A DNA stretch of 64,000 nucleotides from Omnitrophica WOR_2 bacterium RIFOXYA2_FULL_38_17. Lineage in GTDB: Bacteria; Omnitrophota; Gorgyraeia; Zapsychrales; Zapsychraceae. The notes beneath the pieces are model-generated. The model was not told where the DNA came from. It did not search any database and saw only the letters and a program-made list of their open reading frames with translations. How positions within the stretch are numbered: the stretch's first letter is position 1; the number at the start of each line of letters is the position of its first letter. Made by a program: the position numbers and the translations under genes. This document shows, piece after piece, positions 1-64,000 of this stretch. The stretch is taken from the NCBI GenBank assembly GCA_001805965.1, contig MHHG01000055.1, positions 3,680 through 67,679 on the forward strand. The letters run 5' to 3'.

Positions 1-381
1 AGTCAATCGTCTTATAAAAGGCATCCCTTTTGAATCAGTCATTCTGTTCCCATTAACGACTATGTCTTTGTTATCCCGAGCAAAATCAATAAATTTTTCA
101 AAATCATCAACATCATGCTGGCCATCGCCATCAATCGTTATAACACCGTCAAAACCTTCCTTAATAGCATATTCAAATCCTTTGCGCAGAGAATAGCCCT
201 TTCCGCTCTTATTTTCATTAAGAATAACAACAGCGCCTTTATCCTTCGCTATCTTACCAGATCTATCTGCTGAGCCGTCATCAATAACAATAACAGCTTG
301 CTTTTTTTTTACCAAGGAACCAACAATGTCACCAATGGCGTTTTCTTCATTATGCACAGGGATTATTACACATATTCTCAT
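1..381 (-). CDS. Glycosyltransferase family 2 (DPM1/dolichol-phosphate-mannosyltransferase-like), 3' end outside window
   Basis: Manual translation of the minus strand from the ATG at 381-379 gives MRICVIIPVHNEENAIGDIVGSLV...IVIDDGSADRSG...VITIDGDGQHD. These are GT2 hallmarks (DxD-type DGS, DGDGQH). The start overlaps the upstream stop as ATGA. Confidence 0.6.
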   Translation of the reverse strand, partial: MRICVIIPVHNEENAIGDIVGSLVKKKQAVIVIDDGSADRSGKIAKDKGAVVILNENKSGKGYSLRKGFEYAIKEGFDGVITIDGDGQHDVDDFEKFIDFARDNKDIVVNGNRMTDSKGMPFIRRLT

Positions 382-1259
382 TTTACCCAAAACTCCCTAA
401 ACATTATCCATTGCTCAGGATTGCTGCTTATTATATTTTCTATTACCTTAAGATACTGCTTCATAAGGCCTTGAATTGCTTCATCTTTTTGCATCCTACC
501 GCTTCTTCTCTGCGGGTATATTGGCTCACAAAACGATAGAACAAATTTCTTTAACGAATTACCCGTCTCTTCATTTTTTCTTATCAAAAACACTGGAATA
601 ATTGGCGCTCCAGTTTTATTTGAAAAAACCGCAGCTCCTCTGGGAACAATAGTAGTCTTTCCAAAAAACTCTAGTGGCTGCCCTAAATTAGTAAAATCCC
701 TTTCGCCAAGAAGCGCGACTATTTCATTTCTGTCTAGAGCCTCTAAGCATCTTCTCGCAGCAAGGTTTGAGGGAATAATCTTTATACCCTTTTCCGACCT
801 TTGCTTATTGAACAGGTCATTTACTTGTTTTTCTTTATGAGGAAGAGCGATGCCATTAATAGGATACCCAAGCAGACTTAAGACTATGGCCCCAAGCTCC
901 CAATTACCAACATGGGCGGTTACAAGGATAGCTCCTTTGCCTAACTTCAGTGCCTTATCAAGATATTCAATATTCTCAAATTGAATATTATCCTTAACAA
1001 AGTCCTTTGTAACTTTTTTTCCGGTGAGAAAAAACTCGACCAAATACCGCCCAAAATTAATGAATATCTCTTTTGCCGTCCTATCAAGTTCATGCTCTCT
1101 ATGCAATATCATCTTAAGGTTATTCTTTACTGCTTTTTTGTCGACAACTGATAGTGCATACTGAACGCTTGAAATAAAACGCGCAATCCTGTATGACAAA
1201 CTAACCGGAACTCTATAAAGAATGAAAAGGCCGAACTTATACAAGAAATATTTAATCAT
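378..1259 (-). CDS. LpxL/HtrB-family lipid A (Kdo2-lipid IVA) late acyltransferase-like protein
   Basis: The 293-aa ORF has a hydrophobic N-terminal anchor and an HX4E acyltransferase motif (TAHVGNWELGA). Length and layout fit lysophospholipid/lipid A acyltransferases. Confidence 0.55.
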   Translation of the reverse strand: MIKYFLYKFGLFILYRVPVSLSYRIARFISSVQYALSVVDKKAVKNNLKMILHREHELDRTAKEIFINFGRYLVEFFLTGKKVTKDFVKDNIQFENIEYLDKALKLGKGAILVTAHVGNWELGAIVLSLLGYPINGIALPHKEKQVNDLFNKQRSEKGIKIIPSNLAARRCLEALDRNEIVALLGERDFTNLGQPLEFFGKTTIVPRGAAVFSNKTGAPIIPVFLIRKNEETGNSLKKFVLSFCEPIYPQRRSGRMQKDEAIQGLMKQYLKVIENIISSNPEQWIMFREFWVK

Positions 1260-1293
1260 AAAACAGATCTACAAAATAACCAAACGCTTAAAG

Positions 1294-2430
1294 TTAAGTA
1301 TGTTCCAATATTAGTTTTGCAATATCAAGCGAAGCATGTGGTTTAGCATTTTCATATGCTGCCTTGCTCATTGAATTTAGCCTGGCTGGAGATTTCAATA
1401 AAAGCTCAACTTCCTCGCCAATGTCCTTTGTGTCATCAATGCGAATAGCAACGCCTTTCTTTATAAGGAAATCAGTATTGCGCATTTCCTGGCCAGGAAC
1501 TGAATTAACAATCACCATCGGCAATCCTTTTGCCAAACACTCTGCAGATGTTATCCCGCCGGGCTTGGTAATAATTAAAGTAGCAAGGTCCATTAATTCA
1601 TCAATATTATGCGCAAATTCAAAAACCAAAATCTTCTTTTCGCTTTTTTTAACGCTGCTCTTGATCTTTTTAATTATCTTTTCATTTTTACCCGCTAGCA
1701 CAACAATCTGAAAATTCATTTCAACTTTGATTAAAGACTTTACAATGTTCTTGATAGGGCCTAAACCATGGCCACCGCCCATTATAAGTATTGTTGGCAC
1801 ATTAGAATCCAAACCTAATTTCTGTGCTATTGGCTCTTTATCCAGCTGCGAAGCAAATTTTCCCCTTATAGGTATGCCATATATCTTGACTGCATCCGGA
1901 GAAATACCTTTTGCGACCAATCTATCTTTTGCCTCGACTGAATGCACTATATAATAATCAACTCCTTGATTTATCCAAAATGAATGTGGCGCAAAATCAG
2001 TCAAAACTCCAACCAATACAGTGTCTAATTTATGCTCAACCTTATAATCAGCTACCATTCCGCACGGAAAAGCCTGCGTGCAAACAACAGCATTTGGGCT
2101 GTGCTTAGCAAAAAGCCTTCCGATCTTCTCATGACTTGTTTTGTGAAGGAAGTTCTTTATTGATTGAGATTTCTTAACAATCTTTGGATTGTCATAGAGA
2201 TAATCCCACACCTTTGGCGTGGTCTTTATAACACTCATATAAGTATTATGAACCACCTTTTCCAAAATGGGATAGGTGTAACCAAAACCATTAATAGCTG
2301 GCACTTCTATACCTGGGTCTAACTGACGCAAGGATTCCTGAATAGCAAGCGTAGCCTGCCTATGCCCAGAAACCTTGGTAATATACATTGATAAAACTCT
2401 TCGTTTTTTTTCTTTTTTATAAGGGTTCAT
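1294..2430 (-). CDS. GT28-type diacylglycerol glycosyltransferase (MGDG synthase / UgtP-like)
   Basis: The 378-aa ORF resembles MGDG synthase/UgtP: N-terminal TKVSGHRQA...AINGF, C-terminal GT-B fold (ILIMGGGHGLGP, ITKPGGITSAE). It overlaps the upstream gene as ATGA. Confidence 0.6.
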   Translation of the reverse strand: MNPYKKEKKRRVLSMYITKVSGHRQATLAIQESLRQLDPGIEVPAINGFGYTYPILEKVVHNTYMSVIKTTPKVWDYLYDNPKIVKKSQSIKNFLHKTSHEKIGRLFAKHSPNAVVCTQAFPCGMVADYKVEHKLDTVLVGVLTDFAPHSFWINQGVDYYIVHSVEAKDRLVAKGISPDAVKIYGIPIRGKFASQLDKEPIAQKLGLDSNVPTILIMGGGHGLGPIKNIVKSLIKVEMNFQIVVLAGKNEKIIKKIKSSVKKSEKKILVFEFAHNIDELMDLATLIITKPGGITSAECLAKGLPMVIVNSVPGQEMRNTDFLIKKGVAIRIDDTKDIGEEVELLLKSPARLNSMSKAAYENAKPHASLDIAKLILEHT

Positions 2431-2687
2431 TGAATTTCACTTTCATAATTCTTTTCTTCATCAATACAGGCAATAACTTGACCGACTTCAATTTCCTGCC
2501 CGACTGCGACAAGTATATTGCTTATATCTCCTGAAACATTTGTTGGCACATTAAATGTTGCTTTATCAGTAACAACTTCCACAATATCATCATCAGCATT
2601 AACATGGTCGCCTATATTATAATGAAAACAAGCTACCGTTGCTTTTTCAATATCTTCCCCTAATTCCGGCAACTTTATTTCCACCAT
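2427..2687 (-). CDS. Standalone lipoyl-attachment domain protein (E2-type lipoyl domain, 86 aa)
   Basis: MVEIKLPELGEDIEKATVACFHYNIGDHVNADDDIVEVVTDKATFNVPTNVSG matches PDH/OGDH E2 lipoyl domains, including the lipoyl-lysine in the TDKA motif. No E2 catalytic domain follows. Confidence 0.55.
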   Translation of the reverse strand: MVEIKLPELGEDIEKATVACFHYNIGDHVNADDDIVEVVTDKATFNVPTNVSGDISNILVAVGQEIEVGQVIACIDEEKNYESEIQ

Positions 2688-2691
2688 ATTA

Positions 2692-3351
2692 TTATTGTCC
2701 CTTTTTCATACCAAACTGGCTACAAAAACAATCTATTAATACCTGTTTAACTTCGTTTATTTCAATATCCCTGCCTAAAACCTGAGAAACTGATGTCATG
2801 CTAACATTCAATCCACAAGGGTTTATCATTGCAAAATGGTTTAAATCTGTATTAACATTAAGAGCTAAACCATGTATAGATACCCATTTACGAACACCTA
2901 TACCAATTGATGCTATTTTTTTATCACCAACCCATGCACCGGTCTTCCCCGACAATCTATTAGCCACTATATCAAAATCACTTAATAAATCAATCACAAC
3001 TTGTTCTAATTTAAACAAATATTTCCTCAAATCCTTTCCATAATTCGCTAAATTGAGAATAGGATATGCAACAAGCTGTCCCTTTGCATGCAAAGTAACG
3101 TCTCCGCCCCTATCAATACCCAACACATCTACACCGATCTCCTTTAATTTATCTTTTGAATAGAGGACATTGGACTCCTTTGCCAATCTTCCCATAGTAA
3201 GAACTGTTGGATGCTCGCAAAGAATTAATACCTGGTCTGAACCATCAAGAACTTCTTTCGCATACTTTTGCTGAAGAGCGTATGCCTCTTTGTAATCAAT
3301 TATCCCGAGATCAATAACTTTACAATTCATGATAAATCCTGCTTTTATCAA
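2692..3351 (-). CDS. lipB: Octanoyltransferase LipB (lipoyl(octanoyl) transferase)
   Basis: The 219-aa ORF has LipB family signatures (HPTVLTMGR, GGDVTLHAKGQLVAYP, C-terminal cysteine region). The true start may be M8 (MNCKV, coordinate 3330). Confidence 0.8.
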   Translation of the reverse strand: MIKAGFIMNCKVIDLGIIDYKEAYALQQKYAKEVLDGSDQVLILCEHPTVLTMGRLAKESNVLYSKDKLKEIGVDVLGIDRGGDVTLHAKGQLVAYPILNLANYGKDLRKYLFKLEQVVIDLLSDFDIVANRLSGKTGAWVGDKKIASIGIGVRKWVSIHGLALNVNTDLNHFAMINPCGLNVSMTSVSQVLGRDIEINEVKQVLIDCFCSQFGMKKGQ

Positions 3352-3366
3352 TAATTATCTATTCAA

Positions 3367-3408
3367 GAAAAAAAAGACCTTGTTCTTTAATATTCGAACA
3401 AGGCCTTA
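3367..3408 (-). terminator. Rho-independent terminator downstream of icd
   Basis: The minus strand reads AAGGCCTTGTTC-gaatattaaa-GAACAAGGTCTT followed by TTTTTTTTC. This is an 11-12 bp stem with one mismatch plus a U-tract, directly after the icd stop codon. Confidence 0.6.
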
Positions 3409-3423
3409 TTAAAATATTTATCA

Positions 3424-4629
3424 TTAGTTTAATTTATTAACTTCAGATTCCCAGCAAACCTTAAGCTCAGGATTATCTATCCATGAAAACAAATATTTGC
3501 AATATTCTTCTCCTGTAACTCCGGTATCTCTGCCAGTTATTACCATTTTCTTTTCAAATTGCCCGCACATTTCCAATGCCATTTCTATTTTCTCAGCAAT
3601 TTTTTGACGACCTATATGTCTCAGAAGCATAGCGCTTGCCCTGATCATAGAACAAGGATCTGCATAAATATCCCTTCCCTCCTTAACCATTCTGGGAGCA
3701 CTTCCATGAATAGCCTCGAACATTGACCACTTATCTCCTATATTTGCACTACCAGCTGTCCCAACGCCGCCTTGCATTTGCGCTGCTTCATCAGTCAAAA
3801 TATCCCCGTAAAGATTCGGCATAACCATCACCTTAAACTCTTGTCGACGTGCAGGATCTATCAATTTTGCTGTCATAATATCTATATACCATTCGTCAAC
3901 TTTTATGCCTGGATATTCTTTAGCCAACCTCTTTGCAACTTTTGAAAAACGTCCGTCAGTTGTTTTAACAACATTTGACTTAGTTATAACTGTAACTCTA
4001 TCAATATCATTATTTTTAGCATACTCAAGCGCCATTCTAATGATTCTTTCAGACCCCTGTTCAGTGATCACCTTAAAATCAATACTAAGGTCATCTGACA
4101 CATCAAACCCTTTTGAGCCTAAAACATATTCACCTTCTGTATTTTCCCTAAAAAAACACCAGTCAATGCCTTCCTGAGGGATTTTTACCGGACGAACATT
4201 CGCATAAAGATCAAGACTCCTTCTCATCGCCACATTCGCGCTCTCAATGTTGGGCCATTCATCACCTGTCTGGGGAGTTGTAGTAGGCCCCTTTAAAATA
4301 ACATGACAAGACTTAATCTCTTCTAAAACATCATCCGGAATCGCCTTTTTTTGTTTCGCCCTGTTCTCAATTGTTAATCCTGCAATATCCTTAAATTTAA
4401 TTTTGCCGCTTGCCACTTCATCTTTTAAAACATATTCTAAAACACTTTGCGCATGTTTAGAGATAATTTTCCCAATGCCATCCCCCCAACAGACACCGAT
4501 CTTTATTTGATCAAGCAGTGTAAAATCTGTTTTTTCACAACTCTTTTTCAAGGCTTCAACTCTTCCAAGCTGCTCTGTTAAAATAGCTTCAAATTTTTCT
4601 TTTGCTTTTTCAATTATTTTTTTTGACAT
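3424..4629 (-). CDS. icd: Isocitrate/isopropylmalate dehydrogenase family protein (likely isocitrate dehydrogenase)
   Basis: The 401-aa ORF carries the beta-decarboxylating dehydrogenase signature NLYGDILTDEAAQMQGGVGTAGSANIG and an N-terminal Rossmann-like GDGIG motif. Confidence 0.6.
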   Translation of the reverse strand: MSKKIIEKAKEKFEAILTEQLGRVEALKKSCEKTDFTLLDQIKIGVCWGDGIGKIISKHAQSVLEYVLKDEVASGKIKFKDIAGLTIENRAKQKKAIPDDVLEEIKSCHVILKGPTTTPQTGDEWPNIESANVAMRRSLDLYANVRPVKIPQEGIDWCFFRENTEGEYVLGSKGFDVSDDLSIDFKVITEQGSERIIRMALEYAKNNDIDRVTVITKSNVVKTTDGRFSKVAKRLAKEYPGIKVDEWYIDIMTAKLIDPARRQEFKVMVMPNLYGDILTDEAAQMQGGVGTAGSANIGDKWSMFEAIHGSAPRMVKEGRDIYADPCSMIRASAMLLRHIGRQKIAEKIEMALEMCGQFEKKMVITGRDTGVTGEEYCKYLFSWIDNPELKVCWESEVNKLN

Positions 4630-4721
4630 GTTTTTCTCATTATAGAAATAAAAGATACTCTATTTAATATTATTCTTAACTGGTCTTGATTTAAATAAAA
4701 CAAAGAATAGAAAAAAGAAGA

Positions 4722-5777
4722 TTACTTCTTAATTAGCTGCTTGAACTCTTCAACATTCGCTACATGCTTCATAGCTTCTTCATAAGTTATGACCCCTTGC
4801 TTATAAAGCAATCTCAAAGACATATCCATTGTATGCATACCAAAGCTTGAGCCTGTTTGTATAGAAGTAGGGATTTGCTCCGTAGCTCTCTCTCTGATTA
4901 AATTACGTATGGCTGGCGTAGCAATTAAAACTTCCGTCGCAACAACACGCCCTAAACCATCCGCTCGCACAACTAGCTTCTGCGAGACAATCCCTTGCAA
5001 ACAAGTAGACAACTGCAAACGTATTTGTTGTTGTTGATGAGATGGGAAAACATCAATAACGCGTTCTATAGTTTGAGCAGTATCTGGCGTATGCAAAGTT
5101 GCAAAAACCAAATGCCCTGTTTCAGCTGCTGTGAGAGCAGTTGAAATTGTTTCTAGGTCTCTCATCTCTCCCACAACAATAACATCAGGATCCTGCCTCA
5201 AACATCTTTTAAGCGCTTCTGAAAATGACAAAGTATCAGAATATAATTCTCTTTGCTTAATAACCGCCTTCTTATTTGTGTGCATATACTCAATAGGATC
5301 TTCAACGCAAATGATCATACAGGGATTTTCCTCATTGATCAATTGTATCATGGCTGCAAGAGAAGTTGTTTTACCTGAACCTGTTGGCCCAGTGATCAAG
5401 ACAAGCCCATTAGGCCTTCTTGAGAACTCAATAACTGAAGGCGGCAGCCCTAAATCATTTATTGAAGGAATAAATAAAGGTATCCTTCTTAGAGCGGCTT
5501 CAACTGAACCTTTTTGCAAATGGACATTAACCCTAAATCTGTCAATGCCTTCAAACTCCAATGAAAAATCTAATTCTTTATCACGTTCAAATTTTTCCTT
5601 CTGAACATCAGACAAAACACCATAAATACACTTCTTCAACTCTTCTCTTGTTAAAATTTTTTTATCAGTTATAACTAATCTTCCGTCAATTCTTAAAATT
5701 GGAGGGCTATTTTCTGTAAGATGCAAATCAGATGCTTTTTTCTCGACTGCTAATTTAAGTAGTTCTTTAAGATCCAC
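4722..5777 (-). CDS. pilT: Type IV pilus retraction ATPase PilT
   Basis: The 351-aa ORF has Walker A GPTGSGKTTSLAAMI, Asp/His boxes and the PilT-specific AIRNLIRE motif. Confidence 0.9.
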   Translation of the reverse strand: MDLKELLKLAVEKKASDLHLTENSPPILRIDGRLVITDKKILTREELKKCIYGVLSDVQKEKFERDKELDFSLEFEGIDRFRVNVHLQKGSVEAALRRIPLFIPSINDLGLPPSVIEFSRRPNGLVLITGPTGSGKTTSLAAMIQLINEENPCMIICVEDPIEYMHTNKKAVIKQRELYSDTLSFSEALKRCLRQDPDVIVVGEMRDLETISTALTAAETGHLVFATLHTPDTAQTIERVIDVFPSHQQQQIRLQLSTCLQGIVSQKLVVRADGLGRVVATEVLIATPAIRNLIRERATEQIPTSIQTGSSFGMHTMDMSLRLLYKQGVITYEEAMKHVANVEEFKQLIKK

Positions 5778-5819
5778 TTTTATGCTCCTGATAAGATGAT
5801 TTATTTAGGTGAGTAGTTG

Positions 5820-6986
5820 TTAAGCCTGCTTTTTGATCCACTCTTTTATACGTTTTGTTCCTTCTGCGATCCTCTCGCAAGAAGTTGCAAAACTCAAACG
5901 CATAAAACCTGGAGAACCAAAACTGTCCCCTGGGATCATTGCAACATTAACATCATTCAAGATATTTTTTGCCACTTCAAGGGATTCCCCCAACTTAGAA
6001 AAATCACAGAAGAGATAAAAAGCTCCTTGAGGCATAATATAACTTATCTCATCAACTTCGTCAAAAGCAGATGTAATAAGGTCACGCCTTTTCTTAAATT
6101 CTTTTCTCATTTCCGTAAAATATTCTTTTGTCTCACTTAAAGACTGCAGGGCAGCTTTTTGACTAATAGATGATGGGCATGAAGTTGAGTGATCTTGTAA
6201 TTTAGTAATATACCCAAGAATCTCCTCGCTTGCGGCACAATAACCAATTCTCCAACCTGTCATAGCCGCTGACTTTGAGACGCCATTAACAGTTATTGTT
6301 AAATCATAAATCTCTTTGCCTAAAGAAGCTATAGAAACGCATTCCTCAGATCCATAAACAAACTGTTCATAGATCTCATCACTTATAACATAAACATTGT
6401 TTTTAACACAAATATCTGCGATTGATTGCAGTTCTGGTTTTGAATACAGCATACCTGTCGGGTTTGAAGGAGAATTCAGAATCAAAAGTTTTGTTTTATC
6501 GGTAATACTCTTTTCTAACTGTTTTGCTGTGATTTTGAAATTTGTATCCGCGCTGGTTTCGATAAATTTTGATGTAGCCCCAGACAGCTTTACCATTTCA
6601 GGATAGCTGACCCAATATGGGGTTGGGATCAAAACCTCTTCTCCAACATCAGTCAAAACCTGGATTATGCAAAACAAGGAATGCTTTGCCCCGCAAGAAA
6701 CAGCGATCTGTGATGGTTTATATACAAGATTATTATCTCTTTTAAATTTATCACAAATAGCTTGCCTTAATTCAATGGCACCAACGCTTGGTGTATATTT
6801 GGTATAATCATCACAAATAGCTTTAATAGCAGCATATTTAATATGCTGAGGAGTTCCAAAATCAGGCTCACCTGCCGCGAAGTTTACAACATCAAAGCCT
6901 TTTGCCCTTAATTCTTTTGCTCTTGCCGTAATTGCTAAAGTTGATGAAGCCTCAAGATCCTTTACTCTGCCATTAACTTTTAACAT
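5820..6986 (-). CDS. PLP-dependent aminotransferase class I/II (aspartate aminotransferase-like)
   Basis: The 388-aa ORF has a PLP-lysine region (VNGVSKSAAMTGWRIGY) and an NSPSNPTG motif. Confidence 0.75.
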   Translation of the reverse strand: MLKVNGRVKDLEASSTLAITARAKELRAKGFDVVNFAAGEPDFGTPQHIKYAAIKAICDDYTKYTPSVGAIELRQAICDKFKRDNNLVYKPSQIAVSCGAKHSLFCIIQVLTDVGEEVLIPTPYWVSYPEMVKLSGATSKFIETSADTNFKITAKQLEKSITDKTKLLILNSPSNPTGMLYSKPELQSIADICVKNNVYVISDEIYEQFVYGSEECVSIASLGKEIYDLTITVNGVSKSAAMTGWRIGYCAASEEILGYITKLQDHSTSCPSSISQKAALQSLSETKEYFTEMRKEFKKRRDLITSAFDEVDEISYIMPQGAFYLFCDFSKLGESLEVAKNILNDVNVAMIPGDSFGSPGFMRLSFATSCERIAEGTKRIKEWIKKQA

Positions 6987-6999
6987 AACAAGTTAGCCC

Positions 7000-7620
7000 C
7001 TATTTCCCGGAAGATTTCTTGTTAAACATTTTTCTTATTCCGCTAAATCTCTGCGTAGACTTGTCTTTTTCCTTGCCGTCTACTCCCTTTTTAATCTCAA
7101 CCTTCAGTTGATCTTTTTTCTTTAAAGGTTCATTTGCCTCATCTTTTAGCGGTACTTTTAAAGCTTTATGTGTTTTAGTTATAACTTCAGCCTGTTCAGG
7201 CGCTACTTTTTCTACTTTAGTTTTTGAAGAAGCTTTCACTTTAGGCTTACTTACAACAATTGCCTTTTTTTCAGTTAGCTCAAGAAAAACAAGCTCAGCA
7301 TTATCACCTTTTCTTGTTCCAATCGGAATTATTCTTGTATATCCACCTTGCCTCTCTTTAAAACGAGGAGCAATGTCTGAAAATAATGCACTGACCAATC
7401 TATGATTACATAGGACGGCATATGCACGTCGCTTCTCAGCCAACGTACCTTTTTTCCCCATAGTAATAAGTTTATCAACTAATTTTCTTGCTTCCTTAGC
7501 CTTGGCTTTTGTAGTACTTATCCTATCTTTCAACAAAGCAGCTTTTGCAATATCTCGCATTGTTGCTTTTCTAAGACTAGAATTCCTACTTAATCTATTT
7601 CCTGAAATACCGTGTCGCAT
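7000..7620 (-). CDS. rplQ: 50S ribosomal protein L17 with ~85-aa lysine-rich C-terminal extension
   Basis: The L17 core (MRHGISGNRLSRNSSLRKA...GYTRIIPIGTRKGDNAELVFLEL) is followed by a K-rich tail. It is the last gene of the alpha operon. Confidence 0.9.
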   Translation of the reverse strand: MRHGISGNRLSRNSSLRKATMRDIAKAALLKDRISTTKAKAKEARKLVDKLITMGKKGTLAEKRRAYAVLCNHRLVSALFSDIAPRFKERQGGYTRIIPIGTRKGDNAELVFLELTEKKAIVVSKPKVKASSKTKVEKVAPEQAEVITKTHKALKVPLKDEANEPLKKKDQLKVEIKKGVDGKEKDKSTQRFSGIRKMFNKKSSGK

Positions 7621-7691
7621 CTAATTTCCTTTATATTTACTAATACTAATTATTTTCAATCCTATAAACTGAGGGAGGCCAAAAGAAAAAA

Positions 7692-8681
7692 TTAATCTTT
7701 TTTTCTTAGCTTTTTAGCATCCACTTTCATACCTAAATTAATACCCATTACCTTCAAAAGGTCATTAATTTCAGTTAGTGATTTTTTACCAAAATTCCTG
7801 AACGTCAGAAGTTCCGACTCAGTCTTTTTAACTAATTCAGCAATTGTTTTTATATTTGCATCTTTTAAACAATTTGCACTTCTCACAGATAACTCAAGCT
7901 CAGAAATAGGCAATCTTAGCTTTTCGTATAAAGATTGCTCTTCCGCTGATACTTCTTCTTCCTCTTCTTCTTCTTCAGGAAGCTGCCCGTAACTTACGAA
8001 AATATCTAAATGCCTTTGTAAAATATTGGCACTATAAAGAATAGCCTCTTTTGGATTGATGCTTCCATTTGTCCATATTTCAATTAGCAAACAATCATAA
8101 TCAGTTTTCTGTCCAACTCTAGTATTCTCAACGTCAAATTTAACCCTAGTAATTGGAGTGAAAATTGAATCAATTGGAATAGTTCCAACTGTAGCATCCT
8201 TTTTATTTAGCTCTGCTGGGACATATCCACGACCGCGAGATACTTCCATCTCTATTGAAAAAGAAGCGTCTCTTGATAATGTTGCAATATGAAGTCCTGG
8301 ATTCAATATTTCCACTGTCTCATCACAAATAATATCTGCAGCTGTTACTTCGCCCTTTTTATCGACTTTGATATAAATTGGCTTCGGTACTTTAGAATGA
8401 GATCGTAGGACCAATCTCTTAAGATTAAGAATGATCTCAGATACTGATTCCATAACACCAGGAATAGTTGAATACTCATGAGGAGCTCCTTCAACCTTTA
8501 TCGATGTTACTGCACTGCCTTCAATAGAGGATAACAATGCACGTCTAAGGGAGTTTCCTAAGGTAATACCATAACCTCTTTCGAATGGCTCGGCAATAAA
8601 TTTACCATAAGTATCTGTATAAGTTGCTTCATCACAATCTAGCCTTTTAGGCATCTGAAAATCGCGCCATTTGACTCCCAT
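7692..8681 (-). CDS. rpoA: DNA-directed RNA polymerase alpha subunit
   Basis: The 329-aa ORF has conserved N- and C-terminal alpha-subunit domains, with a poly-Glu (EEEEEEEE) linker between them. Confidence 0.95.
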   Translation of the reverse strand: MGVKWRDFQMPKRLDCDEATYTDTYGKFIAEPFERGYGITLGNSLRRALLSSIEGSAVTSIKVEGAPHEYSTIPGVMESVSEIILNLKRLVLRSHSKVPKPIYIKVDKKGEVTAADIICDETVEILNPGLHIATLSRDASFSIEMEVSRGRGYVPAELNKKDATVGTIPIDSIFTPITRVKFDVENTRVGQKTDYDCLLIEIWTNGSINPKEAILYSANILQRHLDIFVSYGQLPEEEEEEEEVSAEEQSLYEKLRLPISELELSVRSANCLKDANIKTIAELVKKTESELLTFRNFGKKSLTEINDLLKVMGINLGMKVDAKKLRKKD

Positions 8682-8712
8682 TTGTTCCTCCTAAATTTTG
8701 TTTTAATCTTTC

Positions 8713-8733
8713 CTGCAATATTCTATATTGCAG
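8713..8733 (-). promoter_or_regulatory. Perfect 9-3-9 inverted repeat (CTGCAATAT-tct-ATATTGCAG) between rpsD and rpoA
   Basis: The palindrome is read directly from the sequence. It lies about 30 nt upstream of the rpoA GGAGG SD and has no U-tract, so it is a candidate processing, attenuation or operator site. Confidence 0.35.
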
Positions 8734-8746
8734 AAGTTAAAATTTT

Positions 8747-9376
8747 TTACCTTGAATAAAGCTCTACGATCAACTGCTCATTAACTGGAAAACCAATATC
8801 CTCACGTTGTGGCAGCCTTACAACCTTTGCCTTGAAATGTGCTTTATCTACCTCAAGCCAACCAGGAACACTGCGATCTTTTGTAAGCTCAATATTATCT
8901 TTTACATTTTGCTGACCTTTAGTCGTAAAACGGACAGCTACTTCATCATTATCTTTAACTAAAAATGATGGAATATTAACTTTTCTATCATTAACATAAA
9001 CATAGCCATGTCCAACCAATTGCCGTGCTTGTCGTCTTGAAGTACAATATCCTGCTTGAAAGATAACATTGTCTATGCGTCTTTCTAAAAACTGCAATAA
9101 AATTGACCCCGTAATACCTTTTTTCCTTGTTGCCTTGGCAAAATAACTTCTAAACTGCTTTTCAAAAAGCCCATAGATCCTTTTAACTTTTTGCTTTTCG
9201 CGCAACTGAAGACCATAGTTAGATAATTTCACTCTTCTAGCCTTAGCGCCCTCTCCTGGAGCATAACTTCTTCTATCAAAAGCACAGCGATACGTAGAGC
9301 ACCTTGTGCCTTTCAAAAAAAGTTTTTCACCTTCCCGCCTACACAATCGGCAACTTGACCCGATATATTTTCCCAT
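8747..9376 (-). CDS. rpsD: 30S ribosomal protein S4
   Basis: MGKYIGSSCRLCRREGEKLFLKG... with the S4 zinc-finger-like N-terminus and an S4 domain. Confidence 0.95.
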   Translation of the reverse strand: MGKYIGSSCRLCRREGEKLFLKGTRCSTYRCAFDRRSYAPGEGAKARRVKLSNYGLQLREKQKVKRIYGLFEKQFRSYFAKATRKKGITGSILLQFLERRIDNVIFQAGYCTSRRQARQLVGHGYVYVNDRKVNIPSFLVKDNDEVAVRFTTKGQQNVKDNIELTKDRSVPGWLEVDKAHFKAKVVRLPQREDIGFPVNEQLIVELYSR

Positions 9377-9391
9377 AAATTTCCCCTTCTT

Positions 9392-9790
9392 TTACACCCT
9401 ACGTTTTTTTCTTGGACGACATCCATTATGCGGTAAAGGTGTAATATCCTTTATTGAAGTCACCAATAATCCATTTGCTTGCAATGCTCTAATTGCAGAT
9501 TCTCTGCCAGACCCAGGTCCCTTAACCAGAACTTCCACTGTCTTAATGCCTAATTCCTTTGCCTTCTTTGCAGCATCTGAACTAGCTAGCTGAGCAGCAA
9601 ATGGGGTAGATTTTTTTGATCCGTTAAATCCGACAACTCCTGGCGTTGACCAAACTATTACATTTCCTTGAGTATCTGTAATAGCAATTGATGTATTATT
9701 AAATGTTGATTTAATATGAACGACTCCAGAAGTTACCCCTTTTAATGCCTTCTTTTTAGCCTTATCTTTACGCTTAATTTCCTTTGCCAT
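9392..9790 (-). CDS. rpsK: 30S ribosomal protein S11
   Basis: The 132-aa ORF has the conserved S11 core ([12 protein letters not shown]...). Confidence 0.95.
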
Positions 9791-9810
9791 TTAAAATCCT
9801 TTTTATTTTA

Positions 9811-10185
9811 TTATTTTGTAGTCTTCTTGCCACCGACAGATGGTTTTTTACCTTTTCTAACACGTGCATTTGTTTTTGTACGTTGCCCCCTTACCGGAAG
9901 GCCTTTTCGATGGCGCATTCCTCGATAAGTTCCGATATCAACATGCCTCTTCACATTCTGGCTGACATCCCTTCGAAGGTCACCTTCTATAATATAATTA
10001 TTCTGAATTATTGATGTTATGCGGGCTATTTCCTCGTCAGAAAGATCCTTCGCTCTTCTATTAACATCAATATTTGCTTCCTTTAAAATATCCAAGGTAT
10101 TAGCAGGACCAACCCCATAAATATATGGCAAAGCTGCCTCAATTCTCTTTTCCTTTGGAATATCAACACCTAAAATTCTTGGCAT
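9811..10185 (-). CDS. rpsM: 30S ribosomal protein S13
   Basis: MPRILGVDIPKEKRIEAALPYIYGVG... is a canonical S13 N-terminus. Confidence 0.95.
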   Translation of the reverse strand: MPRILGVDIPKEKRIEAALPYIYGVGPANTLDILKEANIDVNRRAKDLSDEEIARITSIIQNNYIIEGDLRRDVSQNVKRHVDIGTYRGMRHRKGLPVRGQRTKTNARVRKGKKPSVGGKKTTK

Positions 10186-10189
10186 AATC

Positions 10190-10303
10190 TTACCCTTGTC
10201 TTTGTTTATGTTTTGGATTTATGCAAATTACACGAACAACACCTTTTCTCCGAACAACTTTGCAATTGCTGCATACTCTTTTTATAGATGATTTTACTTT
10301 CAT
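10190..10303 (-). CDS. rpmJ: 50S ribosomal protein L36 (zinc-ribbon type)
   Basis: This gene is not in the ORF track. Manual translation gives [37 protein letters not shown] (37 aa) with a C-x2-C...C...H motif, located between infA and rpsM as expected. Confidence 0.85.
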
Positions 10304-10305
10304 GT

Positions 10306-10524
10306 TTACTTATTCCTGTATGTTATTCTTCCTCTTGTTAAATCATAGGGAGAAAGCTCTACTTTTACTTTGTCCCCTGGAAGAATCCTTATAAAATGTT
10401 TTCTGATTTTCCCTGAAATATGTGCTTGAACAATGTGCCCATTTTCTAACTCTACTCGAAACTTAGCATTTGGAAGGGCTTCTTTTACTATGCCTTCAAC
10501 TTCTATAAGATCTTCTTTAACCAT
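10306..10524 (-). CDS. infA: Translation initiation factor IF-1
   Basis: The 72-aa ORF ([32 protein letters not shown]...) is an S1-like OB fold. Confidence 0.95.
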
Positions 10525-10525
10525 G

Positions 10526-11284
10526 TTACCTCGTTAATATTTCAGGCTTTTCTTTTGTTACTACAATTGAATGCTCAAAATGCGCTGACGGCTTTCCATC
10601 TTTTGTTACAACTGTCCATCCGTCGTTTAAAATCTTCGTGCGCCAGTCTCCAATATTCACCATTGGCTCAATAGCTAATACCATCCCTGATTTCAAAACA
10701 GGACCATTATTTGGCTCGCCAAAATTAGGTATCTCAGGATCTTCATGCAACTGCTTACCAATGCCATGACCTACAAATTCTCTGACAACTGAATAATTGT
10801 TCCCTTCAACATATGATTGAATAGCATGTGAAACATCTGAAAGATGATTGTTCTCTTTTGCTTGTTCAATCCCCCTGTAAAGAGATTCCTTTGTTACATC
10901 AATCAATCTTTGGAACTCGGGGTCAATATTACCTATTCCTGCAGTAACAGCCATATCAGAATAATACCCTTTGTAAATAATCCCAACATCCAAACTAACT
11001 ATATCTCCATTTTCCAGCTTGCGTTTAGAAGGTATTCCATGAACAACTTCATCATTAATAGAAACGCAAACACAACTAGGAAAACCCCTATAGCCTTTGA
11101 ATGCGGGGACAACATCATATTCCTTTATTAGAATCTCTGCAAGTGCATCAATTTCTTGAGTTGAAATTCCAGTTTTTAAAGAGCATTTTAATTCTTTTAC
11201 AATAGCTGATAATCTTTTCCCAGCTTCCCTAAGAAGCACTAGTTCTTCGCCAGTCTTTATTCCGATCTTATTACCTTGATCCAT
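10526..11284 (-). CDS. map: Methionine aminopeptidase type I
   Basis: The 252-aa ORF has the conserved metal ligands and motifs of MetAP-I. Confidence 0.9.
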
Positions 11285-11924
11285 TAAATATATTTAGCGC
11301 ATCCTCTTTAACTTCTTGAGAATCTTTATCAGCATTAACCTTCTTTAATTTATTTTGTCCTTCATAAAAACTAATTATCGGGGCAGTGCTGTCAGTATAA
11401 ACTTTCATACGGTTCTTGATCGTTTCTTCATTATCATCTGCACGCTGATATATCTCTCCACCACAGGAATCACAAACCCCGTCTTTTTTTGATGGCATAT
11501 TGACAATATGATATATCTTTCCGCAACCTCTGCAAACTCTTCTCCCGGTTAGTCGAGCTAAAATCGTACCTAAAGTTGCTTCCATATATAAAGCACAATC
11601 AATCGGCATTCCCAGCTTATCTAAGATATTATCTAAATCCTTAGCTTGATTTACTGTTCTAGGATAACCATCCAGCATAAAACCATCTTTAGCCCTACTA
11701 TCATTAGTCAACTTATTTTTAATAAGCTTTGTAACAACTTCATCAGGCACCAAACCACCTGATTCAATGAATTTTTTTGCTTCTTGTCCTAATGGGGTAT
11801 TAGCCTTGAGCTCTTCTCTAAGAATATCTCCCGTTGAAACATGCAAAACACCTAAAGTATCCTTCAAGACACCTGCTAGTGTTCCTTTTCCTGCCCCTGG
11901 AGGTCCAAGCAATACTATTCTCAT
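11271..11924 (-). CDS. adk: Adenylate kinase (Zn-binding LID with CxxC...CxxC)
   Basis: MRIVLLGPPGAGKGT P-loop and a LID domain with CRGCG...CDSCGG. Confidence 0.9.
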   Translation of the reverse strand: MRIVLLGPPGAGKGTLAGVLKDTLGVLHVSTGDILREELKANTPLGQEAKKFIESGGLVPDEVVTKLIKNKLTNDSRAKDGFMLDGYPRTVNQAKDLDNILDKLGMPIDCALYMEATLGTILARLTGRRVCRGCGKIYHIVNMPSKKDGVCDSCGGEIYQRADDNEETIKNRMKVYTDSTAPIISFYEGQNKLKKVNADKDSQEVKEDALNIFNGSR

Positions 11925-13270
11925 CTTCTTCCCCTTATTTGACCCGATTTCATAAACCCATCATAATGGCGCATAACAAGGTGTGACTCAATCTGTTTCA
12001 TAGTATCAAGCATGACCCCTACAGTGATCAAAACACCAGTGCCTCCAAAAAATGAAGCGACTAAATACGGAACTTTAAATGAAGCCATTATTGCATCAGG
12101 CATAATAGCAATAGCACAAATAAATAAAGCCCCTGTCAAAGTAATTCGTGTCATAACAAAATCTAAATAATCTGCCGTCTGCGCTCCAGGCCTAACACCA
12201 GGAATAAAACCACCATGCTTCTTCATATTTTCAGCAACTTCAAGAGGATTAAAAACGATTGCTGTATAAAAATAGCAAAAGAAGACTATAAATAATCCAT
12301 AGATAATATAATAAACAGCATGTCCTCTTTGAATATAACTAGCAAACGCTTGAAAACCTTGATTAGGTATAAAACTTGCCAAAGTCGCCGGAAACAAAAT
12401 AATAGACTGAGCAAAAATAATAGCAATAACACCAGCCGTATCTACTTTTAAAGGTATATACGTGCTCTGGCCGCCATATACTTTTCTTCCAACAATACGC
12501 CTTGCATATTGTACTGGTATCTTTCTTTGTGCTTGTGTTATCAAAGTAATTGAAATTATTACACCTAGCAAAAATATAACCATAATAACAAGTGTGAACG
12601 GCTGTAACTGAACTGCTCCGCCTGTTTGTGGTGATAAAAGTTTAACCAACATAGCAAGAGCAGAAGGTGCTTCAGAAATAATACCCGCAGTAATTATCAA
12701 AGAAATACCATTGCCTATTCCCTTTTCCTGGATCTGTTCTCCTAGCCACATTAATAATAATGTACCTGCAGATAATGTAACCATAGTCGTAAAGATGAAC
12801 TGTACCCCGGCACTACTGCTTACTACTTCAAAACCGCTGAAGGTTTGTGGGCTTTTAAGCCAAAGAGCAATAAAAAACGATTGTATCGTAGCTAATCCCA
12901 GCGTTCCATAACGAGTATACTGATTTATTTTATGATAACCAGCTTGTCCTTCTTTAGATAATTTCTCTAAAGCAGGGATAACCGCTGTTAATAACTGCAT
13001 TATGATTGAGCTAGAAATATACGGCATAATCCCTAAAGAAAATACCGTCATCTTCTGCATTGCTCCGCCTGAAAACATATTCATAATGCTGAAAATGCTT
13101 CCGCTTGCAGAAGAAGTAATCGACTGAAAATACCTTGCCAGCTCAGCACCATTTACGCCTGGAGTCGGAAGATAACATCCAACTCTATAAGCAGCAATAA
13201 TTGCTAATGTGAAAAGGATCTTCTTCTTTAATTCTGGAATTTTAAAACAATTTGCAAAAGCAGCTAACAT
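11921..13270 (-). CDS. secY: Preprotein translocase subunit SecY
   Basis: The 449-aa polytopic ORF has the conserved SecY signature. It sits at the end of the spc operon before adk. Confidence 0.95.
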   Translation of the reverse strand: MLAAFANCFKIPELKKKILFTLAIIAAYRVGCYLPTPGVNGAELARYFQSITSSASGSIFSIMNMFSGGAMQKMTVFSLGIMPYISSSIIMQLLTAVIPALEKLSKEGQAGYHKINQYTRYGTLGLATIQSFFIALWLKSPQTFSGFEVVSSSAGVQFIFTTMVTLSAGTLLLMWLGEQIQEKGIGNGISLIITAGIISEAPSALAMLVKLLSPQTGGAVQLQPFTLVIMVIFLLGVIISITLITQAQRKIPVQYARRIVGRKVYGGQSTYIPLKVDTAGVIAIIFAQSIILFPATLASFIPNQGFQAFASYIQRGHAVYYIIYGLFIVFFCYFYTAIVFNPLEVAENMKKHGGFIPGVRPGAQTADYLDFVMTRITLTGALFICAIAIMPDAIMASFKVPYLVASFFGGTGVLITVGVMLDTMKQIESHLVMRHYDGFMKSGQIRGRR

Positions 13271-13273
13271 ATA

Positions 13274-13759
13274 TTAAATTTGTTTCTTTGGTGTTTTTTT
13301 CTCTTTTTGAGAAACTTTTTCTTCAACCTCGATCTTGCCACCAGCTTTTTCAATTTTCTCTTTTGCTGACTTGGATATGCTCTTTATTTTAATAACAAGG
13401 GGTTTATTTATTTCGCCATTATCTAAAATCTTTACCGGCTTATAACGGCTATTGATCAAACCCTGCGCTTTCAAAGAATTAGCATCAACAACAGCATCTT
13501 TTGCAAACCTATTCAAGCTCTCTAAGCTTACAACCTGGTTTAAAATAGGCCTCTTGCTCCTAAATCCAACCTTTGGAAGTCGGCGAATAAGAGGCATCTG
13601 CCCACCTTCGGAAGAGGATAAGCTCCATCTACCTGAACGAGATCTTTGTCCATTCTCTCCACGGCCACTCGTTTTTCCACGCCCAGAACCTTTACCCCGG
13701 CCAATTATTCTTTTTTTCTTTCTTGAACCTTTTGGAGATTTTAATTCATGTAATTGCAT
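13274..13759 (-). CDS. rplO: 50S ribosomal protein L15 (K-rich C-terminal tail)
   Basis: Gly/Arg-rich L15 N-terminus (GRGKGSGRGKTSGRG), 161 aa. Confidence 0.9.
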   Translation of the reverse strand: MQLHELKSPKGSRKKKRIIGRGKGSGRGKTSGRGENGQRSRSGRWSLSSSEGGQMPLIRRLPKVGFRSKRPILNQVVSLESLNRFAKDAVVDANSLKAQGLINSRYKPVKILDNGEINKPLVIKIKSISKSAKEKIEKAGGKIEVEEKVSQKEKKTPKKQI

Positions 13760-13788
13760 TTATTACTTAACCTTTGTAAAATTAAAAA

Positions 13789-14433
13789 TTATTTTTTAAA
13801 CTTCAATCTACTTAATCCATCAAATGTTGCTTTCACAACATTAATTGGGTTATTAGATCTGTGGCATTTCGTCAAAATATTATGTATTCCTGCCCCGTCG
13901 CAAACAGCTCTTACCGGACCTGCTGCAATAACACCAGTTCCTTCAGATGCAGGCTTCAAAAGAACTCTAGCCCCTGAACACTGTCCTATTATTTCATGAG
14001 GGATCGTTGTCCCTTTCATCGGGACCTTGATCATGTTCTTTTTTGCTACGATCATAGCTTTTTTTATAGCTATAGCTACTTCCTTAGCTTTAGATAAACT
14101 ATACCCTACATTACCTTTTGCATCTCCCACAACTACTAGAGCACTAAATGATAATTTCTTTCCACCCTTTGTTACTTTTGTAATCCTGTTGATAGAAATG
14201 ACCTTTTCCATCATTTCAGAACTACCATAATCTTTTAATACTTCACTTATTTTTTTGACATCAATTGAATCATCCTTGGATAAGTCTATTTTGTCGTCAA
14301 AAACAGCTTCTTCAAAAACATCAACATCAACTGCATCAGCAATCTCGTGCTCAGCTTTTATTTCAACAGCATCATTATTAACTTTATCTTCTACTTCTTT
14401 TATTTCTTTATTTTCTTCGTTTGGCTTATTCAT
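13789..14433 (-). CDS. rpsE: 30S ribosomal protein S5 (with ~70-aa acidic N-terminal extension if the long start is used)
   Basis: The S5 core [29 protein letters not shown] is present. The long ORF starts 5 nt after the rplR stop. Confidence 0.9.
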
Positions 14434-14438
14434 AATAA

Positions 14439-14807
14439 TTAAAACTCCATTCCACCTTTGCGTAAAGACTCAGCAAAGGCCTTCACTCGACCATGATATA
14501 AATAACCACCTCTATCAAAACATACTTTCTTGATTCCTTTTTTCTGCGCTTCTGCTGCAAATGATTCACCCAGTAAAGATGCAGCATCAATATTCCCACC
14601 GTTTTTTATTTTGCCGCGCACTTCTTTATTCAATGTTGACATTCCAAATAGGACTTTACCGCTAGAATCATCAACAACTTGCACAAAAAAATTCTTCAAA
14701 CTTCGATGCACGCATAATCTTGGCTGTTCAGTTGTTCCAACAACTTTTTTGCGTGTTCTTTGATGCCTATAAACTCTTTTTAATTCTTTTAATTTTGTAT
14801 TATCCAT
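14439..14807 (-). CDS. rplR: 50S ribosomal protein L18
   Basis: The 122-aa ORF has the L18 core. Confidence 0.9.
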
Positions 14808-14813
14808 AATATT

Positions 14814-15353
14814 TTATTTAGATACCGATTTTCCTTGTTTCCTTCTGACAATTTCGCCCACATACCTAATCCCTTTTCCCTTATAAGGCTCAACAGGCTT
14901 TAAGGCCCGAATTTTTGCTGCTTCCTGACCAACTCTCGCATTATCAGGGCCTTCAATTACAACACTAGTTGGATTAGGCAGACTAACTTTCACATCTCCA
15001 GGAATTTGATACTCAACAGGATGACTAAAGCCTAACCCGAAAACTATCTTCTTGCCTTCAAGTTGCGCTCTAAAACCTATTCCCTGTATCTCTAGATCTT
15101 TTTTATGGCCTGCTGTAACACCAACAACCATGTTTGATAAACAGGAGCGTATCGTTCCATGATTTGCGCGATTTTGCTTAACATTCGAAACTCTGTTTAC
15201 AACTAACTGATTCTCCACATGCTCAACTGTAATACCATGTGGAATATCCAAAGTTAATTTACCTTTTGGCCCTTCTAAAGAAATTTGACTTGGATCAATT
15301 TTTACTTTTACTTCTTTTGGAACACTAACTGGAGATTTACCTATTCTTGACAT
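14814..15353 (-). CDS. rplF: 50S ribosomal protein L6
   Basis: MSRIGKSPVSVPKEVKVKID... is a canonical L6. Confidence 0.95.
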   Translation of the reverse strand: MSRIGKSPVSVPKEVKVKIDPSQISLEGPKGKLTLDIPHGITVEHVENQLVVNRVSNVKQNRANHGTIRSCLSNMVVGVTAGHKKDLEIQGIGFRAQLEGKKIVFGLGFSHPVEYQIPGDVKVSLPNPTSVVIEGPDNARVGQEAAKIRALKPVEPYKGKGIRYVGEIVRRKQGKSVSK

Positions 15354-15368
15354 AATATACCTTAATTA

Positions 15369-15764
15369 TTACCAAATATAACATAAGACTTCGCCGCCAA
15401 TTTTTTCTTTTCGAGCAGCCCGACATGTCATAACACCTTTTGATGTAGAAACAACTGCTGTCCCCAAACCATTTATAACTCTTGGAAGTTTATCGTGCTG
15501 AACATAAACTCTTAGACCTGGTTTAGAAATTCTTTTTATTCCAACAACAACAGGCTTGTTATTATCATATTTTAAATAAATTTTATAACTACCCTGAACA
15601 CTGTCTTTCATTAACTTAAAATCCTCAAGATAACCATCTTCCTTAAAAATTTCTAGTATTTTTCCAGCTGTTTTGGATGCTGGAACATCAACAGTTTCTT
15701 TTCTTGCTTGATAAGCATTTCTGATATTCGTTAACAAATTACTAATTGGATCGTTTAATGACAT
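15369..15764 (-). CDS. rpsH: 30S ribosomal protein S8
   Basis: MSLNDPISNLLTNIRNA... is a canonical S8. Confidence 0.95.
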   Translation of the reverse strand: MSLNDPISNLLTNIRNAYQARKETVDVPASKTAGKILEIFKEDGYLEDFKLMKDSVQGSYKIYLKYDNNKPVVVGIKRISKPGLRVYVQHDKLPRVINGLGTAVVSTSKGVMTCRAARKEKIGGEVLCYIW

Positions 15765-15783
15765 ATATTTAAGTCCCCTTTAA

Positions 15784-15969
15784 TTACCAACTTGCCTTTT
15801 TGACTCCAGGAATCTCACCCTTCCAAGCAAGCTCCCTAAAACAAATTCGACAAACACCAAATCTTCTATAATAACCTTTCGGTCTTCCACACAATTTACA
15901 TCTATTATGTTGCCTTGTAGAAAACTTAGGCGGTCTTTTCGATTTAACTATTAATCCTGTTTTTGCCAT
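15784..15969 (-). CDS. rpsZ: 30S ribosomal protein S14 type Z (zinc-binding, 61 aa)
   Basis: [23 protein letters not shown] gives the C-x2-C...C-x2-C zinc-ribbon S14. Confidence 0.9.
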
Positions 15970-15978
15970 AATTATCCT

Positions 15979-16524
15979 TTATTTCTTGCTGAAAGGCATA
16001 CCCATCAAACTCAGCACTTCAAGAGTTTGCTCTTGAGGCCCTTTGTTAAATACAATAGAAATATCCATACCTTGCGTATATTGAATCCTTCCTGGATCAA
16101 TTTCAGGAAATATTGATTGATCAGAAATACCAAAAGTATAATTTCCCTGTTTATCAAAAGAGTTCCGTGAAACACCATTAAAGTCACGAATTCTAGGGAG
16201 ACAAACATTGACGAGCCTTTCAAAAAACTCATACATCGTATCTCTGCGTAATGTGACTTTACATGCGATAGGAACATCTTCTCTTAACTTAAAATTTGAA
16301 ACAGCCTTTTTTGATTTGATAATAATAGGCTTTTGACCTGTAATTGTTGCTAAATCTTTAACTGCAGATTCTAAGGCTTTCATATCTGTTATTGCTTTTC
16401 CAACGCCCATGTTGACAACAATCTTTTCAAATTTTGGTACAGCCATAGTATTCTTAACACCAAATTTTTCTTTGATCTTTGGAACGATCTCTTCATTATA
16501 TTTTTTTTTCAAACTTGCAGTCAC
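15979..16524 (-). CDS. rplE: 50S ribosomal protein L5
   Basis: The 181-aa ORF has the conserved L5 core. Confidence 0.95.
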   Translation of the reverse strand: MTASLKKKYNEEIVPKIKEKFGVKNTMAVPKFEKIVVNMGVGKAITDMKALESAVKDLATITGQKPIIIKSKKAVSNFKLREDVPIACKVTLRRDTMYEFFERLVNVCLPRIRDFNGVSRNSFDKQGNYTFGISDQSIFPEIDPGRIQYTQGMDISIVFNKGPQEQTLEVLSLMGMPFSKK

Positions 16525-16525
16525 T

Positions 16526-16846
16526 TTAAATTACCTCACCACTTTTCTTACTGATTCTTACTTTTGACCCATCTTTCAATACTGAAACTCCAAAACGAGT
16601 AGGTTGATTTGTTTTTTTATCTACAAGCATAACATTTGAAATATGAATAGCCGATTCGATCTCAGAAATACCGCCTTGCTGGTCTTGCTGAGTTTTTCTT
16701 CTGGCCTTCTTAACCATATTGATATTTTCAACTATTAACCTGCTGTCTTTAGGAAAAACTTTAAGGACCTTGCCTGTCTTTCCTTTGTCTTTTCCTGCAA
16801 TTATAAACACTTGATCATTTTTTTTTATTGTTAACATCTTATACAA
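16526..16846 (-). CDS. rplX: 50S ribosomal protein L24
   Basis: KOW motif (IKKNDQVFIIAGKDKGKTGKV). Confidence 0.9.
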   Translation of the reverse strand: MYKMLTIKKNDQVFIIAGKDKGKTGKVLKVFPKDSRLIVENINMVKKARRKTQQDQQGGISEIESAIHISNVMLVDKKTNQPTRFGVSVLKDGSKVRISKKSGEVI

Positions 16847-17207
16847 CCTCTGGGGCTAACGAAATTATTTTCATATATTCCAAACTTCTTAATTCTCGAG
16901 CAACTGGTCCAAAAACACGCGTACCTCTTGGGTTTCCAGTATCATCTATTATTACAATAGCGTTACTATCAAAACGGACATAAGTACCATCAGATCTTCG
17001 TACCGGGAATTTGGTTCTAACAATAACTCCCTTTGCCTTTTCACCCTTTTTAATAGCTGCTTCCGGAGCAGACTCTTTAATGTTAACTCTGATAACATCT
17101 CCAATTTGTGCGTGACGTCTACCTTTACAATTCAACACACCAATCATTGAGGCTTTACGAGCTCCCGTATTATCTGCTACGTTCAAAATTGTTTTCATAT
17201 AAATCAT
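16839..17207 (-). CDS. rplN: 50S ribosomal protein L14
   Basis: LNVADNTGARK... is a canonical L14. The start may be M4. Confidence 0.95.
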   Translation of the reverse strand: MIYMKTILNVADNTGARKASMIGVLNCKGRRHAQIGDVIRVNIKESAPEAAIKKGEKAKGVIVRTKFPVRRSDGTYVRFDSNAIVIIDDTGNPRGTRVFGPVARELRSLEYMKIISLAPEVV

Positions 17208-17218
17208 GATATTACCTC

Positions 17219-17503
17219 TTAAGCTTCTTGTTCAGCGCCTACTTGCTTAACAATGCTGCAAATAATCCAGCGCTTATCTTTTGATAATGGACGAGTTTCC
17301 ATTATTTGCACAACATCACCAGTCTTAGATTCATTTTTTTCATCATGAGCTTTATACTTTGACGCAGCTCTAACAACTTTATTATACTTACTATGCTTCG
17401 TTGCCCATTTAACTTGAACAACACGAGTCTTATTCATTTTGTCGCTAGTTACAATCCCTTGAAGAAATTTTCTTCTATTCTGCCTCTTTGCCGTTTCGCT
17501 CAT
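17219..17503 (-). CDS. rpsQ: 30S ribosomal protein S17
   Basis: LQGIVTSDKMNKTRVVQV... is an S17 OB fold. Confidence 0.9.
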   Translation of the reverse strand: MSETAKRQNRRKFLQGIVTSDKMNKTRVVQVKWATKHSKYNKVVRAASKYKAHDEKNESKTGDVVQIMETRPLSKDKRWIICSIVKQVGAEQEA

Positions 17504-17693
17504 TCTCTAATTCTCTTTCTTTTAATATAGTAAATATTTTTGCAATATTTCTTTTTAGCTCTCTAAAATGGGCAGGCTTTTCCACAACGCCCATTTTCCT
17601 TTGATAATTGAGATCAAAAATATCTTTTTTAAAAGATTTTTCTTTCTGAATCAATTCTTCTGAACTTAATATTCTTAAATCTTTAATCTTCAT
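17475..17693 (-). CDS. rpmC: 50S ribosomal protein L29
   Basis: The 72-aa helical ORF (MKIKDLRILSSEELIQKEKSFKKDIFDLNYQ) overlaps rpsQ by 29 nt. Confidence 0.85.
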   Translation of the reverse strand: MKIKDLRILSSEELIQKEKSFKKDIFDLNYQRKMGVVEKPAHFRELKRNIAKIFTILKERELENERNGKEAE

Positions 17694-18109
17694 TAATGAC
17701 CAATCCTCGTTACAAATTTTGTCTTAATAGGCAATTTAAAAGAAACTATTCTTAACACTGTTTTTGCAAATTCTTCTGGAACACCACTCATCTCAAAAAT
17801 AACCTTTCCACGCTTTACAGGCGAAACCCAATGACTTACATCACCTTTTCCCTTACCCATTCTAACTTCAGCAGGCTTTTTTGTAACAGGCTTATGTGGA
17901 AAAATATTTATCCAGAGCTTTCCAACACCTTTCATTTTTCTCGCAACAACTATACGACAAGCTTCAATATGAGTTGCTTTAATAAAACCATTTTCTAGCG
18001 CCTTGATGCCATATTCGCCAAAATGGATCTTGTTTCCAGCAGTTGCAATCCCTCTGTTCTTGCCTTTCTGGGCTTTTCTATACTTAACTTTTCTAGGCAT
18101 TAAAACCAT
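17693..18109 (-). CDS. rplP: 50S ribosomal protein L16
   Basis: MPRKVKYRKAQKGKNRG... is a canonical L16. Confidence 0.95.
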   Translation of the reverse strand: MVLMPRKVKYRKAQKGKNRGIATAGNKIHFGEYGIKALENGFIKATHIEACRIVVARKMKGVGKLWINIFPHKPVTKKPAEVRMGKGKGDVSHWVSPVKRGKVIFEMSGVPEEFAKTVLRIVSFKLPIKTKFVTRIGH

Positions 18110-18136
18110 TTTAAAAATTCTCCTGAAATCTAAAAA

Positions 18137-18805
18137 TTACTTTTGTTCGGTCTTATTCGCTTTCTGCCGATTAATTGTCTTAATAACTTCCCCTTTATTA
18201 ACCCATACTTTAATTCCCAGAAGACCATATGTAGTCTGAGCTTCTGCAAAACCATAATCAATCTGCGCTCTAAAAGTATGCAAAGGAAGCTTTCCTTCCT
18301 GATATGATTCTTGACGAGCCATTTCAACTCCGTTAAGTCTGCCTGAGCATTTTATTTTAATTCCCTTGGCGCCAGAATTCATTGCATTTTCAATAGCCCT
18401 CTTCATCGCTCTTCGAAAAGCAATACGTTTAGCTAGCTGAAAAGATACATTTTGGGCAATTAATTGAGCCTCTACATTAGGGTTCTTAATTTCACGAGGA
18501 TCAATAGCTACTTCTTTAGAAGAAATCTTTCCGAGCTCAGTCCTTAATTTATCAATATCTGCGCCTCTTCTTCCAATAATTACGCCAGGCCTAGCAGTAT
18601 AAATAATAATCTTTGTTTTATCTGCTAATCTTTCTATAACCACTTTCGCAACAGAGGCCTGTACAAATCTTTTTTTAATAAATTCTCTGATTTTGTAATC
18701 TTCAATTACATTTTTAGCAAATTCACTTTTATCTGCAAACCAAAGGCTTCTCCAGTTCTCAATGTATCCGATTCTTAATGCTAAAGGACTTACTTTTTGA
18801 CCCAC
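18137..18805 (-). CDS. rpsC: 30S ribosomal protein S3
   Basis: MGQKVSPLALRIGYIENWRS... with a KH domain. Confidence 0.95.
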   Translation of the reverse strand: MGQKVSPLALRIGYIENWRSLWFADKSEFAKNVIEDYKIREFIKKRFVQASVAKVVIERLADKTKIIIYTARPGVIIGRRGADIDKLRTELGKISSKEVAIDPREIKNPNVEAQLIAQNVSFQLAKRIAFRRAMKRAIENAMNSGAKGIKIKCSGRLNGVEMARQESYQEGKLPLHTFRAQIDYGFAEAQTTYGLLGIKVWVNKGEVIKTINRQKANKTEQK

Positions 18806-18817
18806 GTTATATCCCCT

Positions 18818-19153
18818 TTATTTCGTTATTAAATCTAATTCTATTAATAAATGTGTTGTTTTCTTTAAAATCCTTGTTGCCCTTCCAAAAGCAGCTGGTC
18901 TAAATCTCTTCCATGAAGGTCCTTGGTCAGCCTTGATCTTAGAAATATAAAGCTGGTCTTCCATGAGCCCTTTTTGCTTTGCATTGCTGATAGCTGAAAT
19001 TAAGATCTTACTTATCGTTCCCGTTTGGCCCTTATTAGTCTGCGCCAGGATTGCCAATGATGCAGAGACTTTTTTGCCTCTAATTAAGTCAATCACTTGC
19101 CTTACTTTTATAGGGGAAACTCTTATATAACTTCCTTTTGCTTGTGCTATCAT
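18818..19153 (-). CDS. rplV: 50S ribosomal protein L22
   Basis: The 111-aa ORF has the L22 core. Confidence 0.9.
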   Translation of the reverse strand: MIAQAKGSYIRVSPIKVRQVIDLIRGKKVSASLAILAQTNKGQTGTISKILISAISNAKQKGLMEDQLYISKIKADQGPSWKRFRPAAFGRATRILKKTTHLLIELDLITK

Positions 19154-19189
19154 AATTTTTTCTCTTGTAATAACTTTATCGATTAAGTT

Positions 19190-19477
19190 TTATGTTTTTT
19201 GATCGGCTTTCTTAGCTTTTACGCCACCGTGTTTCCTAAATGTCCTTGTCGCTGCAAATTCTCCGAATTTATAGCCAACCATATTTTCAGTAACAAATAC
19301 AGGAATATGTTTTTTTCCATTATAAACAGATACTGTAAAACCAACAAATTGTGGAGTAATTACTGATCTTCTTGACCAAGTCTTTATTGGTTGCCTCGAG
19401 CCTGTCTCGATCATCTTTATTAATTTCTTTTCCAATGATGGTTCTAAATATGGACCCTTTTTAATTGAACGTGGCAT
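19190..19477 (-). CDS. rpsS: 30S ribosomal protein S19
   Basis: [18 protein letters not shown]... is a canonical S19. Confidence 0.95.
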
Positions 19478-19478
19478 A

Positions 19479-20318
19479 CTATTTCGATCCTCTTCTTCTT
19501 ACAATATATTTTGATGAATATTTTCTCTTTTTACGAGTCTTGTATCCCTTAGTTGGTTTGCCCCATGGCGTAACAGGATGAGGATTTCCTTGAGGAGCTT
19601 TACCTTCACCACCACCATGTGGGTGATCAAACGGATTCATTGCAACGCCTCTAACATTGCCTTTTCTTCCCAACCAACGGCTTCTCCCAGCTTTTCCTAA
19701 AGAACGACTCTCATGCTCAACATTACCAATCTGACCAATTGTTGATCTGCAATCAATAGGAATCTTTCTAACTTCACTAGAAGGCATTCTGATAAAAGCA
19801 AAATCACCTTCTTTTGCCATAATCTGTGCCGATGTGCCCGCTGAACGAGCGATCTTGCCACCTTTGCCAGGTTTCATTTCTATATTATGAACTGCTGTTC
19901 CAAGTGGCATTTTCCTCAAAGGCAGGCAATTACCAGCTTTAAAATCAATATCTTTATCTAATGAGCTAACTACTTTATCCCCAACTTTAAGTTCTAAAGG
20001 TGCAAGGATGTATGACTTAATACCATCTTCATACTGGATCAAAGCAATTCTACAGCTTCTGTTTGGATCATATTCAATGCCTAAAACTTCTGCCTGAACA
20101 TCAATTTTATTCCTCTTAAAATCAACCATGCGGTACATTCTCTTATGGCCGCCGCTTCTGTATCGTGCAGTTACCCTACCGTTAGAATTGCGTCCACCAG
20201 ATTTCTTTAGCGGCTTTAATAATGACTTTTCAGGTTTCGATTTTGTAATTTCAGCAAAATCTGAAATCGCCGTATGTCTCAAACTACTAGTTGTTGGTTT
20301 AAATCTTCGTATTCCCAC
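19479..20318 (-). CDS. rplB: 50S ribosomal protein L2
   Basis: The 279-aa ORF has the conserved L2 core. Confidence 0.95.
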
Positions 20319-20596
20319 TATGTTACCTCTATTTTTTCACCTTCTTTAAGTGTCACAATTGCTTTTTTCCAAGGAGTTGTTTTACCTTGAGCCTGTCTAA
20401 CTCTTTTTAATTTTGCTTTCATCATATTAGTGTTAACTGCCTGGACCTTTACTTTGTATATCTCTTCAATCGCTTTCTTGATCTCTATCTTGTTTGCCTT
20501 TGAAGCAACTTGAAAAAGATATTTTCTGTCAGGCTCCTGCATCGTACCTTTTTCAGTACGAACTAAAGTTTTAATTATATCGTAACAAGTAATCAC
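20318..20596 (-). CDS. rplW: 50S ribosomal protein L23
   Basis: The 92-aa ORF has the L23 fold. Confidence 0.9.
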
Positions 20597-21216
20597 TTTT
20601 TAATCCTATCCCTTAAATTCTGTAATGCTGTTTTTGTAACCAAAATATTTTTATTCTTCAAAATATCATACGCATTTATGTCCTGTGACCTCATCAAGCT
20701 CAATCTAGGAATATTGCGAGATACCCTTGTTATGCTTTCATCACAACCATCAAGAATGGCAAGTATCCTTCCAGAAAGTTTTAAATTTTTTAGGATTTCT
20801 ACAAATTCTTTTGTCTTGCTCAATGCATCAGTAAGATCATCAATGCAACAAAATTTATTTTCATTAACCTTAACTTTCAAGCTTTCAACTAAAGCAGCCT
20901 TCTTGATTTTCTTTGGAAGGGTATAACCAAAATCTCTCGGGTGAGGGCCAAAAACTATGCCGCCTTTATGCCATAAAGGAGACCTGCTTGAACCTGCCCT
21001 AGCACGACCTGTACCTTTTTGTCTAAAAGGTTTTTTTCCTCCACCAGAAACAAATGCCCTTTCTTTCGTCGAAGCATTACCCTGTCGCAATGAAGCTTGG
21101 TACATTACAACAGCCTGATGAACAACATCAGCATTCACTCTTCCTTCAAAAATATCCGAAAGATCTATCTGCTCTTTTTCTTTTCCTTTAATATCTAAGA
21201 CAGCAACTTTTGACAC
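20593..21216 (-). CDS. rplD: 50S ribosomal protein L4
   Basis: The 207-aa ORF has the L4 core. Confidence 0.9.
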   Translation of the reverse strand: MSKVAVLDIKGKEKEQIDLSDIFEGRVNADVVHQAVVMYQASLRQGNASTKERAFVSGGGKKPFRQKGTGRARAGSSRSPLWHKGGIVFGPHPRDFGYTLPKKIKKAALVESLKVKVNENKFCCIDDLTDALSKTKEFVEILKNLKLSGRILAILDGCDESITRVSRNIPRLSLMRSQDINAYDILKNKNILVTKTALQNLRDRIKK

Positions 21217-21217
21217 T

Positions 21218-21925
21218 TTACTTTTTACCTTTCACATTTGCCTTGCTTTGCTTCATAGGATTAATCTTGTGTTTCACAACAGCTCTCTTCTCATCCAAAG
21301 ATTTATACTGTTTCTTTACAGAACGATTAACAGATACAATTGAATTCTGATGACCTACAACCGCACCTTTAATCAGCACTATGTTATTTTCAACATCGAC
21401 GTCCAATACTCTAAGTCCTTGAACAGTTGCTTTTTTCCCGCCCATTCTTCCCGGCATATTCGTTCCTTTTAAAGTTCTTGAAGGATCCGCACTTGAACCG
21501 ATCGAACCAACTCTTCTATGATGCATCGAACCATGTGCAGCAGGTCCGCCTGACCAATGCCATCTCTTCATACCACCTTGAAATCCTTTACCAACAGATG
21601 TACCTATAACATCAACATAATCACCCGGCCTGAAAAAGTCAGCTTTGATCTCCTGCCCAACTGAATAATCTTTGTTATCTGTTGAATTAAATTCTTGCAT
21701 GTAACGCTTTGCCTCAACCCCAACTTTCTTAAAAAGGCCTGCTTCAGATTTTCTTAATTTTGATTCCTTTATGGTCTCAAAACCGATCTTGACCTTCATC
21801 GGAGCATCCTTTAACTCCAATATCGTACAGGGCCCAACTTCTACGACAGTAACTGGAAAAACGTTTCCATCCTTGTCGAATATTTGAGTCATACCAAGTT
21901 TTCTACCTAATAAACCTCTTATCAT
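21218..21925 (-). CDS. rplC: 50S ribosomal protein L3
   Basis: MIRGLLGRKLGMTQIFD... is a canonical L3. Confidence 0.95.
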   Translation of the reverse strand: MIRGLLGRKLGMTQIFDKDGNVFPVTVVEVGPCTILELKDAPMKVKIGFETIKESKLRKSEAGLFKKVGVEAKRYMQEFNSTDNKDYSVGQEIKADFFRPGDYVDVIGTSVGKGFQGGMKRWHWSGGPAAHGSMHHRRVGSIGSSADPSRTLKGTNMPGRMGGKKATVQGLRVLDVDVENNIVLIKGAVVGHQNSIVSVNRSVKKQYKSLDEKRAVVKHKINPMKQSKANVKGKK

Positions 21926-21936
21926 TTTATCTCTCT

Positions 21937-22239
21937 TTACTGCTTAATTTCCACATCAACACCAGCAGGCAAATTAAGTTTTCTTAATGCCTCAACTGTT
22001 TTTGCTGTAGGTTCAATTAAATCTATAAGCCTCTTGTGAGTTGCTAAACCAAACTGCTCTCTTGATTTTTTATCTATAACCGGAGATCTTAATACCGTAT
22101 AAAGTTCTTTTTTTGTAGGCAATGGAACCGGTCCGGAAATTTTAGCTCCAGTACGAATTGCAGTATCAACAATTTCCTGAGCTGACTGGTCAATTATCCT
22201 ATGATCAAATGCTTTTAATTTTATACGTATTTTTTGCAT
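21937..22239 (-). CDS. rpsJ: 30S ribosomal protein S10
   Basis: [19 protein letters not shown]... is a canonical S10. Confidence 0.95.
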
Positions 22240-22261
22240 ATTTATCTCCGCAAATTGTTGC

Positions 22262-22284
22262 CTTGGGGAACATTAAGTTCCCCA
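22262..22284 (-). promoter_or_regulatory. Perfect 9-bp stem hairpin (TTGGGGAAC-ttaat-GTTCCCCAA) between tuf and rpsJ
   Basis: Read directly from the sequence. The stem is GC-rich relative to the surrounding DNA and no U-tract follows. It is a candidate S10-operon leader, attenuator or processing structure. Confidence 0.4.
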
Positions 22285-22303
22285 AAACAGCAATTATATT
22301 TTT

Positions 22304-23497
22304 TTAACTAATAACCTCATGAATAACACCAGCGCCAACTGTACGTCCACCTTCACGAATTGCAAAACGCAACTCTTTTTCCATAGCGATTGGCTGAATT
22401 AGTTCAACTTCCATTTCAATGTTATCTCCTGGCATACACATTTCAATACCTTCAGGAAGTAAAGCCGTTCCAGTAACATCTGTAGTTCTAAAATAAAACT
22501 GTGGCCTATATCCTTTAAAGAAAGGAGTATGACGACCGCCTTCTTCCTTTGTTAAGATATATGCTTTTGCCTTGAACTTGGTATGTGGAGTTATTGAACC
22601 TATCTTTGCAAGAACTTGACCTCTTTCAATTGCTTCCTTATCTATACCTCTTAAAAGAAGACCGACGTTATCGCCTGCATGTCCCTCATCCATTTCTTTA
22701 CGGAACATTTCGACACCAGTTACAACCGTCTTAAGTACTTCTTTTTTCATGCCAACTATCTCTATTTCTTCCCCAACCTTGACAGTTCCTCTTTCAATTC
22801 TTCCAGTAGCAACAGTTCCTCTACCAGAAATTGAGAAAACGTCTTCAACAGCCATTAAGAATGCCTTATCAAGCTCTCTTATTGGGTCGACAAAATAATC
22901 ATCAACCGCCTGCATTAAATCTAAAATAGGTTTTGCTTTTTCTGCATCATCTGGATTTTCCAAAGCATGTAAAGCACTTCCCATGATTATTGGGATATTA
23001 TCTCCGTCATATTTGTATTTTGAAAGAAGCTCTCTAAGCTCCATCTCAACTAACTCAAGAAGTTCTTTATCTTCTACCTGGTCACACTTGTTCAAGAAAA
23101 CAATTAATGAAGGAACATTTACCTGGCGAGCTAAAAGAATATGCTCTTTTGTTTGAGGCATAGCGCCATCTGCAGCAGAAACAACTAAAATTGCTCCATC
23201 CATTTGAGCTGCACCTGTGATCATATTTTTAATATAATCAGCATGTCCAGGACAATCAATATGAGCATAATGCCTTTTTTCTGTTTCATACTCAAGATGA
23301 GCAATATTGATTGTAACTCCACGTTCTTTTTCTTCTGGAGCGTTATCAATTGATGCATAGTCTCTTACTTTAGCTAAACCTTTTTTTGCCAGGATAGTTG
23401 TAATAGCGGCACTCAAGGTAGTTTTTCCATGATCAACGTGACCGATTGTTCCAATGTTCATGTGCGGCTTATTACGTACGAATTTTTCCTTAGCCAT
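22304..23497 (-). CDS. tuf: Elongation factor Tu
   Basis: The 397-aa ORF has [18 protein letters not shown] and NKCD GTPase motifs. Confidence 0.97.
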
Positions 23498-23545
23498 AAT
23501 ATTCCTCCTCCTTTTTAGATAAAAATCTATTTAAAACTCTATTTT

Positions 23546-25645
23546 TTAACCTTTTTTACCTGCTGCTTGCTGTTTTGCGCCAACAATCTTTTCAGCTACA
23601 TATTTAGGAACTTCTGAATAATACGATGGTTCCATTGAAAATGATGCACGGCCTTGGGTTAATGAACGAACAGCATTAACATAATTAAACATCTCTGCTA
23701 GAGGAACATCACATCTCGCTGTCTTTAAATTTCCTCTTGTCCCAAGATTTACAATTTGTGCTCTTCTCTGGTTAAGATCGCCAAGAACCGCACTCATAAA
23801 TTCTTCTGGTGATGTGACCTCTATATCCATAATCGGCTCTAAAAATACTGACTTTCCTTTATGTAAAGCATCTTTCAACGCATTCTTCGCAGCCAACTGA
23901 AAAGCCAACTCACTTGAATCAACCTCATGATAGGAACCGTCTACCAGCGTTACAGTAAAATCGACAACCGGGTAACCAGCTAAAATACCGTTTAAAGCAC
24001 CTTCTCTAATACCTTTTTCTATCGGTTTAATATATTCCCTTGGAATTGATCCTCCCTTTATCATATCGATAAAAATAATTCCTTTGACCTTGTCTTCATT
24101 AGGCTCAACGCTAATAACAACATGACCATACTGTCCACGTCCACCACTTTGCGAAACATGTTTTCCAACAACCCCTACAACTTTTTGTGTTATTGTTTCT
24201 TTATATGCAACCTCAGGACGTCCGACTGTCGTCTCTAGGTTAAACTCTCTTTTCATTCTATCAACTATTATTTCTAAGTGAAGTTCACCCATACCCGAAA
24301 TAATTGTTTGGGCTGTTTCATGATCATAATCTACTCTTAACGATGGATCTTCATCTAAAAATTTTCTCAAAGTCAATCCCAATTTATCTGAATCAGCCTT
24401 TGTTTTAGGCTCAATAGACATTGAAACTACAGGCTCAGGAATCTTCATGTTCTCTAATAAAATCTTGTGATCAAAATCACAAAGAGTGTTTCCTGATTTT
24501 GTTTCTTTCAAACCAACAAGAGCAACGATCTCACCAGCAGAAGCTTTTGTCACAATTTCTTGTTTATTAGAATGCATGATAACTATCTTAGAAATTCTTT
24601 CTTTTTTCTTCTCAGATGAGTTATATACTTGATCTCCAGCCGTGATAGTTCCTGAATAGATCCTTGTATAGAACAATTTACCGACATAAGGATCTGTAGC
24701 TACCTTAAATACAAGAGCACTTAACGGGGCATCATCTTTTACTTCATAGGCTTTTTGTTCTTCTGTGCTAGGGTCGATTCCAGGAACAGCAGGAACATCA
24801 AGAGGTGAAGGCAAATAATCACAAATAGCATCTAACACCAACTGAACGCCTTTATTTCTAAGAGCTGTTCCACAAAGAACTGGCAAAAATGCATTCTTGC
24901 AAACTGCCCGTCTAATCGCCGCTTTAAGATCTTTGATTGGTATCTCACGCTCTTCAAAGAATTTTTCCATAATCTCATCATCCCCATCTGCCAATCTTTC
25001 AATCATAGTAGCTCTGAACTCTTCAACCTTTTCCTTTAAATGCTCAGGCACTTCTAATACATCTATCACACTACCTTCATCATCCATATAAACGTGATAT
25101 TTTCTTTCAATAAGATCAATTATCCCTTTGAATTTTTCCTCTGATGCATCAGGCAATTGAATTGCTGCAGCATTCGCTCCCAGCCTGTCATGAATTTCAC
25201 CTAATACACGTTCAAAGCTTGCACCTAATCTATCCAACTTATTGATAAAAGCCAGCCTAGGAACATGATAGCGATCAGCTTGACGCCAAACAGTTTCGGT
25301 CTGTGACTGAACACCGCTTGTTGCACAAAGAACAACAACTGCACCATCCAAAACTTTCAAAGAGCGCTCAACTTCAACAGTAAAGTCAACGTGTCCAGGC
25401 GTATCAATTATATTTATCTTTTTATTTTTCCAACCACAAGTCGTATTAGCAGCAGTTATCGTAATACCCCGTTCCTGCTCTTGCTCCATCCAATCCATGG
25501 TTGCATTACCTTCATCAACCGTACCCATCTTATGGATGACACCAGTATAAAACAATATACGCTCTGTTGTAGTTGTTTTACCCGCATCAATATGCGCAAT
25601 AATGCCTGTGTTTCTATAATCTTTTAAGGGAGTTATTTCTGCCAT
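23546..25645 (-). CDS. fusA: Elongation factor G
   Basis: The 699-aa ORF has [17 protein letters not shown] and NKLD motifs. Confidence 0.97.
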
Positions 25646-25646
25646 A

Positions 25647-26117
25647 TTACCACCTCAAATGCGAAAACGCTTTATTCGCATCAGCCATCTTATGCGTATC
25701 ATCTCGTTTTTTTACCGCAGCGCCTTCCCCTTTATATGCAGCCAAAAACTCATCAGCCAATTTATTCTGCATTGGTTTCCCTTTTTTCTTCCTAGCAAAA
25801 TCTCTAATCCATCTCATAGCCAAAGCATTACCCCTAGCAATAGGAACTTCAATAGGAACCTGATATGTAGCTCCACCCACTCTTCTTGCTTTAACTTCAA
25901 GTTTTGGGCGTGCATTTTCCATAGCTTTATTAAAAACTTTTAATGCATTTGTTTCTTGTGTCTTTTGTTCTAATATTTCAAAAGCACAATAAACTATATT
26001 TTCAGCAACATTCTTTTTTCCATGTCGCATAAGATTATTAATAAAATTAGCAACTAGCTTACTATTATATTTTGGATCCGGAGCCGGTTCTCTTTTTTCT
26101 GCTTTTCGTCTTCTCAT
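25647..26117 (-). CDS. rpsG: 30S ribosomal protein S7
   Basis: The 156-aa ORF has the S7 core. Confidence 0.95.
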
Positions 26118-26122
26118 TTTAT

Positions 26123-26497
26123 TTATTTTTCTTCTTTCTTTGTTCCGTATTTAGAACGCGATTTTTTTCTTTTTGCAACACCTGAAGTATCCAATGATCC
26201 ACGAACAATGTGATATCTAACACCAGGTAAATCTTTTACTCTTCCACCTCTGATCAACACAATAGAGTGTTCTTGTAAATTGTGACCTTCTCCTGGAATG
26301 TAAGAAGTAACTTCAAATTTGTTTGACAATCTCACCCTGGCTATTTTGCGCAATGCTGAGTTAGGCTTTTTAGGTGTCATTGTTTTTACTTGTAAACAAA
26401 CACCTCTTTTAAAAGGACTATCTTGCAATGCAGGTGATTTAGTCTTCTTCCTTTTCTGAACCCTGCTCTTCCTGATCAACTGCTGTATCGTCGGCAT
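26123..26497 (-). CDS. rpsL: 30S ribosomal protein S12
   Basis: [34 protein letters not shown]... is a canonical S12 N-terminus. Confidence 0.95.
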
Positions 26498-29400
26498 ATT
26501 TCACCATTTCCACTTCGTTATATTGTTTTAAACCTGTACCTGCAGGGATCAAATGCCCCACAATTACGTTCTCTTTCAAGCCACAAAGAAGGTCAATTCT
26601 ACCAGAAGCCGCTGCCTCTGTCAAGACCCTTGTTGTTTCTTGAAAACTTGCTGAAGAAATAAAGCTCCCCGTCGTTAAAGATACTTTTGTAATACCTAAC
26701 AACAACGGTGTGGCTTGGGCCGGCTTACCTTTCTTTTTCAAAACAGCTTCATTTGCTTTCTTAAAAGTATTTCTGTCTACCTGCTCGCCAACAAAAAGAT
26801 TAGTATCTCCAGCATCTTCTATTTTAACCTTCTTTAACATTTGAGATATTATAAGCTCAATATGTTTATCATTAATACGAACTCCCTGCAACCTATAAAC
26901 TTCTTGGACCTCATTTAACAAATACTCCTGCAAAACCTTGTCGCCGCAAACCCTTAAGATATCGTGCGGAACAACCGGGCCATCAGTCAACTGTTGGCCT
27001 GCAAAAACTCTATCGTTCTTATATACGTTTGGATGTTTTCCATGAGGGATCGTATACTCAGAAGACATACCAGACTCGCTCTTGACAATAATCGTTCTTC
27101 TTCCTTTTTTGTCTTCGCCAAATTCAACAATACCATCAAGCTCACTGATAACAGCTGGGTCTTTAGGCTTTCTTGCTTCAAACAACTCAGCAACTCTAGG
27201 AAGACCACCAGTAATATCTCTTGTTTTACCAGCTCCTCTTGGAATCTTAGCAATTAAATCACCGGCGCTAACCTCCTGCTTATCTTTAACAAGAATGTGA
27301 GCACCAATAGAAATCGAGTAAATACCGACTATCTCTTGTTTGTCATCAGTAATAATTATCTGAGGATGATATTCACGTCTATGCTCGACAACAACTCGCT
27401 CAGTAACACCTGTAATAGGATTTTTTTCTTCCTGAACTGTTACATCTGCAATCAGGTCTTCGGAATGAACATATCCTTTAACCTCTGTAATAATTGGGAC
27501 TGTGTATGGATCCCAGGTTACAAATATTTTATCTTTATCAATTTCCGAGCCATCAGTAGCTTTAATAGCTGCACCCTGAGGTAATTGATAACGCTCAAAT
27601 TCACGACCATATTCATTATTGATACTAACTGAACCATTTCGGTTCAGGACAATATATTCTTTGTTCTTCTCTACAACTCTTAACTGATGATACTTTAATG
27701 TACCTGAATTCTTGGCCTTGTAGAATGACTGTTCAATAGCGCGTGAAGCTGTTCCACCGATATGGAAAGTACGCATAGTAAGCTGTGTACCAGGCTCACC
27801 GATACTTTGTGCAGCAATAATACCGACTGCTTCGCCAATTTCAACCATTCTTTTTGTTGCCAAATTTCTTCCATAACACTTAACACAAAGTCCATGCTCT
27901 GCCTCACATGTAAGAACGCTTCGAATCCTTACCTTTTCAATACCCAAATGCTCTATAAACTCTGCTGTTTCCTCGGTAATAACTTGACCCGCTTCAACAA
28001 CTTTATGATCAGTAACAATATCTACTATACTGTCTAATGCAACTCTTCCTGAAATTCGCTCTTTCAAACTAACAACCAGCTCATCACCTTCAACAATCGC
28101 CGAAACCGTGATCCCATTCATCGTGCCGCAATCTTCTTCCATGATAACCTGCTCTTGAGCAACGTCAACCAAACGTCGAGTAAGATAACCGGCATCCGCT
28201 GTCTTAAGAGCCGTGTCAGCTAAACCTTTACGAGCACCATGAGTTGAAATAAAATATTCCAGAACAGTCAACCCTTCACGGAAACTAGCTGTAATAGGAT
28301 TCTCAATGATCTCTCCAGAAGGCTTAGCCATCAGACCACGCATACCTGAGAGCTGTCGAATCTGCAAACGAGAACCCCTCGCCCCGGAATCTGCCATAAT
28401 AAACACAGGATTTAAAGGGTCCATTCTTTTAAAGACAAGATCAGAAATAGTTTCTGTCGTATGTGTCCAAATATCAATTACCTTGTTATAACGCTCTCTT
28501 CCGGTAATAATACCTTTAGAATATTGATCTTCAACTTTGTGGATCTCCTGACTTGATAATTTTAAGATCTCTTTCTTTTCCTTTGGAACAGTCAAATCAG
28601 TAATACTGATCGAAATGCCTGCTAAAGTAGCATTTTTAAAACCAAGATCTTTTAGGTCATCCAAAAGCTTAATAGTAGTATCCTGTCCAAACCTTTCATA
28701 ACAATCTGAAACAACTGCACCAATTTTCTTTTTGGTAAGTAAATCATTAACGAAGCCAAAACCTTCCGGCAACAGTTCATTTAATAGAACCCGACCGATT
28801 GTCGTTTCAATAATACTAAGCTTAGCTGCATCTTTATTTTTTGCTGCCTCACCTTTAATCGCCGCCTCTTGCGAAATAATCATTGACGGCTTTTCATCTC
28901 CCCAAACCTGACCATCAATCCTTAATTTAATCCTATCCTGCAGGCAGAACAACCCGTCATCAAAGGCAATTACTGCTTCTTCTTTTGAAGAAAAGACCTT
29001 TGTCTCCTTGTTATTTTCATCACGTTCATTTGTCAGGTAATACAAGCCTAAAACAACATCTTGTGACGGAGAAATAACTGGCCTACCATCAGCAGGCGAG
29101 AACAAATTATTAATTGATAATAACTGCAATCTGCATTCTATTTGAGCTTCCAATGATAAAGGAACATGAACCGCCATTTGGTCCCCGTCAAAATCAGCAT
29201 TAAATGCAGCACAAACTAACGGATGTAATTTAATTGCTTTGCCTTCAACGAGAATTGGATAAAATGCCTGTATACTTAATCTATGCAAAGTAGGAGCACG
29301 GTTAAGCATAATAGGATGGTCTTGAATTACCTCATCTAAAATGTCCCAAACCTCGATCTTTGCTCTCTCTACCATTCTTTTTGCACCTTTTATAGTGTGC

Positions 29401-30557
29401 ACAAAACCTTTTTCACGCAATTTCCTAATAATGAATGGCTCAAAAAGCTCAAGCGCCATTTTCTTTGGTAAACCGCATTGATGCAATTTCAAGTTAGGAC
29501 CAACAACAATTACAGACCTTCCTGAATAATCAACACGTTTACCCAAAAGATTCATTCTGAATCTTCCCTGCTTGCCCTTAAGCATATCAGAAAGTGATTT
29601 AAGCGGCCTGTTGCCTGAGCCCAAAACTGGTCTTCCGTGTCTGCCATTATCTAAAAGTGCATCGACTGATTCCTGAAGCATTCTCTTTTCATTCCTACAA
29701 ATGATTTCTGGAGCTTTTAGATCCATCAACTTCTTTAAACGATTATTTCTATTAATTACCCGCCTATAGAGATCATTAAGATCTGACGTAGCAAATCTTC
29801 CACCTTCTAGCGGAACTAAGGGCCTTAGGTCTGGAGGAATAACAGGTAATGCATCCAGAACCATCCACTCAGAGAGATTTTCAGAATTATTATAGTCATC
29901 AACTATTTTCAAAGTCTTTGCTAATTTTTTTGCATTTGTTCCTGCTGGATTGGCTTTTTCAAGATCTTTTCTAACTTTTTTACAAAGAGCGCTCAAATCT
30001 AAATCCTTCAAAATATCTTTAACCGCAGCCGCACCAATTTTAGCCTTGAATGAAGCACCATACTTAACTAGAGCTTCTTGATATTGGTCTTCTGATAAAA
30101 ACTGGCTTTTCTTCAAGGGAGTATCACCCGGATCAATAACAATATATTCTTCGTAATAAATAAGTTTTTCTAGATCTCTAAGACTGATTTGCAATAATGC
30201 AGCTAAACGGCTGGGAACTGCTTTGTAGAACCAAATATGAGTAACTGGGCATGCTAACTCAATATGGCCCATTCTTTCCCTGCGAACAGATGAACGGGTC
30301 ACGGTAACACCGCATCGGTCACAAGTTATGCCTTTAAATTTTATACCTTTATATTTGCCGCAGTTACATTCCCAGTCCCTCACTGGGCCAAAAATCTTTT
30401 CACAAAAAAGGCCATCCTTTTCGGGCTTTAAAGTGCGATAATTAAGAGTTTCTGCCTTCTTAACCATTCCGCTTGACCAAGAACGAATAACCTCTGGAGA
30501 TGCAATCTGAATAGTAATCCTATCTTGATTCTTTATATCTTCTTTTTTCTTAATCAT
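26439..30557 (-). CDS. rpoC: DNA-directed RNA polymerase beta' subunit
   Basis: The 1372-aa ORF has zinc-binding CNCGKY...C and the NADFDGD catalytic motif. Its acidic C-terminal tail overlaps the rpsL start by 59 nt. Confidence 0.97.
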
Positions 30558-33500
30558 TTTTGGCTTTTTTTCCTTTTAGTTTTTCAACACTTTCAAGAAA
30601 ACCTGGTTCAGTACCAGCTTTGACCATTTTAATATCTAAACACAAACCCTGAAGTTCTTTTACAAGTACATTGAAAGATTCAGGGGTTCCTGGAGCTAAC
30701 TTTTGATGACCCTTAACAATCGCTTCATACATCCTGCTTCTTCCAAGAACATCATCACTCTTTACAGTCAACATTTCCTGCAATGTATATGCTGCGCCAT
30801 AAGCTTCAAGCGCCCAAACTTCCATTTCACCAAATCTCTGTCCACCAAAATGAGCTTTTCCTCCTAATGGCTGTTGAGTAACCAATGAGTAAGGTCCAAT
30901 TGAACGAGCATGTATCTTTTCATCAACAAGGTGGTTCAATTTGATCATATAGATAATACCAACAGTCACTTTTTGATCAAAAGGCAAACCTGTATAACCG
31001 TCATAAACTGTTGTTTTCCCTGTCTCAGGCAAACCAGCTTCTTTTAAACAAGCAACAATTTCATCTTCAGAAGCACCATTAAATACAGGCGTAACAGCAT
31101 GAAAACCCAAAACCTCGGCTGTCCATCCTAAATGAGTTTCTAATAGCTGTCCAACATTCATACGAGAAGGAACACCTAGTGGGTTAAGAACTATGTCAAC
31201 AGCTGTTCCATCTGCAAGAAACGGCATATCTTCCTCTGGCAAAATACGAGAAATAACACCTTTGTTTCCATGTCGGCCAGCCATTTTGTCGCCTTCAGAA
31301 AGTTTTCTTTTTGTTGCAACATAAACTATAACTCTTTTAAGAACACCCGCTGGAAGCTCATCGCCCCTTTTTACTCTTTCAATTTCATGAGTTTCCTCTT
31401 CAACTAGCTCAGCGATTTTATCATTATAAAATCTAACAATTTCTCTTTCTTCAGAATCTTCTTCAAAATCATCAAATGCTATTTTGCTTAATTTTTTTCC
31501 ATCAATACCAAGAAGCTTACTCAATTTCTTTTCCTTTTCTTCTTCGGAAAAGTGTATCTCTTGACGATAATATGCTTTTATCTTTTCTATAACTTCATCT
31601 TCCTTGGTTTTATCAACCTTGCTCTTTCTACCTCTCTCGTTTCTCTGAAAAACTTCAATATTCACAACAACACCTTCAATGCCTGGAGACAATGTCATCG
31701 AAGTATCGCGAATATCTGCCGCCTTCTCACCAAAGATGGCTCTCAGTAATCTCTCTTCAGGAGAAAGCTCCTTTTCACTCTTTGGTGTAACTTTACCGAC
31801 AAGAATATCGCCGGCTTTTACTTCTGCCCCAACACGAATGATACCATCTTCATTCAAATTTATTAATGCCTCTTCGCCAACATTAGGTATATCCCTAGTA
31901 ACTTCTTCATTTCCAAGCCTTGTTTCCCTGCATTCAACTTCAAATTTTTCAATATGTATTGAAGTAAAAACATCTTCTCTAACAATCTTCTCGTTAATTA
32001 ATATCGCATCCTCGAAGTTATATCCTCGCCAAGGCATAAAAGCTACCTTAACATTACGTCCAAGCGCCAAACGACCATTTTTAGTTCCTATACCATCAGC
32101 AATTGTCTGCCCTGCTTTGATCTTTTCTCCGATCTTCACTAGTGGCGTTTGATGAATACAAGTATTTGCATTAGTTCTTTGATAATTCTTTAAAGGATAG
32201 ACAGTTTCATTAACAACTATTTCACTTGCATCCACTTTTGTAACAACGCCAGATTCTTTAGCAATAACAACGACGCCTGAATCTCTAGCAACCTTTTCCT
32301 CAATACCAGTTCCTACGCGTGGAACCTCTGGTATCATTAAAGGAACAGCTTGACGCTGCATGTTTGAACCCATAAGAGCACGGTTAGCATCATCATGCTC
32401 TAAAAAAGGAATAAGCGAAGCAGCTACTGAGACTATCTGTAAAGGAGAAACATCCATGTAACTAACTTTACTCGGATGAACCTTTGGAAAATCAGTTTTA
32501 TAGCGACATGCAACTTCATCTTCTAGGAAGTTACCATCTTCATCGACAGGTGCATTTGCCTGTGCAAGATACTCAGCTTGATCTTTATCTGCAGTCAAGA
32601 ACTCTATCTTCTTTGTTACTTTGCCGTCAACAACTTTTCTGTATGGCGTTTCAATAAAACCCAGATCATTAACTCGTGCACAGTTTGTCAAAGAAGCTAT
32701 CAAACCAATGTTTGGACCTTCAGGCGTTTCAATAGGACAAACTCTTCCATAGTGAGTAGGATGCACGTCTCTTACCTCAAAACCAGCACGTTCACGAGAC
32801 AAACCTCCCGGGCCTAAAGCACTTAATCTTCTTTTGTGGGTCATTTCAGATAATGGATTAACTTGATCCATAAACTGAGACAACTGACTTCTTGCAAAGA
32901 AATCCTGTATTTGGTTAGAGAACAGTCTTGAATTTATTAAATGGTGCGCTGTTAAATTCTCAAAAGTATTCATTACGACCAAACGCTCTTTAATAGAACG
33001 CTCCAAACGAGAAAGACCAATACGCACTTGGTTCTGGACTAATTCACCAACTGTCTTAATGCGCCTATTACCCAAATGATCAATATCATCTGTTTCGCCA
33101 ACTCCATCCCTTAGCCCCGCCAAATATCTAATTACCTCAACAACCGTAGCAATGTCCAAAACCCTATTATCTGAAGGAGTATTAGTACCTAACTTTCTAT
33201 TTATGATATGGCGACCAACTTTACTTAAATCATATCTCTTCGGCTCAAAGAACAATCTAAAGAACAAAGCATCAGCAACCTCAATAGTAGCAGGCTCAGT
33301 AGGCCTCATTTTTCTATAAAAATCTAATAGAGCTTCTTCCTTGTTCTCAGTATGGTCTTTTTCAAATGTTGGCGCTAACTTCGCAAAGTCGTCTCCCAAC
33401 ATTTGCTTAATATCTTCATTACTTGAAAGACCCATGATCCTTAAGATCTGTGTAGCCGGAAAATTCCTTCTTCTATCAATATATGCAAGTAAGACATTAT

Positions 33501-34029
33501 TCAAATCATATTTGATTTCAAACCAAGCCCCACGAGACGGGATAATTCGGCCATGAAAAATACTCTTGCCTGTAGGATGCAACTCTTCTTCAAAGGAAAC
33601 TCCTGGCGGGCGCTGAATTTGAGAGACAACAACTCTTTCGTCACCATTAATTATGAAGGTTCCAGTATCTGTCATTAAAGGGAAATCACCGAAATAGACT
33701 TCTTGCTCCTTAATATCAACTGGAGTAATTAAACGAAGCTTGACTTTCAACGGAGCAGAATAATTCAAGCCTCTTCTTTTACACTCAATCGCAGAATACT
33801 TTTCTTTCCCTAATGAATAGTTCATATATTCAAGCCTGATTTGACCGTCATAGCTTTCAAGAGGAAAAACTTCGCGGAAAACTTCTTCTAATCCTTGCTC
33901 TTCACGCTTATCAGCATGAATATCTCTCTGTAAAAACTGTTCATACGCTACAAGTTGAATATCAAGCAATTGAGGGAAATCAAAGTTATCACGAACTTTA
34001 CTGAAATCCTTAATATTTATTTTTTCCAT
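30550..34029 (-). CDS. rpoB: DNA-directed RNA polymerase beta subunit
   Basis: The 1159-aa ORF has conserved beta-subunit blocks. It overlaps the rpoC start by 8 nt. Confidence 0.97.
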
Positions 34030-34089
34030 AGTTTTCTTTAGAAATAGAGTTTCTTATTAGTTTAGACTGCCAACTGAATGCAAAGCTCG

Positions 34090-34524
34090 TTACTTCAATT
34101 CTACTTTTGCACCAGCTGCTTCTAGCTTCTTCTTGAGTTCTTCAGCTTCACTCTTTGAAGCACCTTCTTTAACTACTTTTGGAGCTGCTTCAACCAAGTC
34201 TTTAGCTTCTTTTAGACCTAAACTAGTTGCGCCTCTAACTTCTTTAATAACAGCAATTTTATTTGCTCCTATGTCAGTTAGAACAACATCGAACTCTGTC
34301 TTTTCTTCTTCAGCTGCGGCACCACCAGCTGCTGGACCGGCCATAACCATTCCCGCGGCCATAGGCGCTGCTGCCTGAATTCCAAATTTGTCTTCCAAAC
34401 CTTTTACAAGTTCTGAAAGCTCAAGAGCAGTCAACCCCTCGATCGTCTTCATTACTTCCTCTAATTTTGGAGAAAGCTGTACACCTTCCTTTGCTCCTTT
34501 TTCAGCCACTGTATTTTCGGACAT
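34090..34524 (-). CDS. rplL: 50S ribosomal protein L7/L12
   Basis: [20 protein letters not shown]..., an Ala/Gly hinge and a C-terminal domain. The true start may be an internal Met (about 15-20 aa shorter). Confidence 0.9.
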
Positions 34525-34526
34525 TT

Positions 34527-35057
34527 TTAATTTCCTCCCTTTTGTTCACTTAATTGTTTCAATACAGATAATAATTCTCTTGTTTTTGCATTTAATGCTT
34601 GGGCAAATCTTGTTATTGGCGATTGAATAGCTGATAAAAGCATAGCTAAAAGAACTTCTCTGGACGGAAGTTCAGATAACTTCTGAACATCAGCCTTGCT
34701 TAGAATCTTTCCTTCAAGAAGCCCACCAGCAACAGAAACGGAATCAATTCCCTTTGCGAACTCAACTAAAATCTTTGAAATCTCAACAGAATCAGAACTG
34801 CTCCAAACAAATGCTGTTTGCCCCTCTATCGCCTTTGAAAGCTGCTCCTTCTCTAATTCTTTTAAAGCAATCTGTGCAATACTATTCCTGGAAACATACA
34901 TATTAGCGCCTGCATTGCTAAGATTTTTTCTTAAATCACTAAGCTTCTCTCCAGAAAGCTGAGAGTAGTTCAAAAGAAAAACATTACCATTGCTGCTAAC
35001 ATTTTCTTTAATGTGTTTAACAAAATTTTCTCTAAATATTTGGCCAACTTTTTTCAT
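34527..35057 (-). CDS. rplJ: 50S ribosomal protein L10
   Basis: The 176-aa ORF has the L10 core. Confidence 0.9.
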
Positions 35058-35734
35058 AAATCTATCCTTAAACCAGGCCCCATGGTGGTTGACAAAGATG
35101 CTGTCTTTATAAGGTTACCTTTAACTGATGCCGGCTTAGCATGATTAATTGCATCAAGCAACTGATCAAAATTTTCCTTCAGCTTTTCCTTAGAAAAAGA
35201 TCTTTTCCCTAAACCCACATGAATACCTGCTTGTTTATCCGATTTAAATTCAATCTTACCCGCTTTAACTTCTCTAATTGCTTTATCAACATCAACCGTA
35301 ACAGTACCTGCCTTAGGAGAAGGCATGAGACCTCTTGGACCCAAGACTTTACCTAATTTACCTAAATCCCTCATCATATCCGGAGCAGCAACAACTACGT
35401 CAAAATCTAAAAATCCTTTTGAAACTTTATCAACTAAATCATCAGAACCAACAAAGTCAGCTCCAGCCTCTTTTGCTTTTAGCTCAAGTTCGCCTTTGCA
35501 AAAACATGCAACACGTATTGTCTTACCTAACCCATGTGGCAAGGCAACCGTTCCTCTTATTGACTGGTCTGAACTTTTAGAGCTGATGTTTAAAGAAAGA
35601 TGCAGCTCAACCGTTTCATCGAATTTTACTTTAGGAAATCCTGTAATACAATCTAAAGCTTCATCCACCGTGTACCTTTTTAATTTATCAGTTACTTTTG
35701 CAGCTTCCTTCATTCTTTTGCTTATTTTAACCAT
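35054..35734 (-). CDS. rplA: 50S ribosomal protein L1
   Basis: L1 core. The start was moved to M8 (MVKISKRMKEA...); the ORF track begins 7 codons upstream. Confidence 0.9.
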   Translation of the reverse strand: MVKISKRMKEAAKVTDKLKRYTVDEALDCITGFPKVKFDETVELHLSLNISSKSSDQSIRGTVALPHGLGKTIRVACFCKGELELKAKEAGADFVGSDDLVDKVSKGFLDFDVVVAAPDMMRDLGKLGKVLGPRGLMPSPKAGTVTVDVDKAIREVKAGKIEFKSDKQAGIHVGLGKRSFSKEKLKENFDQLLDAINHAKPASVKGNLIKTASLSTTMGPGLRIDL

Positions 35735-35735
35735 T

Positions 35736-36161
35736 TTAATCCACCACCTCAACACCCATACTTCTTGCAGTGCCTTTAATGATCTTCAGGGCCTGTTCAA
35801 AGTTTCCGGTATTTAAATCTTCCATTTTTGTTTTTGCGATTTCATTTACTTGACTTTTTGTTATAGAGGCAATTTTTTCTTTTCCTGCTAAACCAGATGC
35901 TTTTGCTAAATTTGCAGCTTTTTTGATAAGAACAGAACTTGGAGGGGTTTTTAGAATAAAAGTGAACGACTTATCTTTATAAACGGTTATAACTGCTGGT
36001 AAGATAAGGCCCTCTCTGCCTTTAGTCTTTTCATTGAAAGCCTTACAAAAACCCATGATATTTACACCATGCTGCCCTAAAGCGGGACCAACAGGCGGCG
36101 CAGGGTTTGCTTGTCCAGCAGGTACATATAATTTTATTTGAGCTACAACTTCTTTTGCCAT
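35736..36161 (-). CDS. rplK: 50S ribosomal protein L11
   Basis: [36 protein letters not shown] is a canonical L11. Confidence 0.95.
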
Positions 36162-36187
36162 ATCAGTTCCTTAATTTAATCTTAAAA

Positions 36188-36718
36188 TCACAATTTTTCA
36201 ACTTGCCAATATTCAAGTTCAACAAGCGTTGATCTCCCAAAAATAGAAACACTTACCTTTAATTTTCCCCTATCAGGGTATAGCTCCATAACTATTCCAT
36301 TAAAATTGGCAAAAGGCCCCTGTGCAATTCTAATAGATTCACCAACTTCAAAACTAGTTTTGGGCGTAGGTTTTGTTTCTGTATCTTCTGTTCTTCTTAA
36401 AATAGCATTAACTTCATCTATTGAAATAGGCGTTGGCTTTCTGCCAGGGCCAATAAAGCCTGTAATACCTGGGGTGCTCTTTACCAGGTACCAGCTTTCC
36501 TTATTCATTTCCATATTTATAATTATATATCCAGGAAAAAACTTTCTTGCTGTAATACGTTTCTTGCCACCTCTTATTTCAGAAACCTGTTCTGTGGGAA
36601 CAACTATTTCCTGAACATAATCTTTAAGAGCAGTAGTCGCCATTCTGTTTTCTAATCCAGCCTTGGCTTTTTCTTCTGATCCTGTCTGTGTATGTACAAC
36701 GTACCACTTTTTTTCCAT
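36188..36718 (-). CDS. nusG: Transcription termination/antitermination factor NusG
   Basis: NGN domain (WYVVHTQTGSEEKA) plus a C-terminal KOW. Confidence 0.9.
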   Translation of the reverse strand: MEKKWYVVHTQTGSEEKAKAGLENRMATTALKDYVQEIVVPTEQVSEIRGGKKRITARKFFPGYIIINMEMNKESWYLVKSTPGITGFIGPGRKPTPISIDEVNAILRRTEDTETKPTPKTSFEVGESIRIAQGPFANFNGIVMELYPDRGKLKVSVSIFGRSTLVELEYWQVEKL

Positions 36719-36725
36719 TATATTA

Positions 36726-36911
36726 TTACCTAATTATCAGTCCTAACAATTTTGAAAGAACAAAATCAACAACTGCTATGAATATCCCCAAAAACGAAGA
36801 ACTCAAAATTATTATCCAAGTAGCATCGATCAATTCTTTCCTGGTTGACCAAGAAACTTTTTTAAGCTCGACCACTACTTCTGATACAAATTTTTTTATT
36901 TTTACTAACAT
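36726..36911 (-). CDS. secE: Preprotein translocase subunit SecE
   Basis: The 61-aa single-TM ORF (ELKKVSWSTRKELIDATWIIILSS) sits in the conserved position upstream of nusG. Confidence 0.8.
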   Translation of the reverse strand: MLVKIKKFVSEVVVELKKVSWSTRKELIDATWIIILSSSFLGIFIAVVDFVLSKLLGLIIR

Positions 36912-36922
36912 ATTTTCTAAAA

Positions 36923-36996
36923 CAGGCCTGGTAGGATTTGAACCTACAACCTTCGGTTTTGGAGACCGTCGCTCTGCCAGTTAGAGCTACAGGCCT
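36923..36996 (-). tRNA. tRNA-Trp (anticodon CCA)
   Basis: The manual cloverleaf has a 7-bp acceptor stem AGGCCTG/CAGGCCT, anticodon loop CTCCAAA, T-loop TTCAAAT and discriminator G. No CCA is encoded. Confidence 0.85.
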
Positions 36997-37011
36997 ATTT
37001 ATCCACAAAAC

Positions 37012-37164
37012 CTATTTTTTCATTTCTTTATGAACAGTATGCTTTCGATCGAATCGACAATATTTTTTCAACTCGATTTTGTCAGGATGTTTCTTCTTAT
37101 CCTTAGTACTGCTATAGTTGATCCGGTTGCATTCTTCGCATTGGAATCTAATAGGTTCTCTCAT
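37012..37164 (-). CDS. rpmG: 50S ribosomal protein L33
   Basis: MREPIRFQCEECNRINYSSTKDKKKHPDKIELKKYCRFDRKHTVHKEMKK. The start was placed at the internal Met of the 60-aa ORF. Confidence 0.8.
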   Translation of the reverse strand: MREPIRFQCEECNRINYSSTKDKKKHPDKIELKKYCRFDRKHTVHKEMKK

Positions 37165-37237
37165 AATTAACTCTCTATAATAAAAATAATTCAAATAATA
37201 ATTGGATTTTTCCGTCTAGCTCAATTGACATTCTCAA

Positions 37238-37310
<73 letters not shown>

Positions 37311-37328
37311 AATAGATAAAGAGATTTC

Positions 37329-37356
37329 AAGTATACCGAATATTTTCAGGTTGTCA
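37329..37356 (-). promoter_or_regulatory. Candidate sigma70 promoter for the tRNA-Thr/rpmG/tRNA-Trp/secE cluster
   Basis: The minus strand reads TTGACA, a 16-nt spacer, then TATACT. This lies about 19 nt upstream of the tRNA-Thr 5' end. Confidence 0.45.
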
Positions 37357-37425
37357 AGTATTTTATTAATTTATTTTAGATTCTAATTGGCTTGAATTAT
37401 TGAAGTTACAAACATGAAAAATAAA

Positions 37426-38598
37426 TTAAACTATTTTTAAAAAACGCTTTTTCCCCACCCTTATTAATCCCTCTTTTAGCACCCACTCCTCAGTAATAAT
37501 CTTTTTTCCATCACAACTAATTGCACCTTGCTTAATAAGGCGCCTGTATTCGTTTTTTGATTCAACAAGACCAGTTTCCAGCAAAACATCAACCAATTCC
37601 TGGCTTCCTGATTCATTCATTGAATACTCAGCAATATTTTCGGGGGTTTTGCCTAGGCTAAAAGTGTTTTCAAAGTCATTTTTAGCTCTTTGCGCCTCAT
37701 TTGCATCATAAAATTGGCCTACAATCTCTAGGCCTAATTTCATCTTGGCCTCTTTTGGATGAATACTTTTAAGCTCATCAAGATCAAGATCAGTTAATAT
37801 CTCAAAATATCTAAACATCAATTCGTCACTAATAGACATTATTTTACCAAAAATCTCTTTAGGCGGCTCAGTAACCCCAATATAATTACTTAAAGATTTA
37901 CTCATCTTTTTAACGCCATCCAATCCTTCTAGCAAGGGCGTCATAATAATTACCTGTGGCACCTGACCCTTTATTTCCTGTAATTGCCTTCCCATAAGTA
38001 AATTAAACTTCTGATCATTACCGCCTAATTCTATATCAGCATTTAAATAAACTGAATCATAACCCTGGAGCAACGGATAAAGGAATTCCATTATGCTTAT
38101 TTCAGAACCAGATTCATATCTCTTTTTAAAATCAGAACGCGCCAACATTTGAGCCACTGTTGAATAAGCTGTCAATTCAAGCATTTCTTGAGCTGTTAAC
38201 TTGCTTAACCAATCGTAATTGTAAACAATTTCAATTTTTTTGGGATCATCATCTAAAATTTTTAAAGCTTGTTTTGCATAAGTTTTTGCATTTTCTCGAA
38301 TAACTGACAACTCAACTGCTGGGCGCAATTCATTTCTTCCCGTAGGATCACCAACTAAAGCTGTGAAATCCCCAATAAGGAACAAAACCTTATGACCAAG
38401 ATCTTGAAATTGCCTTAATTTTCTAAGAAGAACAACATGTCCCAAGTGTATATCGGGTGCGGTAGGGTCAAATCCTGCTTTGACACGGAGTGGTTTTTTA
38501 TTTTTTTGACTATCTTGAAGTTTTTTCTCTAAGCTCTTTATATCAATAATTTCTGCTGATCCTCGAGAAAGCTTCTTGATTTGATCCTTTATTTCCAT
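37426..38598 (-). CDS. tyrS: Tyrosyl-tRNA synthetase
   Basis: HIGH-type motif DIHLGH, KMSKS, and a C-terminal S4-like domain. The ORF track begins at an in-hairpin GTG, so I placed the start at the ATG (MEIKDQIKK). Confidence 0.9.
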   Translation of the reverse strand: MEIKDQIKKLSRGSAEIIDIKSLEKKLQDSQKNKKPLRVKAGFDPTAPDIHLGHVVLLRKLRQFQDLGHKVLFLIGDFTALVGDPTGRNELRPAVELSVIRENAKTYAKQALKILDDDPKKIEIVYNYDWLSKLTAQEMLELTAYSTVAQMLARSDFKKRYESGSEISIMEFLYPLLQGYDSVYLNADIELGGNDQKFNLLMGRQLQEIKGQVPQVIIMTPLLEGLDGVKKMSKSLSNYIGVTEPPKEIFGKIMSISDELMFRYFEILTDLDLDELKSIHPKEAKMKLGLEIVGQFYDANEAQRAKNDFENTFSLGKTPENIAEYSMNESGSQELVDVLLETGLVESKNEYRRLIKQGAISCDGKKIITEEWVLKEGLIRVGKKRFLKIV

Positions 38599-38608
38599 GA
38601 TATGAATA

Positions 38609-38636
38609 GGCACCTTCCTTATATAAGGAAGGTGCC
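38609..38636 (-). promoter_or_regulatory. Perfect 10-bp hairpin GGCACCTTCC-ttatataa-GGAAGGTGCC between rpsA and tyrS
   Basis: Read directly from the sequence. The 3' arm AAGGAAGGTG is the only SD-like element upstream of the tyrS ATG (10 nt downstream), so the structure could sequester the SD and/or terminate rpsA transcripts. Confidence 0.45.
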
Positions 38637-38679
38637 ATCAATTTATTTCCAAAGATTATACGTAAAGCAAATGCTGATG

Positions 38680-40278
38680 TTATAGCTTAGCGCTAACACC
38701 AATTTTCATCTGATCTACATCTACCTTAATGATCTTTACAATTAGCTTATCGCCTGGCTTTAAAGCGTCTGCTTTTTCCTTCTCTATCTCAGACGAATAA
38801 ACCAAAGCTTCAACATCATTTTCCAGCTTGACAAAAACACCAAAATTAGAATTCAAGACAACTTCTGCCTCTACTTCCAATCCCACAGTATACTTTTCAG
38901 AAATACTTTCCCAAGGATTACTAGTAAGCTGTTTTAAACCTAAATTGATTTTTCTGTTTTCTGAGTCAACGGCAAGCACAACAACTTCAACTTCATGGCC
39001 TTTTTCAAAAACATCCTGAGGATGATTGATCTTCTTTGTCCATGACATGTCAGAAATATGTATCATTCCTTCAAGCCCTGAATCAAGTTCGATAAAAGCA
39101 CCATAATCAGTAAAGCCCCTGATTTTACCCTTAACTTTTGAGCCAACAGCATATTTTGCCTCAGCCTCTAGCCAAGGATTGTTCTCAAGCTGCTTCATAC
39201 TTAATGATATTCTCTTTGAATCTTTATCAACATTAATAACTTGAACTTCAATTTCATCGCCAACCTTAAACATTTCTTGAGGATTAACTAATTTTTTCTG
39301 CCAAGTGATTTCTGATGAATGCAATAAACCTTCAATACCTTTTTCTATTTCGACAAAAACACCATAAGGCATTACATTGACGATCTTTCCCTTAGCTTTT
39401 TGACCTGTAGGATATTTCTCGTAAATATCTGCCCATGGATTTTCAACAATTTGCTTTAAGCCCAAAGAAACCTTTGAATTATCTTTATCAAAATCCAAAA
39501 TAAGGACTTCAACTTTATCTCCAATAGATACGATCTCAGATGGATGATTAATTCTAGTCCAGCTCATATCAGTGATATGCAATAGACCATCCACACCGCC
39601 TAAGTCAACGAATGCTCCAAAGTCTGTGATACCTTTAACAACACCCATTCTCTTTTGGCCTTTTCCAAGCTCTCCCCACAATTGGTCTCTAACAACTTCT
39701 TTCTCTTTCTGAACTACTTCACGACGTGAAAGAATTAGATTACGTCTTGGCTTATTCAATTTCGCAACCTGGAACTTATATCTACTTGCCATTATTTCAT
39801 CTGAAGAAACTCCTCTAAAAGCAGATAAAGACATTGGTAGAAATGCTTCAATGCCTTCAGTATCCACAATAAAGCCGCCTCTGACCTGCTTGACAATCCT
39901 TCCCTCTACAGAATCACCTTCATTGATTGAATCACCTAACTTCATCCAACCTTTAAGCTTTTCTGCTTTTTGACGGGAAAGAACCAATCGGCCCTCGTCA
40001 TCTTCAATTGATTCTATCAAAATATCTAAAACTGTACCGATCTTAAGATTTTCCATATTGCGGAATTCTTCGATCGGAACAAAGCCTTCTGACTTAAAAC
40101 CAATATCAACAACAGCTTCTTTGTCATTAAAAGCAACAATCGTCCCTAAGACAATCTCTCCTTCCTTAATATCTCGAAATGTTTCACTATACATTTCGGC
40201 CATCAATGATTTCTTTTCTTCACTCATGTAAATGATACCTCTTTCTTTTTTATTTTCTTCAGACATAAAATAGCCCAA
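38680..40278 (-). CDS. rpsA: 30S ribosomal protein S1 (multiple S1 domains)
   Basis: Repeated S1 OB-fold repeats (GxxVxGxVxxIxxFGAFVxL). The true start may be an internal Met (M5, M18 or M26). Confidence 0.9.
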   Translation of the reverse strand: MGYFMSEENKKERGIIYMSEEKKSLMAEMYSETFRDIKEGEIVLGTIVAFNDKEAVVDIGFKSEGFVPIEEFRNMENLKIGTVLDILIESIEDDEGRLVLSRQKAEKLKGWMKLGDSINEGDSVEGRIVKQVRGGFIVDTEGIEAFLPMSLSAFRGVSSDEIMASRYKFQVAKLNKPRRNLILSRREVVQKEKEVVRDQLWGELGKGQKRMGVVKGITDFGAFVDLGGVDGLLHITDMSWTRINHPSEIVSIGDKVEVLILDFDKDNSKVSLGLKQIVENPWADIYEKYPTGQKAKGKIVNVMPYGVFVEIEKGIEGLLHSSEITWQKKLVNPQEMFKVGDEIEVQVINVDKDSKRISLSMKQLENNPWLEAEAKYAVGSKVKGKIRGFTDYGAFIELDSGLEGMIHISDMSWTKKINHPQDVFEKGHEVEVVVLAVDSENRKINLGLKQLTSNPWESISEKYTVGLEVEAEVVLNSNFGVFVKLENDVEALVYSSEIEKEKADALKPGDKLIVKIIKVDVDQMKIGVSAKL

Positions 40279-40308
40279 AAAACAGCTATCCCAAAATCTG
40301 AGGACACC

Positions 40309-40336
40309 ATTATCTCAAAATATGTCAATTTGTCAA
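40309..40336 (-). promoter_or_regulatory. Candidate sigma70 promoter for rpsA
   Basis: The minus strand reads TTGACA, a 16-nt spacer, then GATAAT, about 30 nt upstream of the rpsA ORF start. A second TTGACA copy lies 8 nt downstream. Confidence 0.4.
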
Positions 40337-40373
40337 ATAAAATTATTCAGAAAAACAGATATTTTAAAGAAAA

Positions 40374-40964
40374 TTACTCTTTGGCAAGACTTTCCACTTT
40401 TTCCATTATTTTTTCTGCAATCTTCAAATAAGGGAGGTCGCTCTTTAAAAAACTGATGGGCTCTCCAAACCTAACTACTGCGGGATACCTTTTCACTGTC
40501 CTTGAACCAGGAGGAAAAACCTTGTCTGTTCCACTAACATATACTGGAATGACCGGTAATCCAGTTTTGAATGCAATAAAACCAATCCCAGCCTGAACCT
40601 CGCTCTCCGCTCCTTCACGAACCCTAGTACCTTCCGGGAACATTAAAACCGGCAAATTACTTTGCAGCCTTCGAATAATCTCTTTTATTGCCCTGATATC
40701 AGAAGTTTCTCTTTTAATAGGAAAAGCTTCTAATTTCTTAAGATACCAACCAAAAATTTTATTTTTAAACAGTGAATCTTTTGCAAGAAAACTAATCCTG
40801 CGCGCGCAGCATATAGGTATAATAATGGGGTCTAAATGGCTTCTATGGTTACTGGCAAGAATAAAAGCACCTTTTGAAGGAATATTCTTTTGGCCATAAA
40901 CCTTTAGCGGGAAAAAAAAGATTCTAATAAGCCTAACAAAAACCCATGTTATCCAATAAATCAT
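40374..40964 (-). CDS. plsC: 1-acyl-sn-glycerol-3-phosphate acyltransferase
   Basis: NHRSHLDP (HX4D) and FPEGTR motifs. Confidence 0.8.
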   Translation of the reverse strand: MIYWITWVFVRLIRIFFFPLKVYGQKNIPSKGAFILASNHRSHLDPIIIPICCARRISFLAKDSLFKNKIFGWYLKKLEAFPIKRETSDIRAIKEIIRRLQSNLPVLMFPEGTRVREGAESEVQAGIGFIAFKTGLPVIPVYVSGTDKVFPPGSRTVKRYPAVVRFGEPISFLKSDLPYLKIAEKIMEKVESLAKE

Positions 40965-40974
40965 TTTACAAATT

Positions 40975-42402
40975 CTATGATCTTTTTAGGAGTTTTTCGC
41001 CAATCTTAATTAACTCCTTGGCTTTTTTCAATGACTTCGCTTCAGAATAAGCCCTTACAAGAGGCTCCGTCCCTGACGGTCTTAACATAAGCCAGCTACC
41101 ATCGTCACATATAAGTTTTATTCCGTCATAATCTTTGACTTCAACAACCTTTCTGCCTAAAAGCGTTTTCAGGGACTTGATATCCTTTTCATTATACGCT
41201 TTTAAGTCAACCTCAACATCAGAGCGCTCATAATAATATCGTCCAAACTCTTTTTCCATGTCTTGCAAAATTTGTTTGATATTCTTCTTCTCTATAACCA
41301 TCATTTCCAGCAACAGTAAACCTGCCAACGTGCCATCTCTTTCCGGAATATAATCCTGAACACCAATTCCGCCTGCTTCCTCCCCGCCACAAACAATCTC
41401 TTCATTAATCATAAGATCAGAAACATACTTAAACCCTACAGGTGTCTCATATAATTTTAAACCTAATTTTTTAGCAATATTGTCAATCATCATTGAACCA
41501 CAAGTAGTTTTAACAACCCCACCCTTTCGGCCACAATTTCTAACCAGATGCAATATCAAAAGGCCTAATATCTTTTGAGGGCTGATAAACTCTCCTCCTG
41601 GCGCAACGGCTGCTATTCTATCCGCATCACCATCTAGAACCAAACCCAGATCAAACTTTTCATCTTTAACTCTTTTTAATATTTCAGTCAAGTACTCTAC
41701 TACAGGCTCTGGTTTCGTCCCTGCAAAAGAGGGATTAACCTCAGAGCGCATAAGCGACAGGTCTATTTTTCCACCTTTTAATACTTCTTCAAGTATTCTT
41801 CCTCCACTACCATGCATAACATCCTGAATCACTTTAAATTTAGCATTTTTAATCTTTTTAAGATCAATGTAACTTTTCATGAACTTAAGATAATCAGTTT
41901 TAAAATCAAAGATCTCGATCTTCTTTTCTTTAATAGCCTGATCCAAATCAATATCCTGAACTTTTGTCTTTCCTAAAAATTCTTCAACTTTATCAGTAAC
42001 TTCTTTTGGAGCACCTCCACCAAGGCTTGTTTTTATCTTGATCCCGTTAAATTTTGCAGGATTGTGGCTTGCTGTGATCATTATACCGGCAACACCTTTT
42101 ACTTGAACCACTCCATAACTTAGTGCCGGAGTTGGAATCGCTTTATCAGAAAGGTATACTTTGATATTATTTTTAGCTAAAACACAGCTTACGATCTGAG
42201 CATACTCTTTTGATAAAAATCTAGTATCATATCCGATTGCAACATGGTTCCTTTTCCCTTTGGAAGCCTTAAAATCTTTTATTATCCATTCGCTTATTGC
42301 CTGTCCAACGATAGCAACATTCTTGAATGTAAAATTATCAGATATAACCCCTCTCCAACCATCAGTACCAAATTTAATTTCACTTCTCAATTCTTTTATC
42401 AT
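40975..42402 (-). CDS. Phosphoglucomutase/phosphomannomutase (alpha-D-phosphohexomutase family)
   Basis: GTDGWRG, an active-site TASHNP serine loop and DGDADR metal-binding loop. Confidence 0.85.
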   Translation of the reverse strand: MIKELRSEIKFGTDGWRGVISDNFTFKNVAIVGQAISEWIIKDFKASKGKRNHVAIGYDTRFLSKEYAQIVSCVLAKNNIKVYLSDKAIPTPALSYGVVQVKGVAGIMITASHNPAKFNGIKIKTSLGGGAPKEVTDKVEEFLGKTKVQDIDLDQAIKEKKIEIFDFKTDYLKFMKSYIDLKKIKNAKFKVIQDVMHGSGGRILEEVLKGGKIDLSLMRSEVNPSFAGTKPEPVVEYLTEILKRVKDEKFDLGLVLDGDADRIAAVAPGGEFISPQKILGLLILHLVRNCGRKGGVVKTTCGSMMIDNIAKKLGLKLYETPVGFKYVSDLMINEEIVCGGEEAGGIGVQDYIPERDGTLAGLLLLEMMVIEKKNIKQILQDMEKEFGRYYYERSDVEVDLKAYNEKDIKSLKTLLGRKVVEVKDYDGIKLICDDGSWLMLRPSGTEPLVRAYSEAKSLKKAKELIKIGEKLLKRS

Positions 42403-42432
42403 AGCCGCTCCTCAAAAAGTTTATTTAAATAG

Positions 42433-43005
42433 TTAAACGTATAGTTTTTTTCTCTTAATATATTCGAGAACCTTTTCCGGCAAGAAATATTTAACAGTTT
42501 TGCCAAGCCTTAAACATCTTCTGACCGATGATGATGATATGTCTAATCCTGGCATCTCAATAGTCCTAACCTTTATCTTTGAATCTTCCACATTAATGCC
42601 TGGACGATTAACAACAACAAAATCAGCAAGTTTTACTATATTGTCAATATGCTTCCAAGTATCCAGCTTGGCAAAGGAATCTTCTCCTATAATAAAGTAC
42701 AATTTTGCTTTCCCAAGATACAAATTATAAAAATGCTCAACTGTATCTATGCTATATGACCTTCCTTCTCTGTTAATTTCAAAATCAGAAATATCAAAAT
42801 ACGGATTACCTTCAATCGCCATTTGCACCATATGATATCTCTGAGCTGAAGGAAGAACATTCTTGCTACTTTTATGCGGTGGAAGATTTGACGGAACAAA
42901 AAAGACCTTGTCTAAACCCAAATTCTCCCTTGCTCTCTGAGCAATTGCCAGATGACCTATGTGTACAGGATTAAATGTGCCTCCAAGAATTCCAATTCGC
43001 TTCAT
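42433..43005 (-). CDS. nadD: Nicotinate-nucleotide adenylyltransferase
   Basis: GILGGTFNPVHIGHL (HxGH nucleotidyltransferase motif). Confidence 0.85.
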   Translation of the reverse strand: MKRIGILGGTFNPVHIGHLAIAQRARENLGLDKVFFVPSNLPPHKSSKNVLPSAQRYHMVQMAIEGNPYFDISDFEINREGRSYSIDTVEHFYNLYLGKAKLYFIIGEDSFAKLDTWKHIDNIVKLADFVVVNRPGINVEDSKIKVRTIEMPGLDISSSSVRRCLRLGKTVKYFLPEKVLEYIKRKKLYV

Positions 43006-43033
43006 CAGCTTCTCTCATTCTCCGGTAAATAAC

Positions 43034-44299
43034 TTATTGCCTTATCTGGCCTTGACCATAAACCATATACTTGTAAGTAGTGAGCTCTTCAAGGGCCATT
43101 GGGCCTCTTGCATGCAATTTATCTGTACTAATTCCTATTTCCGCGCCAAACCCGAATTCATATCCATCAGTAAATCTTGTTGAAGCATTAACATATAAAC
43201 ATGCTGAGTCTACTGATCTTAAAAAGATATCCGCTTCTTTTTTGTCGTTTGTAATTATCGCATCTGAATGCTGGGAGCCATATTTATTAACATGTTCTAT
43301 AGCATGCTTAACATCATCAACAACTTTTACGGACAATATCAGATCCAGATACTCTTCCTTCCAATCTTGTTCCGTAGCTAATTTTGCACTTTTAATTATC
43401 TCTTTTGTTTTCTTGCATCCCCTGATCTCAACTCCCGCCTCTAGCAATTCAGACACTATCTCCGGCAAATATTTCTTCGCAATTCCCTTATGAACAAGCA
43501 TTGTTTCCATAGCATTGCAAACGCCTGGCCTTTGAACCTTTGCATTAAAACATATTGCCCTCGCCATTTCAAGGTCAGCTTTATTGCTAACATATGTATG
43601 GCACACTCCCTTATAATGTTTTATTACAGGAATAGTTGAATTCTCTGCAACAAATCTGATGAGGCTTTCACCCCCGCGTGGAACAATAAGGTCAACATGG
43701 TCATTAAGACCGAGCAGAACATTAACGGCTGCCCTGTCAGCTGAGTCAACCAATTGAATTGCATCTGCTGGAATCTTTGTTTTCTTTAAAGCATTTTTCA
43801 TAACCGAAAAAATAGCCTTGTTTGAATAAAAAGCCTCTTTTCCACCTTTAAGTATTACAGCATTTCCTGACTTTAAGCACAGCCCGATACAATCGCTAGC
43901 AACATTAGGTCGCGATTCGTAAATAATACCAATAACACCTATCGGTGTTCTTACTTTTTTAATATTTAGTCCGTTAGGCCTTTTGAACGAAGCGATAACA
44001 TCCCCGACCGGATCTTTGAGTTTTGCAATATCCAATAAGCACTTGACCATGCCCTGAACCCTTTTATCATCAAGCAACAGCCTGTCGATCAATGCTTTTG
44101 AATAACCCTGCTTTTCTGCAAAAACAATATCCTTATTATTCTCTTTTTTCAAATATTCAGTATTATCCTTAATTGCTTTAGCCAAGGACCTTATAGCAAT
44201 GTTCTTAACAGATGTCGATACAAGTGAAAGCTCAAGCGAAGCACTCTTGGCTTTTTTAGCCATTGCTAATACATCTTTTCTCGCATTACTATTTTTCAT
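43034..44299 (-). CDS. proA: Gamma-glutamyl phosphate reductase (glutamate-5-semialdehyde dehydrogenase)
   Basis: The 421-aa ORF is an ALDH-like fold with the ProA signature and is adjacent to proB. Confidence 0.9.
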   Translation of the reverse strand: MKNSNARKDVLAMAKKAKSASLELSLVSTSVKNIAIRSLAKAIKDNTEYLKKENNKDIVFAEKQGYSKALIDRLLLDDKRVQGMVKCLLDIAKLKDPVGDVIASFKRPNGLNIKKVRTPIGVIGIIYESRPNVASDCIGLCLKSGNAVILKGGKEAFYSNKAIFSVMKNALKKTKIPADAIQLVDSADRAAVNVLLGLNDHVDLIVPRGGESLIRFVAENSTIPVIKHYKGVCHTYVSNKADLEMARAICFNAKVQRPGVCNAMETMLVHKGIAKKYLPEIVSELLEAGVEIRGCKKTKEIIKSAKLATEQDWKEEYLDLILSVKVVDDVKHAIEHVNKYGSQHSDAIITNDKKEADIFLRSVDSACLYVNASTRFTDGYEFGFGAEIGISTDKLHARGPMALEELTTYKYMVYGQGQIRQ

Positions 44300-44320
44300 A
44301 AAATCACCTGAGGATGGTTC

Positions 44321-45409
44321 TTATCTTTTGCATAAGACCAAATTGTCCCGATGTATGGCCTCTAACTTGCCTTTTTTATCTTTGATCTTCTGAAGCTCTG
44401 TCATTGAATAACTGACAACGCCACGTGCGATCTCATTCTTTGACTTGTCCTGAACTACGACAATATCATCCTTCTTAAAATGTCCATCCCACGAAACTAT
44501 ACCAGGAAGAAGAAGGCTCCTTCCACCTTTTAGCAGGGCATCCTTAGCACCGTCATCCACGATCAGAACTCCCTTTGGTTTTACTCCAAATGAGATCCAA
44601 TGTTTACGCGCTAGTAGCTTCTCCTTTTTCTCCAAAAAAAATGTTCCTATTCGCTCTCCCGTCAATATTCTCAACAAAACGTTTTCTGTCTTTCCATTTG
44701 CTATAATACACGGAATATTTGCCTGTGTTGCGATCTTAACCGCTTCTAACTTTGCTTTCATTCCACCTTTTGAAATATGTTTTTTTACTTCTCCTGATGC
44801 AATGCCTTCAATCTCTCCAGTAATCTCCTGGATCTCTTCAAATATTTTTTTGTCCTTACTGTTGAGATCATACAGTCCATCAACATCAGAAAGCATTACA
44901 AGAAGGTCTGCATGTACCAAACTAGCAACTAAAGAAGAGAGCCTATCATTATCACCAAACTTAATTTCATCAGTAGAGATAGTATCATTCTCATTTATTA
45001 TTGGAATAATATCCATATTTAACAGCGCTTGTAAAGTATTGCGTGCGTTATTAAATCTGGTGCGACTATCAAAGTCCTCCCAAGTCAATAAGACTTGAGC
45101 ACATTTTGATTTGGACTTGGCAAATAGCTCATTATACTTTTTCATAAGAACCGTTTGCCCTATTGCAGCTAATGCCTGAATGGAAGCAAGATCTCCTGGG
45201 CGAGTTTTATGGTTCAACTCACCCATACCTAGAACAATAGCACCTGAACTAACAAGAACCACTTCAATACCGTTCTTCTTAAGTTCACAAATCTGCTCTG
45301 ACAAAGAACGCAACTGTGCTGTTCTTGGCTTCATCTTGTAAGTTGCGATAACGCTAGAACCAATTTTTACAACTATTCTTCTGATCTTTCGAGGGAATTT
45401 TCTAGACAT
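44321..45409 (-). CDS. proB: Glutamate 5-kinase with C-terminal PUA domain
   Basis: Amino-acid kinase fold (VVKIGSSVI) plus a PUA domain. Confidence 0.9.
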   Translation of the reverse strand: MSRKFPRKIRRIVVKIGSSVIATYKMKPRTAQLRSLSEQICELKKNGIEVVLVSSGAIVLGMGELNHKTRPGDLASIQALAAIGQTVLMKKYNELFAKSKSKCAQVLLTWEDFDSRTRFNNARNTLQALLNMDIIPIINENDTISTDEIKFGDNDRLSSLVASLVHADLLVMLSDVDGLYDLNSKDKKIFEEIQEITGEIEGIASGEVKKHISKGGMKAKLEAVKIATQANIPCIIANGKTENVLLRILTGERIGTFFLEKKEKLLARKHWISFGVKPKGVLIVDDGAKDALLKGGRSLLLPGIVSWDGHFKKDDIVVVQDKSKNEIARGVVSYSMTELQKIKDKKGKLEAIHRDNLVLCKR

Positions 45410-46365
45410 AAAGTATCTCTTATTTCGTTGACTAGCTCATCCAAACCAACATTATTTAATGCAGAAACAACAAGAATCTTCTCTTTAAATTTCTTTCTAA
45501 ATCTATCGAGATTCTCTTGGGCTCCAGGCAAATCAATCTTATTTGCAACAACTATACGTTTTTTCAAGCTCAAAAGATCACTGAACTCTCTAAGCTCATG
45601 ATTTAACTGCTCATAATCTTCCAGAGGGTCCCTTTGGTCCTCAGCTGCCATATCAATAACATGGACAAGGATCTTTGTCCTTTCAGCATGCCTTAAAAAC
45701 TTGTCGCCAATACCTTTACCTTTATGCGCACCTTCAATTATTCCAGGCAGGTCAGCAATAACAAAACTTGATTCATCATCATTCTGAACAATACCTAAAA
45801 TAGGTTTTTTTGTTGTAAAAGGATAGCTTGCAATTTTGGATTTTACTCTCGAGATATTTGAGATTATGGTAGATTTTCCAGCATTGGGAAAGCCAACTAT
45901 TCCAACATCAGCAATTAATTTCAATTCAAGGCTTATCGTTCTCTCTTCACCCTTACCTGGAGGCTTAGGGACTTTTTTCTGGCCGTTACCAATTCCGCCA
46001 CAACCCCCTTTTGCAACAGCAATCAACTGGCCGTCTTCGACCAAATCCCTGATCAATAATCCTGTTTCTGCATCTTTAATAATAGTACCCATTGGCACTC
46101 TTAAAATACAGTTTTGTCCAGTTCTGCCCTGCTTGCCTTTACTGCTTGCATTGCCACCTTTGCTAGCTTTATGATGTTGTTTGAACTTAAAATCCAGTAA
46201 TGTCTGAACACTGCGAGAAGCGACAAAAAGTACGTCACCTCCCTTACCGCCATCCCCGCCATCTGGTCTTGGATGACGCATATATTTATCTCTGTAAAAG
46301 CTTTCACATCCTTTGCCGCCATCTCCAGCTTTTAAGAAGATTCTTGCTTCATCAATAAATATCAT
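45373..46365 (-). CDS. obg: GTPase Obg/CgtA
   Basis: Gly-rich Obg fold (GGDGGKGG) and a GTPase domain (GFPNAGKST). Confidence 0.9.
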   Translation of the reverse strand: MIFIDEARIFLKAGDGGKGCESFYRDKYMRHPRPDGGDGGKGGDVLFVASRSVQTLLDFKFKQHHKASKGGNASSKGKQGRTGQNCILRVPMGTIIKDAETGLLIRDLVEDGQLIAVAKGGCGGIGNGQKKVPKPPGKGEERTISLELKLIADVGIVGFPNAGKSTIISNISRVKSKIASYPFTTKKPILGIVQNDDESSFVIADLPGIIEGAHKGKGIGDKFLRHAERTKILVHVIDMAAEDQRDPLEDYEQLNHELREFSDLLSLKKRIVVANKIDLPGAQENLDRFRKKFKEKILVVSALNNVGLDELVNEIRDTLCLENSLERSEE

Positions 46366-46370
46366 TATAT

Positions 46371-46685
46371 TTATTTAGCGGTAATCTTGGTTATGTTTAA
46401 GGCTGTAAGCTGCTGACGATGACCAGTTTTTTTTGCTGAATCCTTTTTTACTCTGTATTTAAAAGAAATGACTTTGTCTCCTTGAGTTTGCTTTATAACC
46501 TTTGCCTCAACTTTAACGTCAGTAAGATACGGCTGACCAATACGAATATCAGCACCATTTGCAAAAGCTAACACCTTATCAAAAACCAAAGTTTCGCCTT
46601 CCTTTTCTTTTATTCTATTGGCATCAATAAAATCCCCTTCACCTACTTTAAATTGTGCCGACCCTAATTGAACGATTGCGTACAT
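46371..46685 (-). CDS. rplU: 50S ribosomal protein L21
   Basis: MYAIVQLGSAQFKVGEGDFI... is a canonical L21. Confidence 0.9.
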   Translation of the reverse strand: MYAIVQLGSAQFKVGEGDFIDANRIKEKEGETLVFDKVLAFANGADIRIGQPYLTDVKVEAKVIKQTQGDKVISFKYRVKKDSAKKTGHRQQLTALNITKITAK

Positions 46686-46803
46686 TTAATCCTCCTTAAT
46701 ATTAATATCCGAACATCTCTTACTAACTTAGTAATTATTTGTTCATTGTTATAAATTAAGCTAGCTTAATAATTTCGATAGCTAGCATGTATTCTATACC
46801 CGC

Positions 46804-46830
46804 CCAGAACAAAACGGGGCTTTGTTCTGG
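46804..46830 (-). promoter_or_regulatory. 10-bp hairpin CCAGAACAAA-acggggc-TTTGTTCTGG in the rng-rplU intergenic region
   Basis: Read directly from the sequence. No U-tract is present on either strand, so it is a candidate L21-leader, processing or regulatory element. Confidence 0.35.
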
Positions 46831-46940
46831 ATCTATCCTGTCCCAAAATAAGAATAAATCAATTGTTTTGAATCAACAATTGTATCTATGATTTAAACAA
46901 ATGCAAGAATAAATTTTGCTTGAAGAAATATGCAAAGAAA

Positions 46941-48254
46941 CTAAACAGCTTTGATTTTACCTCTTCCGTTACAATAGGGGCACTTTTTAAAGGAAAGCGA
47001 CTCAATATTCTTTCCAGTTCTTGCCCTTGTCATTTCAACCAAACCCAAAGAAGATATCTTGTTTACTTCTGTTTTAGCATGGTCACGTGCTAATGCCCTT
47101 TTAAGAGCTTCAAGCACTTTTCTTTTGTGGTCCTCCCTAACCATGTCAATAAAATCAATGACAATGATACCACCTAAGTCCCTTAAACGCAACTGTCTGG
47201 CAATTTCACCAGCAACTTCCATATTTACCATAAAAGCCGCTTCACCTGGAGAAGCCTTGGTCTTGAACTTGCCGCTGTTAACATCTACAACAATTAAACC
47301 CTCTGTGGGTTCAATAACAATATAGGCTCCGGATTTACAATATACGTTAGTGTTATAAATCTTTTCTAACTCTTTATCAACATTCTTGTGCTCAAAAAGC
47401 GATATGGTCCCCTTGTAAAAATGGATCTTCTCCACCATATGCTTTCCGATAAGAGCTTCAACAAACTTACAAATCTTTTGATATTCTTCTTGAGAATCAA
47501 TTATTAGCTTATCAACTTTTTCTGTCAAGTAATCACGAACGATCTTCCAAGTAAGCTCCCCTTCTTCATATATCAAAGCCGGAGACTGTTCTTGCTCAGA
47601 TTTTTTATATATTTTAGACCATATGTTAGATAAAAATTTCGCGTCTCTTACCAGTTCCCGCTTGCCCTGCTTTAAAGAAGCTGTCCTTATAATAAAACCG
47701 CCTGTTTTTGCGAATGAAAAGCTTTTTATTACCTCTCTTAATCTCTGACGCTCTTCAACACTTTCAATCTTCTTTGATACTCCCGTTTGCTTATCAAAAG
47801 GCATATATACGACAAAGCGCCCAGGAAGAGTAATATGAGTCGTAAGTCTTGCTCCTTTTTCTCCAAACGGATCTTTAACAACTTGAACTAAAACATCTTG
47901 GCCCTCTTTTAAGGTCACATCATCTTTTGGCTTTTTAGTCCTTTTATGCTTTTCCTTTTCATTCTTGCTCATATTAAAGATCTTTTTTATCAATTGCTGT
48001 GGTCCCGAAACATCTTCTTCTATCAATGGACTAACGGCATCTGTCAAATATAGAAATCCATTACGCTTTTGACCAATATTGATAAAAGCTGCATTTATTG
48101 ATGGAAGTATTGATTCTACCCTTCCCTTATAAATGTTGCCCAACAGTGATTGATAGCGGTCTACTTCAATATGAAAATCATCTACCCTGTTGTTTTCTAT
48201 AATAGCAACTTGTCGCTCACTTCTTTTTACTTGAATTAAAATCTCTCTAGACAA
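46941..48254 (-). CDS. rng: Ribonuclease G/E family endoribonuclease
   Basis: N-terminal S1 domain and RNase E/G catalytic core, with a C-terminal CPYCNGRG zinc link. Confidence 0.85.
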   Translation of the reverse strand: MSREILIQVKRSERQVAIIENNRVDDFHIEVDRYQSLLGNIYKGRVESILPSINAAFINIGQKRNGFLYLTDAVSPLIEEDVSGPQQLIKKIFNMSKNEKEKHKRTKKPKDDVTLKEGQDVLVQVVKDPFGEKGARLTTHITLPGRFVVYMPFDKQTGVSKKIESVEERQRLREVIKSFSFAKTGGFIIRTASLKQGKRELVRDAKFLSNIWSKIYKKSEQEQSPALIYEEGELTWKIVRDYLTEKVDKLIIDSQEEYQKICKFVEALIGKHMVEKIHFYKGTISLFEHKNVDKELEKIYNTNVYCKSGAYIVIEPTEGLIVVDVNSGKFKTKASPGEAAFMVNMEVAGEIARQLRLRDLGGIIVIDFIDMVREDHKRKVLEALKRALARDHAKTEVNKISSLGLVEMTRARTGKNIESLSFKKCPYCNGRGKIKAV

Positions 48255-48444
48255 AACACCACCTACTTCTTTCTTTATTAAAATTACAAAAATTATTAAT
48301 CAACAATCAGCCTTATACTAGTCGATTTCCCAGAAAAACCAAGCATTTTTTTACAGAACAGGTAATTATAGAAATTCCTGCCCACCCAAAAAAAATAAAA
48401 GGCAATAGCCATTCTTTTTTCAAAAACCTTATTCATCCAACCAC

Positions 48445-49860
48445 TTACAACTCAGAAGATACCTCAGGAGTGATAATAGTTGGCGTAATAAAGATCAACA
48501 AATCAGTTTTATCTACATCCTTAGATGTTTTGGTAAATAGCTTTCCCAATATCGGGATATCTCCTAAAAATGGCACCTTTTTCTTTACATCTACAGCTTT
48601 ATCCTTAACTAAACCGCCAATTACCAAAGTTTCTCCATCCTTTACCATTACTTTAGTAGAAGCTTGCTCAATGCTTAGTTTTGGAACTGCAGAACCACTT
48701 GCCGCATCTGTAACGTCACCTAAATTATCAGTTATACTTGGCTCAACATCAAGCGTAATAATCCCTGCAGCCAAGCTAACGTGCGGGGTAACTTTCAAAA
48801 CTATTCCTATCTTTTTATACTCCCAGCCTGATAACTGCCAACTTCCAGTTTCATCGTTAAAAAACTTCAATGGGTATGGGTGCTCCGTTCCCACATCAAT
48901 CCTTGCTTCATGATTATCCAACGTGACAATTCTAGGATTAGAAAGAATATTCGTATCAGTTCTTTCTGCTAACATTCTGAATACAGCTTGTAAATTAGCA
49001 AAACTAAGTGTTCCATTAGTAATTGCAGAAGCGGTTGATGTTACTCCGCCAGTATCTATATTGGGATTGATATATTTATTATCAATTACAGGAGGTGCGA
49101 ACGGAAATGTATGTGTTATGGAAGAGCCTGTTACACTGGCTTGCGTAGTCCATTCTATTCCTAGCTGTTCAGAATCATCTAAAACTGTCTCAATAATTTT
49201 ACTTTCAATTAAGACTTGTGGAGTAGTCGCATCCAAACCTTTTATAACCTTTGCGATTAAGACTAGCTTGCTTGCTGTATCAGTTACAATTAAAGTATTT
49301 GTTCTTTCATCAAAATTAACATTACCTCTTTCTGATTTCATTTTTTCAAGAGATTCAACGATCTCTGAAGCCCTGCCAAAATTAAGCATGAATATTTCTG
49401 TTTCTAAAGGCTCTTGTTCGGCAAGAAGCAATGAGTCCTCTCTTCTTTTCTTCATGTCTTCAATAGTAGTAACAACAATTATGTTGCCCTTTTGGTCATA
49501 CGCATATCCATATGTTTGCAAAATTACCTCAAGAGCCTGTTTCCAGGGAACATCCTTAAGCTGTATAGTTACAACGCCGATTACTTCAGGGCTCGTAACA
49601 ATATTTATACCGCTTTTAAAAGCAAGTATTTTCAAGACATTCCTGATATCGGCTTCTCGGAAATCCAAGCTTACGTCCCCTCCATCAGACATCATAACAT
49701 CATCTGCAGATTGAGAAGCTCCTTCAACTTCAGATCCAGCAACATTTTGTTTAGCAGGTATTTCTGATCCTTTTTGAGCAAAAACGCACTCAACTCCCAC
49801 AACGGAAATCATTATAAATATTCCTATGATTAGAAAAATCCCTATCTTTTTCCCAGACAT
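48445..49860 (-). CDS. pilQ: Type IV pilus secretin PilQ
   Basis: N-terminal signal/TM, N-domains and a C-terminal secretin domain (VPFLGDIPILGKLF). Confidence 0.85.
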   Translation of the reverse strand: MSGKKIGIFLIIGIFIMISVVGVECVFAQKGSEIPAKQNVAGSEVEGASQSADDVMMSDGGDVSLDFREADIRNVLKILAFKSGINIVTSPEVIGVVTIQLKDVPWKQALEVILQTYGYAYDQKGNIIVVTTIEDMKKRREDSLLLAEQEPLETEIFMLNFGRASEIVESLEKMKSERGNVNFDERTNTLIVTDTASKLVLIAKVIKGLDATTPQVLIESKIIETVLDDSEQLGIEWTTQASVTGSSITHTFPFAPPVIDNKYINPNIDTGGVTSTASAITNGTLSFANLQAVFRMLAERTDTNILSNPRIVTLDNHEARIDVGTEHPYPLKFFNDETGSWQLSGWEYKKIGIVLKVTPHVSLAAGIITLDVEPSITDNLGDVTDAASGSAVPKLSIEQASTKVMVKDGETLVIGGLVKDKAVDVKKKVPFLGDIPILGKLFTKTSKDVDKTDLLIFITPTIITPEVSSEL

Positions 49861-49861
49861 A

Positions 49862-50221
49862 TTATTCCTCCTTTTTTAACTGCAACTCAAAAATCTTGTT
49901 TCCCTTAATAAGATAGACCTTTTCACTTTTAATCTCATGAACAGTAAAGTCTCCTATCTTATCCTTAATCTTGACAATTTTACCGTTAATTATAACAAGA
50001 CTACTATCTCCATCACCTAACATCACACCCTCGAGAGATAGGTCAGAAATTGAAAGACTGTCATCAAAGTTCTCAATAATACCATCAGCGCTCACCAATG
50101 GCAACATCGGATCCCTTTTGCCCTGATCATCATATTTTAAAATATCTTCTTCGGAAAAAGAAACATTTACCGCAATAACGATCAGACAACAAACAATATT
50201 TATGATTTTAATTAACCGCAT
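49862..50221 (-). CDS. PilP-like pilus assembly protein (small secreted beta-domain protein)
   Basis: Signal peptide MRLIKIINIVCCLIVIAVNVSFS and a C-terminal pattern L..G...G......I.G..V..GD.I....V..I....V.L typical of PilP/GspC HR domains. It sits in the pilO-pilQ slot. Confidence 0.45.
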   Translation of the reverse strand: MRLIKIINIVCCLIVIAVNVSFSEEDILKYDDQGKRDPMLPLVSADGIIENFDDSLSISDLSLEGVMLGDGDSSLVIINGKIVKIKDKIGDFTVHEIKSEKVYLIKGNKIFELQLKKEE

Positions 50222-50232
50222 ACATTTTTTCC

Positions 50233-50835
50233 CTATTTTTTACCTTTTAACTCTTCATAAACAACAGCATCCAGTACAATCTCAACTGAATGTTTTTGCT
50301 CTCCCCTTGAAGATATAATGCCAAAAGAGCTGACTTTAAAAAATATGTCCCCGCGCTCAAGTTGGCTTAAAAATCTGCCAAAATCATGATAACCGCTTCT
50401 AGCCTTTATAAGTATAGGCAAACCATAATAACGCCTCTCATCATTCTCTAACAGGATTTTCTGATCTTGCACATCAGGCATGATCTGATCAATCTTAACT
50501 CCGTTATCATCAGCCATGCGAGAAATATTTTCCAGAATAAGAGGAACTTCCTCCTTGAATTTAAGCTTTGCATTTGATTTTGCAACATCCGCTCTTAATC
50601 TTTCAACTTGTACCTGATACTGTTTTGATCTTAAAATATCATCTTTAGCTTTGTTAATATCCTCGGAAAGCAAACGAATTTCCGGGCTTATCTTAGATAA
50701 AGAGGCAATCTGCGGCCTCATAAGAACAAAGTAATCTAAAAGGAAGACTGAAAATAATATGCCGCCCAAAATATAGTAGATAACTTTTTCATCTACACTT
50801 TCTATATAGGACGATATTTTGTTCTGCAATGTCAT
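50233..50835 (-). CDS. pilO: Type IV pilus assembly protein PilO-like
   Basis: Single N-terminal TM, coiled coil and C-terminal alpha/beta domain, in the position between pilN and pilP. Confidence 0.6.
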   Translation of the reverse strand: MTLQNKISSYIESVDEKVIYYILGGILFSVFLLDYFVLMRPQIASLSKISPEIRLLSEDINKAKDDILRSKQYQVQVERLRADVAKSNAKLKFKEEVPLILENISRMADDNGVKIDQIMPDVQDQKILLENDERRYYGLPILIKARSGYHDFGRFLSQLERGDIFFKVSSFGIISSRGEQKHSVEIVLDAVVYEELKGKK

Positions 50836-51428
50836 TATTTACCCACTCTAGACGTTATTAAAAAATCAGCAACATCTACCTTGTTAATCTTTCTCATTTG
50901 TATTGAACCTAACTCCAGATCCGTTAGGTCCGTTAAAAATTCTGCATCTTGTTTAAGATTTGCTGTAAATTTATGTACTCCTATCATCTCTTTATTCTGC
51001 CTGGAAATTGCACTACCCTCTACAAAAAAAGCATCTTCATTAAATGCTATCCTCCTCAACCAAACCCCCTTTGGAAGATTATCACTTAAAATATTCAGTT
51101 TCTGTGACCAAATAACCTTTTCCTCTTCCGTAAGTTTCTTTATTGCGCTTTGCTTGTTCTGAAGCATCCTAAGCTCACTAATAATAACATCAACTTTCTC
51201 TTTGTCAGGAACAATTCCTTCCCAAGATGCTTTTAATGTATTATGTTTTGCTAACTTAGAAACATTAATTGCAAGCAAAACAACATGCACAACAAATAGC
51301 AGTATAATCAGTCCTCCACCTAGCCCAATAACCACTTCCAAAGGCAGCTTAAATCCTCCCACGAAGAAATCCTTCTTCTTCTTTTTTCTTAAACGCATTG
51401 GAACTAAGTTTATATCAATTATATTCAT
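50835..51428 (-). CDS. pilN: Type IV pilus assembly protein PilN-like
   Basis: MNIIDINLVPMRLRKKKK then a TM helix, which is a PilN N-terminus. The start was placed at M9 of the ORF-track call. Confidence 0.6.
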   Translation of the reverse strand: MNIIDINLVPMRLRKKKKKDFFVGGFKLPLEVVIGLGGGLIILLFVVHVVLLAINVSKLAKHNTLKASWEGIVPDKEKVDVIISELRMLQNKQSAIKKLTEEEKVIWSQKLNILSDNLPKGVWLRRIAFNEDAFFVEGSAISRQNKEMIGVHKFTANLKQDAEFLTDLTDLELGSIQMRKINKVDVADFLITSRVGK

Positions 51429-52470
51429 ATAAAGCCAATCCAAAGGCAACACCTAAATTAAGGGCCTTTTTGTTAAGATCATCAACATCTATTCCTTTAG
51501 ACACTCCTAAAGCCTTAAGTGGATCCCACCTTTCAACTTGCATTTCTAAATTATCCCCTAAAACATCAACGATACCTTCTAATAAAGAGCCGCCCCCAGT
51601 TACTAATAATTTATCAACTTCTTTGCTTTTTTCCGTAGAAAAATAATCAATAGATAATCTTAATTCCTGGACAATATTCATAAGGGTCGATTCACAAGCA
51701 GCTTTTACTTCACTAACTCTTTTAGCTGGTTGACATTTTAATTTCTCAGCTTCTTCTAAACTAATGCCCAATGTATTGCTTATTCTCTTTGTAAAATCAG
51801 CACCTCCGACAAAAATATCTCGTGTAAATCTTGGTGATTTGTTAACAATGATAATAAACGTGCTAACAGACTCTCCTATATCCAACAATGCCACTGTTTG
51901 ATCTTTACCTTCATCTTCTTTTTCTAATGAAAAGTTCAAAGCATTGACCAATGCAGCTGGATTCAATCCAATAAAATCTGCCTGATATCCTAAGCTTGAA
52001 ATAAGCTGCATTCTCTGGTCAATCATCTCTTTCTTTGCAGCAGATGCCATAACAGCCATCTGCTTGCTCTTCTTATCACCATCCAGAATATAACAATCTG
52101 TATAAATTTGATCTTGCGAGAAAGGGAAATACTTATCAGCTTCTATAGAAAATGAGTTGCGCAAATCATCTATAAGCATTCTGGGCATATCTATATAACG
52201 TATCAGAGTCCCTTTTCCAAAAACAGCAGTATATATCGTATTTGGTGGATTCCTTAGTTGCGCGATTAATGTTTTTATTGCTTCGGCTATACCACTCTTT
52301 CTTGACGATTCAATTGCCCAGCTAACTAACTCATATTCATTATTCTCTTTCTTTATTTCAACTAACTTACAACTGTTTAAACCAATATCTATTCCAACAG
52401 CTGTACCCTTAGGCTTGTCAGGAAGAAATTTTTTTATTATGCCGAAATAATTATTTAGCAATGCATTCAT
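51415..52470 (-). CDS. pilM: Type IV pilus assembly ATPase-like protein PilM (actin fold)
   Basis: AVGIDIGLNSCKLVEI phosphate-1 motif and actin/FtsA-like fold. Confidence 0.85.
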   Translation of the reverse strand: MNALLNNYFGIIKKFLPDKPKGTAVGIDIGLNSCKLVEIKKENNEYELVSWAIESSRKSGIAEAIKTLIAQLRNPPNTIYTAVFGKGTLIRYIDMPRMLIDDLRNSFSIEADKYFPFSQDQIYTDCYILDGDKKSKQMAVMASAAKKEMIDQRMQLISSLGYQADFIGLNPAALVNALNFSLEKEDEGKDQTVALLDIGESVSTFIIIVNKSPRFTRDIFVGGADFTKRISNTLGISLEEAEKLKCQPAKRVSEVKAACESTLMNIVQELRLSIDYFSTEKSKEVDKLLVTGGGSLLEGIVDVLGDNLEMQVERWDPLKALGVSKGIDVDDLNKKALNLGVAFGLALYEYN

Positions 52471-52623
52471 CTTAACCCCAAACTTTAAATAATAGACATA
52501 TATTATATTCTAAATTAATATAATTAATTGTATTGTAAGGCAATCTTTCTATCAAGCAGTAATTCATAAATTATCACCAACCTTTCTTAAGAAAGACAAT
52601 AGCATTTCATTTCAAAATTTCAA

Positions 52624-52664
52624 TAAAAAAAGGAGAGGGCTTAATTAGCCCCCTCCTTTTAAAA
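52624..52664 (-). terminator. Rho-independent terminator downstream of pilA (bidirectional architecture)
   Basis: GGAGAGGGC-ttaatta-GCCCCCTCC (9-bp stem, one mismatch) is flanked by an A-run upstream and a T-run downstream on the plus strand. The minus strand shows hairpin plus TTTTTTT about 20 nt after the pilA stop. Confidence 0.7.
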
Positions 52665-52685
52665 CAACTTGTTCATCAAACCAAA

Positions 52686-53081
52686 TTATTGCTGACTTAA
52701 AACCCCACCAGTTGTAACTGTAAAATGTGTCGTTCCTGATGTTCCAAGAGTCATAGCATTTGCATCAAAGGTATAATAACCTGGAGCAAATGTACAGGCA
52801 TAAGTAAAACCTGATGTTGACTGACCACAATAAGCTGCATTTAGATAAGGTGGTGTTGCGCCGGTCAATGAAGCTTCATTTCCTGGATATACACCATTTG
52901 ATGATGTTTGAAACGTTTCTGCCGCTGTTGACATCGTTTTGAGCGTGCTCTGTGCTAGCGCATCATTTGCTGAGATCTTAGCTCTTAGCAAGTTTGGAAT
53001 AGCAATTGCTGCTAACAAAGCGATAATTGCGACTACGATCATAATTTCTACTAACGTAAAACCTTTTTGGCTCATTCTCAT
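52686..53081 (-). CDS. pilA: Type IVa major pilin (prepilin, class III signal peptide)
   Basis: MRMSQKG|FTLVEIMIVVAIIALLAAIAIPNL gives the G-1, F+1, E+5 prepilin peptidase/N-methylation motif. A C-terminal Cys pair suggests a D-region disulfide. GGAGG SD lies 6 nt upstream. Confidence 0.85.
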   Translation of the reverse strand: MRMSQKGFTLVEIMIVVAIIALLAAIAIPNLLRAKISANDALAQSTLKTMSTAAETFQTSSNGVYPGNEASLTGATPPYLNAAYCGQSTSGFTYACTFAPGYYTFDANAMTLGTSGTTHFTVTTGGVLSQQ

Positions 53082-53240
53082 GATACCCTCCTTCTGAGTT
53101 TGCGAGCTTAAAGTTTACATTTGCCGACCAAAGCTAAGAATATACCAGATATATATAAGAATAATTACATTTACATAATATCTTAGCCCAACTTCGCAAA
53201 CGACTAACTTTTAGCTCAGTTTAGTTTTAAACTTTGTTTG

Positions 53241-53270
53241 ATTCTACCACCTCCTCTCTTTCCTTGTCAA
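53241..53270 (-). promoter_or_regulatory. Candidate sigma70 promoter for pilA (long 5' UTR ~150 nt)
   Basis: The minus strand reads TTGACA, an 18-nt spacer, then TAGAAT. Confidence 0.35.
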
Positions 53271-53605
53271 TTCATTTATATACTCTTGCTTTGGCTGCTT
53301 TCGCACCAAAACAAAACATGGCTGAACAAAGACAGATTTTACCCACTCAATAATACCAACAATGGTTTTTTCCAATATGCGCATTTTTATCACAAGCACC
53401 TCTCAAAAAAAAATCCCACCCCATTATAAGGAGCAGGACTATTAGAATCCCTTTGTGGCAACTGGCTGTCCTATTTTCTCTTAGGACCCTATAGCTTTGT
53501 GCCCCATCCTTACGAATGGTTTACCATTTACACAACCAACCCAAACTTTCAGTTCAAGTATAACATCAAAAAAAATTATTGTCAAAAAAGAGGCATTTTA
53601 CAAAC

Positions 53606-54628
53606 TTACTTGTTTTTTATTGCCTCAATTTTTTTTTGAAAATCATACACTTTCTTTATTAATACCAAGTGTTCATTCTTGATCGCAGCCAAATTTTCAG
53701 TTAATTGACGCTCTTCAGCTTCTCCACCATCTAAATTCAATTTACTGTCCTTCAATTTCTCTTTAGCAATAGAAAGTACATTGTCAAGATTATCCTTTTG
53801 TTCATTTAAAGCCGCTATTTCCTTTAATAGCTCTTCTTTGCGACTTTCTCTTTCATTACTGACATTAGCAATTTCTTTTTGTATTTTGTCTTCTTCTCCT
53901 AAAATAATCTTAAGCTCGTCTTCAACTATCAACAATTGCTGCTTCAAAAGACTTCTTTTTTTACCGATTTCTTCTACTTCAGATACTGGTCGCATATTAG
54001 TCTCTGTAACTTTGGACAATTGTCTTTGCAATCCTTCAATCTCGTTTTCGCTTCTTTCGATTTGTTCAAGCACTTGTTTCTTAATACTGTCTTCTGTGCC
54101 TTTACTTTTTTTCATATCAAAATTATCAATCTTCATTTGAATATCAGCAATATCTTTACTGACTTTATCGATTGATTGCAGAACTTCTTTTTCTTTAACT
54201 TGCTTTACATCTAATTTCTTCTCTAAAATCTGTTGCTCTCTAACAATCTTACTAACATCATCAGTTAAGCTATTCGCATTTTTCTCAAAGAACATTAGCT
54301 CCTGTTCTTCAGCATCCATATCATCAAGGCTCGCGTTCTGTACTTTCCACTTCATTTTATCTTCTTCAAGACGTATTAACTCTGTTTTTAATGTCTTGAT
54401 ATTCTCACGAAGCTTTTCATTTTCAGAAACAAGCCATATATTCTTTTGTGCAACTTCTTGGGCGCTGTTTTTCAAACTTAACAAACTATACTCAAGAACT
54501 TTTCTTGCTGATAAATTAGCTCTTCTCTCTGCATGACAAAAATCGGCATTAACTTGAATAAATATTACAGTTAAAAATAAAGTTTTTACAATTGTCGTTC
54601 TACAAACAATCTTAGTTTTTTTAAACAT
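53606..54628 (-). CDS. Secreted long coiled-coil protein of unknown function (pil-locus associated)
   Basis: The 340-aa ORF has an N-terminal signal-like hydrophobic segment, then about 300 aa of E/K/L/Q-rich heptad-like sequence. I recognise no catalytic motifs. Confidence 0.5.
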   Translation of the reverse strand: MFKKTKIVCRTTIVKTLFLTVIFIQVNADFCHAERRANLSARKVLEYSLLSLKNSAQEVAQKNIWLVSENEKLRENIKTLKTELIRLEEDKMKWKVQNASLDDMDAEEQELMFFEKNANSLTDDVSKIVREQQILEKKLDVKQVKEKEVLQSIDKVSKDIADIQMKIDNFDMKKSKGTEDSIKKQVLEQIERSENEIEGLQRQLSKVTETNMRPVSEVEEIGKKRSLLKQQLLIVEDELKIILGEEDKIQKEIANVSNERESRKEELLKEIAALNEQKDNLDNVLSIAKEKLKDSKLNLDGGEAEERQLTENLAAIKNEHLVLIKKVYDFQKKIEAIKNK

Positions 54629-54651
54629 AAATTAAACCTTCATTAAAATAT

Positions 54652-55857
54652 TTAGACAATTTGTGTAATATTCAATATAGGCATAAATAAAGCAATAACA
54701 ATAAAACCAATCACTATACCAAGAACACCTATGATCAAAGGCTCAATAATACTGGTCAAACCTTCAACGGCTGCGTCAACTTGATCATCATAAAATTCAG
54801 CTATTTTTAAAAGCATTTTTTCCATCTGGCCCGATTTCTCGCCAATACCGATCATCCTAGTGACCATAGGCGGAAATACTTTACTTTTGCTTAATGGTGT
54901 TGCAATACTTTCACCTTCGCGTACACAATTTTTTACATCTTCGACAACATCTTCAAGGACAGTGTTTCCTATAGTCTTACCAACTATATCTAGAGATTCA
55001 AGAATCGGAACACCGCTTTGTATAAGGGTAGCCAGCGTTCGACTAAAACGGCTAATCGCAACTTTACAAAAAAGCTCGCCAAAAAGAGGCATGTTCAGAA
55101 CAGCCCCATCTATAACACGAGCGCCTTTTGCCGTTCTATACCATCTTCCGATAAGAAAAACTACAAAAACAAAAAAACCAACAATCCAAATCAAATAACT
55201 CTTGAGCCCTTCACTCACTCCAATTAGCATTTGAGTCATAGCCGGCAATTCCCTATCAAAAGAATCATAAATGCCCGCAAAAGTGGGAACAACCTTAACT
55301 AATAAAATAATCGTAATAATTGTCGCCATTGATACAATTACTGAAGGATATATCAATGCGGATTTGACTTTACGTTGCAGTTTAAGCGATTTCTCCATAT
55401 ATGTGGATATGCGGTCTAATACTTGACTTAAAACACCCCCAGTCTCTCCAACTCTTACCATGTTTACAAAAAGAGTGTCAAAAACACTAGGGTGTTTATT
55501 AAAAGCAGCAGAAAGGCTTGCTCCATGCTGAATATCATCATAAACATTTGTAAGAACCTTTTGAAACAGCGGATGAGAAACCTGGTCCTTCAAAGCATCA
55601 ATACCCTGAAGTATTGGTATGCCTGCATCAACCATTGTAGCTAATTGTCTTGTAAAAATGACGATCTCATCAGGCTTTACTTTTTTTGATTGAAAAGAAG
55701 AGCCAGTAATCTTGGAATCCTTTACTTCAACAACCGAAATAATAATAAGCTTCTTTTTCCTTAAAGCTTCAATGACTGATTCTTTATTATCCGCAGCAAT
55801 CTTTCCGGTAACATTCCCTGATTCTGCATTCTTTGCAACATATTTAAAAGTTGCCAT
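54652..55857 (-). CDS. pilC: Type IV pilus inner-membrane platform protein PilC (GspF family)
   Basis: The 401-aa ORF has two T2SSF repeats and three TM segments. Confidence 0.9.
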   Translation of the reverse strand: MATFKYVAKNAESGNVTGKIAADNKESVIEALRKKKLIIISVVEVKDSKITGSSFQSKKVKPDEIVIFTRQLATMVDAGIPILQGIDALKDQVSHPLFQKVLTNVYDDIQHGASLSAAFNKHPSVFDTLFVNMVRVGETGGVLSQVLDRISTYMEKSLKLQRKVKSALIYPSVIVSMATIITIILLVKVVPTFAGIYDSFDRELPAMTQMLIGVSEGLKSYLIWIVGFFVFVVFLIGRWYRTAKGARVIDGAVLNMPLFGELFCKVAISRFSRTLATLIQSGVPILESLDIVGKTIGNTVLEDVVEDVKNCVREGESIATPLSKSKVFPPMVTRMIGIGEKSGQMEKMLLKIAEFYDDQVDAAVEGLTSIIEPLIIGVLGIVIGFIVIALFMPILNITQIV

Positions 55858-55940
55858 ATTGGCCTTTCATATAAGTCATTTTTTCAAAACATAAGGAATT
55901 TTAGAGCGAAATGCTCTAGTTTTTAATTGAATACGCTGGC

Positions 55941-56399
55941 TTAATTTCCACCATAAAGATTATTCAAAGCATGATCAATTTCCATTCTAGTGGAAATAAA
56001 AGGTACTATTTCACAACTGGTATCTTGCTTTAATTCCTGAAGAACCGAAAAATCCAAAGGATTCGACATAGCAATACTTAAAATATTACCAACACAATCT
56101 AAAGGGACAACACAATACTTAAAAGCTATCTGCCTTGGGATAATATTCAAGACTTCCTGCTTTATATCATACTGATCAATTGCAATATAAGGAAGCTTAC
56201 ACTGGGCAGACAAAGCAGCAACAACGTCTTTCTCGCTTACAAATCCCAGAGTTGTTAGGATCTCCCCGATGAATCTCTTATCTTTCTTTTGAATATTCAA
56301 AGCCCGACTAAGCTGCTTCCTAACAACCATCTTTCGATTAAGCAGAATCTCTCCTAAGCGACCTTTTTTATTGACAAATATTCCAGAATCAGCAACCAT
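55941..56399 (-). CDS. Standalone T2SSE_N / MshEN-like domain protein (PilB N-terminal domain only, 152 aa)
   Basis: Aligns to the N-domains of both downstream PilB paralogues (LPYIAIDQYDI...IPRQIAFKYCVVPL...LSIAMSNPLD). Tandem motifs RLGEILLNRKMVVRKQLSRALNIQ and FIGEILTTLGFVSEKDVVAALSAQ are present. Confidence 0.6.
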   Translation of the reverse strand: MVADSGIFVNKKGRLGEILLNRKMVVRKQLSRALNIQKKDKRFIGEILTTLGFVSEKDVVAALSAQCKLPYIAIDQYDIKQEVLNIIPRQIAFKYCVVPLDCVGNILSIAMSNPLDFSVLQELKQDTSCEIVPFISTRMEIDHALNNLYGGN

Positions 56400-56413
56400 G
56401 GTCAGCCCCTTAC

Positions 56414-56432
56414 ATATCTGTTATCCAGATAT
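56414..56432 (-). promoter_or_regulatory. Inverted repeat ATATCTG-N5-CAGATAT immediately upstream of the standalone MshEN-like gene
   Basis: 7-5-7 perfect arms read directly from the sequence, about 15 nt upstream of the ATG at 56399, within a 197-nt intergenic region. Confidence 0.3.
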
Positions 56433-56596
56433 TTATTCTACCACTAAATATATTCTTTGAAACAAGAAACTTTGGTTTAGCAATATTCCAATAAAACAAA
56501 TATTTTTTGTGCTTACTTTATATTATTATTTCTTGAAACTAGTTTACATAACCTGCTAAAAATGTTTTTCTTTTTTTGAATTTATTCTAAATCACA

Positions 56597-58303
56597 TTAT
56601 TCATCCATAGCGACTCTTAAAACCTCTTCAAGAGTTATTAACCCAGAAACACATTTCTCGATAGCATCCTCCCAAATAGTCACCATTCCGTTAACCTCAC
56701 ACGCAAACCGTTTTATCTCATCGGATGAGCATCCCCTTAATAGCATCTCCTTGATCTCATCAGTTACCTCTAATACTTCCATCAAAGCCATTCTCCCAGA
56801 ATAGCCTGTACCATGACAAGCCTCACAACCTTTTCCATGATAGAAAACTGTATTGGGCTTGAATTTATAAGTCATCTTATCCAATACTTTCTTCGATATC
56901 TCAACTTTTTCTTTACAGCGTGTACAAATTTTCCTACATAGTCTTTGTGCATTTACCAGCACAAGGCTCGATGCAACCAAAAACGGCTCAACTCCCATAT
57001 CAACCAATCTTGTCAAAGTGCCGGCAGCATCATTTGTATGAAGGGTAGAAAAGACCAACTGCCCTGTTAATGATGCTTTCACTGCTATGTCAGCTGTTTC
57101 ATTATCACGAATCTCACCAACCATTACAATATCTGGGCTCTGTCGCAATATTGCCCTTAACCCCTCAGCAAAAGTCAATCCTATTTCAGGCCTAGCCTGA
57201 ATCTGTGTCAATCCCTCGATCAAATACTCAACCGGGTCCTCGACAGTAATGATGTTCTTATCCACTGTATTGAGCTCATTAATGATTGAGTATAAAGTTG
57301 TCGATTTGCCACTGCCCGTAGGGCCAGTGACCAAGAACATACCAAACGGTTTAACGATGCCATTCTTTAAAACAGCCAGAGACTTCTCAGAAATGCCTAA
57401 GCCATCAAGCCCAACAGTCAAATTACTTTTATCCAGAACACGCATGACAATTTTCTGCCCAAATGTTGTAGGCAATAAAGAAACGCGGAAATCAATTTCT
57501 TTTCCAGCGACTTTCATCTTAAAACGTCCGTCTTGAGGGACATAATTTGAAGTTATATCCAACCTGGACATTATCTTGATTCTTACGATAACGGCATTCT
57601 GGTTTTCCTTAGGCAAATTCAGGATATCTCTCAAAATACCATCTATTCTATAACGAACTCTGACGCCATCTTCCGCTGGTTCAATATGAATATCAGAAGC
57701 TTTCTGCCTTATTGCTTCTTTGACAATAAGATTGACCATTCGGATAACAGGGGCTTTCTCTCCGTCATCTGCAGGTCCACTGCTTCCATCTTCTTCTTGA
57801 TCCATGACTATTTCGAAATCATCTACCTGAATGTCCTGAGTAATATCAGTAACACTCACGCTTTCCGGAACGCCATAATAATTATCAATTGCCTTAATGA
57901 TCTCCGTATTTGTACTCATAACCACATCGATATCTTTGCCTGTGATACTTTTTAGGTCATCAGCGATAAAAACATCTAGCGGGTCTGCAAGCGCCACCGT
58001 AAGGGTGTTCTCAAGCAGTGAAAGAGGGATTATTTTATACTGCCTTGCTACCCGCTCTGGCACGATCTCTTGCAAATAAGGGTCGATCTTATATTTGCTT
58101 AAATTAATAAACGGGATATTTAGCTCTCTTACAAGAAGCATCAAAAGGTCGTCCTCCGCTATCAGCCCTTGTTCTATCAAAGCTTTATCAAGACCAATAT
58201 TCTTTCTCTTTTGCAATACAATAGCAGCATCAAGATCTTTTTTGCTGATCTGCTGAGTCTCAATAAGTGTATTCAAAATTTTATCTTTTAATGTCTTTGC
58301 CAC
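56597..58303 (-). CDS. pilB: Type IV pilus assembly ATPase PilB/GspE family, paralogue 1
   Basis: The 568-aa ORF has an N-terminal T2SSE_N domain, Walker A GPTGSGKST, Asp/His boxes and a tetracysteine CRKIC..C..C..CEACHGTG. It starts at a GTG with a 1-nt overlap onto the upstream stop. Confidence 0.9.
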   Translation of the reverse strand: MAKTLKDKILNTLIETQQISKKDLDAAIVLQKRKNIGLDKALIEQGLIAEDDLLMLLVRELNIPFINLSKYKIDPYLQEIVPERVARQYKIIPLSLLENTLTVALADPLDVFIADDLKSITGKDIDVVMSTNTEIIKAIDNYYGVPESVSVTDITQDIQVDDFEIVMDQEEDGSSGPADDGEKAPVIRMVNLIVKEAIRQKASDIHIEPAEDGVRVRYRIDGILRDILNLPKENQNAVIVRIKIMSRLDITSNYVPQDGRFKMKVAGKEIDFRVSLLPTTFGQKIVMRVLDKSNLTVGLDGLGISEKSLAVLKNGIVKPFGMFLVTGPTGSGKSTTLYSIINELNTVDKNIITVEDPVEYLIEGLTQIQARPEIGLTFAEGLRAILRQSPDIVMVGEIRDNETADIAVKASLTGQLVFSTLHTNDAAGTLTRLVDMGVEPFLVASSLVLVNAQRLCRKICTRCKEKVEISKKVLDKMTYKFKPNTVFYHGKGCEACHGTGYSGRMALMEVLEVTDEIKEMLLRGCSSDEIKRFACEVNGMVTIWEDAIEKCVSGLITLEEVLRVAMDE

Positions 58304-60072
58304 TACTTCTTCTTTTCCTCATCAGGTGATGTTAATCTCAAAACCTCTTCTATTGTTGTTAACCCATCTACTGCTTTCACCAAGCCATCTTCTCTCATAG
58401 TCCGCATACCTTCTTGACGTGCAACTTGTTTTATCTTTACTTCGCCTACCCGCGCCAAGACAGCCTCTTTCACTTTTTGGCTGAATACAAGGATTTCAGT
58501 GATACCAACCCGCCCCTTATAGCCAGTATTAAAACATTGCTTACATCCTTTTGGCCTCATAACTTCTATATTCTGTTTAGGATATAATTTATCAAGCCCA
58601 ACTTTTGAAGCTATCTCCGGAGTAACTATATAAGGCTCACAACATTTCGGGCAGACCTTTCTTAATAGCCTTTGGGCAATGATAGCCAACACAGAAGAAC
58701 ATATTAAAAATGGCTCAATACCCATATTCATCATACGGACTATTGAACCCGCAGCTGTTGTAGTGTGAAGAGAACTCAAAACAAGGTGTCCAGTCAAAGC
58801 AGCCTTAACCGCAATATCTAATGTTTCTTTGTCGCGGATCTCTCCTATCATGATAATATCCGGGTCTTGCCTGAGAATTGATCTTAGACTTGAAGAAAAA
58901 GTTAAGCCCATCTTTGCCTTTATATTAACTTGATTGACCCCTTTCATCTGGTACTCTACAGGGTCCTCAACCGTAACAATATTTTTTTCTGGAGAATCTA
59001 CATACTTTAGAATTGAATAAAGCGTTGTCGTCTTACCGCTTCCAGTGGGACCACAAGTTAAAATCAAGCCATGCGGCTTTACAGCGCAGTCCTTTAAGCG
59101 CTGCAAAGCAGTTGCTTCAAACCCTAAATTTTCAACATCAAGCACTGTTCCCTGCTGGTCCAAGACTCTCAACACAATTTTTTCGCCAACAGCAGTAGGC
59201 AAAACATTAACGCGAAAGTCAACCTCTCTGTCACCTGAAATTATCGTCTTAAACCTTCCATCTTGAGGCAACCTGTGTTCTGAAATATCTAAATTTGAAA
59301 TGACCTTTATTCTTGAAACCAATGGAAAATGCAACACTTTTGTCATTCGATCAATCTCTCGAATGACCCCATCAATCCTGTACCTGATGCGGACTGCTTT
59401 TTCTAATGGCTCTATGAACACATCGCTAGCTTTCGCAAACACTGCTTGCTGAATTATCGTGTCTGTTAACTTAATAATCGGCGCCTCGTCAGATATTGCC
59501 TCAACAGATGACTGCTCATCACTGTGTCCATCTTTAATTAATTCAAGGTCTTCAGTATCTCTAAAATCTTGAATGATCTCATCAAAGGTCTCATTATTTT
59601 TTTCCTGCTCTGGACTTTCCTGATCCTGCTCATCCTCATGCTTCAAATAATATTTCTCAATAGCTTTATGAATATCTGCAAACCTGCATATAATAGGAAT
59701 GATCATATAGCCTGTAAGAGCCTTAACATTATCTATTATAAATATGTTCAACGGATCCGCCATCGCGAGGGTCAGCTGATCTCCCAAGAGAGAAACAGGT
59801 ATAATTTGATATTTTAGTGCAATATCTTTTGGAATAGTTTGAATTACATCTGGCGAGATATTAAAACTAGCGATCTTAATTAAGGGAAGCTCAAGGCTTT
59901 CACTCAACACTTGGGTCAACTGGTCTTGACTCACAAAATTCATATCAACAAGTATCTTACTTAATTCTCCGCCTATTTTCTTTTGCTCAATTAACGCTTG
60001 CTCTAGCTCATTGGCGGTAATAAGTTCATCTCGAATAAGAATTTCTTTTAAGCGGTCTTTAAAAGATGCCAT
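58303..60072 (-). CDS. pilB: Type IV pilus assembly ATPase PilB/GspE family, paralogue 2
   Basis: The 589-aa ORF has an N-terminal T2SSE_N domain with RLKEILIRDELITANELEQALIEQ, an acidic linker, Walker A GPTGSGKTT and a tetracysteine CPKCC...CKQCFNTG. Confidence 0.9.
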   Translation of the reverse strand: MASFKDRLKEILIRDELITANELEQALIEQKKIGGELSKILVDMNFVSQDQLTQVLSESLELPLIKIASFNISPDVIQTIPKDIALKYQIIPVSLLGDQLTLAMADPLNIFIIDNVKALTGYMIIPIICRFADIHKAIEKYYLKHEDEQDQESPEQEKNNETFDEIIQDFRDTEDLELIKDGHSDEQSSVEAISDEAPIIKLTDTIIQQAVFAKASDVFIEPLEKAVRIRYRIDGVIREIDRMTKVLHFPLVSRIKVISNLDISEHRLPQDGRFKTIISGDREVDFRVNVLPTAVGEKIVLRVLDQQGTVLDVENLGFEATALQRLKDCAVKPHGLILTCGPTGSGKTTTLYSILKYVDSPEKNIVTVEDPVEYQMKGVNQVNIKAKMGLTFSSSLRSILRQDPDIIMIGEIRDKETLDIAVKAALTGHLVLSSLHTTTAAGSIVRMMNMGIEPFLICSSVLAIIAQRLLRKVCPKCCEPYIVTPEIASKVGLDKLYPKQNIEVMRPKGCKQCFNTGYKGRVGITEILVFSQKVKEAVLARVGEVKIKQVARQEGMRTMREDGLVKAVDGLTTIEEVLRLTSPDEEKKK

Positions 60073-60521
60073 TATTTTTGTTTATAGTATTTTTCAATGG
60101 ATTGTTTAATATCAGTAGTAGTGCTTACAAAGACCTGAACAATACATCCTGTCATAAGTTCAATATCTTCTGAAGCTTTTAGATTCAACGGGTCAGACAT
60201 TGCTATTGTTAAACTTTTACCTATCTTATCAATCGGAATAAGACAAAACTGCCTGCACACTTTTTCGGGGATCGCATTTATAACTTCATCATCAATTTCA
60301 TAATTCAGTAAGGGCAAATAAGGAAAGCCATACTGACATGTTATTGCCTGTGCAATATCTTTCTCTGTAGCAAAATTCAACTCAACAAGAACTTCACCTA
60401 TCAATCCACCATGCTTTTCCCTGTATTCCAGAGCCTCTTCTATTTGGGCATGATTTATAACTCCTCTTTCGATAAGAAGTTCTCCCAGTTTTTTATGTGT
60501 ATCTCTATTGAATTGTTTCAT
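60072..60521 (-). CDS. Standalone T2SSE_N / MshEN-like domain protein (149 aa)
   Basis: KLGELLIERGVINHAQIEEALEYR and LIGEVLVELNFATEKDIAQAITCQ tandem motifs, then PYLPLLNYEID...IPEKVCRQFCLIPI...LTIAMSDPLN matching PilB N-domains. ATGA overlap with pilB-2. Confidence 0.6.
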   Translation of the reverse strand: MKQFNRDTHKKLGELLIERGVINHAQIEEALEYREKHGGLIGEVLVELNFATEKDIAQAITCQYGFPYLPLLNYEIDDEVINAIPEKVCRQFCLIPIDKIGKSLTIAMSDPLNLKASEDIELMTGCIVQVFVSTTTDIKQSIEKYYKQK

Positions 60522-60700
60522 TGAAATCTAAAACTGATTTTTATAGTGTTATTAAGCAGAGTAATTCTACTATACTTATAAAAACATAACAATTAGTAAT
60601 TAACAGTTTATTAAAAATATACCAAAATTCTTAACGCTCGTTAAATTCAAAATATCTCTTTTTTTGTGTAAAATAAACTAAAAACATCCTACAACTTTTA

Positions 60701-61069
60701 TTATCCGGTCAATCTTTTAATGCTGGAAAGCAGTTCCTCAGGATTGTAAGGCTTCATTAAATATTCATCAGCGCCCGCTTCTTTCCCCCAGAACTTGTCG
60801 CTCTCCGAAGTTTTAGCGGTTAAAAGTATAACCGGAATATGTGCTGTTTCAAGGCCATCTTTTATCATACGACAAACCTTATATCCGTTTGGAGCGGGCA
60901 TCATAACATCCAAAATTACCAGGTCTGGATGATATTCTTTGGTTAAACTTAAAGCCTCTTCGCCATTGGTTCCAGTGATTATTTCATATCCGTTCGCTTT
61001 TAAACGCAAACTTATCAGTTTAACAATCTCAGGCTCATCATCAATAATTAATATCTTTTTTCCCGACAT
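60701..61069 (-). CDS. Single-domain CheY-like response regulator (receiver only)
   Basis: ILIIDDEPEI...DLVILDVMMP...LLTAK receiver signature (phospho-acceptor Asp in LDVMMP). 122 aa, no output domain. Confidence 0.85.
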   Translation of the reverse strand: MSGKKILIIDDEPEIVKLISLRLKANGYEIITGTNGEEALSLTKEYHPDLVILDVMMPAPNGYKVCRMIKDGLETAHIPVILLTAKTSESDKFWGKEAGADEYLMKPYNPEELLSSIKRLTG

Positions 61070-61146
61070 ATTTTCCTTTCAGAAACATATGAATTATCAA
61101 CACCTGCATTTATAAAAAGCTGTCAAGTGTTGATACAGAATGATGA

Positions 61147-61521
61147 TCATTTTTCCTTTAAAATATGTTCAATAATATCTATCCGGCTAACAATTCCAAC
61201 AACCTTTTTTTCCTTTATTACAGGCACTCTCTTTATATTCTTTTTAACCAGCAACCTACTGACATCTTCAACCAAATCATCCTCACTAATACTAATAACA
61301 TCCTTCGAATAAAACTCCTTAACGAGAGCATCCTTTGACCCAAGAAAATCATATGCAACTAAAAAATCCTTTTCAGTAACTACTCCGACAGCCTCCAGAT
61401 TATCATTAACAACTATTAGACCGCTTATATTATTTGACAAAAGAAGCCGCATCCCTTCTTCAATCTTAGCCTCTGGCTTTATAGTTACTACGTTAGTGGT
61501 CATAATATCCTTTGCTTGCAT
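61147..61521 (-). CDS. CBS-pair domain protein
   Basis: The 124-aa ORF has two CBS motifs (DIMTTNVVTIKPEAKIEEG... and VPVIKEKKVVGIVSRIDII). Confidence 0.8.
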   Translation of the reverse strand: MQAKDIMTTNVVTIKPEAKIEEGMRLLLSNNISGLIVVNDNLEAVGVVTEKDFLVAYDFLGSKDALVKEFYSKDVISISEDDLVEDVSRLLVKKNIKRVPVIKEKKVVGIVSRIDIIEHILKEK

Positions 61522-61577
61522 AATTTACCTCCAATGATCTTAAAAAGTTTTTTTAAAAACAGCATTAAATATGTAAG

Positions 61578-63911
61578 TTAGGTCAATCTTTCAATTAAAT
61601 CTATTACAACATTGATGTTGCCAGACTTTTCTATTATTGGGATTTCACCAAGTTCACCACATTCTTCCTTAACCTCACTTAAACGTTTATCTGTAAGAAC
61701 TATTATCGGGATCGCTGCGTACTGAGAATTCTGTTTTAATCTTCCCAAAACCTCATATCCGTTCATATTTGGCATGACAATATCAAGCAATATTAAATCT
61801 GTTTTTTTTGTTTTTAAATAATCCAGCGCCTCTTCACCATCAAAAACCTGTTCTGTAATAATGCCGTAGCGGCCCAATCTTGTTGAAAGCAATCTTCCGA
61901 TCTGCGGATGATCATCAACAATCAATACTTTTTTCTTTTTTTCGCATTCTTCTAAAGCCCTTATTGCTAATTCATTCTTATTCCGACCATCTTTTGGATG
62001 GAAAGCCAATCCAAACTTTACTTTTATCCCCAAGTCATCTTTCATCATGGCAATTCTCTCACGCAAAGCGCCCTTTATTTTCTCTAATAAGACCATCCCG
62101 CCTTTTTTATCTGTATCAGCAAGGGCAATATGAATTGTATCTTTATCATATAAGATATATTTATCTGTTGTCCTTGAAAGCGATCTTGACAATATTTCAA
62201 AAGCAATATTTATGATTTTATTAGCAAATGCTTCTCCATACTTGGTCATGACCATATCAATGCCCATAAAACGAGCAACAATAAAAACAGAATCCTTATT
62301 CTTTATTTTTGTCTCTGAAAATATCCAATCAACATCATGATCAAATTTTTGCTTTAATTTCAATTTGCTTGGAAGAGTAAAAAAGAAAGTTGCACCCTTA
62401 CCTGTCTCGCTCTCTGCCCAGATTTGCCCGTCATGAAGGTCAATTAAAGATTTGCTTATAGTCAAGCCTAAGCCCGTACCTTTTATTCCCGGGCCATGTA
62501 TTCTTCCAAATTGGGTAAATTTATCAAAAAGCTTTGGGATATTCTCCTTTTCAATCCCCAAACCCGTATCTGAAATCCTAAACAGGCATCCTCCATCCTG
62601 CTCATTGATCTCAATCTCTATTTCGCCACCTTCAGGTGTAAATTTATGAGCATTATTCAATAAATTTGTAACGACCTGTATTATTTTATCTTCATCAAGA
62701 AATATAAACATTTCCTTTTCTGGGAATATTGCTCTTATCTTTTGCTGCTTTGTATCTAAAACCTTTCTATATTCATCCGTCAATTTATTTATTATTGCTT
62801 TTAGGTCAACAATGGTCTTTCTAAGAGTGATCTCTCCGGATTCTATTTTAGAAACATCTAATAGATCATTCACAATTGTTTGTAACCTGTGAAGATTGTC
62901 CTTTGAAGCATTTAAAAGCTCTTTTTGCTGTTCATTAATTCCGCCAACAACGCCATCTAAAATAAGGTTTATGCACTCAGTTGATATCGCCAGCGGAGTC
63001 CTTAACTCATGGGAAACAGTGGAAACAAAATCAGATTTCAATTGATCTAATTTTTTTAGTTCCAAATTCTTTCTTTCAAGATTCTTATACAGATTCTTAA
63101 TTGATTCGTTAGTTTTTTGTAGCCCCCAGGATTGTTGTTCCAGCTTATCTCTAGCATTATCTAAATCTTTTTCAGCACTTTTTTTTGCTGTAATATCACT
63201 AAATGATTCGATACCGCCAATAATATGGCCCTCATCATTTTTTAAGATGTCAGAATTCTTAAGAATAGTTATTCTTTCACCATTTTTTCTCTTAATAGAA
63301 CACTCGGTCTCAACAATCGGCTTCTCTACATCATTACTATAAAGCCCGCAGTAAGACTCACAGGGATATTCAGCGAATATATCGCATTTTTTACCAATAA
63401 CCTCTTGGGCGGTATATCCTGTAAGCTCTTCGGCCTTTTTATTCCAGCCAGTTACAACTTTGTTTTCATCAACAGTAAATACAGCGCTCGGAACAACTCT
63501 AAAAATGCGCTCCAAATCCTTATTTGCTTTAATTACAGCTTCCTCAGCATGCTTATACACTGTTATGTCGCTCATTAAATGAATTGAGCCTAATAAATCT
63601 TTATTATCATCAAAAAGAGGTGCCGTTCGGATAAAGAACCATTTATTAAAAATAGGCTCCCAATGCTCCTTTTGTTCATATTTTTTTGAGTCCTTTAGAA
63701 CACAGTATGGACAATCAGATATAGGCTGGTTCTTAGAATGTATGACCTCATAACATTTCTTGTTCAATAAAGCACTTTCATCCTTGCCAATAAACTTTAA
63801 AAAAGCCTTGTTCACTTTCTTTATTCCATTCTCTAGATCAAGAATAAAGATGAAATCTTCTAAAACATCAAAAGCTGGAGACCAAAACCGATTATAATCA
63901 AGATTTTTCAT
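61578..63911 (-). CDS. Hybrid sensor histidine kinase: two PAS domains, HisKA-HATPase, degenerate GGDEF-like domain, C-terminal receiver
   Basis: H-box VSHELRTPL; G-boxes ISDTGLGI and GTGLGLTI. The inter-domain segment IDMVMTKYGEAFANKII...RTTDKYILYDKDTIHIALADTD aligns to GGDEF, with GGDEF replaced by DKDTI and RxxD five residues upstream. C-terminal VLIVDDHP...LLDIVMP receiver. Confidence 0.8.
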   Translation of the reverse strand: MKNLDYNRFWSPAFDVLEDFIFILDLENGIKKVNKAFLKFIGKDESALLNKKCYEVIHSKNQPISDCPYCVLKDSKKYEQKEHWEPIFNKWFFIRTAPLFDDNKDLLGSIHLMSDITVYKHAEEAVIKANKDLERIFRVVPSAVFTVDENKVVTGWNKKAEELTGYTAQEVIGKKCDIFAEYPCESYCGLYSNDVEKPIVETECSIKRKNGERITILKNSDILKNDEGHIIGGIESFSDITAKKSAEKDLDNARDKLEQQSWGLQKTNESIKNLYKNLERKNLELKKLDQLKSDFVSTVSHELRTPLAISTECINLILDGVVGGINEQQKELLNASKDNLHRLQTIVNDLLDVSKIESGEITLRKTIVDLKAIINKLTDEYRKVLDTKQQKIRAIFPEKEMFIFLDEDKIIQVVTNLLNNAHKFTPEGGEIEIEINEQDGGCLFRISDTGLGIEKENIPKLFDKFTQFGRIHGPGIKGTGLGLTISKSLIDLHDGQIWAESETGKGATFFFTLPSKLKLKQKFDHDVDWIFSETKIKNKDSVFIVARFMGIDMVMTKYGEAFANKIINIAFEILSRSLSRTTDKYILYDKDTIHIALADTDKKGGMVLLEKIKGALRERIAMMKDDLGIKVKFGLAFHPKDGRNKNELAIRALEECEKKKKVLIVDDHPQIGRLLSTRLGRYGIITEQVFDGEEALDYLKTKKTDLILLDIVMPNMNGYEVLGRLKQNSQYAAIPIIVLTDKRLSEVKEECGELGEIPIIEKSGNINVVIDLIERLT

Positions 63912-64000
63912 AGTGTTTAAATACCGTTTTTACAAATTCAATAAAGACTAATATAGATTATAGCAATTTTTGCTTGCCATATAATAAGTATTGCAAAATT

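Follow-up and report, generated by a model that had tools for sequence, protein, structure and literature searches.

A hybrid histidine kinase of uncultured Omnitrophota carries a catalytically degenerate GGDEF domain with a retained I-site, a plausible c-di-GMP receptor linked to type IV pilus genes

The 64-kb stretch of DNA analysed here (hereafter the window) carries an open reading frame (61578..63911, ATG start) on the minus strand, as are all of the features described below, that encodes a cytoplasmic protein of 777 aa. The product, from a marine uncultured Omnitrophota bacterium, is a soluble hybrid sensor histidine kinase, and its gene heads a conserved cluster of regulatory and type IV pilus genes. 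The initial annotation of the locus did not give the strand of the ORF, and all of the strings that it quoted were located in the translation (RTTD, residues 580–583; DKDTI, 589–593; CYEVIH, 53–58; CPYC, 67–70; and CDIFAEYPCESYCGLY, 176–191). A Pfam scan returned the domain order PAS-PAS-HisKA-HATPase_c-(GGDEF-like)-REC, in which the HisKA/DHp domain (residues 292–359; 62835..63038) has the phospho-acceptor H301 in an HELRTP motif and the HATPase_c domain (residues 406–515; 62367..62696; 102.5 bits) has the N, G1, and G2 boxes (NLLNNAHKF, DTGLGI, and GTGLGL). The C-terminal receiver (residues 662–772; 61596..61928; Response_reg, 77.4 bits) possesses D666/D667, the phospho-acceptor D710 (LILLDIVMP), T739, and K759; the protein is a hybrid histidine kinase in which the residues of both the DHp-CA core (H301) and the receiver (D710) are intact. 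A near-identical protein (P0001, 777 aa) and two orthologues of the same length (P0002, 85%; P0003, 72%) were recovered, and a single-protein scan of genome contigs returned one true orthologue from an Omnitrophota MAG (L006, 84%), together with four other kinases that were PAS kinases unrelated to the 777-aa protein. In a scan for promoters and terminators, the sole terminator-like site fell within the ORF, and fewer sites were found than expected from shuffling.

The genes that follow the kinase start with a CBS-pair protein directly downstream (124 aa; 61147..61521) and a single-domain response regulator (122 aa; 60701..61069), which is likely the phosphotransfer partner of the kinase. These are succeeded by a stand-alone MshEN protein (149 aa; 60072..60521), a PilB/GspE-type ATPase with an N-terminal MshEN motif (589 aa; 58303..60072; best full-length match TIGR02538 PilB, below the TIGR02538 cutoff), a second PilB/GspE-type ATPase (568 aa; 56597..58303), and a second stand-alone MshEN protein (152 aa; 55941..56399). 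The rest of a type IV pilus/type II secretion-like machine (48445..55857) consists of genes for T2SSF (PilC), a 340-aa unknown protein, a pilin, PilM, PilN, PilO, a 119-aa protein, and a secretin. The MshEN domains of MshE and PilB are c-di-GMP receptors with a tandem 24-residue motif and a 5-residue spacer (PMC5013675), and all four MshEN proteins in the window carry this tandem motif, with motif pairs 29 residues apart. Three of the four passed NF053729, the curated NCBIfam model of the c-di-GMP-binding MshEN motif (cutoff, 38 bits), namely the two stand-alone proteins (58.7 bits for the 149-aa and 54.7 bits for the 152-aa protein) and the first ATPase (48.5 bits), while the second ATPase scored 26.1 bits, under the cutoff. 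The motif belongs to these neighbours, the ATPases and the two stand-alone proteins, and not to the kinase, and the presence of ~150-aa stand-alone MshEN proteins with two tandem ATPases represents a non-classical arrangement.

Residues 516–661 of the kinase (61929..62366), located between the HATPase_c domain and the receiver, are a GGDEF-fold domain. The initial annotation had aligned this segment with the diguanylate cyclase fold, an assignment that was borne out by Pfam, phmmer, an AlphaFold2 model, and Foldseek. On the full-length kinase, the Pfam GGDEF model PF00990 matched residues 537–661 above its gathering cutoff (24.8 bits compared to 23.8 bits), though marginally, with just 1 bit to spare, and the isolated segment scored 28.4 bits. 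This marginal match was corroborated by an independent phmmer alignment in which RTTD falls on the RRSD I-site, and YDKDTI on YGGDEF, of the Thermotoga maritima cyclase 4URG, and by searching 1.84 billion representatives exhaustively with phmmer, where the segment alone matched true GGDEF/GGEEF-signature proteins (E about 1e-4). Two other proteins from the exhaustive search, P0121 (5e-12) and P0124 (8e-9), are Ig-repeat proteins and were discarded as repeat-driven artefacts. With only the 146-aa segment as query, a word-indexed homology search returned no match, and relatives were gathered using the full-length query and local HMM work. The alignment-based AlphaFold2 model of the domain was a confident GGDEF fold (pLDDT 90.4, pTM 0.85) with a long helix α0 followed by β1-α1-α2-β2-β3-α3-β4-α4. 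Compared to the PDB with Foldseek, the best 50 matches of the model were all GGDEF domains (best match 4URQ, E 2.5e-9, TM 0.79; TM up to 0.80 across matches), including the PleD/WspR-type cyclases 2WB4, 3BRE, and 3I5C. In a look-up aimed at Omnitrophota cyclases, the named sources of the nearest canonical GGDEF proteins were Desulfobulbaceae or Chloroflexota.

The initial annotation further described the domain as catalytically dead, with DKDTI in place of the GGDEF signature, and the residues of the active site agree with that description throughout. DKDTI (residues 589–593; 62133..62147) occupies the position of the GG(D/E)EF active-site hairpin (β2-β3), and in the DxDxFKxxND segment of the phmmer alignment the metal-binding Asp has given way to R547, and the Asn and Asp that bind guanine to M555 and T556. 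Across the relatives (89 non-redundant, mostly Omnitrophota kinases), the A-site residues vary freely; the DKDTI columns rank 28–136 of 143 for conservation, no acidic residue is conserved in the hairpin columns, and not one of the 96 domains in the family shows the pattern G[GAS][DE]EF. With its catalytic residues and its metal and guanine ligands all replaced, the domain cannot make c-di-GMP. Membership of the Pfam GGDEF family and the NCBI records in which P0063 and P0085 are named diguanylate cyclase might suggest an active, if unusual, enzyme, but with the A-site residues all lost and unconserved, and with the first 28 N-terminal positions of the PF00990 profile unmatched, such activity was judged extremely improbable. 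Some degenerate GGDEF domains sense GTP via the A-site, and this role was rejected for the same loss and lack of conservation.

While the A-site is lost, the domain keeps the allosteric product-binding site of the fold, formed by R580-x-x-D583 and K611. RTTD (R580–D583; 62163..62174) lies at the primary I-site position in the loop just before strand β2, with five residues (KYILY) between it and the signature position D589, and lines up with the RxxD motif of canonical cyclases in the family alignment. The canonical five-residue spacing, proposed from the sequence in the initial annotation, was upheld by the 4URG alignment and equals that of SgmT, and RxxD is retained in close orthologues (RTTD in P0002, RSID in P0003). 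Neither a lack of GGDEF-fold similarity nor a loss of RxxD among orthologues, the two outcomes that would have countered the initial annotation, was observed. K611 (62079..62081) lies in helix α3, 31 residues after R580, and was placed by the family column and by SgmT numbering. With a degenerate A-site, RxxD at −5, and a basic residue at +31, the domain has the combination of features of a PopA/SgmT-type receptor. Conservation was ranked over 143 alignment columns in relatives that are 20–30% identical. The D583 column has Asp in 81 of 87 sequences (93%, rank 3), the R580 column has Arg in 58 of 87 (67%) and Lys in 8 more (rank 16), and the 611 column is basic in 77 of 89 (87%; 55 Arg, 22 Lys; rank 12). 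The secondary-site residue of the 777-aa kinase is Lys, compared to Arg in most family members. The I-site pattern is present in both of two divergent subfamilies, with RxxD complete in 32 of 49 members of one and 19 of 31 of the other (about 65% overall) and His or Lys at the Arg position in some members, and about 80 kinases, most of them from the Omnitrophota, share this degenerate GGDEF domain and its pattern.

Conservation of this kind could also arise if the dead GGDEF domain bound no nucleotide and served as a structural spacer, or as a module for dimerisation or protein-protein docking, placed between kinase core and receiver, with RxxD and the basic residues contributing to fold stability or interdomain contact. 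The Arg of RxxD is missing in about one-third of members, the LPxT, GxAxYP, L648, and A652 core is at least as conserved as the I-site, and the very short conserved linker to the receiver (ERKKKxLxVD) fits a rigid architecture. Further, catalytic GGDEF domains likewise conserve both this Asp and a basic 611 position (of 14 canonical controls, 12 have RxxD and 13 are basic at column 611), and conservation of D583 alone may be structural because this Asp is conserved in catalytic domains generally. Deletion of the GGDEF domain of SgmT was without phenotype (PMC3509222), which is in line with a structural module. A purely structural role was nonetheless considered rather unlikely for the kinase: at 20–30% identity the three I-site columns hold ranks 3, 12, and 16 of 143 while the A-site drifts freely, and a spacer or docking module would not predict the genes that accompany the kinase, c-di-GMP-related genes having been found in 9 of the 10 loci examined.

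One or two single-domain receiver genes occur after the kinase in all 10 loci, and the CBS-pair gene is directly downstream of the kinase in L001, L004, and L011 as well. MshEN-T2SSE pilus clusters are present in the window and in L001–L004, and the c-di-GMP-related genes of other loci include a REC-EAL gene (L011), a GAF-HD-GYP gene with HHEK..GYP (L012), a PilZ gene (L013), and two cyclases directly upstream of the kinase with intact DxDxFK..ND and GGEEF motifs (L014). No intact cyclase gene was found in the 64-kb window or in L001–L006. Overall, the gene neighbourhood favours a link to c-di-GMP and is evidence beyond that available to the initial annotation, though the argument is weakened because MshEN pilus ATPases are common in the Omnitrophota; GGDEF and PilZ genes have been reported across the phylum (bioRxiv 10.1101/2023.11.21.568195).

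Based on the conservation of the I-site columns despite the loss of the A-site, and on the c-di-GMP-related genes of the neighbourhoods, it is plausible, and somewhat more probable than otherwise, that the dead GGDEF domain acts as a c-di-GMP receptor. The initial annotation had predicted such a receptor, and of that prediction the kept I-site stands, while the discriminating Arg occurs in only about two-thirds of members and the secondary site of the kinase itself holds Lys. The altered I-site (Lys at 611, Thr-Thr inside RxxD) and the replacement of Arg by His or Lys in some members could instead indicate a different ligand, such as 3'3'-cGAMP, c-di-AMP, pGpG, or GTP. The CBS-pair fold often binds adenine nucleotides, and the CBS-pair protein conserved directly downstream of the kinase has weak similarity, well below cutoff, to the c-di-AMP-binding CbpB. 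A different ligand was considered improbable, with the A-site needed for GTP sensing wholly degenerate and unconserved and with neighbouring receptors and enzymes that are all of c-di-GMP type (MshEN motif model, GGEEF, HD-GYP, PilZ); we know of no I-site that has been shown to prefer another dinucleotide.

A c-di-GMP receptor of this kind has parallels among non-kinase effectors, including PopA of Caulobacter (REC-REC-GGDEF), which binds c-di-GMP at the I-site, and PelD of Pseudomonas, a membrane GAF-GGDEF protein and likewise an I-site effector; likened here by description, in both, a GGDEF fold whose A-site is dead serves as a receptor via RxxD and a secondary basic residue. PleD and WspR share the fold, with RxxD likewise before strand β2 and the basic residue in helix α3, but these are active enzymes with GG(D/E)EF and the order REC-GGDEF, whereas the kinase has a destroyed A-site and the order GGDEF-REC. 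The direct precedent is SgmT of Myxococcus xanthus, a hybrid kinase with a degenerate GGDEF domain (GGGVF) that binds c-di-GMP via an I-site composed of R763HPD and R794 (PMC3509222). The spacing between R763HPD and G772GGVF is the same five residues as between RTTD and DKDTI, and R794 lies 31 residues past R763, as K611 lies 31 past R580 (the PleD counterpart is R390). The arrangement is conserved across the lineage in both SgmT and the kinase family, and both are linked to type IV pilus biology. The two differ in order (GAF-HK-REC-GGDEF, with the GGDEF domain C-terminal, in SgmT compared to PAS-PAS-HK-GGDEF-REC) and in the state of the A-site, which is mildly degenerate in SgmT (GGGVF) but unrecognisable in the kinase (DKDTI), where the metal and guanine ligands are gone too. 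Binding of c-di-GMP is demonstrated for SgmT, whereas the kinase domain is known here from its sequence and a predicted model. SgmT belongs to another phylum, and orthology was ruled out by the domain order and by the absence of a DigR-type DNA-binding partner near the kinase; no DNA-binding regulator of any kind was found in the window neighbourhood. Because the domain order differs and no such regulator is nearby, the kinase would at most work like SgmT and stands outside the SgmT family, and because SgmT is a direct precedent, it is a variation on a known theme.

A second parallel lies in the position of the domain. In ShkA of Caulobacter crescentus (DHp-CA, a central non-catalytic domain, then REC), the central domain is a pseudo-receiver that binds c-di-GMP (bioRxiv 10.1101/675454; PMC7010744), and the putative receptor domain of the kinase occupies the same position, between CA and REC. 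As identified by Pfam and Foldseek, the central domain of the kinase is not a pseudo-receiver but a GGDEF fold, with an unrelated binding site, which excludes the kinase from the ShkA type; only the architectural position is shared, and the likeness extends to architecture and possible mechanism but not to common descent.

Both PAS domains possess conserved sets of putative Cys/His ligand residues that differ in part from those initially proposed to sense a metal or redox state. PAS1 (residues 10–125; 63537..63884) has a Cys2His2-type set with the spacing C-x4-H-x8-C...H, composed of C53, H58, C67, and H111, each of which all 38 related PAS domains retain; C53, H58, and C67 lie in the strings quoted initially and H111 is added, while C70 of CPYC, kept in just 4 of the 38, is not supported. 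In PAS2 (residues 126–250; 63162..63536), the cysteines are arranged as C176-x7-C184-x3-C188-x15-C204 and occur in 30–37 of 48 domains and in nearly all close relatives, so that the proposed C176, C184, and C188 are joined by a fourth conserved Cys, C204. Among the structure matches of both domains, no solved homologue with the PAS1 or PAS2 Cys/His motif was found. The Fe-S PAS domain of NreB has the spacing C-x2-C-x11-C-x2-C (C59/C62/C74/C77), and NreB-type coordination was rejected because the spacing is mismatched in both PAS domains. The cysteine pattern of PAS2 resembles that of the PAS domain of OrpR from Desulfovibrio vulgaris, a redox sensor in which C52/C61/C65 (C-x8-C-x3-C) bind a [4Fe-4S] cluster (PMC8359166). 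The two cysteine spacings are one residue apart, and the host organism of PAS2 is likely anaerobic; the fourth Cys (C204) is found in the kinase PAS2 only, and OrpR is a sigma-54 activator while the protein here is a kinase. With the ligand sets corrected, strong conservation and the OrpR precedent make PAS1 and PAS2 candidate metal or Fe-S sensors.

If c-di-GMP does bind the GGDEF domain as predicted, binding would probably tune a pilus-control pathway. Because the domain sits between the CA domain and the receiver, with a linker of ~5 residues to the latter, ligand binding would most likely alter the freedom of the receiver to reach the phospho-histidine, either by immobilising the domains, as in the product inhibition of PleD, or by setting them free, as in ShkA; another possibility is that the kinase is relocalised, as in SgmT. 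For SgmT, c-di-GMP was without effect on autophosphorylation or phosphotransfer in vitro and only localisation changed (PMC3509222), and an effect on the phosphorelay of the kinase is an extrapolation for this reason. As output, the downstream 122-aa receiver would be phosphorylated and may then modulate the MshEN-bearing PilB-type ATPases; as the kinase domain and the MshEN ATPases would both respond to c-di-GMP, the messenger is proposed to influence the pilus machine at two levels. In a broader and tentative form, which taken as a whole is unlikely, the decayed GGDEF domain of kinases across the Omnitrophota would be a c-di-GMP gate on intramolecular phosphotransfer, a functional counterpart of the ShkA pseudo-receiver that uses another fold. 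In this organism, with Fe-S or metal sensing by the PAS domains upstream, and with pilus ATPases that bear MshEN and stand-alone MshEN adaptors downstream, pilus extension would be set jointly by c-di-GMP and redox state at two levels, possibly in the course of the attached or predatory lifestyle proposed for the Omnitrophota.

Few histidine kinases are known to read c-di-GMP directly, including SgmT (GGDEF I-site), ShkA (pseudo-receiver), and CckA (catalytic domain). As far as we know, SgmT alone among these uses a GGDEF domain, and for SgmT no change in kinase chemistry has been observed. The kinase family described here places a putative receptor exactly where His-to-Asp transfer could be gated, in ~80 kinases of an uncultured phylum that are tied to pilus machines with c-di-GMP receptors of their own. 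The PAS subfamilies, with their invariant Cys/His sets and no solved structure, are worth expressing in their own right. Should binding prove true, the family would represent a second, independent solution to the c-di-GMP gating of hybrid kinases, the database names that call such kinases diguanylate cyclases would need correction, and there would be a first handle on the second-messenger control of pili in the Omnitrophota.

The kinase gene (61578–63911, minus strand) opens with an ATG and encodes 777 aa, in which Pfam places two PAS domains in the N-terminal part, HisKA at residues 292–359, HATPase_c at 406–515 (102.5 bits), GGDEF at 537–661 (24.8 bits, gathering cutoff 23.8; profile positions 29–156 of 161), and Response_reg at 662–772 (77.4 bits). 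The phosphorelay residues are intact (H301 within HELRTP; the N, G1, and G2 boxes; receiver residues D666/D667, D710, T739, and K759) and the N-terminus opens straight into the first PAS domain (PAS1), with no transmembrane segment apparent on reading the sequence, and the hybrid kinase therefore seems functional and soluble. The peptide strings quoted in the initial annotation were all found where it had placed them. A near-identical protein (P0001) was present in public metagenomes, as were two orthologues whose length is identical to that of the kinase (P0002, 85%, named Candidatus Omnitrophica; P0003, 72%); among named genomes, the nearest is a marine Candidatus Omnitrophota MAG (L006, 84% identity). 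The kinase belongs to the GGDEF fold superfamily and to the hybrid kinases, though none of the curated NCBIfam equivalogs claims it, with every full-length match far under its cutoff.

The segment between HATPase_c and the receiver (residues 516–661), proposed in the initial annotation to have a GGDEF fold, scored 28.4 bits against Pfam GGDEF when isolated, and its top phmmer matches among PDB sequences were exclusively diguanylate cyclases (best match, the Thermotoga maritima GGDEF domain 4URG; E 1.3e-4). An exhaustive phmmer search with the segment alone against 1.84 billion cluster representatives returned 39 matches at E <= 1e-3, and a true GGDEF/GGEEF signature was present in 13 of the 30 previously unknown matches; the strong matches P0121 and P0124 were Ig-repeat proteins and were rejected as artefacts. 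An AlphaFold2 model of the domain, built from a 58-sequence family alignment (A1), was confident (mean pLDDT, 90.4; pTM, 0.85), with the element order helix a0, b1-a1-a2-b2-b3-a3-b4-a4. Foldseek comparison of this model to the PDB returned GGDEF domains in all of the top 50 positions, led by 4URQ (E 2.5e-9, TM 0.79) and followed by GcbC, WspR, PleD 2WB4, and DgcB, among others; a single-sequence model of the whole protein (pLDDT 35) was not used. Four independent lines, drawn from profile and sequence searches and the predicted structure, agree that the segment is a GGDEF domain, as proposed.

Aligned to the Thermotoga cyclase, the kinase has R547 in place of the metal-binding Asp, M555 and T556 in place of the guanine-binding Asn and Asp, and Y588-DKDTI at the YGGDEF position. 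Among 110 related domains gathered from homologues and aligned to the family HMM, 96 lack G[GAS][DE]EF and 14 are canonical. When the 143 alignment columns were ranked by information content across 89 non-redundant degenerate domains, the metal and guanine columns fell at ranks 89–126 and four of the five signature columns at 57–136, with the hydrophobic I593 column at 28. As the catalytic residues are replaced and their columns unconserved, the domain is catalytically dead across the whole family; residual cyclase activity in the face of these replacements is so improbable as to be negligible. The NCBI name ‘diguanylate cyclase’ for P0063 and P0085 is misleading, judging from their fully degenerate GGDEF signatures, and such naming probably reflects systematic misannotation across the kinase family. 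Degenerate GGDEF domains were also observed in a 1274-aa protein (P0143), where they make up most of seven tandem GGDEF domains, one of which has GGEEF, and in a 568-aa protein (P0130), where two of them, both with RxxD, precede an HD domain of the HD-GYP type.

The c-di-GMP product-binding site (I-site) follows a different course from the catalytic site. RTTD (580–583) pairs with the RRSD I-site of 4URG, is in register with the RxxD motifs of all canonical cyclases aligned with the family (e.g., RKSDIVARYGGEEF, RTTDTPARYGGDEF), and lies in the loop preceding strand b2 of the AlphaFold2 model. Between it and the signature position are five residues, the same number as in SgmT, a Myxococcus xanthus hybrid kinase (R763HPD ... 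G772GGVF; PMC3509222), and the canonical spacing claimed for this motif holds. K611, in helix a3, is 31 residues past R580, a spacing equal to that from R763 to R794 in SgmT, where R794 was assigned to a secondary c-di-GMP site (PMC3509222). Across the 89 degenerate domains, the D583 column is D in 81/87 (rank 3 of 143), the 611 column has 55 R and 22 K of 89 (rank 12), and the R580 column has 58 R, 8 K, and 6 H of 87 (rank 16). A complete RxxD occurs in 32/49 proteins with the kinase's HK-GGDEF-REC arrangement and in 19/31 HK-GGDEF proteins that end after the degenerate domain, the diagnostic Arg being absent from about one third of family members. The Asp and the basic residue at 611 are also kept in the 14 canonical controls (RxxD in 12/14; basic residue at 611 in 13/14), and their conservation may therefore be partly structural; a structural or docking role, with no ligand bound, is a possible if rather doubtful reading of the domain. 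A fully randomised catalytic site against a retained I-site, among members 20–30% identical to one another, is the pattern expected of a receptor, though not proof of one. On sequence criteria the domain falls with the I-site receptor GGDEF domains, and it probably, though far from certainly, serves as a c-di-GMP receptor.

All but one of the 70 window ORFs of at least 90 aa are on the minus strand, including the ribosomal protein operons, rpoB/rpoC, EF-Tu/EF-G, and the entire pilus cluster, and the GC skew of every 2-kb block falls between −0.18 and −0.33, a strand bias of unusual uniformity across 64 kb. Downstream of the kinase are, in order, a CBS-pair protein (61147–61521), a 122-aa receiver, and four minus-strand genes encoding a 149-aa MshEN-only protein (60072–60521; 58.7 bits to NF053729), two PilB/GspE-type ATPases with MshEN N-termini (589 aa, 58303–60072, 48.5 bits; 568 aa, 56597–58303, 26.1 bits), and a 152-aa MshEN-only protein (55941–56399; 54.7 bits), followed by T2SSF, a 340-aa protein, a pilin, PilM, PilN, PilO, a 119-aa protein, and a secretin. 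The MshEN c-di-GMP site consists of two 24-residue motifs and a 5-residue spacer (PMC5013675), and the best-scoring motif pair is spaced 29 residues in all four window proteins. Three of the four pass NF053729, the curated NCBIfam c-di-GMP-motif model (cutoff, 38 bits), with the 568-aa ATPase below the cutoff, which suggests a messenger-responsive motor (589 aa) paired with an unresponsive one (568 aa). Both ATPases lack the motif glycines in the first MshEN repeat. The stand-alone MshEN proteins, which flank the tandem ATPases in an identical four-gene layout in L001 (locus of a 72% orthologue), could serve the ATPases as c-di-GMP adaptors. No Pfam family matches the 340-aa protein (53606–54628, minus strand), encoded between PilC and the pilin; its sole similarity is a weak, coiled-coil-like match to SMC. 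L001 has a gene of equal length in the same position, likewise without a Pfam match.

Gene order in L001 is identical to the window. Downstream of P0010, P0013, and P0004 (34–50% identical to the kinase) there are between one and three receiver genes in each case, and after these MshEN-T2SSE, T2SSF, pilins, and PilMNO. In the locus L003, a complete Che cluster (86–7596; CheW, MCP, CheA-REC, CheB, CheW, CheR-TPR), reminiscent of Pil-Chp or Frz-type pilus control, lies directly upstream of the receiver, kinase, and pilus genes. The CBS-pair protein (~125 aa) is directly downstream of the kinase in the window, L001 (12394–12771), L004 (3996–4403), and L011 (12062–12439), and this adjacency in otherwise divergent family members suggests a functional partner, possibly nucleotide-sensing.

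A c-di-GMP-related gene occurs within 8–10 kb in nine of the ten loci examined, the sole exception being that of P0025. A CBS protein, receivers, and a REC-EAL gene (L011, 13671–14801) lie downstream of P0006; a simple pattern scan of the REC-EAL product showed neither E[AVGL]LxR nor DDFGTG, and it may be a degenerate EAL acting as a receptor instead of a phosphodiesterase. P0056 has a nearby GAF-HD-GYP gene carrying HHEK..GYP, and a gene adjoining P0050 has a weak PilZ match. Two neighbouring cyclase genes (L014, 5087–7415), both with DxDxFK..ND and GGEEF intact, lie directly upstream of the receiver gene and kinase P0085, a putative compact producer-receptor module; one is a GAF-GGDEF, the other has its own RxxD I-site, and the NCBI record of P0085 names Candidatus Omnitrophica. 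No intact cyclase gene was found within the 64-kb window or L001–L006. Predicted-active cyclases are clearly present in the Omnitrophota, across which a preprint reports GGDEF and PilZ genes (10.1101/2023.11.21.568195). Set beside this c-di-GMP-related neighbourhood, binding of some other nucleotide ligand by the GGDEF domain is improbable.

The cysteine clusters noted in the PAS domains are strongly conserved in homologues, with the exception of C70 in ‘CPYC’, which is kept in just 4/38 PAS1-type domains. C53, H58, C67, and H111 are invariant in all 38 matching PAS domains (family motif, K-C-[YF]-E-x-x-H-x8-C-P ... H), making a Cys2His2 metal site in PAS1 a reasonable prediction. In PAS2, C176-x7-C184-x3-C188-x15-C204 is kept in nearly all close relatives (30–37 of 48 matched domains, the remainder being other PAS types). 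A redox-sensing [4Fe-4S] cluster is held by C52, C61, and C65 (C-x8-C-x3-C) of the PAS domain of OrpR from Desulfovibrio (PMC8359166); in PAS2 the first spacing is one residue shorter and there is an extra fourth Cys. From this conservation and the OrpR-like pattern, it is reasonable to infer that PAS2 holds a metal or Fe-S cofactor. Neither ligand pattern was found in solved structures, nor either motif in distant PAS kinases of Methanolobus, Brocadiaceae, and Myxococcaceae. The PAS1 (63579–63755) and PAS2 (63300–63386) subfamilies are distinct and both frequent among Omnitrophota kinases.

Acting as a receptor, the central domain would bind c-di-GMP at its I-site and, because only a conserved linker of about five residues (ExxRKKxxLxVD) joins it to the receiver, binding would change the receiver's access to phospho-H301 or relocalise the kinase. 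The phosphoryl group would then pass to the adjoining single-domain receiver, which would act on the pilus ATPases, with redox or metal input from PAS1 and PAS2. For SgmT, c-di-GMP binding is proven and affected only localisation, with no effect on kinase chemistry seen (PMC3509222); in the Caulobacter hybrid kinase ShkA, c-di-GMP bound by a central pseudo-receiver frees the terminal receiver (10.1101/675454). The kinase is not an SgmT orthologue, as the domain order, sensor domains, and partner differ, nor is it a ShkA-type protein, as the fold of the central domain differs. A degenerate GGDEF serving as c-di-GMP receptor within a hybrid kinase has been known since 2012, and a literature search found no kinase described with a dead GGDEF domain inside it. 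The arrangement would not surprise a specialist; what is new is the insertion point, the extent of decay, the family size, the phylum, and the way MshEN pilus machines are coupled to it.
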